This document shows, one piece after another, positions 1 through 33,100 of a stretch of 33,100 nt of DNA; positions within the stretch are counted from its first letter, which is position 1; each line of letters begins with the position of its first letter. Below the pieces are notes generated by a model. It worked only from the letters and a program-made list of their open reading frames with translations. It was not told the origin of the DNA and did not search any database. Position numbers and translations under genes: made by a program. The DNA comes from Rickettsiaceae bacterium 4572_127 (lineage in GTDB: Bacteria; Pseudomonadota; Alphaproteobacteria; Rs-D84; NBLK01): NCBI GenBank assembly GCA_002084505.1, contig NBLK01000008.1:1-33100 (forward strand), in the 5' to 3' direction.

Positions 1-900
1 AGTGATGAGGATTTACTGAATCTAGCAGATGTTGATACTAAAAAAATTTCCTCACGAATGAAAGCTCTAAAATCTTTAAGAGACATTAGAAATAAAAATG
101 AACAGAATGGAAATTATTCTTGGACTCTTGCTCTTTGGCCGTCAGAAGATATGGCTAAGCAAGCAGGAGCTCCATTAGAAAAATTATATGATCAAATTCG
201 CAAGGCTTGTTTTTTAAATAAAGAAAATCCTGTTCAAGAATGGGAAAATTTATATCAGTATAATAAAAAAGTTTGTGAGTGGTTAAAAAATCTAGATATA
301 GAAGAGTTTCATATGACTTCTAAAAATGTAGATTTGAAGATTAAAGTTGGTGAAAATCGTAAATTTATTTCTACTAGTGGACATAACATCCCTTCCTTTG
401 AAGTTTACACTTCTCCTGATTGCAGATTTACAGAAGGAACTTTTTACGCTGATCAACCATCATTTAGACTGGGAAATGTCGTAAAAGGCGTTCGTTTGGA
501 ATTCAAAAATGGTGAGTGCATTAAGTGGTCTGCCGAGCAAGGTGAAAAGTTTTTAGAGAGCCAATTAAAGACGGACAAAGGAGCAAGTTTTGTTGGAGAA
601 TTTTCACTAACGGATAAAAAAACTTCTAATATAAATATGTTTATGGCGGATACTTTGTATGATGAAAATTTCGGTGGCGATTTTGGAAATAGCCATATTG
701 CTATCGGTTGTGCTTTCCCAGATACTTACACTGGTGATCAAAAAGATATTGCCACTGATGAACAAAAATTAGAAAAAGGGTTTAATACTTCTGTCGTTCA
801 CTGGGACTTAGTAAATTCAGAGCAAAAAACTGTCGTCGCCACTTGCAAAAATGGAGAAAAAATTACTATCTACAAAGATGGTGGATTTTTAATAAAATAA
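1..900 (+). CDS. M29-family (AmpS/PepS-like) aminopeptidase, 5' end outside window
   Basis: The frame of the 58..900 ORF stays open back to base 1 (no stop in 1-57). The C-terminal motifs GNSHIAIG and VHWDLV resemble the metal-binding end of thermophilic M29 aminopeptidases (family recollection, not searched). Confidence 0.65.
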   Translation, partial: SDEDLLNLADVDTKKISSRMKALKSLRDIRNKNEQNGNYSWTLALWPSEDMAKQAGAPLEKLYDQIRKACFLNKENPVQEWENLYQYNKKVCEWLKNLDIEEFHMTSKNVDLKIKVGENRKFISTSGHNIPSFEVYTSPDCRFTEGTFYADQPSFRLGNVVKGVRLEFKNGECIKWSAEQGEKFLESQLKTDKGASFVGEFSLTDKKTSNINMFMADTLYDENFGGDFGNSHIAIGCAFPDTYTGDQKDIATDEQKLEKGFNTSVVHWDLVNSEQKTVVATCKNGEKITIYKDGGFLIK

Positions 901-902
901 AA

Positions 903-1010
903 AAGATTCGATACGGTGAGATTCCTGCCTTCGCAGGAATGACTCGGTCTTATCACCCTCCCCTTGTGGGAGGGTCAAAATAGCTCGCTATTTTGGGGAG
1001 GGGTAAAAAA
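903..1010 (+). repeat. Composite of two GC-rich hairpin repeat modules (R1 + R2)
   Basis: R1 (903-943) is AAGATTCGATACGGTGAG-ATTCCTGC-CTTC-GCAGGAAT-GAC. R2 (952-1010) is ATCACCCTCCCCTTGTGGGAGGG-TCAAAATAGCTCGCTATTTTG-GGGAGGGGTAAAAAA. Both modules recur at 29479-30141. The TTG-initiated extension MGRGKK of the tracked ORF lies inside R2. Confidence 0.85.
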
Positions 1011-2093
1011 ATGATTTTAGATTTTATAAAAAAAGAAGAAGTTCGTCAGAATGAAACTATAAATTTAATAGCTTCTGAGAATTTTGTTTCTGATGCAGTT
1101 CGTTTAGCTCAGGGTTCTGTTCTAACAAATAAATATGCAGAGGGGTATCCTTCCGCACGATATTTTAAGTGTAAATTCGCCAATGTGCAACCACATTCAG
1201 GAGCGAATGCAAATCTCGCTGTTTTGTTGGCAACTCTTAAAGTAGGCGATACTATTATGGGAATGGACTTAAAATCTGGGGGACATTTATCTCATGGGTC
1301 TAAGCCGAATCTTTCTGGAAAATGGTTTAATTCTGTGCCTTATTCTGTGAGTAAAAAAAACTATAAATTAGATTATGATGAGATTATGGAGCTGGCAAAA
1401 AAAACAAAACCGCAGTTGATTATCGCAGGTGGATCGGCATATCCTTTTCAAATTGATTTTAAGAAATTTCGTGAAATCGCCGATAAAGTCGGAGCGATTC
1501 TAGTCGCTGATATTGCGCATATTGCCGGTCTAATCGTGGGTGAATGTCATGATTCTCCATTTCCTTTTGCAGATATTGTAACGACGACAACTCATAAAAC
1601 TTTGCGAGGAGCAAGGGGCGGAATGATTTTGACTAATGATGAAAATTTAGCGAAAAAAATTAATTCCGCTGTTTTTCCCGGAACTCAAGGCGGACCTTTA
1701 ATGCATGCAATTGCAGGAAAAGGAGTTGCTTTTGAGGAGGCTTTGCAACCTGATTTTAAAACTTATGCTAAGCAAATTGTAGAAAATGCAAAAACTCTGG
1801 CAGAAACTTTGATGTCTCGTGGATTAACTTTAATTGGCGGTGGGACGGAGACGCATTTGATGCTAGTTGATTTACGACCGCTTGGATTGACTGGGGCGGA
1901 AGTTGCTACAAAACTTGAAGAAAATGGAATTGTTTGCAATAAAAATGGACTTCCTTTTGACACTGCTTCGCCAAGAAATCCATCTGGAATTAGACTTGGA
2001 ACTCCTGCTATGACTACAAAAGGTTGGAAAGAAAAAGACTTTGAGAAACTAGGAAACAAAACCGCTGATTTGATCCTATCTATTAAACCGTAG
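1011..2093 (+). CDS. glyA: Serine hydroxymethyltransferase with internal in-frame deletion (possibly inactive)
   Basis: SHMT motifs present: [33 protein letters not shown] (PLP lysine) and FPGTQGGP. The segment normally found between YAEGYPxxRY and ANVQPHSG (GGCE..LAI.RAK.LFGA) is replaced by FKCKF. Start taken at ATG 1011 (MILDF), just after the repeat. Confidence 0.8.
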
Positions 2094-2934
2094 TCATTTT
2101 TTCAAATTTATCTTGGCGATGTTTTTTGCATTCTTCAGGAGATAATTTTAAAAGCTCTTGCAAATTTTTCTCAATAATTTTTTTCACAAAATCCATAGTT
2201 TCTATCAAATTAGAATGAGCTCCACAAGTCGGCTCAGAAATAATTTCATCTATAATTCCATTTTTCAAAAGTGATTCGGCAGTCAACTTCAAAGCCTCGG
2301 CAGCCTCGACAGCTTTTCCTTTTTCTCTAAATAAAATAGACGAACAAGATTCAGGAGCTATCACAGAATAATATGCATTTTTCAACATTAAAACTTTATT
2401 CGCAGTGGCAATTCCTATTGCTCCACCTGATCCACCCTCTCCAATAACAGTCGCAATAAATGGAGTTTTCAAAGCAAGCCCTACATCAATTCCCTGTGCA
2501 ATCGCCTCTGCCTGCCCACGAGCCTCCGCTTCAATACCGGGAAAAGCCCCCGGAGTATCAACAAAAGACAAAACTGGTAAATTAAATTTTTCTGCAAGTT
2601 TCATCAACCGCACGGCTTTTCTATAGCCTTCTGGATTCGGCATTCCAAAATTTCGCTTCACACGAGTTTCAGCATCGTTGCCTTTTTCCTGCCCAATAAT
2701 GACTACACTTTTATCATTAAAACGAGCAAGCCCGCCGATAATTGTGTTATCATTTCCAAAGCATCTATCACCTTTTAGCTCCTGATAATCCGTAAAAAGG
2801 TGTTTCAAATAATCCACAAAATGAGGGCGATTAGGATGACGAGCTACTTGCACTGTCTCCCAAGCTGATAAGTTTTTATACTTGCTTTCTAAATCTTTTT
2901 GATTTAAATCTTTTTCAAATGATAACTTTTGCAT
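2083..2934 (-). CDS. accA: Acetyl-CoA carboxylase carboxyltransferase subunit alpha
   Basis: [31 protein letters not shown] and [10 protein letters not shown] match AccA. The 3' end overlaps the glyA 3' end by 11 nt (convergent). Confidence 0.9.
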
Positions 2935-3172
2935 TTTTTTTCTCTTGTTTTTTGTTTTATTTTGTTCTATATTATTCTTATAGAGCAGGACAATGTCGCA
3001 CCTTTTTGCGGAGTTTCCGAGGTCGGTTTATCCCTCCATTCGTTGAACTTACTGCTCTTTTTTTATATCCGAGATTAAAATTTCTCCTGTATAGTAAGTC
3101 CCATAATTTGCTTTTTCTTTATCATCTAAGTCTATGATTAGTTTAATTTTTGATTGTAATTTCATTCATTTT

Positions 3173-3790
3173 CTACCCTTCTAAATTAAGAATTATTTTT
3201 ACTAAATTTTTGCGAGCATAAAACGCTCTTGAAGTTGAGCCATGCCCAGCTCCTTTTGTTCTCGGTTGAATATACTTACCAAATTTTCCACTCAAAGAAT
3301 CAAAACCTTCTTTTCTAATTATTTTTTTTATTAAATTAAAATCTTTTTTGATTTCGTTCAAAAGTTTTTTATTAGACAAATCAAATGAAACAACATCGTA
3401 AACTAATCCTTTGTTTTGATATTTTTCATCAACAATTCGTGCAACCAAAATTAATTTTTTCAACTTAGAATAAAGATGACTATCTTCAAATTTTTTTAAC
3501 TTAACCTCAAAACGATCAATCATTGTGATCGCTAGTGTTTCTTTTGGAACAAGATTTCCATTTTTTAAGTATTTTAGTGAAGTTGTTTTCAATTCCCAAG
3601 AACCAAAGTTAGGAGACTGAGAAGAATTAATTGGCAATCCTAAAAAATGCTCAATTACATGTCCAAACCAACCTTTATTTTGTTTTCCTGTTTTTTTGTT
3701 ACAAACTGTTACATCATACTTTTCAGCTAGATTATAAATATCCTTACCTTTAAGTTTTTGCAATTTTTTTAAAGCTTCTTTTCTGTCCAT
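3173..3790 (-). CDS. MutH/Sau3AI-family type II restriction endonuclease (predicted GATC-specific)
   Basis: Colinear with E. coli MutH as I recall it. KGWFGHVIEHFLGL..SPNFGSWELKT matches KGWIGVLLEIWLGA..EQDFAALGVELKT. HLYSKLKKLILVARIV matches HKLKRVLWIPVEG. GKYIQPRTKGAG...AFYARKN matches GEYLQIRPKAAN...GFYLKKN. Starts 2 nt after the methyltransferase stop. Confidence 0.7.
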   Translation of the reverse strand: MDRKEALKKLQKLKGKDIYNLAEKYDVTVCNKKTGKQNKGWFGHVIEHFLGLPINSSQSPNFGSWELKTTSLKYLKNGNLVPKETLAITMIDRFEVKLKKFEDSHLYSKLKKLILVARIVDEKYQNKGLVYDVVSFDLSNKKLLNEIKKDFNLIKKIIRKEGFDSLSGKFGKYIQPRTKGAGHGSTSRAFYARKNLVKIILNLEG

Positions 3791-3792
3791 TT

Positions 3793-4614
3793 CTATACTC
3801 CGAATAAATCTGATTTTTGTTTGTTTTTTAATCCATTAAATCGCTTTATAGAAAGATCTAAGTATTCTTTTTCTTTATCAATTCCAATAAATTTTCGCCC
3901 ATACATTATTGAAGCAATTCCAGTAGTTGAACTTCCAGTAAAAGGATCTACAATTAAATCACCTTCATTTGTAGATGCTAAAACAATTCGTCTTAATAAA
4001 TCTAAGGGTTTTTGAGTTGGATGTTTTCCAAATAATTTTTCCGATGGACGAGGTGTGTTTATAGACCAAACAGATCTCATTTGTAAATTAGGTTTTTTCA
4101 TTTTATCTTCTACCCAACTTCCATTTTTCATTTCATCATAGTTGAAAACATGTTTTGCTTTTTTTTCTTTTCTAGCCCAAATAATCGTCTCATGCGAGGC
4201 TGTGAAAAACCTACAACTTAAATTAGGGGAAGCGTTCGGCTTAAACCAAGCGATGTCATTTAGAAATTTAAATTTATTTATTTCCAGTGCAAAACCACAT
4301 TGATAAATAGAATGATAGGTTCCACTAACCCAAATTGTTCCTTCTGGTTTTAAGACTCTTCTGCACTCTTTCATCCATGATACATGAAAATTTAAATTTT
4401 CTTCCATCGTCCCACTTAGATCCCAATCGCCTTTTTTTACAGAAACCATTTTTCCATTTTGACAAGAAAAACTTCCACTAGATAAAAAATATGGCGGATC
4501 AGCAAAAATCATATCTACTGAATTTTCAGGAAGTTGTTTCAATAACTCCAAACAATCTTTTTGGTATAATGTAAAATTCTCATTAGAAAAATATGGTTGC
4601 TCTTTAATTTGCAT
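3793..4614 (-). CDS. Beta-class N6-adenine (N6_N4) DNA methyltransferase, DpnA/M.MboIC-like
   Basis: Motif IV (DMIFADPPYFLSSG) lies N-terminal, then VSVKKGDWD, PNLSCRFFTASHETIIWA and GKHPTQKP, with motif I (DPFTGSSTTG) C-terminal, which is the beta permutation. These strings closely recall the DpnII-system DpnA GATC methylase (from memory). The ATG overlaps the accD stop by 11 nt. Confidence 0.85.
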   Translation of the reverse strand: MQIKEQPYFSNENFTLYQKDCLELLKQLPENSVDMIFADPPYFLSSGSFSCQNGKMVSVKKGDWDLSGTMEENLNFHVSWMKECRRVLKPEGTIWVSGTYHSIYQCGFALEINKFKFLNDIAWFKPNASPNLSCRFFTASHETIIWARKEKKAKHVFNYDEMKNGSWVEDKMKKPNLQMRSVWSINTPRPSEKLFGKHPTQKPLDLLRRIVLASTNEGDLIVDPFTGSSTTGIASIMYGRKFIGIDKEKEYLDLSIKRFNGLKNKQKSDLFGV

Positions 4615-5431
4615 TTTTTTTCCTTAAAACAGACAGCACATTTCCGAGTTTTTTCTTCAAATCTTCTCGTGGGACGATGGCATCAATCATACCATGCTCT
4701 TCTAAATACTCAGCAGTTTGAAAACCTTTTGGAAGTTTTTGACGAATGTTTTGTTCTATAACACGAGGTCCAGCAAAACAAATCAATGCTTTCGGTTCTG
4801 CAAAATGAATATCTCCAAGCATAGCAAAAGATGCGGTGATTCCACCTGCTGTAGGATTCGTTAGATAAACAATATAAGGTAAATTCGCCTCACGAAGTTT
4901 TTGAACTCCAAGAGTCGTTCGAGCTAATTGCATAAGAGACAAAGTGCTTTCTTGCATTCTAGCTCCGCCGGTCGCTGGAATTGCTAAAAACGAAACATTC
5001 TCTTCAACAGCTTTTTTCGCTCCAAGTAGAAATGCATTTCCTACAAAACGCCCCATAGAACCACCTATAAAAGCAAAGTTCATAGCAAAAACAACTGTTT
5101 TATTTCCGTTGATTTTTCCAATAGCGATTTGAGCTGCATCTTGTTGAGATGTTTTTTTTCTAGCTACTTCTAATTGTTTTTTGTACTGTTTTTTCGCTGT
5201 AAAATTAAGAGGATCATCTAGAATCGCAGGAACTTTAATTTCAGTAAATTCTTTATTATCAAATAGATTTTCAAACCACTGATTTGGACTTAAAGCAGTC
5301 GGATTTTTACAACTTGCACATATTCCTAAATTACGATCAATATGTTTATTGTAATCCACATGCCCACATTTTTTACAGACTTTCCAAAGATTTTTCGGCA
5401 AATCTTTATAGTTTTTATGAATTTTAGACAT
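4604..5431 (-). CDS. accD: Acetyl-CoA carboxylase carboxyltransferase subunit beta
   Basis: N-terminal Zn ribbon CKKCGHV...CASCKNP, followed by a GGSMG and GGARMQE carboxyltransferase core. The start overlaps the ihfB stop by 8 nt. Confidence 0.9.
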   Translation of the reverse strand: MSKIHKNYKDLPKNLWKVCKKCGHVDYNKHIDRNLGICASCKNPTALSPNQWFENLFDNKEFTEIKVPAILDDPLNFTAKKQYKKQLEVARKKTSQQDAAQIAIGKINGNKTVVFAMNFAFIGGSMGRFVGNAFLLGAKKAVEENVSFLAIPATGGARMQESTLSLMQLARTTLGVQKLREANLPYIVYLTNPTAGGITASFAMLGDIHFAEPKALICFAGPRVIEQNIRQKLPKGFQTAEYLEEHGMIDAIVPREDLKKKLGNVLSVLRKKNAN

Positions 5432-5708
5432 TACTATTTACTCTATTAAATAGATTTTTCCCAGCCTTAAATCTCGCTGTTATAGACGATGCGACTGGGA
5501 TTTTTTCACTTGTTTTTGGATTTCTAGCTGTAAAGCCGACTCTGATTTTGCTCGAAAAAACACCAAAACCTCGAATTTCGATTCTGTCGCCTTTTCTTAA
5601 ACTGTCGAGCATATTTTCAAATACAGAAGAAACTATTGATGTTATTTCTTCTGTTGAAAGCCCCTGATTTTTTTTCTTTAATGCAATTATTAGGTCGGCT
5701 CTAGTCAT
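5424..5708 (-). CDS. ihfB: Integration host factor subunit beta (HU/IHF family)
   Basis: 94 aa. RIEIRGFGVFS and ARNPKTSEKI form the beta-arm signature typical of IHF-beta. Confidence 0.8.
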   Translation of the reverse strand: MTRADLIIALKKKNQGLSTEEITSIVSSVFENMLDSLRKGDRIEIRGFGVFSSKIRVGFTARNPKTSEKIPVASSITARFKAGKNLFNRVNSNV

Positions 5709-5887
5709 TATTTATCCTCTTTTTTATAGCAAAGTTCTTACTTACTTATGGTGATTGATTTTTGCACTGTCTGCCAATAAAATCATTTACCCCGCAAATC
5801 GATAAATCAACCACTCCTGTTGGTGAGATTCTCTTTTTTCATAGGAATAAAGAATCTGGTAAAATTAAATACTAACTTTTACATTTT

Positions 5888-6568
5888 TTATTTATTTTCT
5901 TGTGTTGGTTTTACTTCAGATTCTTTATCAGTTTCTTCTGTTTTCTCACCATCAGCATCAGCATCACCCTCAGCTTCCTCACCCTCCTCTGTTGGTTTTA
6001 CTTCTTCTTCTATTTTTCTAGGAGCAACAATTGTAACTAGTGAGAAGTTTGTTCCTTCATCAGCTAACTCAGTTCCTTCTGGCAACTTAAGATCTTCAAC
6101 ATGAATCCCATCTCCAAATTCCAAACCTGCTAATGATATTTCTATTGAAGAAGGTATAAATTCTGGCTTACAAGAAAGAATTAATTTTCTTCTAAGGATA
6201 TTAAGAATCCCACCTTCCTTTAATCCTTTTGATTTCAATCTGTCCGTAAATTCTAGAGCAACTTTAACTTTAACTGGTTTTTTGCCAACTCTTAAAAAGT
6301 CTGCATGAATTGGAGCCCCTGAAACTGAATCAAAATCAACTTTTTTACATAGAACTTTTTGCTCTTCTTTATCTAATGTAAGATTAAACAACCTAGCATA
6401 AAATCCATTTTCATGCATTTCTTTTACTAAGGTTTTCTTTTCTAGCTTTATAGATGTTGGACTTTCTTTCTCGCCATAAATTATAGCCGGCAAAAATCCT
6501 TCTTTACGAATAAGACGAGATGCCCCCTTGCCCTCTTTTCCTCGTAAAGATACTTTTAAATTTTTCAT
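5888..6568 (-). CDS. rplY: 50S ribosomal protein L25 / general stress protein Ctc, with acidic C-terminal tail
   Basis: MKNLKVSLRGKEGKGASRLIRKEGFLPAIIYG is the canonical L25 N-terminus. Start therefore placed at the internal Met (ATG 6568), not the tracked 6628. Confidence 0.85.
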   Translation of the reverse strand: MKNLKVSLRGKEGKGASRLIRKEGFLPAIIYGEKESPTSIKLEKKTLVKEMHENGFYARLFNLTLDKEEQKVLCKKVDFDSVSGAPIHADFLRVGKKPVKVKVALEFTDRLKSKGLKEGGILNILRRKLILSCKPEFIPSSIEISLAGLEFGDGIHVEDLKLPEGTELADEGTNFSLVTIVAPRKIEEEVKPTEEGEEAEGDADADGEKTEETDKESEVKPTQENK

Positions 6569-6668
6569 AATATTTTCTCTTTTATTTAAATTATTTATTT
6601 GGTCATAGACCGCTCTATCAACCTCCAAGGGCGTTGATGCTCTTTTTTACCACAATAAAATAAAAAAA

Positions 6669-8252
6669 TCAAGTATTTTCCGTGCTTTCAATAACTGAGC
6701 CTTTAAAAAGATTTAGAGTGTCGTTGACTAAGTCATCTTTTTTTGCTTCTTTTATATTTTCTTCTATAATTGTTGTGTTTTTAGAATCATTAAGCAATTC
6801 TATTATCCAATTTTTCTCTGTTTTTTCTTTCAAAAATTTACTCAATTTAACCTGAAAATCTTTTGCTTCTTTTTCTAAAAATAATAAAATTTTCCCGTCT
6901 TCAAAACTTTCAACCTTAGCCTCTGTTTCTAGAATTGTTCTCAATAAAACTTCTTTATTTTTAGATAATTCTTGGCATAAAACTTCGACAGAATTTATTT
7001 TTATCTTAGTTTTATTTTCTTCTCTTTTATCATCAACTATTTTTTTTGTTTTTTCTGGAACGGGGTTTTTTTCCTGCTCTATTTGATGTTTTTCAGTTTT
7101 TATTTCTGATATTTTCTTAGGCTGTGGTAAAACATCCTGAGACAAATAGGCTATCCTCAAACAAGTCATATCTAAAATTGAATGTGAAGAATTAGAATTC
7201 TTTAAATCCTCAATTCCCTTCAAAACCAATTGCCAAATTCTTAGCAACAAAGGATACGAAAATTCACTAGCACGAGATTTTAATTCTTGCTGTAAAGTTT
7301 TATTTGTAGTCAAAAACTCTATGTTTTTTTCTGAAGTTTTCACTTGTGTTAAAGAGTAAATAAAATTCAAAAGACCGCTTAAAAGTGAATTCGCTGAATT
7401 TCCACTTTCTATAAAATTTTTTGTTAACCTTAGTATTTTTTCTGCATTATTTTGAACTATGAAATCAAATAGATTTATAATAATTTGCGAATCTGTTTTT
7501 CCTAACATTTGAGCTACAAGCTCATTAGAAATCTTAGAATTTTCCGACAAAGAAATAGCCTGATCAAGCAGAGACAACCCGTCTCTCGCTGAACCGTCTG
7601 CCGAAATAGAAATTTGTTTTAATGCTTCTTCTTCAATTTCAATTTTCTCTTCATTACAAATAAATTTATAGTGTTTATTGAGATCTTCAACTGAAATTCT
7701 AGCTAATAAAAACTTTTGGCATCGCGATAAAATTGTAGGCAAAACTTTTTTTAATTCTGTTGTAGCTAAAATAAAAACTACATGTTCCGGAGGCTCTTCG
7801 AGGGTTTTCAACATCGCATTAAAAGCACTTTTAGAAAGCATGTGAACTTCGTCGATTATAAAAATTTTATAGCGAGCGGACATCGGGCGATAAGCTGATT
7901 CTTCTAGAATATCTCGCATGTTATCAACGCCAGTATGAGATGCTGCATCTAGTTCAATCACATCCATGTGACGACTTTCTGCAATTGCTAAACAGTTTTC
8001 ACAAGTGCCACAAGGAGTTGCGGTTGGCTTAGTATTTTCACCATCTTCGCCGATGCAATTCAAAGCCTTTGCAAAAATCCTAGCCGATGAAGTTTTTCCC
8101 GTTCCACGAATTCCATGAAAGATGTATCCGTGTGCTAACTTTTCTTTTTTTATAGCATTTGTTAAAGTTCGCACAAGAACATCCTGCCCGACTAAATCGG
8201 AAAAATTTTGCTTCGCAACTCTTGGTGATTGCTTTTTGCACTCATAATGCAC
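6669..8252 (-). CDS. dnaX: DNA polymerase III subunit gamma/tau
   Basis: FSDLVGQD, Walker A GIRGTGKTS, Zn module CGTCENC, DEVHMLS and SRCQ. GTG start at 8252. The first 12 codons lie inside a repeated sequence. Confidence 0.95.
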   Translation of the reverse strand: MHYECKKQSPRVAKQNFSDLVGQDVLVRTLTNAIKKEKLAHGYIFHGIRGTGKTSSARIFAKALNCIGEDGENTKPTATPCGTCENCLAIAESRHMDVIELDAASHTGVDNMRDILEESAYRPMSARYKIFIIDEVHMLSKSAFNAMLKTLEEPPEHVVFILATTELKKVLPTILSRCQKFLLARISVEDLNKHYKFICNEEKIEIEEEALKQISISADGSARDGLSLLDQAISLSENSKISNELVAQMLGKTDSQIIINLFDFIVQNNAEKILRLTKNFIESGNSANSLLSGLLNFIYSLTQVKTSEKNIEFLTTNKTLQQELKSRASEFSYPLLLRIWQLVLKGIEDLKNSNSSHSILDMTCLRIAYLSQDVLPQPKKISEIKTEKHQIEQEKNPVPEKTKKIVDDKREENKTKIKINSVEVLCQELSKNKEVLLRTILETEAKVESFEDGKILLFLEKEAKDFQVKLSKFLKEKTEKNWIIELLNDSKNTTIIEENIKEAKKDDLVNDTLNLFKGSVIESTENT

Positions 8253-8390
8253 AATTTTTCAAAAAGCAGAGCCAAAAACGGCTGATGCTTTTCTTAAATT
8301 ATGCCTTCTAAGCACAAAAACCGTTCGCTTCGCTCACTCCAACCGCTCCCGTCGGCGAGCTTCTCTTTTTTTCTTTCATAACTTTAAGTT
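8217..8390 (-). repeat. Copy A of a ~175-bp inverted duplication (dnaX 5' codons plus upstream region)
   Basis: Reverse complement of 16922-17095, with roughly nine in ten positions identical by eye. Runs AACTCTTGGTGATTGCTTTTTGC...CAATTTTTCAAAAAGCAGAGCCAAAAACGGCTGATGCTTTTCTTAAATTAT...AAAAACCGTTCGCTTCGCTC...TTTCATAACTTTAAGTT. Confidence 0.9.
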
Positions 8391-8540
8391 CTGAAATAGC
8401 TCTAATGATTGAATCTTTTTTTCCAAATCTAGAAACCATTGATTTGCTCTCTCAAAAGATGCTTCTTGTTTTATGTAGGCATGTATTTCATCAACTTCGG
8501 AATATGCTGTTTTTGTAAAGACTACTTTATACAATTCCAT
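8376..8540 (-). pseudogene. Truncated ParE/RelE-like toxin remnant (54 codons)
   Basis: Hand translation gives MELYKVVFTKTAYSEVDEIHAYIKQEASFERANQWFLDLEKKIQSLELFQNLKL*. The pattern (A..D...I..YI......A......L...I..L..F) matches the first half of ParE toxins. The ATG overlaps the antitoxin 3' end by 14 nt. The ORF ends exactly where repeat copy A begins. Confidence 0.5.
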
Positions 8541-8808
8541 GTTTTTTTCTTATACTTTGAAAAACTTCTTTTGCTGATAAATAATCTTTATTTTCTATAT
8601 CTTTAAGCCCGTTTTTAATGCCTTCTATTGCATCTATATTAAAGTTTTCAATTAGAGCATTGTATGAATCCTGTGAAATTAAAACAACTGATTTTTTGTT
8701 TTTTCTTTTTATTAAAACAGGTGAGTATTCACTAATTACCTTGTTGATAGCTTTTGGAATCGTTTTATAAAAATCTTTTTCTAGCTCTGAATAATTTTCT
8801 ATTTGCAT
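8527..8808 (-). CDS. Phd/YefM-family antitoxin
   Basis: 93 aa. SPVLIKRKNKKSVVLISQDSYNALIE matches the Phd/YefM core. Lies upstream of, and overlapping, the ParE-like remnant. Confidence 0.65.
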   Translation of the reverse strand: MQIENYSELEKDFYKTIPKAINKVISEYSPVLIKRKNKKSVVLISQDSYNALIENFNIDAIEGIKNGLKDIENKDYLSAKEVFQSIRKKHGIV

Positions 8809-8818
8809 TTTTTTTTCC

Positions 8819-10378
8819 TTAATACGCAGGGGTTCCCCATTGGTTTGATAATCTTTCTTCTGGATCTAATGGAGATTGAAGGACTTGCGGAGTGAGCATA
8901 ACAACCAAAACATCTCTTGCAGATTTTGTGTCTTTTCCACCACCTAGTCCCATAAAATTAGGGTCTCCAATACCGTACCTTGTATCGCTATTTTTTGTTT
9001 TTTCAAATCCTGTCATAATTAAAGTCTGCCCAGATTTTAAAACCAATTCTTGTCTAAAACTTCTTTCGTCAATTCGTGGCATTCTAACTTTAATAGCATC
9101 GTCTCCACCACCAAAACTCTGCTCGTCCCAACTTAGTAGCTCCCTTAAAGACATATTAAACATAACTAGAATTCTTCCGTTTTCTAGAATATTAGGAAGT
9201 AACTGCATGCTAAATCCAACCGTCTCTTCAACAGGCTTAAAGTCAGTTGTATTGAGATTTTCTCCCTGTGCCGAAGTTGAAAAACTATCAACATATTTAA
9301 ATTTTTGAGTGCTATTAACGGGGGCGATTCTATTGTTTCTAGTTGTAACAGTGGCAGTGCTAACAACTGAAACTTTTCCTTGTTTTGCCAATGCATTAAA
9401 TGCTGAACTGCTTCCTTTGGCTTCTGCTAAACTTCCAGTTGCACTACTATCAACAGCTACACTTAAAGTTTGAACCCCTTCATTTGTAGCAAAAGGATTT
9501 ATAGTTTCAGATATTAGCTGTAACCCTGACGCATCTTGAAAAAAAGCATTCCAATTTATACCAACAGAATTTTCGTCTTCTAGCGAAACTTGTAAAACTT
9601 TTACCGTTATAGCTACTAATTTTGAAAGTCTTCGATTTTGTTCTCTAACATAAGCTCCAACTCGATTCAAAGTAGAAGGACCGGCAGTCACGGTAATTGT
9701 CCCTGTCGAACGAGAAACACTAACTTCTCCATTCTGCACAATTCCTTTTAATGCATTTTCAATTTCTTCCCATTCTTTTAAGTTCACGCTTGTTTGAATC
9801 GAAAGATTCTCCCCCTCTTCATTTCCAATAACAGAATTATAAACCGTATCTGTTGGTAGAGAATACACCGTAAATGTTTTTGTTTCTTTTTGATAGAAAG
9901 TTATTTTTTTCTTTTCGTGAAACCAGTAGAGACCTAAGTCTGTTGAAATAGTATTTAGTAATTCGCTCAAAGGACCTGTATGCGATAGTTTAATTTTTTC
10001 TATATTATTTTGATCTATTAAATCATCTATAACAACTTTAATCCCAGTTAAAGAATAAATCTCACCTGCTATTGAAATAAGCGAATTCGGTTCATCAGCA
10101 ACAAAAGTTATTCCCTGCGGAGTCTCCAATTTTAGTGGCAAAGGCTCTTTATGTTCATTCTTTACAGAATCGCTTCCTAGCCAAATTCCTGAACTAACGG
10201 AGACAGTGTCGTTCGTTGTTTTTTTTAATGGATTTTTAGCTTTTTCATTTGCTCGCACCGCCTCTCTATAATCTTGGCGAACTTGATTATTAACAGATTG
10301 AGAGACCTGCTCATTACAACCAACTGTAATAATTGCTAATACTAAAAAAGTTAAAAAACTTTTAATCTGCATTTTCAT
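8819..10378 (-). CDS. Secretin lipoprotein, type IVb pilus PilN (R64) / TcpC-like
   Basis: Lipobox LAIITVGC. C-terminal secretin core VSVVSTATVTTRNNRIAPV...LVLKSGQTLIMTGF...RDVLVVMLTPQVL. Immediately downstream of a TcpQ-domain gene. Confidence 0.75.
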   Translation of the reverse strand: MKMQIKSFLTFLVLAIITVGCNEQVSQSVNNQVRQDYREAVRANEKAKNPLKKTTNDTVSVSSGIWLGSDSVKNEHKEPLPLKLETPQGITFVADEPNSLISIAGEIYSLTGIKVVIDDLIDQNNIEKIKLSHTGPLSELLNTISTDLGLYWFHEKKKITFYQKETKTFTVYSLPTDTVYNSVIGNEEGENLSIQTSVNLKEWEEIENALKGIVQNGEVSVSRSTGTITVTAGPSTLNRVGAYVREQNRRLSKLVAITVKVLQVSLEDENSVGINWNAFFQDASGLQLISETINPFATNEGVQTLSVAVDSSATGSLAEAKGSSSAFNALAKQGKVSVVSTATVTTRNNRIAPVNSTQKFKYVDSFSTSAQGENLNTTDFKPVEETVGFSMQLLPNILENGRILVMFNMSLRELLSWDEQSFGGGDDAIKVRMPRIDERSFRQELVLKSGQTLIMTGFEKTKNSDTRYGIGDPNFMGLGGGKDTKSARDVLVVMLTPQVLQSPLDPEERLSNQWGTPAY

Positions 10379-11051
10379 CTTCCAATGTTTTTAACACAAG
10401 AACTCTATTTCCATAATAAAATTTAGCATAGGGTGGTGGAGTTGCTCGACCAAAAGTCCTAATTAAAGCTGAAGAAACATCTGTGAATCTTCCATTGAAT
10501 TTTGCCCCCGCTTTTAGCGGATAAGATCGGTATGTGTTCCAAACTATTTCCCAACCTTCGTTCATAGCCCACTTTTTCAAAACTGATTTTAGTGTGTCAC
10601 CTTCTTTTGCAATCCATTCCCTGGAAACATCTGGAATGTGTTCTTCGCTAGATGCTTCAAGTGTTAAGGTTCCTGCTTTGGAATTTCGAGAAAATAAACT
10701 TCCTACTCCATAAGCATAAGAATTAGGGGCTGTAGGTGGAATAGATGCGGAAATTGTCTGCCCTCCGTCGTCCTCCATTAAATCTTTGTGCGACAGGTCC
10801 ATTTTAGAATTTTCAGGTGCCTCTTTTCCTTCTAACGCAACTGGAATGCTGCCGGGAGGGGAATATGATGCTCCACCACTCCAACCTCTTTCTGCCATGG
10901 GTTGCCTAGGTTCTCTTCCTTTTTCTACAGGCATTTGATATGATGCAACAGAATTAGAGCTAGGCCAAGCAGGTTCATGGCGAGGCTCGTTTACACCATC
11001 CGCTAGCAGTTGAAAGCTAAATAAAAATAAAGAAATAAAAAATAATTTCAT
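10362..11051 (-). CDS. TcpQ/PilL-like pilus biogenesis protein
   Basis: Start placed at MKLFFISLFLFSFQLLADG (signal peptide; ATG 11051, preceded by AGAGGAG). C-terminal WIAKEGDTLKSVLKKWAMNEGWEIVW...FNGRFTDVSSALIRTF matches the TcpQ domain pattern. The upstream part of the tracked ORF (to 11234) runs through a repeat. Noticeably more GC-rich than its surroundings. Confidence 0.65.
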   Translation of the reverse strand: MKLFFISLFLFSFQLLADGVNEPRHEPAWPSSNSVASYQMPVEKGREPRQPMAERGWSGGASYSPPGSIPVALEGKEAPENSKMDLSHKDLMEDDGGQTISASIPPTAPNSYAYGVGSLFSRNSKAGTLTLEASSEEHIPDVSREWIAKEGDTLKSVLKKWAMNEGWEIVWNTYRSYPLKAGAKFNGRFTDVSSALIRTFGRATPPPYAKFYYGNRVLVLKTLEDENAD

Positions 11052-11249
11052 GTTTCTCTCCTCTTTAATTTTATAGTAAAGCAAAAACAAGTGAAAGCAA
11101 GAACTTTTTTGACAGTTATTTGAAGAGAATTTTAGAGAACATAGAGCTGAGTTTATTTTGCAATTGAATAGAGCTATTGCATAACTCTTGGTGATTGCTT
11201 TCTTGCTGTGTCTGCCAATAAAATCATACATCAAAATGTATAATTTTAA

Positions 11250-11400
11250 GGTTCAATTCCGTTTTATGTGTGTTTTCTTAAATACCCCTCACCTTGTTCC
11301 TCTCCCGCAAGGGGAGAGGAGACGAAATTTTCAACATTTTTTTATCAACAAATTATGCTCGGGTGAGGGGTATAAAACACATGCAAAATGGAATTGAGCC
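11250..11400. repeat. Nested palindromic element (R3)
   Basis: Outer arms GGTTCAATTCCGTTTTATGTGTGTTTT / AAAACACATGCAAAATGGAATTGAGCC. Inner arms ACCCCTCACC / GGTGAGGGGT. Central hairpin CCTCTCCCGCAAGGGGAGAGG. A partial copy lies at 29674-29723. Confidence 0.8.
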
Positions 11401-11650
11401 AATTTTAAATACGATACCAACAAAAACCGTTCGTAAGAACTCACTCTAATCACTCCGCTTTGCGAAATCTCTTTTTTTCTATTGCATAACATTAGGTTAT
11501 GCAACAGGTCTAATGATGAGTTTTTTCCTTAGGCTATAAACCTAGTTTTATAGCCGTTGTTTAGTTTTCGGGACTTAGCGGTGACTTTCCTCACTATAGT
11601 AAAACTAATTTATGTTGTCTTGTCTTTTTCTTTTTTTTCTGGTTAATGTT

Positions 11651-11804
11651 TTTTAAAATTTATCCGCATACTCGCTATCTTTTTCGGCTCTTTTCAACAG
11701 CTTAAGTGCAAATGAGTCATCCCAATTCCACTAAAATCGATTGAAAATTTCTCGAGAAATTTAGGCGATTATGCGGACAGTTTTAATTGGTTTGACCATA
11801 AATT
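11651..11804 (+). mobile_element. MITE-like ~150-bp element, copy 1 (R4)
   Basis: Colinear with 24171-24324. Subterminal inverted repeats ATCCGCATACTCGC ... GCGATTATGCGGAC. No coding capacity. Confidence 0.7.
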
Positions 11805-11882
11805 CACCGTGACAAAAAGCAATCACCAAGATTAAAAAACAATTTTATTGTCTAAAAAGTTTTTTTATGTTATGTTTATTGA

Positions 11883-12971
11883 ATGAGAAATTATTCTAGA
11901 AAATTTGGATTAGTCGAAAAATGGTTTGCGAGAAGAATCGTAAAACATTCCGCAAAGAAAAGACTAAAATTATATAGAAAGTTATCGGCCCTTTTGAGAA
12001 ATAATTTTACTCTAATGGACGCCTTAGATCGCCTTTGGATGATTGCTTCAAAAGACGGAAGAAGTACTGGTGAACCATTTGCAATTGCTATTTCTATTTG
12101 GCAAGGAAGACTAGAAAATGGAGAAAGCTTTTCTCATGCGTTGCGAGGCTGGGTGCCTTTTCGAGAAAGATTGATGTTATCCGTTGGAGATGTTTCTAGG
12201 CTAGAAACGGCATTAGTTCATGTCATAAAAGTTGCAGAAGGTTCGGACAGGATTATCGCACCTTTAATTTCCGCTTTTGCATATCCGTTATTTTTATTGG
12301 TTCTAACATTTTTAATTTTAATTATGGTTGCTGTTTATTTAGTTCCGCCTTTAATTGATGCTGCAGGAAAAGATATCATTTGGTCAGGGGTTGCCAGCTC
12401 ATTAGTTTCCATTTCAGATGGAATCGCCACATATTGGTGGGCATTTCCATTAAGTTTTATTGTTTTTGTATTTCTTATCACTGTCTCCTTGCCCTATTTA
12501 ACTGGAAAATTACGAGTTGTATTAGATAAATTTCCACCTTGGTCTTTATACAGATTATTTACAGGAGTGAGTTGGATTTTATCTTTATCTGCCTTGACTA
12601 AGTCGGGGACTCCAATAACAAAAGGAATGGCATCGCTTAGAGATGATTCTACTCCATATTTAAGAGAGAGAATTGACTATGCTTTGGACTATATGAGCGA
12701 AGGAGAAAACTTAGGAACGGCCCTAAAGCATACTGGTTTTAATTTTCCAGATAAAGAAATTATTGGTGATTTAGAAATCTATGCAGAGCTAGATAATTTT
12801 GAAGAAACTTTGGAGCAAATTGGTAATGAATATCTAGAAGATGCTATCGTTCGAATTCAAACTACTGCTGGAATTTTAAATTCTTTTGCAATTCTTTTGA
12901 TTGCAGTTGTTATAGCTTGGGTTGTTTTTGGAACCTTTGAAATGCAAGAACAGCTAACTGCTCAAATGTAG
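11883..12971 (+). CDS. GspF/PilC-family platform protein (PilR/TcpE-like)
   Basis: Two T2SS-F-type repeats (LSALLRNNFTLMDALDRL...GESFSHAL...GDVSRLETAL and LSALTKSGTPITKGMASL...GENLGTAL...) and three hydrophobic segments. Confidence 0.75.
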   Translation: MRNYSRKFGLVEKWFARRIVKHSAKKRLKLYRKLSALLRNNFTLMDALDRLWMIASKDGRSTGEPFAIAISIWQGRLENGESFSHALRGWVPFRERLMLSVGDVSRLETALVHVIKVAEGSDRIIAPLISAFAYPLFLLVLTFLILIMVAVYLVPPLIDAAGKDIIWSGVASSLVSISDGIATYWWAFPLSFIVFVFLITVSLPYLTGKLRVVLDKFPPWSLYRLFTGVSWILSLSALTKSGTPITKGMASLRDDSTPYLRERIDYALDYMSEGENLGTALKHTGFNFPDKEIIGDLEIYAELDNFEETLEQIGNEYLEDAIVRIQTTAGILNSFAILLIAVVIAWVVFGTFEMQEQLTAQM

Positions 12972-13040
12972 AATCATATTGATTTTGCTAAAAATTATTA
13001 TTATATTACTATTATTAACCTAAAAAAATAAGGAGAAAAA

Positions 13041-13592
13041 ATGACACATTATATACTGGCAGGGGCAGGGATTATAGTTTTTTGGGCTATAAGTTCTTAC
13101 AATAGTTTAATAACTTTAAAGAATCGCTTTCAAGAAGCATGGTCTGACATTGAAACTCAAATGAAGCGACGATACAACTTAATTCCTAATTTAATGGAGA
13201 CAATTAAAGGTTATGCAAAGCATGAAAAAGAAACTTTTTCCGCTGTAACAAAGGCTAGAACTTCCGCTATGGCAAGCAATGGGAGTCCAGCAGAACAGGC
13301 TAAAACAGAAAATATGTTGCAATCTACTTTGAAATCAATTTTTGCTTTATCTGAGGCCTATCCTGAATTAAAAGCGAATCAAAACTTTTTAGAACTACAA
13401 GCTGAGCTTACAGATGCAGAGGATAAAATACAGGCTTCTCGTAGATTTTACAATAATACAATTCAGGCTTTTAATGTTAAGGTTGAGCAATTTCCGAGTA
13501 ATTTAATTGCTAAAATGTTTGGATTCGTTAGACAAGATTTTTTTAAATTATTAGAAGCTGAAGCTAAAAAACCTGTTAAAGTTAAATTTTAA
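13041..13592 (+). CDS. lemA: LemA family protein
   Basis: N-terminal TM segment, then YNSLITLKNRFQEAWSDIETQMKRRYNLIPNLMETIKGYAKHEKETF, the LemA signature. AAGGAG Shine-Dalgarno upstream. Confidence 0.85.
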   Translation: MTHYILAGAGIIVFWAISSYNSLITLKNRFQEAWSDIETQMKRRYNLIPNLMETIKGYAKHEKETFSAVTKARTSAMASNGSPAEQAKTENMLQSTLKSIFALSEAYPELKANQNFLELQAELTDAEDKIQASRRFYNNTIQAFNVKVEQFPSNLIAKMFGFVRQDFFKLLEAEAKKPVKVKF

Positions 13593-14476
13593 TGAAATTA
13601 TTAAAAAACCTTTCAAATTTGCAAAAACGAATCATCGGGGCAGGCATGCTTCTAGTTTTTGGAATTGTTTTTTTTGTAGATTTATTTTTAGGCGGAGATA
13701 ACTATTTAGCCACAGGCGTCTATTACATTTTTTCTGCAGGAATTATCTGGGAGTTTTTTAATTTAATTGAAGACAAAAAAGCAAAATTATTATCAAGATA
13801 TTTTGCATTACTTTTAGTTTTTTCAGTATTAATATACATAAATCAAAATGGTTTTAATTGGTATGATTTTATTTTTCCGCTGTTTTGTGGGATCTCTTCT
13901 ATTTTAATTTACGGAAAAAAAACAGAACGAAAAAAAGATTTTTTTTGCCTTCTCTCTTTAATAATTTATTTAAGTGCATTGATTTTTATAAATAAAGCAA
14001 TGAATCTTTTGCTACCAAAAACCCCCGATCCATTAGGAGCAATTCTGTTGTTAGTAATTTTTTTTATAACGATCACAACAGACATTGGAGCTTATTTTGT
14101 AGGGAAAAAATTCGGCAAAAAAAAATTAGCTCCAAAAATCAGTCCTAATAAAACTTGGGCTGGATTTCTTGGTGGAATACTATTTCCAACAACGATTGTT
14201 ATTATTTATTTATTAAAAACAGTTCCAATTCGTGTCTTTGCTAATAATTTTTATGTAGCTGTAAAGGTTATATCATTTTATATTTTAACAACAATTATTC
14301 TAAGTATTATCGCTCAACTTGGAGACCTTTTTGAATCATACTTAAAGCGACTAAATGGAGCAAAAGATAGCGGGAAAATAATTATCGGACACGGTGGCTT
14401 ACTAGATCGATTCGATAGCTTTTTATTCTTGATTTTCTGGATAGGGATTGTTATTTATATATTTGGAGTAAATTAA
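13592..14476 (+). CDS. cdsA: Phosphatidate cytidylyltransferase
   Basis: Polytopic membrane protein with ISPNKTWAGFLGG and GDLFESYLKR...KDSGKIIIGHGGLLDRFDS. The start overlaps the lemA stop (TAATG). Confidence 0.85.
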   Translation: MKLLKNLSNLQKRIIGAGMLLVFGIVFFVDLFLGGDNYLATGVYYIFSAGIIWEFFNLIEDKKAKLLSRYFALLLVFSVLIYINQNGFNWYDFIFPLFCGISSILIYGKKTERKKDFFCLLSLIIYLSALIFINKAMNLLLPKTPDPLGAILLLVIFFITITTDIGAYFVGKKFGKKKLAPKISPNKTWAGFLGGILFPTTIVIIYLLKTVPIRVFANNFYVAVKVISFYILTTIILSIIAQLGDLFESYLKRLNGAKDSGKIIIGHGGLLDRFDSFLFLIFWIGIVIYIFGVN

Positions 14477-14886
14477 TGACAAATTATATAAAACTAAAAA
14501 ATTCATTGTGTCGCTTAAAAGAAATGTATAGAAATTACAAAGAATCTAATGCGGACGGATGGCAAAAAGAAGCACTGAGAGAATCATGCATTCATAGATT
14601 TGAAACTTGCTTTGACTCTCTGTGGAAACATTTGAAAAAACATCTTCAAGATAAAATTGGGCTGTCTGATTTGCCGAATGGCCCAAAGCCTATTTTTCGT
14701 TTAGCAGGTGAAAATAAGCTAATTGAAAATGTAGAATCTTTTTTTAATTATAACAATAAAAGAATTGCAACTAGTCATGATTGCTCCGAGGAAAAAGCTA
14801 ACGAAACTTTAGAAATTATTGAAGATTTTATAACAGATACTTCAACTATTTATAAAAAAATTAGTGGGGACAATGCAGGTATCTAA
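14476..14886 (+). CDS. HEPN-domain nucleotidyltransferase substrate-binding protein (HI0074 family), toxin-like
   Basis: IHRFETCFDSLWKHLKKHL plus the R-x4-H motif KRIATSHD. The start overlaps the cdsA stop (TAATG). Confidence 0.75.
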   Translation: MTNYIKLKNSLCRLKEMYRNYKESNADGWQKEALRESCIHRFETCFDSLWKHLKKHLQDKIGLSDLPNGPKPIFRLAGENKLIENVESFFNYNNKRIATSHDCSEEKANETLEIIEDFITDTSTIYKKISGDNAGI

Positions 14887-15166
14887 AAAGGAATTGGAAG
14901 AAATAAAAGCTATTTTAGAAAAACATTTGCATAATAAAAAAGTTCTTGCTTTTGGTTCTAGAATAAAAGAAACTGCTGATAAATTTTCAGACTTAGATTG
15001 TGTAGTTTTTTGTGCTAATGTTTTTGATTTTGAGCAAATAACAGAAGCTTTTGAAAATAGTGATTTACCTTTTAGAATTCAATTGCTAATGTGGGAAAAG
15101 TTACCAAAAGATTTTCAAGAAGAAATTAAGAAACAATTTGTAGTTTTACAAAAAGGGAGAAAATGA
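14864..15166 (+). CDS. Minimal nucleotidyltransferase (MNT, HI0073-like), antitoxin-like
   Basis: LAFGSRIKETADKFSDLDCVVF is the GSx10-SDxD nucleotidyltransferase motif. Overlaps the HEPN gene by 23 nt. Confidence 0.8.
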   Translation: MGTMQVSKKELEEIKAILEKHLHNKKVLAFGSRIKETADKFSDLDCVVFCANVFDFEQITEAFENSDLPFRIQLLMWEKLPKDFQEEIKKQFVVLQKGRK

Positions 15167-15849
15167 ATAGACCTATAAATACTTTATTTTTAATAGAATC
15201 GTTAGATGGAAAAATTTCAACAGGAACAAGTAATGAGAGAGACTTTGATACTGATTCTCAAATAATAGGAATTAAAAAAGGGGAAAAACAATATCAGGAT
15301 TATGAGCAAACAACCGATTTGCATTCATTTAATTCTGGAAAAGTTATGGCTAAGGTTGGAATGAATGAAGAACAGGTTATAAAGAAAACAATAGTCAGTT
15401 TTATCGTTATAGACAATAGCCATTTAACAAAAGTCGGTGTTGAAAACTTTTGCAAAAGAAGTAAGATTTTTTATCTAATTACTTCAAATAAAAAACATCC
15501 TGCATTTAGTGTTAAAGAAGATAATTTGGAAATTATTTTTTATGAAAATAAAATTGATTTCAACGATCTGTTTGTTAAATTTAAGAAAAAATATGGAATT
15601 GAAAAAATAACAATTCAAACAGGCGGAGAGTTAAATTCTATTTTATTAAGAGAAAACTTAATTGATAAAATTTCTATTTTTATTGCCCCTGTTTTATTTG
15701 GAGGAAAAGATACACCTACATTAGTCGATGGAAAAAGTCTCCTTTCAAAAAAAGACTTAGAACATGTAAAGTTATTAGAGTTAAAAAAAGTTAATAAACT
15801 TAAAGACTCTTTTCTTCACTTAGAATACGATGTAGTTAAAAAAGGATAA
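15163..15849 (+). CDS. RibD C-terminal-domain / dihydrofolate-reductase-like reductase
   Basis: FLIESLDGKIS near the N-terminus and ITIQTGGELNSILLRENLIDKISIFIAPVLFGG near the C-terminus fit the RibD_C fold family. ATGA overlap with the MNT gene. Confidence 0.55.
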   Translation: MNRPINTLFLIESLDGKISTGTSNERDFDTDSQIIGIKKGEKQYQDYEQTTDLHSFNSGKVMAKVGMNEEQVIKKTIVSFIVIDNSHLTKVGVENFCKRSKIFYLITSNKKHPAFSVKEDNLEIIFYENKIDFNDLFVKFKKKYGIEKITIQTGGELNSILLRENLIDKISIFIAPVLFGGKDTPTLVDGKSLLSKKDLEHVKLLELKKVNKLKDSFLHLEYDVVKKG

Positions 15850-15853
15850 AAAA

Positions 15854-16894
15854 ATGATAATAACAATAATTAGTTTTGTATTAGTTTTAGGATTATGTGT
15901 TTTAGTCCACGAATGGGGGCATTTTATTGCTGCTAGAAAAAGTGGTGTAAAAGTCATTGCATTTTCAATCGGAATGGGAAAAGAAGTATATGGCTGGACT
16001 GACAAACTCGGCACTAGATGGCGAATCGGTATTTTACCTGTTGGTGGATATTTACAAATTTTAAGTGAAGAAGGTAGTGAAAAACTTTCTAAAAAAGAAA
16101 AGTCTCAAACTGTTGAAAGCAAACCAGTTTGGAAAAAAATGTGGATTGCTGGAAACGGAATTATAATGAATTTTATTTTAGCATTTGCATTGATTTTTTC
16201 TGTTTTTGCTTTCAAAGGAATTCCACAAACTCCTCCAATCATAGATTCTGTTATGGCGGACTCACCTGCAGAAATTGCGGGAATAAAAAAAGGTGATGAA
16301 ATAGTTGAAATTGCAGGACAAAAAATTCTATCTTTTCAAGAAATTCGCACGGCACTTATGAGTGCTAAAAAATCCGAAATCCCAGTCCTAATTGATAGAA
16401 ATGATAAAAAAATTAAATTAATTATTACTCCAAAAAATGTAGAAGGAGTTCCTACTCTCGGAGTTCAAGCGCATGCTAATCTAAATAAGGCGAAGAAAGT
16501 TGGGGTAGGGACTGCTTTTGTGAAAACTTTTACAGAAATGCACGTTAGTGTCGCAACAATGTTTCAAGGTCTAGGACAAATCGTTTCGGGAAAAAGATCT
16601 TCAAAAGAACTCGGCGGAATGATTAGCATAGCCCAGATGTCAGGACGAGCTTTCAACACGGGATTTTTTTCATTTTTATTTTTCATAGCTTTTATTTCTA
16701 TAAATCTTGGAGTAATTAATTTATTTCCAATTCCGGGACTAGACGGAGGGCATTTAGTATTTTATTTATATGAAATGATAGCTCGTCGCCCTGCTCCAAA
16801 AATCGCACAAATCGTGCTAACTTATGCTGGTTTCGGATTTTTAATTTTTTTAATGATTTTTTCTACATATAATGATATAATAAGAATGTTCTAG
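15854..16894 (+). CDS. rseP: RIP zinc metalloprotease RseP
   Basis: HEWGHF (HExxH), a PDZ-like segment (SPAEIAGIKKGDEIVEIAG) and NLFPIPGLDGGH. Confidence 0.9.
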   Translation: MIITIISFVLVLGLCVLVHEWGHFIAARKSGVKVIAFSIGMGKEVYGWTDKLGTRWRIGILPVGGYLQILSEEGSEKLSKKEKSQTVESKPVWKKMWIAGNGIIMNFILAFALIFSVFAFKGIPQTPPIIDSVMADSPAEIAGIKKGDEIVEIAGQKILSFQEIRTALMSAKKSEIPVLIDRNDKKIKLIITPKNVEGVPTLGVQAHANLNKAKKVGVGTAFVKTFTEMHVSVATMFQGLGQIVSGKRSSKELGGMISIAQMSGRAFNTGFFSFLFFIAFISINLGVINLFPIPGLDGGHLVFYLYEMIARRPAPKIAQIVLTYAGFGFLIFLMIFSTYNDIIRMF

Positions 16895-16921
16895 TAAAAT
16901 TAGATAATAAACCTCTTTCAT

Positions 16922-17095
16922 AACTTAAAAGTTATGAAAGAAAAGAGAGAATCTCGCCGACGAGAGTGGTTGAAGAGAGCGAAGCGAACGGTTTTTGTGT
17001 TGAGAAGGAATAATTTAAGAAAAGCATCAGCCGTTTTTGGCTCTGCTTTTTGAAAAATTGTGCATAATCAGCGCAAAAAGCAATCACCAAGAGTT
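16922..17095 (+). repeat. Copy B of the ~175-bp inverted duplication (dnaX-type upstream region plus 12 dnaX-like codons)
   Basis: Reverse complement of 8217-8390. Its left end forms a perfect 12-bp palindrome CTTTCATAACTT-AA-AAGTTATGAAAG (16915-16940). Confidence 0.9.
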
Positions 17096-17122
17096 ACAGA
17101 AAGAGCTTTAAAAAAGGAGTAA
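17060..17122 (+). other. 20-codon leader ORF derived from the dnaX 5' end, stop 3 nt before the ybaB ATG
   Basis: GTG CAT AAT CAG CGC AAA AAG CAA TCA CCA AGA GTT translates to MHNQRKKQSPRV, against dnaX MHYECKKQSPRV. It continues TERALKKE* with GAG TAA inside the ybaB AAGGAG Shine-Dalgarno. Confidence 0.5.
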
Positions 17123-17125
17123 ACT

Positions 17126-17443
17126 ATGGTTAATATGGCAAACTTGGTAAAACAAGCGAAAGAAATGCAAGAAAAAGTTGCTAAGGCACAAGAGCAATTA
17201 GCAAACGAAACTGTTGTCGGAACTGCTGGCGGTGGCTTAGTTGAAGTTATAATGAACGGACGAAAATTCGTTGAAGACATTAAAATTAAAACAGAAGCAA
17301 TGGCTAATAAAGAAGAACTGACAGACTTATTAGTTGCAGCATGTCGTGATGCAGCGGAAAAAGCAGATGCTCTTACAGAAAAAAGATTAGAAGACTCTAC
17401 TGGCGGATTTAACCTTCCAAAAGGTGTTTCGTTCCCAGTATAA
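17126..17443 (+). CDS. ybaB: YbaB/EbfC nucleoid-associated protein
   Basis: 105 aa. NLVKQAKEMQEKVAKAQEQLANETVVGTAGGGLVEVIMNG is the YbaB signature. Confidence 0.9.
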   Translation: MVNMANLVKQAKEMQEKVAKAQEQLANETVVGTAGGGLVEVIMNGRKFVEDIKIKTEAMANKEELTDLLVAACRDAAEKADALTEKRLEDSTGGFNLPKGVSFPV

Positions 17444-17444
17444 T

Positions 17445-18407
17445 ATGAAAAGCACTAGAAACAAAACATTAATCTGCAGTGAAGAAGAAATTTCAAGATT
17501 AGGGGAATTATTAATAACTCCCTCTAATTTTGTAAATAAAGCTATTTTAGACAAAATTATAAATGGTGATTTTTTTGAATCTATCAAGTTGATAAAAGAT
17601 AATTCTATAAATCTTTTAGTCATGGATCCACCTTATAATCTAACAAAAGATTATAATGGTGAAAAATTTAAAAAAACCTCTGATGATGAATATAGTTTGT
17701 GGTTTCAAAAAGTTATAAAAGAGTTAAAGCCTAAGTTGACTAAAAATGCCACTGTTTATGTTTGCTCCGATTGGAAAACTTCCTGTTTAATTGAACCTAT
17801 TTTATCTAAAAATTTCTTAATACAAAATAGAATTACTTGGGAAAGAGAAAAAGGTCGTGGATGTCAAAATAACTGGAAAAACAACACCGAGGACATTTGG
17901 TTTTGCACAAATACTAATGATTATTATTTTAATGTAAATGCGGTGAAATTAAAAAAACAAGTTATCGCTCCATATAAAGATAAAGATGGAAAAGCCAAAG
18001 ATTGGACTGAAACTAATGGGCAGGCTTTTAGACTAACTTATCCTTCTAATATACTAACAGATATAACTATTCCTTTTTGGTCTATGCCTGAGAATACAAA
18101 ACACCCAACACAAAAACCTGAAAAATTAATTGCTAAATTGGTTTTAGCTAGCTCAAAAGAAGATGATATTATTTTAGATCCATTTTTAGGTAGTGGAACA
18201 ACGGCAGTCGTCTGTAAAAAACTAAATAGAAAATTTATTGGAATAGAAGTAAACAAGGAATATGCTTGTCTTGGTCTTAAAAGATTAGAAATTGCTGAAA
18301 CTGACAATGCAATTCAAGGGTATGAAGGCGGTGTTTTTTGGGAAAGAAACAGTAAAAATAATACAAAAAAACGAGTAAAAAAAACACAACAAGGGAAGCT
18401 CTTATGA
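17445..18407 (+). CDS. Beta-class N6A/N4C DNA methyltransferase (R-M system 2)
   Basis: LLVMDPPYN (motif IV), then HPTQKPEKL, then DPFLGSGTT (motif I). ATG 17445 lies 1 nt after the ybaB stop. The tracked start at 17424 would overlap ybaB. Confidence 0.85.
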   Translation: MKSTRNKTLICSEEEISRLGELLITPSNFVNKAILDKIINGDFFESIKLIKDNSINLLVMDPPYNLTKDYNGEKFKKTSDDEYSLWFQKVIKELKPKLTKNATVYVCSDWKTSCLIEPILSKNFLIQNRITWEREKGRGCQNNWKNNTEDIWFCTNTNDYYFNVNAVKLKKQVIAPYKDKDGKAKDWTETNGQAFRLTYPSNILTDITIPFWSMPENTKHPTQKPEKLIAKLVLASSKEDDIILDPFLGSGTTAVVCKKLNRKFIGIEVNKEYACLGLKRLEIAETDNAIQGYEGGVFWERNSKNNTKKRVKKTQQGKLL

Positions 18408-19069
18408 AAAAAAGTATTTTTTATGAAAACAATTATAGAAAATTAGAAAGCAAAATAAAAGATTTTCTAAACAATTACGATTTTGTTCTAAATGAAGCTA
18501 TGGCTGACACACGAGCCGTTGGTGGGTTAATTGAGAAAGTGTTAAAAGACAATTTTGAGCTTATCTTAAAAGACTTTTGCAAAAGATATGACACATCTTT
18601 TTCAAGAAGAGCGATGGCTGATTTTGCTTTCTTAGATAAGAATGACTTTTTTGTTATAGTTGATTCAAAAACACATAGAGAAGACACTAAATTTAATATG
18701 CCCAATTTAACATCCGTTGATAGGTTGTCGCGATTTTATGAAGAAGACACAAATGTTTTTTCGATTTTAATGGTAAAATATACAATAAAAAACAACAAAT
18801 TGAAGATAAAAAAAATTCATTTTATTCCTATTGAATTTTTAGATTGGGGTTGCTTAACAATCGGCGCCTTAGGATTCGGTCAAATCCAAATAAAAAATTC
18901 TAATAAGATAAAAATAAATTATAGCTATTCTAGAAAAGTTTGGATGCTTGAATTCTTTGAGGTTCTTCTTAATTTTTATCCAAAAGAAATTATTAAAATA
19001 AATAGTAGAATTCAACTTTTTGAAGAACGAAAAGAAACTTGGAAAAACAAAAAAGATATTTGGAAATAA
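18404..19069 (+). CDS. Putative type II restriction endonuclease partner (PD-(D/E)xK-like), no recognisable family
   Basis: ATGA overlap with the methyltransferase stop. Candidate catalytic arrangement ADFAF...FVIVDSK (D...D-x-K). Confidence 0.45.
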   Translation: MKKSIFYENNYRKLESKIKDFLNNYDFVLNEAMADTRAVGGLIEKVLKDNFELILKDFCKRYDTSFSRRAMADFAFLDKNDFFVIVDSKTHREDTKFNMPNLTSVDRLSRFYEEDTNVFSILMVKYTIKNNKLKIKKIHFIPIEFLDWGCLTIGALGFGQIQIKNSNKIKINYSYSRKVWMLEFFEVLLNFYPKEIIKINSRIQLFEERKETWKNKKDIWK

Positions 19070-19130
19070 TAGTGGATTTTTTTATTTCTATTTTGTAAAA
19101 TAATTAAACTAATCATGTAAAAAGGAGAAA

Positions 19131-19670
19131 ATTATAGCTACTTATCAAAAAAATCGTCTCAAAAGAGACACAGGACCAAATCGCAACAACTCAATTCGGG
19201 CAAAGGAAGTTCAGCTCATAGATGCTAGTGGAACAAATCACGGAACTATTTCAAAATTTGATGCCCTAAAAATGGCAGAGGATGTCGGTTTGGATTTAGT
19301 AGAAATGTCTCCAAATAAAGAAATTCCTTTATGCAAAATTATGGATTATGGAAAGTGGAAATACACCAAAAGTAAAAAAGAAAAAGAAAATAAAAAAAAT
19401 ACCAAAGTTGTGAAAACTAAAGAAATTAAAATGCGACCTGTTACAGATACGCAAGGCTACGAAATTAAAATCAAGGCGGCTCAAAAGTTTCTTGGTCAAG
19501 GGCATAAAGTTAAAGTCACTGTTCGTTTTCGCGGTCGTGAGTTGGCCTTTAAGCAACGAGGTTATGATTTGTTGAAGAAATTCCAAGATGATTTAGCTCA
19601 AAATTTTAAGATTGAAAAATATGCTAATATGGAAGGTCGCCAGCTTTCTTTAGTTATAGCTCCGGCTTAA
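19131..19670 (+). CDS. infC: Translation initiation factor IF-3, non-canonical ATT (or ATA 19134) start
   Basis: The frame is open from 19113. Upstream of the tracked Met it reads NRNNSIRAKEVQLIDASGTNHGTISKFDALKMAEDVGLDLVEMSP, the conserved IF-3 N-domain. AAGGAG lies at 19122-19127. There is no in-frame ATG/GTG/TTG before 19272. Confidence 0.9.
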   Translation: MIATYQKNRLKRDTGPNRNNSIRAKEVQLIDASGTNHGTISKFDALKMAEDVGLDLVEMSPNKEIPLCKIMDYGKWKYTKSKKEKENKKNTKVVKTKEIKMRPVTDTQGYEIKIKAAQKFLGQGHKVKVTVRFRGRELAFKQRGYDLLKKFQDDLAQNFKIEKYANMEGRQLSLVIAPA

Positions 19671-20209
19671 ATTATAAAATCTAAGTTATCGATTGTTCCT
19701 TTTGAAGCACGGATATTTACTGTTATTATTACTAATAAATCCTCTGGATTTGTAGCATTCAACCAATGGCTTGTGTTTACAGAAAGCTTTGTTACGAGAC
19801 TATCATCGTCTAATAATACAAAAAACTTCCCCCCTTTTTCAGCACTCTCAGGAATTTCATGTTGATTTTGTGGTCGTCGTAATCCGTCTAAAAGCGTTTT
19901 CATTCTGTTATCAATATCAGCTCGTGGAGTTCCTAAAAGCTCAGGATGAAGCAACTGAACATCTAGCTCCGCCAGCAAATGTAAGGAAGGAGAAATCACA
20001 GGAATAAAATCAATGCCCTGCATGTGCCTTGCTATGTCCTTTTTTTTCTGCCCTTTTCCAGTCATAAAATCTTTAATTTTTGAGTAAGGAGGAATCTCTA
20101 AAAGCTTTTCTAGTTGCGAAGACAACTGCTTGCGAATAGCATGGATATGCTGAGCTCGTTTTTTAGGATGAATCTTAACCTCACCACGATAAATTAATTT
20201 GAATTTCAT
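19667..20209 (-). CDS. RusA-like (Holliday-junction-resolvase-fold) protein, atypically long
   Basis: RADIDNRMKTLLDGL and LLDDDSLVTKLSV match the RusA motifs D-L-D-N-x2-K-x3-D-x-L and DD-x2-V. 180 aa, compared with about 120 aa for classical RusA. AAGGAG Shine-Dalgarno upstream. Confidence 0.4.
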   Translation of the reverse strand: MKFKLIYRGEVKIHPKKRAQHIHAIRKQLSSQLEKLLEIPPYSKIKDFMTGKGQKKKDIARHMQGIDFIPVISPSLHLLAELDVQLLHPELLGTPRADIDNRMKTLLDGLRRPQNQHEIPESAEKGGKFFVLLDDDSLVTKLSVNTSHWLNATNPEDLLVIITVNIRASKGTIDNLDFII

Positions 20210-20227
20210 TTTTTCTCCTTTTTTAGA

Positions 20228-20238
20228 AGTATATCACA
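20228..20238 (-). promoter_or_regulatory. Extended -10 box TGTGATATACT upstream of the RusA-like gene
   Basis: Reverse complement of AGTATATCACA. Identical 11-mers lie at 31232-31242 (+) and 29361-29371 (-). Confidence 0.4.
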
Positions 20239-20273
20239 TTTAGGAAAAAGAATAAAGGGTTTTCTAAAAAACA

Positions 20274-20295
20274 TAGACCTAGTGTTATAGGTCTA
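20274..20295. promoter_or_regulatory. 22-bp palindrome TAGACCTA-GTGTTA-TAGGTCTA (operator and/or terminator hairpin)
   Basis: Lies 10 nt past the wHTH gene stop and is followed on the minus strand by TGTTTTTT. An inverted near-identical copy lies at 20602-20623. Confidence 0.45.
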
Positions 20296-20304
20296 TTGAA
20301 AAAA

Positions 20305-20580
20305 CTACACCAACTCTTTCATTGCTTGTTGTGTTTGCTTAATTAAATCAAGATTAACAGAAATGTATATATATAAACTTTTCCTCTTTTCTTTTTTTAT
20401 TAAATTTGCTTTTACTAGCTCATTCAAATGAAACCTCATGGATTCTTTTGGAATCCCCAATTCCTTTGAAAGAAAAATACTTGTTGTTGTTTTCAATTTC
20501 GAATCGTTTATTTTTTTTAGAATCTTAATTCTTCTATAATAACCAAGTGCCTTAAAAACCTTAATGTAATTTTGTTTCAT
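20305..20580 (-). CDS. ArsR-like winged-helix transcriptional regulator
   Basis: 91 aa. FKALGYYRRIKILKKI...LSKELGIPKESMRFHLNELVKANLI fits the ArsR/SmtB HTH pattern. Confidence 0.55.
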   Translation of the reverse strand: MKQNYIKVFKALGYYRRIKILKKINDSKLKTTTSIFLSKELGIPKESMRFHLNELVKANLIKKEKRKSLYIYISVNLDLIKQTQQAMKELV

Positions 20581-20601
20581 TTTTCCCCTTTTGTTTTTTT
20601 C

Positions 20602-20623
20602 TAAACCTATAACACTAGGTCTA
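20602..20623. promoter_or_regulatory. Inverted copy of the 22-bp palindrome, between a candidate promoter and the wHTH gene start
   Basis: TAAACCTATAACACTAGGTCTA is the reverse complement of 20274-20295 with one mismatch. On the minus strand it follows TTTACA-17 nt-TTTAGT. Confidence 0.4.
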
Positions 20624-20769
20624 TACCCTTAATGACTAAAATGCAAGTTAAAAATAATGTAAACCGTTTTTTTAAGGCAAACACAAGGGATTGCCCCTAC
20701 AATAATATATTTTGTGCGGAACATTTCCGTTATTTTCAGTTTTGAAAAAAAGCAATCACCGTTCGTTAT

Positions 20770-22197
20770 CTATAATTTCCCTTCTAAATGAAGTGCAACG
20801 AGTTGTTTCGCCTCCATCGCAAATTCATGTGGAAGCAGTGATAAAATATCTTTGCAGAATCCATTTACAATCAAAGCAGTTGCGGAGTCTTCATCCATCC
20901 CACGAGATTTTAGATAAAAAAGTTGCTCAGGATTTATCCGACTCGTCGATGCCTCATGTGTTATTGAAGAAGAATAATTTTGGCAGATATTCGTCGGCAA
21001 AGTATGTCCGCCTGCCTTATCTCCAATTATCAAATTATCACACTCAATCATAGCCGTAGAATTTTCCGCAGATTTTTTTATATCTACTAAACCCCGATAA
21101 GTTTGTGTCGAATTCCCAGCCGAAATGCCCTTTGAGACAATTCTAGAATTTGTATTTTTCCCAATGTGAATCATTTTCGTTCCCGTATCTGCCTCTTGTT
21201 TGTGATTAGTCATTGCCACGGAAAAAAAATCTCCTTTCGCACGATCGCCCTTCAAAAGACAAGATGGATATTTCCAAGTGTATCGCGAACCAACCTCTAA
21301 TTGCGTCCATCGAACATAAGCATCTTCTTCAACTTTTGCTCGTTTTGTAACGAAATTAAAAATCCCCCCAACTCCATTTTTATCCCCGCCATACCAATTT
21401 TGAACAGTAGAATAAAACACTTTCGATTTTGGCTTTGCGATTATTTCAACTATGCCCGCATGAAATTGATTTTCGCTATATGCAGGAGCGGAACAACCCT
21501 CTAAATAAGACACCTCCGCTCCATCTTCTACAATAATTAGAGTTCTCTCAAACTGTCCAACTGCCTTTGTATTCAGCCGAAAATAAGTGGAAAGCTCAAT
21601 CGGACACTTCACTCCTTTTGGAATGTAAACAAAAGTCCCATCGGAAAAAACAGCAGTATTTAATGTTGCATAAAAATTATCAGCCATCGGAACGACAGAT
21701 AAAAAATGCTCCAAAACTAAATCTAAATGATTTTGAATCGCATCCGAAAAAGAACAAAAAATAATTCCGTGTTTTTCTAATTCTGCTCTGTATGTTGTAG
21801 CGACAGATTGAGAATCAATGACAGCATCAACAGCGATTCCCGAAAGCATTTTTTGCTCTTCAAGTGGAACACCTAGTCGTTTATAAATTTCTAAGATTTT
21901 CGGATCAACTTCGTCTAAATTTTTCGTTGTGTTTTTCTTAGGAGTTGAAAAGTAAGAATAATTTTGATAATTAATTTTTGGATAATTAAAAGCTGACCAA
22001 TGAGGTTCAGACATTTTTTTCCACATAGAAAAAGCTTTTAAGCGAATATCTAAAATTTCTTTTGGTTCTTTTTTTATAGCAGAAATTTTTCTAATTACAG
22101 ATTCGTCTAAGCCTTTAGGAAACGCTTCTGTCTCTAAAATAGGGGCTTCTTTTTGAAAATTAGCCGAAGAAAGTTTTTGTTTTATTTTGCTATCCAT
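20770..22197 (-). CDS. sufB: Fe-S cluster assembly protein SufB
   Basis: 475 aa. FNFVTKRA, TQLEVGS, HIGKNT, SKGIS and EASTS..I..EQLFYL..RG match SufB. No sufC follows. Confidence 0.9.
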   Translation of the reverse strand: MDSKIKQKLSSANFQKEAPILETEAFPKGLDESVIRKISAIKKEPKEILDIRLKAFSMWKKMSEPHWSAFNYPKINYQNYSYFSTPKKNTTKNLDEVDPKILEIYKRLGVPLEEQKMLSGIAVDAVIDSQSVATTYRAELEKHGIIFCSFSDAIQNHLDLVLEHFLSVVPMADNFYATLNTAVFSDGTFVYIPKGVKCPIELSTYFRLNTKAVGQFERTLIIVEDGAEVSYLEGCSAPAYSENQFHAGIVEIIAKPKSKVFYSTVQNWYGGDKNGVGGIFNFVTKRAKVEEDAYVRWTQLEVGSRYTWKYPSCLLKGDRAKGDFFSVAMTNHKQEADTGTKMIHIGKNTNSRIVSKGISAGNSTQTYRGLVDIKKSAENSTAMIECDNLIIGDKAGGHTLPTNICQNYSSSITHEASTSRINPEQLFYLKSRGMDEDSATALIVNGFCKDILSLLPHEFAMEAKQLVALHLEGKL

Positions 22198-22237
22198 AAA
22201 CAGACTTTATGATTTTTTTATCAAAAAAACAAGTGAT

Positions 22238-22621
22238 TTATGTCGGACAATCACCAACCACAAGCATCACTGCATAGAAAAAATACCCAGCATTTATCAA
22301 GACATACGCAATAATTGACATTGTTTTAACTTTGTTGGAAAATTTGCTAATAAAAATTTGTCTAAAAATAAAAAAGAGAGAAATCACTAGAGCTAAAATA
22401 AATATTTTATAATTTATTGTAGAAGCTAAAGAACAACTTGGCAAATACCAAAATTTAGACCAATTTCCAATAAAATTAATCTGATATACAGCTAGCAAAA
22501 AAGAAGATAAATTAAAAAATAAAAAATAAAATCTTTTTTTATCAAAAAAATTTCTTGAAAAATAAATTGCAAAAAAAATTACAATAATCGGAATTAATAA
22601 AATAGGTAAAATACTAATCAT
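22238..22621 (-). CDS. Small polytopic membrane protein, unknown function
   Basis: 127 aa with about four hydrophobic segments. Starts 6 nt after the dnaN stop. Confidence 0.45.
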   Translation of the reverse strand: MISILPILLIPIIVIFFAIYFSRNFFDKKRFYFLFFNLSSFLLAVYQINFIGNWSKFWYLPSCSLASTINYKIFILALVISLFFIFRQIFISKFSNKVKTMSIIAYVLINAGYFFYAVMLVVGDCPT

Positions 22622-22626
22622 TTTAC

Positions 22627-23733
22627 TTATAATCTCAATGGCATTATCACATATAGAAAATGATCATTGCCTTTTTCTTTCATAATTGCAGGAGCCGTGC
22701 TATTTGCAAGCGAGAATTCTAGCTCTTCTGTTTCAACTTGATTAGTCATATCTAATAATTTTTTGTAATTAAACAAAATTTCAATCGTCTCTCCGTCATA
22801 ACTTGCTACCATTTCTTCTGTTCCTGTTCCTGCCTCAGGAGAATTAGCAGTTAAAGTCAAAGAATCTTTTTCAATTATCATTTTAACAGCTTGAAATTTA
22901 TCAATAGAGACCGACGACATTCTAGCAACACAATTTTTAAACTTAGCAGTATTTACAATCAATTTTTTATCGTTTCCTTTTGGAATAACAGCTAAATAAT
23001 TTGGATATTTTCCATCTATCAACTTAGAGGTCATTGTCGCATTTTCAAATAAAAATCTTGTTTTTGTTTCTGAAACTTCAACTGTTATGTCTTTATCTGA
23101 TGAATCTAAAAATTTTCTTAGTTCCGCAATAACTTGTTTAGGAACAATAACGCTTGGCATTCCCTTTGAACCTTCTGGCGCAGGCACATCGTAAATTGCT
23201 AATCGCCCTCCATCTGTTGCAGAAGATCTCAGTAAATTTTGTCCGTCTTTTTCAACAACATGTAAATAAATACCGTTCAAATAATATCTTGTTTCTTCAT
23301 TTGAAACAGCAAATTTAGTTTTATCGATTAAAGAGATTAAATCGTCAGGTGAAATTTTAAACTTAAATGGCAAAGAAGTTCCTGACATCATTGGAAAATC
23401 GTCTGCAGGCAACATAGGAAGTGAAAACTTCGCTTTGCCAGCCGAAATAACCATTTTACCGTCTTTTGTAGCAAAAGAAACTTCGTCCTCTGTTAAAGTT
23501 CTAGCAATATCATAAAGAATATGAGCTGGAACAGTTGTTTTTCCCTCTTCTATAATCTGTGCAGGAACAGTTTCAATAGTTTCAATGTCTGTATTCGTAG
23601 TTGTAAAAACTAGATTATTTCCCGCTTCAATTTTTATATTTGTTAAAATTGGAATCGTGCTTTTTCTTTCTGCTATTGGAACAACATGTGAAAGCGATTT
23701 TAGTAGATCTTTGTGAGTAATTGTAAATTGCAT
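22627..23733 (-). CDS. dnaN: DNA polymerase III subunit beta (sliding clamp)
   Basis: 368 aa. Typical clamp N-terminus (MQFTI..DLLK.L..V...ERKSTIPIL.N) and C-terminus (YVIMPLRL). Confidence 0.95.
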   Translation of the reverse strand: MQFTITHKDLLKSLSHVVPIAERKSTIPILTNIKIEAGNNLVFTTTNTDIETIETVPAQIIEEGKTTVPAHILYDIARTLTEDEVSFATKDGKMVISAGKAKFSLPMLPADDFPMMSGTSLPFKFKISPDDLISLIDKTKFAVSNEETRYYLNGIYLHVVEKDGQNLLRSSATDGGRLAIYDVPAPEGSKGMPSVIVPKQVIAELRKFLDSSDKDITVEVSETKTRFLFENATMTSKLIDGKYPNYLAVIPKGNDKKLIVNTAKFKNCVARMSSVSIDKFQAVKMIIEKDSLTLTANSPEAGTGTEEMVASYDGETIEILFNYKKLLDMTNQVETEELEFSLANSTAPAIMKEKGNDHFLYVIMPLRL

Positions 23734-23742
23734 TTTCTATCC

Positions 23743-24033
23743 TTATTTTAGGTCTTCTTCTATTTGCTTTAATTCATCGGAAATCTCTTCTTTTTCTTCA
23801 AAATCTGGTTCTTTTGTTTCTCTGAAAGATTTGATTAAATTCTTTTCTAGTGCTAATGTGTCTATTGTGTTTTTAGCAATTTCTCTCAATGATAAGACAG
23901 GCACTCTATCCTCAACTTCTATTGTTGGAGTTTTTCCTGCATATAATTGTCTAGATCTTTGTCCTGCTAGAACAATTAGTTCATATTTATCTTTAACATT
24001 TTTTAAGCAATCGGTTATTGTAAGACGAGCCAT
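23743..24033 (-). CDS. rpoZ: RNA polymerase subunit omega
   Basis: MARLTITDCLKNVKDKYELIVLAGQRSRQL matches the RpoZ N-terminus. Confidence 0.85.
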   Translation of the reverse strand: MARLTITDCLKNVKDKYELIVLAGQRSRQLYAGKTPTIEVEDRVPVLSLREIAKNTIDTLALEKNLIKSFRETKEPDFEEKEEISDELKQIEEDLK

Positions 24034-24170
24034 AAGAATCCTTTTTTTAGTTTAATCTTACTATAAATTATTATAAAAAATAATTCAAGGAAAAAAAATA
24101 ATTCTTGCTTTCTATAGTCAAACTAATTAATTTTGTCTTATGTTTTCTTTATTTCTCTTATGAAATTCTT

Positions 24171-24324
24171 TTAAAAAAATTATCCGCACACTCGCCATCT
24201 TTTTCGGTGCTTTTCAACAATTTAAGTGAAAATGGGTCATGCCCAATTCCACTGAAACCGATTGAAAATCTCTCTAAAAATCTTGGCGATTCTGCGGACA
24301 ACCTTAATTAGCTTGACTATAATT
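24171..24324 (+). mobile_element. MITE-like element, copy 2 (R4)
   Basis: Colinear with 11651-11804. Inverted repeats ATCCGCACACTCGCC ... GGCGATTCTGCGGAC. Overlaps the non-coding 5' part of tracked ORF 24262..25197. Confidence 0.7.
24295..24323 (+). promoter_or_regulatory. Outward-facing sigma70-like promoter at the right end of the MITE-like element
   Basis: CGGACA (-35, 4/6), a 17-nt spacer and TATAAT (-10, 6/6), about 50 nt upstream of the dinD TTG start. The equivalent CGGACA-17-CATAAA lies at 11774-11802, upstream of the pilR-like gene. Confidence 0.4.
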
Positions 24325-24372
24325 ACGAATCAAGACATAATAAATTGTGTTAGATACAAAAAGGAGGTTGCT

Positions 24373-25197
24373 TTGACTGAAGTTAGCGATAAGAGGTATG
24401 AGTCTTTTGAAGAAATAAAGAGAATCGACAAAGACGGAAATGAGTTTTGGTTAGCGAGGGAATTGCAAAAGGTTATGGGGTATTCAGCCTTTCATAATTT
24501 TGAAACAGCAATTTCGAAGGCTAAAATAACTTGCCACGAAAATAAGGATAAGGTTGAAAAACACTTTGTGGAAAAGGTTTTTAACGACAGCGTTAAAAAC
24601 CCTAAAATAGGGGGAAGACCAAAAAAAGATTACAAATTATCTAGGTATGCTTGCTATCTTACTGCCCTTAATGGAAATCCAAAGATTTTACAAGTAGCAA
24701 AGGCTCAAAAGTATTTTGCTGTTCAAACTAGAAAAATGGAACTTACAGAAGAATATAAGTTAGAAGTGGAGCGACTAAATGCTCGTGCAAAACTTTCACA
24801 AACAGAAAAGGAGCTTTCGTCTGAGATTTACAACAAAACAAATCGTGATAAATTCGCTTTTGGCTACATTAGAAGCAAAGGCGATCAAGTTTTATTTGGT
24901 GGAAATTCAACAGCTGATATGAAGAAAAAACTTGGTGTTTCCAAAGGAAGACCTATTGCTGATTTCTTACCAACAGTTACAATTAAAGCTAAGGATTTAG
25001 CAGGAGAAATGACGAATCACAAATTAAAAACAACAGAACTAAAAGGTAAATTTCAAATCTCGAATGAACATCAATCCAACAATAAAAAAATCAGAAAAGC
25101 CCTCACAGATAGCGGGATTGTTCCTGAGGAATTGCCTTGCTCTGAGGATATAAAAAAAGTTGCAAATAGGAATAAAAACAAGTCCATTAAAAAGTAA
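24373..25197 (+). CDS. dinD: DNA-damage-inducible protein D (DinD) family
   Basis: FEEIKRIDKDGNEFWLARELQKVMGY..F.NF...ISKAK..C, DYKLSRYACYL and AQKYFAVQTR match the DinD pattern. Start set at TTG 24373, 5 nt after AAGGAGG, giving 274 aa. Confidence 0.75.
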   Translation: MTEVSDKRYESFEEIKRIDKDGNEFWLARELQKVMGYSAFHNFETAISKAKITCHENKDKVEKHFVEKVFNDSVKNPKIGGRPKKDYKLSRYACYLTALNGNPKILQVAKAQKYFAVQTRKMELTEEYKLEVERLNARAKLSQTEKELSSEIYNKTNRDKFAFGYIRSKGDQVLFGGNSTADMKKKLGVSKGRPIADFLPTVTIKAKDLAGEMTNHKLKTTELKGKFQISNEHQSNNKKIRKALTDSGIVPEELPCSEDIKKVANRNKNKSIKK

Positions 25198-25753
25198 TTT
25201 TTATGATTTTGCCCTCTTGCCCCACTAGGCTTTTGTTTACTGTGTATTTGAAATTATGTTTTTCTTGTGCTGTTTTTATTTCCTCGTCGGTATTTTTTCC
25301 TTTTAGCAAAATCAAAGTCATGTTTTTGGATGGCTTTAACCATTTTAGGATTCTTTCCAATGGAGCAAATGCTCGTGCTGTGATTATAGAATATTCAGGA
25401 AAAGCAATCTCCTCAACTCTTTTTACTAAAACTTTTGCATCTAAATTAAGTTTGCGAATTGCCTCTTTTAGAAAAATTGCCTTTCTCTGATCGCTTTCTA
25501 TTAAAGCTATTTTATAGCCCAAAATACTCAATGGTATTGCAGGAAAACCACCTCCTGATCCCAAATCAAAAAACATTTCTTTTTTTGAAAAATAATTTTG
25601 CAACTGAATACTGTCTAAAATATGACGATTCCAAAAATCAGAAATCGTTGAATTGCTAATGAGGTTTATTTTTTTTTGCCATTTCAAAACGAGTGCTTGA
25701 AATTCTAATAACTTTGTTTTAGACTCAGGAGAAATATATAAAGGATTTTGCAT
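25187..25753 (-). CDS. rsmG: 16S rRNA (guanine527-N7)-methyltransferase RsmG/GidB
   Basis: Start at MQNPLY. KWQKKINLIS....FWNRHILDS and the SAM motif FFDLGSGGGFP. The tracked extension to 25909 is rejected. Confidence 0.85.
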   Translation of the reverse strand: MQNPLYISPESKTKLLEFQALVLKWQKKINLISNSTISDFWNRHILDSIQLQNYFSKKEMFFDLGSGGGFPAIPLSILGYKIALIESDQRKAIFLKEAIRKLNLDAKVLVKRVEEIAFPEYSIITARAFAPLERILKWLKPSKNMTLILLKGKNTDEEIKTAQEKHNFKYTVNKSLVGQEGKIIKITF

Positions 25754-26612
25754 GAAAAAACTATACAATTTATTTTTTAAGAGAGCAAGAAAAAAAACTA
25801 AAGTCTGGTATGTTTTTTTAGTTTTACCAGTCCTAATTGCTGTTTTCTTTTTTCCACAAGCTGAAAAAAGTTTCTCAAAAAAAGCATTAGTTGATGGTGG
25901 AAATTTCACTGGATACGTAATTGCTGAACGGCATGCACAATTTTCACAAGACTATAAAACAGCATCTTTTTATGCAGAAAAAATTATGCAAAATTCTAAA
26001 AAAACAGACGAGAAATCTCTGAAAAAACTTTTCTCTTATTTTATTCTAAGTGGTGATTTTGACAAAACCCGATTGTTTTTATCTGAAAATCCAGCTGAAT
26101 TTAAGAAGAATAGATTAGGGCAATTTTTAATTTTAACTGATGCTGTGAAAAAAAATGATTACAAAACTGCTAATAAAATTGTTAAAAATATTGAAAAAGG
26201 TAACAGCGACAAACTCGCCTTGCCACTCATAAAAACTTGGATTTTAGCAGGACAAAATAAAAAAGAAGAAGCTAAGAAAAGTTTGAAATTTATAGATACA
26301 GCAGACACTCGTATTTTATATTTAATGCATTCTTTTTATCTAAATAATTATTTTGGAGAAGATAAAAAAGCTCTGAAAATCTTAGAAAAATTTGATGAAG
26401 CTCAAAAATTAAATGTGAGATTTATAGATTACGCATCTCTATTTTTAGAAAAAAACAAAGACAAAAAAACAGCAATAAATTTTATAAAGAAACGTTTAGA
26501 AACTGAAAAATCTTACGCTAACAAGCTATACTTAAAAAGATTTATTTCGGAGAAAAGTAATCATAAAAAATTTAATTCTCATGACGGACTGACTGAGGCG
26601 TTTATTGATTAA
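25752..26612 (+). CDS. Membrane-anchored TPR-like protein, N-terminal part of a probably split gene
   Basis: N-terminal basic region plus a TM segment (VWYVFLVLPVLIAVFFF), then helical-repeat-like sequence. The stop is followed by an overlapping open frame that leads into the next TPR ORF. Confidence 0.55.
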   Translation: MKKLYNLFFKRARKKTKVWYVFLVLPVLIAVFFFPQAEKSFSKKALVDGGNFTGYVIAERHAQFSQDYKTASFYAEKIMQNSKKTDEKSLKKLFSYFILSGDFDKTRLFLSENPAEFKKNRLGQFLILTDAVKKNDYKTANKIVKNIEKGNSDKLALPLIKTWILAGQNKKEEAKKSLKFIDTADTRILYLMHSFYLNNYFGEDKKALKILEKFDEAQKLNVRFIDYASLFLEKNKDKKTAINFIKKRLETEKSYANKLYLKRFISEKSNHKKFNSHDGLTEAFID

Positions 26613-26680
26613 AAGACTTTGGAAATGCCTTAAATATATTTAGTTCGATTGATAAGAATAGTTTTTTTTATCCCTCTTCA

Positions 26681-27349
26681 TTGTTGAAACAAGCACGAAT
26701 TTATAAAAAAAATAATAACGATAAATTGGCTATAGAAACATATCGGGAGCTAGTTGAAAAGCATCCTAGTTATTTGCTCGCTGTTTTGTTGCTCGGTGAA
26801 ACTTATGTGCAGAATCGGGATTATTCTAATGCTAGAAAGCTCTATGAAAAATTGCTGGAAAATACGAAAGATCATTCTGCTTTAAGTTGGGAAGTTTTTT
26901 ACTATTTGGGATTAATTTATGATTGGGAAGATAAAAAAGAATTAGCCGAAAAAAATCTAAAAATCGCTCATGAAAAAAGTCCGAAGAATCCAATCGTTCT
27001 AAATTATTTAGGTTATTTTTGGATTGAAAACAATAAAAATATAGAATCAGCAATGGATATGATTAAAACCGCACTAACTTCCGCTCCTCAAAATGTTGAA
27101 TTTTGGGATAGTTATGGTTGGGCTTTGTATAAAATTGGAAAGTTAGAACAAGCGAGAGAAGTTTTAGAAATTGCCATCACGAGAAAAGCGTCTAATCCTG
27201 AAATTCGTGACCACTTAGGAGATGTTTATAAAGCACTTGGTGAAAACAAAAAAGCGATATACAACTGGAAAAAAGCGATTTATTATCAAGACATCGGACT
27301 TGGTGTAAAAGATATTGAAAAAATAAAAAATAAGATTTTTGATAAATAA
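26681..27349 (+). CDS. TPR repeat protein, C-terminal part of a probably split gene
   Basis: Several TPR-like repeats (LLLGETYVQNRDYSNARKLYEKLLE; YYLGLIYDW; LNYLGYFW; WDSYGWALYKIGKLEQA; HLGDVYKALGENKKAIYNWKKA). The only start is a TTG, and the frame is open from 26609. Confidence 0.6.
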   Translation: MLKQARIYKKNNNDKLAIETYRELVEKHPSYLLAVLLLGETYVQNRDYSNARKLYEKLLENTKDHSALSWEVFYYLGLIYDWEDKKELAEKNLKIAHEKSPKNPIVLNYLGYFWIENNKNIESAMDMIKTALTSAPQNVEFWDSYGWALYKIGKLEQAREVLEIAITRKASNPEIRDHLGDVYKALGENKKAIYNWKKAIYYQDIGLGVKDIEKIKNKIFDK

Positions 27350-29353
27350 TCATTGTATCGTAAACAGGTTATCTCCGTTTAATATAAAAGATTTTCCTTC
27401 GTATTCTATTCTAGTATAGCCTGAACAACAGTTATTACTAAACCAGCAAGCTTTTGTATCTCCTCGACTAGGATCTCCAAATACAGAGCTATGGCAATAA
27501 ACTAAATCTCCTTTTTTAAAGTTTTTTGTAACTCTGCCGTTTGCTCCAGCAAAAGTTATTCCAATAAGAGCATCAACAGCTGAGGTAATCTTATTGTTAA
27601 AAGAAGTTACTAAGTTTGTTTTTTCGGCTGTTTCACAACTTTTTCCAAATGTTTCAGTAGAGCATTGAGATGGTGTTCCTGCACACTCACTCCACTTTCC
27701 TTCACATCGCATGTTAACACAACTTTTGAAATTTGTTTTATCTGCTTCACATTGCGTTATTTTAGCTTCTCTCTGTCTCTTTTCTTCCTCAGTATCGTTC
27801 TGTTTTTTATTCTCAGCATCTTCTTCTTTTTTTCTGTTTGAGATTTCTTTTAATGTTTTTTTTCCAAATTTTATTGCTTCTTTTTTGAATTGGCTCCAAA
27901 TTTTATTTTTATCATTTAGACATGGATCTAATTTAACTAAGCAGTAGTTTTTCTTATATTCAATGTCGTTGGAAGTGGCGCAATCAACAAACCCATTTCC
28001 ACAATGCGGTTGCATGCAATCTTTTAAGTCGGTGGCACATTGAGAAACCAAAGATTTAGAATGTTTTTTACTTTCTCTTTTTCCAGAACCTACAATTTCT
28101 TTCCAAATAACATCGTTTTTATTTACATTTTTACATTTGTCTAAAATATCACTCACTATAATTCTTTTAGATTCTAAAAGAGCTTTCGTTTGGCAATTCT
28201 CAAAATTCTCCCCACATCCAGCGGTAGTAATCAAAACATTTTTAACTTGCTTAGAACATTCTTCTGCTGAAAATTGATTAGCTTCTTTATGCTCCGCTTT
28301 TTGCAATTTATTATATGCAGATTGAAAAACAAACTCCATTTTTCTTAACTTTCCTGTTAAACTGTTTTGAAATGCTAAACAAGATTTTTGAGTTGATGCT
28401 TGGTATGAAGCGACAATATGTTTTTTGAATGAAGCAGATAACTTTAAGTAAGGATCACATGCCCCTAAGGAATCTTTGAATAGAGCCAGTCCTTCTTTTC
28501 TTTTGTTTTCTTCTCCCAGCAATTGGTCTAATCCGTAATTTACATTATCTAAATCCCAAGGATTTTCGGTGTCATTTTCGTCTTCTGTTAGACCTAGTTT
28601 CTCCAAAGTAGCTTCATTAAAAATTTGATATTGAATTCCCATTTTCGCAGCCTCAACATTAGAAGTTAATTGCAATAGCTGTTTCATTTTTTCGTGAACT
28701 TTTTTTTCTAGCGGTTTTAATTTAGCTATATTTGCAGAACAAAGACACCTATATGCAGGATTTATAGAATCAGTATCATTACAAAAATCATCCATACAAA
28801 CTCCCCATCGCTTTTTAGTCTCTTCCATTCCTAGCAATTGCTCTTCTTTATCTACTTCTTGGTATTCTTGCTGAACATTATTTCGTCCTGTGATATTTGT
28901 CATGGATGGTGCCATAGATGGAATCACTCCACTTCTAGAAACACCTGCTCTTGCTGAACTGCTTTTTGTTGGAGCGGTTTGTCTTCTTGATGCAGTTGCT
29001 GTCCCACCACTAGAACGAGAAGATCTAGCTCGTCCAGACCGTGCAGATCTTCGCCCCGATCTTGCATTTGTTGTTGTTTGTGAAGAAGAAGCCGAAGTTG
29101 TAGTTCCTCGCCCAGACCTTGCTGATGTTTTAGTTTCGTTTGTAGAATCATCTTGTCCTCGAGTTGAGCGAGTATTTGTTGATCTTGTGCTTCCAGAGCG
29201 AGCTGATCTTTTTCTAGAACTTGTTGTTCTTTCACGAGATGTTGTTTGTTGCTCTGCTCTATTGCTTCCTGATCTTGCACTAGAAGTTCTTCTAGCATTT
29301 GAAACACTAGAAAACACATAGAATACACAGAAAATAATAAATATTTTTTTCAT
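27350..29353 (-). CDS. Secreted protein with an N-terminal Ser/Thr/Arg-rich ARSG-repeat region and a large Cys-rich region; no recognisable family
   Basis: Signal peptide MKKIFIIFCVFYVFSSVSNA. Five ARSG motifs plus an ARAG variant within about 130 low-complexity residues. About 26 cysteines in the remaining ~480 residues. Long uninterrupted ORF in a stop-rich AT genome. Confidence 0.6.
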   Translation of the reverse strand: MKKIFIIFCVFYVFSSVSNARRTSSARSGSNRAEQQTTSRERTTSSRKRSARSGSTRSTNTRSTRGQDDSTNETKTSARSGRGTTTSASSSQTTTNARSGRRSARSGRARSSRSSGGTATASRRQTAPTKSSSARAGVSRSGVIPSMAPSMTNITGRNNVQQEYQEVDKEEQLLGMEETKKRWGVCMDDFCNDTDSINPAYRCLCSANIAKLKPLEKKVHEKMKQLLQLTSNVEAAKMGIQYQIFNEATLEKLGLTEDENDTENPWDLDNVNYGLDQLLGEENKRKEGLALFKDSLGACDPYLKLSASFKKHIVASYQASTQKSCLAFQNSLTGKLRKMEFVFQSAYNKLQKAEHKEANQFSAEECSKQVKNVLITTAGCGENFENCQTKALLESKRIIVSDILDKCKNVNKNDVIWKEIVGSGKRESKKHSKSLVSQCATDLKDCMQPHCGNGFVDCATSNDIEYKKNYCLVKLDPCLNDKNKIWSQFKKEAIKFGKKTLKEISNRKKEEDAENKKQNDTEEEKRQREAKITQCEADKTNFKSCVNMRCEGKWSECAGTPSQCSTETFGKSCETAEKTNLVTSFNNKITSAVDALIGITFAGANGRVTKNFKKGDLVYCHSSVFGDPSRGDTKACWFSNNCCSGYTRIEYEGKSFILNGDNLFTIQ

Positions 29354-29360
29354 ATCAATT

Positions 29361-29371
29361 AGTATATCACA
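29361..29371 (-). promoter_or_regulatory. Extended -10 box TGTGATATACT 7 nt upstream of the ATG of the Cys-rich protein gene
   Basis: The minus strand reads ATTTTGTGATATACT-AATTGAT-ATG, with no Shine-Dalgarno. A divergent TGTGATATAAT lies on the plus strand at 29421-29431. Confidence 0.45.
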
Positions 29372-29478
29372 AAATAGAACTAAAAAAAAGTTATTTTTTC
29401 ATTAGGTTTTTTTATAAATTTGTGATATAATTTTTTTATTTGATTAATAAATCTTTGATATGAAGAAAAAATAAGAAA

Positions 29479-30141
29479 TTTACCCCGCCCCAAAATAGTA
29501 AGAGCTATTTTGACCCTCCCACAAGGGGTGGGTGATACGGTGGAAAATACGGAAAAGAAAGAAAGAAAGAAAACAAGAAAAGATTCGATTCGGTGAGTTT
29601 CCTGCCTTCGCAGGAATGACAGCTTTGTTGATTCGATTCGGTAGGATTCAATCTTTTCCAATGACTCGGACTCCGCCTCTCCCCTTGCGGGAGAGGTCGA
29701 GCGAAGCTCGGGTGAGGGGTATATAGTAAAACTAAATACTAATTTAATGTTTTTTTACTTATTATGTTATGTTAGTTTTTAATTTTATAATAAACAACTT
29801 TTAAGTTATTTTTGTTGCTTTTCAACAATTTAAGTGAAAATGGGTCATACCCAGTTCCACTGAAACCGATTGAAAATCATTCAAAAATCTTCTTAAAATT
29901 TGTTTAATTACTATTTAGTTTTACTATAAAAAAGATCGTCATTCCTGCGAAGGCAGGAATCTCACAATACAGAATCTTTTTTGCTCTCTATAAAAACTGA
30001 AAATTATGGAGAAAAACTGCACTTGATCCTAGTAAAAAAACATTGGGAAGCAAAAAATTACGAATCCCAAAACTCGGTCTATCACCCACCCCTTGTGGAA
30101 GGGTCAAAATATCTTTAGATATTTTGGGGCGGGGTAAAAAA
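29479..30141. repeat. Mirror-symmetric mosaic of repeat modules (R2-R1-R3-R6-R4-R6'-R1'-R2')
   Basis: R2 at 29479-29536 (-) and 30081-30141 (+). R1 at 29580-29620 (+) and 29938-29978 (-). The exact 17-mer TATAGTAAAACTAAATA at 29722-29738 has its reverse complement at 29912-29928. An R4 fragment (29815-29892) sits at the centre. An AAG-rich microsatellite lies at 29551-29582. Confidence 0.85.
29815..29892 (+). mobile_element. Internal fragment of the MITE-like element (R4), lacking both inverted-repeat ends
   Basis: TTGCTTTTCAACAATTTAAGTGAAAATGGGTCATACCCAGTTCCACTGAAACCGATTGAAAATC aligns with 24208-24270. Confidence 0.7.
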
Positions 30142-30209
30142 TACAACTAATTGCTATTACTGCAAAGGCAGAAGTAACACAATATAAAATCAATAAAAAA
30201 GGATCACAA

Positions 30210-31112
30210 ATGAAAAAAATATGTTTAATTTTAGCTAGTATTTTAGCAACAAGCTCTGTTTCTGCTGATTTTTTAGTACATCCACAAAAAATTGTTTTCT
30301 CTGGAAAAGATAAAACTAAGTCTATACAAATCACAAACATGGGCAGTGAAGCGAAAAGCTATAAAATGAAATTTGTAGAGCTTTATCCTATGAAAAGCGG
30401 AGCTTATAGAAATATCGAGAAAAGAAACGGAAACCTTGTTTTTGTTGATAAAGGCCTAAATAAAAAGAAAAAGCCAATAGAAAAAATTAGTCCTTTAACC
30501 ACAACTCAGGCTAGCAAAGTAAAATTCGCATCTCCGTTTATTGACTATTCTCCCAGACGAATTACATTAAACCCAAATGAAACTCAAATTATTCGACTAA
30601 TGCTTAATAAAAAGGCTAGAAAAAATAAAGACATTGAAGCGAGATCGCATTTTTATATTCAAGAAAAAAATGTAATCCAAAAAGCTCAACCAAAGTCTAG
30701 ATCTAAAAAAATGAGTTTTAACATACAAGGGCTTCCGGGTGTAACTATTCCTGTTGTCGCTCGATTTGGTAAAACTAGTGTTGAAGGTAGGTTTAAGAAT
30801 ATCAATGTTTCAAATTCTAATAGTGGTGCTCAGTTGAGTCTAACTCTTGAAAGAAAAGGAGATCAATCTCTTCGTGGAAATATAGTTGTTTACAAAGACG
30901 AAGGTTTTTTCTATTCGGATACAGAAATTGGTAGAGTTGCAAATTTCGCTGTTTATTCGAATCTAACAGAAAGATATATTAAAATCCCACTTCATGATAA
31001 ATCTAAAAATCTGAAGCTTGGTGATGTAAAAGGTGAAGATCTTATTATAAAGTTTGAAGGTGATGCTGATGACTGCCCAGATATTAACTTCGAAACAAAA
31101 TTAAAAATGTAG
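30210..31112 (+). CDS. Periplasmic PapD-like (chaperone-usher type) chaperone-fold protein, orphan
   Basis: Signal peptide MKKICLILASILATSSVSA. VHPQKIVFSGKDKTKSIQITNMGSEAKSY and SPRRITLNPNETQIIRLML....KDIEARSHFYIQE resemble the PapD N-domain pattern (PP.f.l.P...Q.lRi....lP.DrES.f.l.v). No usher or pilin gene nearby. Confidence 0.5.
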   Translation: MKKICLILASILATSSVSADFLVHPQKIVFSGKDKTKSIQITNMGSEAKSYKMKFVELYPMKSGAYRNIEKRNGNLVFVDKGLNKKKKPIEKISPLTTTQASKVKFASPFIDYSPRRITLNPNETQIIRLMLNKKARKNKDIEARSHFYIQEKNVIQKAQPKSRSKKMSFNIQGLPGVTIPVVARFGKTSVEGRFKNINVSNSNSGAQLSLTLERKGDQSLRGNIVVYKDEGFFYSDTEIGRVANFAVYSNLTERYIKIPLHDKSKNLKLGDVKGEDLIIKFEGDADDCPDINFETKLKM

Positions 31113-31231
31113 TTTTGATCTGACTAACCGCTTGAAAAACAGTTGAAAACATTCAAAAAATAATTTTTTTTCAAAAAGCAAGAGGAAAAATTAAAAAAAA
31201 TCCATTTCTAGAAATGAGAAAGCCTCTTTTT

Positions 31232-31242
31232 TGTGATATACT
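31232..31242 (+). promoter_or_regulatory. Extended -10 box TGTGATATACT 6 nt upstream of the ccrM ATG
   Basis: TTTTTTGTGATATACT-TTTTTT-ATG, with no Shine-Dalgarno. Confidence 0.45.
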
Positions 31243-31248
31243 TTTTTT

Positions 31249-32313
31249 ATGGGAAGAGAAAAGACTAATTTTATTGCTAAGGGTGACTGCATAAAAGAAA
31301 TGAAAAAAATGGATGCTAATTCCATTGATATTATTTTTGCAGATCCGCCGTATAATATGCAACTAGGAGGAGATCTGCGTCGCCCTGACGATTCAAAGGT
31401 TAAAGCTGTTGATGATGAATGGGATCAGTTTGAGTCCTTTAAGACTTATGATGAATTTTCTATTAAATGGCTGACGGAAGCTAAGAGAGTTATGAAACCC
31501 GATGCATCTTTTTGGGTGATTGGTTCTTATCATAACATCTTTCGTTTAGGAAAAATTCTTCAAGACATGGGCTTTTGGATTATGAATGATATCCTATGGA
31601 TAAAAAATAACCCGATGCCGAACTTTAAGGGAACTAGATTTACAAACGCTCACGAAACACTGCTCTGGTGTACAAAGTCTAAAAATGCCAAACCTACATT
31701 TAATTATCATGCTATGAAAACTTTTAATGGAGATAAACAGATGCGATCCGACTGGTATTTACCAATTTGCAGTGGTGGAGAGCGACGACGAAATGCTAAT
31801 GGGGAGTCGATTCATTCTACTCAAAAACCTGAGGCTTTGTTGCATAGAGTTCTTTTGTCTTCGTCTAATAAAGGTGATTTAGTTTTAGATCCGTTTTCGG
31901 GTAGCGGAACAACGGCGGTAGTTGCTAAAAAGCTAGGGAGAAATTTCATAGGAATAGAAAAAGAACAAGAATACATAGACCTAACTAATAAACGACTTGC
32001 GGAAGTTGAGACGGCTGACGATAAGATATTATCAATCTCGCAAAAAAAGAAAATCAACAAAATCCCTTTTGGATCGCTAGTAGCACAAGGAAAAATCTCA
32101 GCAGGAACAACTTTGTTTTCTAATAATGGAAAAGTGAAAGCTACAGTGCGAGTTGATGGATCATTGATAACTGACAAAGGAATTGAAGGGTCTATACATA
32201 AAGTCGGAGCGACGGTGCAAAACAAAGCATCGTGCAACGGCTGGACTTTCTGGTCATTAGAAACTAATGGCGAAAAGAAATCAATTGATACCTTCCGCCA
32301 AAAAGTTGCTTAG
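31249..32313 (+). CDS. ccrM: Cell-cycle-regulated adenine methyltransferase CcrM (GANTC, beta class)
   Basis: GDCI..M......IDIIFADPPYNMQLGGDL, HSTQKPEALL and DPFSGSGTT. Also the alpha-proteobacterial C-terminal domain (IPFGSLV..G.IS.G..L.....V.A.V..DGS......GSIHKVGA.VQ....CNGWTFW). Confidence 0.9.
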   Translation: MGREKTNFIAKGDCIKEMKKMDANSIDIIFADPPYNMQLGGDLRRPDDSKVKAVDDEWDQFESFKTYDEFSIKWLTEAKRVMKPDASFWVIGSYHNIFRLGKILQDMGFWIMNDILWIKNNPMPNFKGTRFTNAHETLLWCTKSKNAKPTFNYHAMKTFNGDKQMRSDWYLPICSGGERRRNANGESIHSTQKPEALLHRVLLSSSNKGDLVLDPFSGSGTTAVVAKKLGRNFIGIEKEQEYIDLTNKRLAEVETADDKILSISQKKKINKIPFGSLVAQGKISAGTTLFSNNGKVKATVRVDGSLITDKGIEGSIHKVGATVQNKASCNGWTFWSLETNGEKKSIDTFRQKVA

Positions 32314-32314
32314 A

Positions 32315-33009
32315 TTATTTTACAGCATCTTCTATTTTATTTTTTCTATATTCTTTTATTTTTTTACCTATTAATGGAATTTTAGCACTACCCATTTCTA
32401 ACATTATTTTCTTCATTTGAGCCATTTGCTGTTGAAGCTCTTTATTTTTTTGTGTTAATAATTCGTCTTTATTTTTCAATTTTTTGTTTTCTTCAATTAA
32501 TCTTATGCTATCTTTTTTTTGTGTTTTATTTTTTTGATCTTTTTCATGTTTTTGTATAAATGGATAAAAATCACAGTATAATTTTAAATTACCGGCATCT
32601 AAAAAGTGATTAATAGCCTTATCAACGACATAAATGTCGTAACTAGTTTCAAAAATATCAATCTTTGGTGTCTTTACCTCCGAATCGCCCCTTGCACTAT
32701 TAATAAAATTATAATAATTCTTTTTTAATTTTTCTTTAATATCAGAAATATTTTTTTCTTTTAGGATTTCTTCTAAACAGTAAAACTTGCTAATAGTAGC
32801 TCTATCATTATCGTTTTCTATAAAAAGGGATTTCTTAATAAACTGTTCAACATCTTTATCGCTTGCTTTTTTTATTAATTCATTTTCTATATTTGTATAT
32901 TTTTTTTGATTTTCAGAAACAAACCTTTCTATATCAATAATAACTTCATTTAAGTTTCTTTTTTCTTTATCGTTTGAAAAAGTAAGAATTTTTTTAGGCT
33001 ATGTTCCAT
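32315..33009 (-). pseudogene. Frameshift-interrupted (or recoded/phase-variable) gene: ATG plus 6 codons, an A7 run, then a 227-codon open frame; unknown function
   Basis: Hand check of every triplet from 32318 to 32998 on the minus strand found no stop. The frame begins right after a TAG (32999-33001). It has no ATG/GTG/TTG until about 58 codons before its end, so it is absent from the ORF track. ATG 33009-33007 lies in the +1 frame relative to the long frame. The two frames meet at A_AAA_AAA (32995-32989). Confidence 0.55.
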
Positions 33010-33100
33010 TAAACGAGTGATTTTCCTTGACGCGATAATTAAATGATGTTATAATTCAAGTATATAAAGCAAAGGATACTTGAAATGAACATAACAAAAT

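Follow-up and report, generated by a model that had tools for sequence, protein, structure and literature searches.

Introduction

The HcpA-E proteins of Helicobacter, which consist of Sel1-like repeats, are secreted proteins in which alpha-helical hairpins are repeated and each hairpin is held together by one disulfide staple. The chlamydial protein OmcB has been proposed to stiffen the cell envelope via disulfides and to bind anionic glycans. Antiparallel helical hairpins with nested disulfides are also found in the twin-Cx9C/CHCH proteins of the mitochondrial intermembrane space.

The gene analyzed here lies in the window, i.e., the whole stretch of 33,100 nucleotides of DNA that was studied, and its product resembles each of these in part. 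Like the Hcp proteins, it appears to have disulfide-stapled helical hairpins, as suggested by paired cysteine losses and a helical model; however, three nested disulfides per hairpin are predicted instead of one, and the body is longer and rod-like and comes with a cationic arm and a beta tip. No Sel1/SLR or TPR profile matched the protein in Pfam at E<=1, and no SLR structure was retrieved with Foldseek. The general layout known for OmcB, a signal peptide, a basic N-terminal segment and a cysteine-rich body of ~500 aa, is the same, but there is no relation in sequence or fold: OmcB has beta-rich DUF11 repeats, whereas the model of this protein is all-alpha without a DUF11 match, and its arm carries an ARSG motif and zero classical XBBXBX sites. 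Compared to the twin-Cx9C/CHCH proteins, for which the similarity depends on the cysteine pairing predicted here, the spacings are different (Cx6C/Cx4C/Cx12C), there are three rungs, modules are concatenated into a rod, and the setting would be the bacterial periplasm or cell surface; homology was not detected. The best Foldseek matches, spectrin-repeat and trypanosome receptor-type bundles, share an elongated multi-helix rod geometry, but none of them reaches significance (best E 0.53, TM 0.17-0.23, rmsd >17 A) and the resemblance is generic.

The gene, its start and its promoter

A preliminary description of this DNA, made from the letters alone, reported a 667-aa ORF, which is indeed a real gene and the largest ORF of the window (Table 1). 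The gene call in the public collection, P0001, is 517 aa long and starts at M151 (codon 28901-28903). On sequence evidence this call is too short, lacking 150 codons, and it leaves out the predicted signal peptide; in every one of six close homologues (P0002-P0005, P0008 and P0012), both this peptide and the arm are present. For annotators, this means that 150 codons need to be restored to the public gene call. Two overlapping ORFs had been described as antisense artefacts, which applies to the ORF at 28890-29321 (+) but not to that at 28924-29328 (-), which lies on the same strand in a shifted frame.

The exact 11-mer of the extended -10 element, TGTGATATACT, is present in three copies in the window versus 0.02 expected, and each copy precedes a gene or ORF. 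The form TGnTATACT is located 7 nt ahead of the ATG at four of the five orthologue loci, and TG(A/G)TATACT followed by 7 nt and ATG is kept in L087, L085/L086 and L001. Between TGTGATATACT and the ATG no Shine-Dalgarno sequence was found, whereas other genes of the window, among them neighbours, have AAGGAG-type sites. A generic -35/-10 scan was uninformative, with 9 sites versus 10.3 expected and none at this promoter. The placement of the conserved, over-represented -10 element and the absent Shine-Dalgarno sequence predict a leaderless transcript, in line with what had been proposed earlier, and the transcript of this gene is probably leaderless. Also, two or three exact-match fragments of the gene for a paralogue from the order Rs-D84, paralogue A, were found on contigs of three metatranscriptome libraries; as fragments of a distant paralogue, they weakly suggest that the family is expressed.

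Table 1. Position and basis of the features of the gene in the window
Feature	Position	Strand	Basis
Extended -10 element TGTGATATACT	29361..29371	(-)	Ends 7 nt before ATG; window counts, orthologue conservation
Complete CDS, 667 codons plus stop	27350..29353	(-)	ATG start; ORF list, homologues, dN/dS
Predicted Sec-type signal peptide, residues 1-20 (MKK / IFIIFCVFYVF / SSVSNA)	29294..29353	(-)	Direct reading, hydropathy
Disordered polycationic arm, residues 21-155	28889..29293	(-)	Composition, AlphaFold2
Six (S/T/N)-A-R-(S/A)-G copies	28943..29278	(-)	Shuffles, codon comparison, family count
Single motif copies at residues 26, 51, 78, 97, 104 and 134	29267-29278, 29192-29203, 29111-29122, 29054-29065, 29033-29044, 28943-28954	(-)	
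Conserved helical Cys core, residues ~169-480	27914..28849	(-)	Alignments A1-A4, HMM, AlphaFold2
Degenerate 6-Cys alpha-hairpin module (C366, C380, C387, C407)	28094..28258	(-)	Family Cys columns
Complete 6-Cys alpha-hairpin module C439-x6-C446-x4-C451-x6-C458-x12-C471-x6-C478...IW..F	27887..28039	(-)	Pattern, copy-number variation, paired losses
K/E-rich segment, residues 481-535	27749..27913	(-)	AlphaFold2 helix, alignment gaps
Second Cys cluster (C535, C545, C550, C557, C564, C573)	27635..27751	(-)	Cys map, paired loss 557/564
C-terminal 'tip' domain, residues 597-667 (~70 aa), beta-rich	27353..27565	(-)	Model, cassette alignment

An unnamed family in Rs-D84

No match to the protein was found in Pfam, NCBIfam or PHROGs (for Pfam and NCBIfam even at E<=1), none of 44 long family members matched any Pfam family, Sel1/TPR-type repeats included, and a search with the family profile against PDB sequences returned nothing. 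The earlier statement that no family is recognisable therefore holds for curated libraries, but a large unnamed family does exist. At E<=1e-3, a profile search identified 769 representative clusters, nearly all of them from Rs-D84, of which 573 remained at E<=1e-10; 202 family loci were located in species genomes, nearly all of them Rs-D84/Enterousia-type MAGs. Rather than an orphan, the gene, which had been classed as accessory, is one branch of a family with at least 769 clusters. The protein is matched by the A2 profile in hmmsearch at 7e-219, this profile having been built with the protein itself included; independent phmmer matches are P0006 (1.4e-6) and P0007 (5.4e-5), and a word-indexed search with a 90-sequence profile returned nine proteins. 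Relatives were absent from two metagenome_contigs scans and from a viral_contigs scan, the latter indicating that the family is not phage-borne.

In Rs-D84 (Ca. Enterousia), a reduced-genome gut order, the paralogues A, B and C form a syntenic trio in most loci, with two genes in tandem and one divergent, linked to infA/clpPX and located among housekeeping genes. The members are annotated just as 'hypothetical protein'. In the Rs-D84 loci examined, the trio takes up ~7.5 kb, while the whole genomes measure about 0.7-1 Mb, a large investment for such small genomes in genes without annotation, Pfam model or structural relative. The lineage of Rs-D84/Enterousia-type Alphaproteobacteria is unstudied, widespread in animal guts and thought to live off other cells. 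Rs-D84 bacteria have been described as probably partner-dependent, with genomes below 1 Mb that encode many hypothetical membrane-bound proteins, which could mediate cell-cell interaction (PMC12306168). In the literature, no paper connecting Rs-D84 with cysteine-rich proteins was found.

The protein of the window shares with the Rs-D84 paralogues a predicted signal peptide, a low-complexity linker with the motif [AS]R[ASV][GA], the signature CMDxFC...CxCS, the cysteine framework and an all-alpha body. It differs in being encoded by a single gene, in an arm that is far more Arg/Ser-rich with six motif copies, in a K/E helix in place of one cysteine module, in its own beta tip, and in its environmental rather than gut habitat. 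The window contains a single family gene, not a trio, and the same is true of the loci around the close orthologues. In sequence relationships, this clade forms a separate branch, the fourth. It is rare, its members come from metagenomes of sediment, vents and springs, and through it the family is extended to relatives outside the gut.

The preliminary description had assumed a host-associated bacterium. However, the window was obtained from a marine-sediment metagenome and relatives come from hydrothermal vents and a sulfidic spring, so that host association is not supported. Uncultured 'Alphaproteobacteria bacterium' MAGs contain the nearest SufB proteins.

The predicted signal peptide and the cationic arm

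When read directly, the N-terminus, MKKIFIIFCVFYVFSSVSNA followed by RR, has the n/h/c layout of a Sec signal peptide, and positions -3 and -1 are occupied by small residues; a clear signal peptide had been noted before. Cleavage is predicted after SNA, and both the signal-peptide region and the S-N-A motif are kept in the orthologues. No lipobox is present in the N-terminus, and hydropathy showed no hydrophobic segment in the 667-aa protein besides residues 1-20. We infer that the protein is exported. No route across the outer membrane was identified for this protein, and its sequence would suit a purely periplasmic location just as well.

The arm consists of 25% S, 19% R, 18% T, 10% A and 8% G, with a net charge of +23 and a pI of 12.0, in agreement with the S/T/R/G/A/N-rich arm described at first. 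Its GC content is 44% versus 33% for the body, and AlphaFold2 modelled it at pLDDT 24-32 with no secondary structure. The count of five ARSG copies plus one ARAG variant was reproduced. In composition-preserving shuffles, 0.07 copies were obtained versus the six observed, an 80-fold enrichment, and none of the 5000 shuffles reached six. The repeat had been thought to be visible also at the DNA level, but it is so only weakly, with two occurrences of GATCTTGC and one of GACCTTGC, and with nothing detected in the arm by Tandem Repeats Finder. The six copies use different codons (e.g., GCA AGA TCA GGA, GCT CGC TCT GGA and GCA CGG TCT GGA), indicating that it is the peptide repeat, rather than one of DNA, that is maintained.

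Among 110 distant members of the family, [AS]R[ASV][GA] was counted 248 times in the linkers versus 34+-6 expected (7-fold), and 93 of these members carry it. Judging from its sequence, ARSG is the local form of this family-wide linker motif. The enrichment in both the protein and its relatives suggests a conserved functional linear motif instead of low-complexity noise. Also, the dN/dS of the arm is 0.28 versus L087 and its indels are in-frame only, as expected of a coding region that is evidently under purifying selection. The copy number of the motif varies from four to eight among relatives, the kind of repeat-number variation that had been anticipated; reads mapped to the sequence came from related strains, with one contig showing arm indels, and gave no clean repeat-number series. 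Regarding heparin-type motifs, XBBXBX is absent from the arm and XBBBXXBX occurs once (SRKRSARS); a single such site appears unremarkable for this composition. The possibility that ARA/G and ARS/G are repeated signal-peptidase sites was rejected, as they are far from any hydrophobic segment.

The cysteine-rich, predicted helical rod

There are 26 cysteines within residues 156-667, and the approximate count of 26, the K/E-rich segment (helix ~481-535) and the beta-rich C-terminus reported earlier are all present. The reported spacings were correct for C-x5-C and CC but not for C-x3-C, which is absent; the spacings observed are C-x4-C, C-x-C, C-x6-C, C-x5-C and CC. Sixteen family-conserved cysteines are found in the protein, and the core signature C186-M-D-D-F-C191 ... 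C203-x-C205-S consists of invariant columns in alignments A1-A4. The dN/dS of the core is 0.078. With 90 sequences, AlphaFold2 gave an all-helical model with a mean pLDDT of 78.5, 255 residues at >=90 and a core mostly >90, while an earlier model with seven sequences was poor (pLDDT 52.8). No match to the 90-sequence model was found by Foldseek in PDB and BFVD at E<=0.001.

Cysteine columns that are >95% conserved are lost in pairs (373/400, 439/478, 451/458, 557/564 and 179/306), which points to nested disulfide ladders on alpha-hairpins. We infer disulfide bonding from this covariation of cysteine loss; metal binding or metal clusters were rejected in favor of disulfides, since the cysteines are lost in pairs. 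In the complete module (C439-C478), the pairs 1-6, 2-5 and 3-4 are predicted, and in the degenerate module the pairs 366-407 and 380-387. This module occurs once here, three times in P0005 and four times in P0008, so the length of the rod varies among relatives. In the degenerate module, V373 and V400 stand for the second and fifth cysteine; these columns hold cysteine in 97% of 150 family members and are lost jointly in the same five sequences (Jaccard 1.0). The K/E-rich segment is part of one predicted helix of ~90 residues (310-399 of the trimmed AlphaFold2 model, corresponding to residues 461-550) and occupies the place of a cysteine-bearing module of the Rs-D84 paralogues, with columns i1-i4 gapped in this protein. 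An argument counter to disulfides is that many family members live without oxygen, a condition under which disulfides outside the cell are less secure; Dsb genes were absent from the window.

The C-terminal tip domain

The tip has the motif G-x-x-V-x-C-x3-S-x-FG-x-(D/N)P-x5-K-x-C, and its strands were predicted by AlphaFold2 at low confidence (pLDDT 32-52). Residues 151-400 are the same in the homologues P0003 and P0004 (100% identity), and beyond this part the two are unalignable. The tip encoded in the window is 71% identical to that of P0003, the bodies being ~60-70% identical, and the two types of tip cassette align with each other. The dN/dS is 0.44 at the C-terminus versus 0.078 in the core. 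By its sequence, the tip evolves fast and is exchanged between lineages and near-identical relatives.

A Pfam scan of isolated tips gave best matches at chance level (RRP40_S1, E 0.022; GHD, E 0.038), and the tip profile matched nothing among PDB sequences. The part FG-x-DP...K-x-C resembles the end of SUEL/Gal_Lectin domains, an identity that was dropped as no profile supported it. The RGD tripeptide pointed out earlier is present at residue 630, but the tip homologue closest to this one does not share it.

Possible functions

We tentatively favor the reading that this is a Sec-exported, extracytoplasmic, fibre-like protein with a structural or adhesive role in the envelope or at the surface. 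Probably produced from a leaderless mRNA of a strong extended -10 promoter, the mature protein after cleavage of the signal peptide would be ~72 kDa and have three parts. The arm of ~135 residues, with its six ARSG/ARAG motifs, would tether the protein electrostatically, through multivalent contacts, to an anionic polymer, be it lipopolysaccharide or peptidoglycan of the same cell or the surface of a different one. The all-alpha, elongated rod of ~440 residues, composed of hairpins with nested disulfides (13 possible pairs), would act as a rigid spacer, and the cysteine-containing beta domain of ~70 residues, fast-diverging and swapped between strains, would be an exposed interaction tip. The exchanged C-terminal domain is compatible with the surface or adhesin-like role suggested in the preliminary description, which the protein may have.

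It is possible, but rather unlikely, that the protein is instead a periplasmic spacer or tether from the outer membrane to the peptidoglycan or inner membrane, with peptidoglycan bound by the ARSG/ARAA linkers; Braun's lipoprotein and OmpA-type tethers would then be its functional analogues. Paralogue A of Rs-D84 has a C-terminal hydrophobic, glycine-zipper-like stretch (a weak Gly-zipper_Omp match, E 0.0014) followed by a conserved CEDI-x-M/F tail, which would suit an end anchored in a membrane. Many linkers are rich in Ala and Pro, as are hinges that span the periplasm. In genomes of less than 1 Mb, a trio that is conserved and surrounded by housekeeping genes suggests that its role in the envelope is a core one. 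The lack of an evident export route across the outer membrane fits as well. However, the glycine zipper and the CEDI-x-M/F tail are missing from the clade of this protein, which ends in ...GDNLFTIQ as part of another beta domain, and known peptidoglycan-binding domains are absent according to Pfam and NCBIfam. In addition, C-termini that are swapped between near-identical strains are found more typically at exposed surfaces, where selection is diversifying, than in periplasmic scaffolds.

For the family as a whole, it can be speculated, with considerable doubt, that it is an unrecognised, lineage-defining class of envelope architecture. From disulfide-laddered alpha-rods of a new fold, docked via a conserved multivalent ARxG/ARAA motif, reduced-genome Alphaproteobacteria (Rs-D84 and environmental relatives) would build a surface or periplasmic lattice, or attachment fibres that serve a life dependent on partners. 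The protein studied here would be the environmental version, in which the anchor is hyper-cationic and the tip used for recognition can be exchanged. The linker motif, the predicted disulfide-ladder hairpin module, the swappable tip and the leaderless promoter are directly testable features.

A soluble secreted effector or adhesin for a eukaryotic host, with an arm that binds glycosaminoglycans like the N-terminus of OmcB, is improbable. The combination of signal peptide, cationic arm and cysteine-rich body would suit this role, as would the one XBBBXXBX match, a low-GC, repeat-element-rich genome that hints at a reduced and possibly symbiotic lifestyle, and the secretion-related genes (T2SS/type IVb-pilus beside one orthologue; secretin and TcpQ-like in the window). 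Nevertheless, neither the marine-sediment source nor the vent and sulfidic-spring relatives indicate a host, the RGD is not conserved, XBBXBX sites are lacking and the single XBBBXXBX site is unremarkable, and the all-alpha body without a DUF11 match is unlike OmcB. The linker motif is also found in Rs-D84 of the gut lumen, bacteria that presumably depend on other microbes.

Even less probable is a polymorphic toxin or bacteriocin-like protein, in which a conserved N-terminal part delivers a variable, toxic C-terminal cassette. The near-identical N-terminal two-thirds and unalignable C-termini of P0003 and P0004, and the sharing of cassettes across lineages, follow the pattern of CdiA, Rhs and MafB-type toxins, with which a variable C-terminus is shared. 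However, the cassette types are distant homologues of one cysteine-containing beta domain of ~70 aa, not unrelated folds, and neither a toxin domain (Pfam/PDB) nor a delivery-system domain is present. A conserved small downstream gene of the immunity type is also absent, the next gene being a convergent TPR gene here and a UvrB or PD-(D/E)XK gene in relatives.

Finally, a cytoplasmic 517-aa product starting at M151, with the first 150 codons untranslated, is scarcely tenable and already disfavored: it is the choice of the automatic gene caller (P0001) and the arm is atypical in composition and GC content, but the signal peptide and arm are in frame in six close homologues with codon-multiple indels and a dN/dS of 0.28, a conserved promoter element lies 7 nt upstream of M1, the linker motif is family-wide, and 26 conserved cysteines would be unexpected in a cytoplasmic protein.

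Gene neighbourhood

A functional link to the PapD-like neighbour, the chaperone-like gene pointed out in the preliminary description, is not supported: the PapD_N score is 19.6 bits versus a cut-off of 23, and the gene is absent beside every orthologue examined. No usher gene is present in the window, and unlike a chaperone-usher pilus subunit, the protein is helical, without an Ig-like pilin fold or conserved PapD/usher adjacency. The close orthologues do not share their neighbouring genes, so that nothing about function can be read from this context. A T2SS/type IVb-pilus platform gene adjoins the orthologue in one relative, and the window itself contains a secretin and a TcpQ-like gene.

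Layout of the target protein

The target is a conserved, selected and exportable three-part protein of a large unannotated family. Its ORF is present as the preliminary description had it (see the table), and the N-terminus, MKKIFIIFCVFYVFSSVSNA followed by RR, has, by direct reading, the charge, hydrophobic core and small-x-small order of a Sec signal peptide. This predicted signal peptide, also described earlier, is the sole hydrophobic segment of the protein. The arm (residues 21-155) consists of S 25%, R 19%, T 18%, A 10% and G 8%, with a pI of 12.0 and a net charge of +23; AlphaFold2 with 7 sequences predicts no structure for it (pLDDT 24-32). The five ARSG copies and single ARAG previously reported were counted exactly; 0.07 copies are expected, and none of 5000 composition-preserving shuffles reached six. 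The repeat said to be visible in the DNA is weak: octamers give three matches in all, the six copies are encoded by different codons and Tandem Repeats Finder reported no repeat for the arm DNA. Just one of the two overlapping ORFs that had been taken for antisense artefacts is antisense. The body (residues 156-667) contains the 26 Cys described and a segment rich in K/E, ends beta-rich and has an RGD at 630, but the C-x3-C spacing attributed to it was not found among the Cys of the target.

Features of the window, the target protein and its family
Feature	Position	Strand	Remarks
Target ORF, 667 aa, ATG start	27350-29353	-	Longest ORF in the window
Public start codon, M151	28901-28903	-	P0001, the target's public entry; 517-aa product without signal peptide and arm
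Extended -10 type 11-mer TGTGATATACT	29361-29371	-	Ends 7 nt ahead of the target ATG
Exact copy of TGTGATATACT	20228-20238	-	Just upstream of an ORF
Exact copy of TGTGATATACT	31232-31242	+	Upstream of the CcrM-like methylase gene at 31249
Nested inverted repeats	29479-30138, also about 955-990		29479-30138 is intergenic, upstream of target
300-aa secreted protein opposite target	30210-31112	+	PapD_N 19.6 bits (cut-off 23); weak Fn3/MSP-like matches
Complete 6-Cys module	residues 439-478		Target
Module with lost 2-5 rung	residues 366-407		Target
Paralogue A, ~730 aa			Tandem with B; often a glycine-zipper-like stretch and CEDI-x-M tail at its end
Paralogue B, ~830 aa			Tandem with A
Paralogue C, ~900 aa			Divergent to the A/B pair

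A large family in Rs-D84

No family in Pfam, NCBIfam or PHROGs was matched by the target. A word-indexed protein search returned four close and two distant relatives with a common Cys framework. A profile of the body only, searched exhaustively, reached 769 representative clusters with E-values of 1e-3 or below; 573 of them stay at a cut-off of 1e-10 and 193 at 1e-30. Most are 700-1000 aa long. None of the sampled members carries a Pfam domain or a name beyond "hypothetical protein". The earlier statement that there is no recognisable family holds for the curated libraries only; judged by its relatives, the target is not an orphan but a member of a large unnamed family.

Scanning a single genome for every species gave 202 family-encoding stretches, a few of them from the Zodletone sulfidic spring. 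Nearly all lie in MAGs from rumen, faeces or termite gut that carry the label Alphaproteobacteria, Candidatus Enterousia or 'Rickettsiales bacterium'. The organisms belong to the GTDB order Rs-D84, which is described as having genomes <1 Mb, no respiration and a probable dependence on a partner (PMC12306168). Most Rs-D84-type loci carry a trio of family genes, with A and B in tandem and C divergently oriented, surrounded by housekeeping genes, among them clpP, clpX and infA. In a distance tree, A, B and C are cleanly apart, and the target and six relatives form a fourth branch. This branch is rare (seven clusters in a 15-billion-protein collection) and missing from JGI metagenome contigs and viral contigs, and its genes are single, without conserved neighbours. 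Adjoining paralogue C of one trio locus (L041, 5723-6454, -), a secreted Cys-rich protein of ~243 aa without a Pfam match is encoded; an equivalent gene lies beside paralogue C in other Rs-D84 loci, and the protein may be a fourth component of the trio locus.

Among 110 distant members of Rs-D84 type, the linkers that precede the body contain the motif [AS]R[ASV][GA] 248 times, compared with 34±6 in shuffles; 93 of the 110 carry it, typically as V-S/A-A-R-A-A/G in 2-5 copies. It is rare in the bodies, although these are far longer. Given this enrichment, the SARSG copies of the target are the local, cationic form of an ancient short linear motif that the whole family uses. Short linear motifs of such a kind are usually binding or processing sites.

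Body structure and predicted disulfide modules

AlphaFold2 gave a poor model with 7 sequences (pLDDT 52.8). With 90 family members, the body was modelled at a mean pLDDT of 78.5, with 255 residues at 90 or above, all helical, a single ~90-residue helix running through the K/E segment, and a small terminal beta domain at low confidence. In the AlphaFold and Foldseek checks foreseen in the preliminary description, nothing significant was found in the PDB (best: spectrin repeats, E 0.53, TM 0.17-0.23) or BFVD (best E 0.14), and profile searches of PDB sequences gave no match. No curated or structurally solved family fits; Helicobacter Hcp/Sel1-like repeat proteins, chlamydial OmcB and CHCH hairpins are the nearest analogies, but each failed its membership test. 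In general kind, the target would belong with the known modular, disulfide-stabilised exported proteins.

Among 150 family members, 36 alignment columns are Cys-rich, most of them >95% Cys. Cys 373 and 400 are missing together: five sequences lack both, and these fall into two separate lineages (the subclade of the target and the family protein P0119); 439/478, 451/458, 557/564 and 179/306 are also jointly missing. The cysteines seem to behave as disulfide pairs. A module, C-x6-C-x4/6-C-G-x4-C-x12-C-x6-C...IW..F, recurs, and since Cys are lost in pairs, its pairing would be nested 1-6, 2-5, 3-4, forming a helical hairpin held together by three disulfide rungs. The homologues P0005 and P0008 have three and four modules, respectively, so the length of the predicted rod varies with module number.

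Exchange of the C-terminal tip

The homologues P0003 and P0004, from related assemblies (L088 vs L085/L086), are 100% identical over residues 151-400 (250 residues) and 92-98% identical to ~500, after which their C-terminal thirds cannot be aligned. The target and P0002 share 82-94% identity to ~residue 550 and 10-30% thereafter, and the last 70 residues of the target match the end of P0003 at 71% identity, with bodies only ~60-70% identical. The two tip cassette types both have G-x-x-V-x-C...FG-x-(D/N)P...K-x-C and are distant homologues of each other; these patterns indicate that the tip has been exchanged between family lineages. Such mosaicism is typical of exposed interaction domains.

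Possible functions

The preferred, still tentative, reading is that of an extracytoplasmic fibre, in which the cationic multivalent arm would anchor the target to an anionic polymer, with the disulfide-laddered rod as spacer and the variable beta domain as interaction tip. A periplasmic tether or spacer is the main rival; it is rather unlikely, and is favoured, for the Rs-D84 proteins, by the glycine zipper at the end of paralogue A and by the position of the trio among core genes. A host-directed effector is improbable. The bacterium had been taken as host-associated, but a marine-sediment metagenome contains the target gene at 99% of sampled words, diverged strains occur in hydrothermal-vent metagenomes, and no sign of a eukaryotic host was seen. 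A polymorphic toxin, which the exchanged tips might recall, is very improbable, as no immunity-like gene lies downstream of the target and no toxin domain was detected.

It is conceivable, though doubtful, that these proteins represent a new class of architecture for the envelope or for attachment. The finding is real, and its interest exceeds that of an isolated hypothetical ORF, since it leads to a sizeable family, so far uncharacterised, in an order of bacteria about which little is known. As to export, T2SS/type IVb-pilus type systems export folded, disulfide-bonded proteins. The window encodes similar machinery at 8819-12971 (lipoprotein-type secretin, TcpQ-like gene, T2SSF platform gene), and in another genome (locus L086) a T2SSF gene (2-946) 83% identical to the window's divergently adjoins the target orthologue P0004. 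This machinery is a weak lead as the export route.

Start codon and promoter

All close homologues (P0002-P0005, P0008 and P0012; body identity to the target 33-81%) carry the signal peptide and an Arg/Ser-rich arm, and their 4-8 motif copies show that repeat number varies between relatives. Against the closest orthologue (locus L087), dN/dS is 0.28 for the arm, 0.078 for the helical core and 0.44 for the C-terminal third, and arm indels are codon multiples only. Together with the promoter upstream of M1, these observations indicate that the N-terminal 150 codons are real and favour M1 as start. A short cytoplasmic form, as the public collection's own call at M151 would imply, is extremely improbable given the homologues' arms, the arm dN/dS and the conserved element directly upstream of M1; the M151 start is likely a mis-call from the arm's atypical composition, and it hides the export signal.

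Three exact copies of the 11-mer TGTGATATACT stand in the window (0.02 expected), each preceding a gene, and the element looks like the strong extended -10 promoter of this organism. A Shine-Dalgarno sequence is absent ahead of the target ATG; most other window genes have AAGGAG-type ribosome-binding sites. Four of the five orthologue loci keep the order TG(A/G)TATACT + 7 nt + ATG, with body identities down to ~40%, which supports a leaderless target transcript, as was predicted. In P0003, a GGAG ribosome-binding site replaces this arrangement (L088 vs L085/L086). The CcrM-like gene starts 7 nt after its copy, the same spacing as in the target, and may also be leaderless.

Genomic surroundings

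The window is chromosomal (32% GC), with the housekeeping genes glyA, accA/accD, dnaX, dnaN, sufB and rsmG and a CcrM-type methylase. The SufB proteins nearest to its own (78-90% identity) come from uncultured organisms, as MAGs named 'Alphaproteobacteria bacterium', followed by many phyla at ~60%. Expression was seen as exact fragments of a distant paralogue only, in three metatranscriptome libraries. The secreted gene described as a facing chaperone-like gene does lie opposite the target, but its PapD_N match is sub-threshold and its homologue is absent beside all target orthologues examined.

The inverted repeats at 29479-30138 have arms of 59, 43 and 26 nt (90%, 86% and 92% complementarity) and are made of short GC-rich palindromic elements, e.g. 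GTCATTCCTGCGAAGGCAGGAA. Their pieces reach contig depths of 1000-9000x in the source metagenomes, compared with ~15x for the target gene, so they are very high-copy and MITE- or RPE-like. MutH/Sau3AI-like endonuclease and N6/N4 DNA methylase genes (3173-4614, -) between the accA-like and accD-like carboxyltransferase genes are a probable restriction-modification insertion; another restriction-modification pair may be formed by a second DNA methylase of 327 aa and the 221-aa protein after it, which has no Pfam or PHROGs match (17424-19069, +). A Bro-N domain protein (24262-25197, +; phrog_8036, E 2.7e-66; weak anti-repressor Ant match) is a phage-derived gene amid housekeeping genes. Two TPR ORFs of 286 aa and 222 aa (TTG start) at 25752-27349 (+), in different frames and 68 nt apart, may be one gene that a frameshift has split; the 286-aa ORF overlaps an over-long rsmG ORF (25187-25909).
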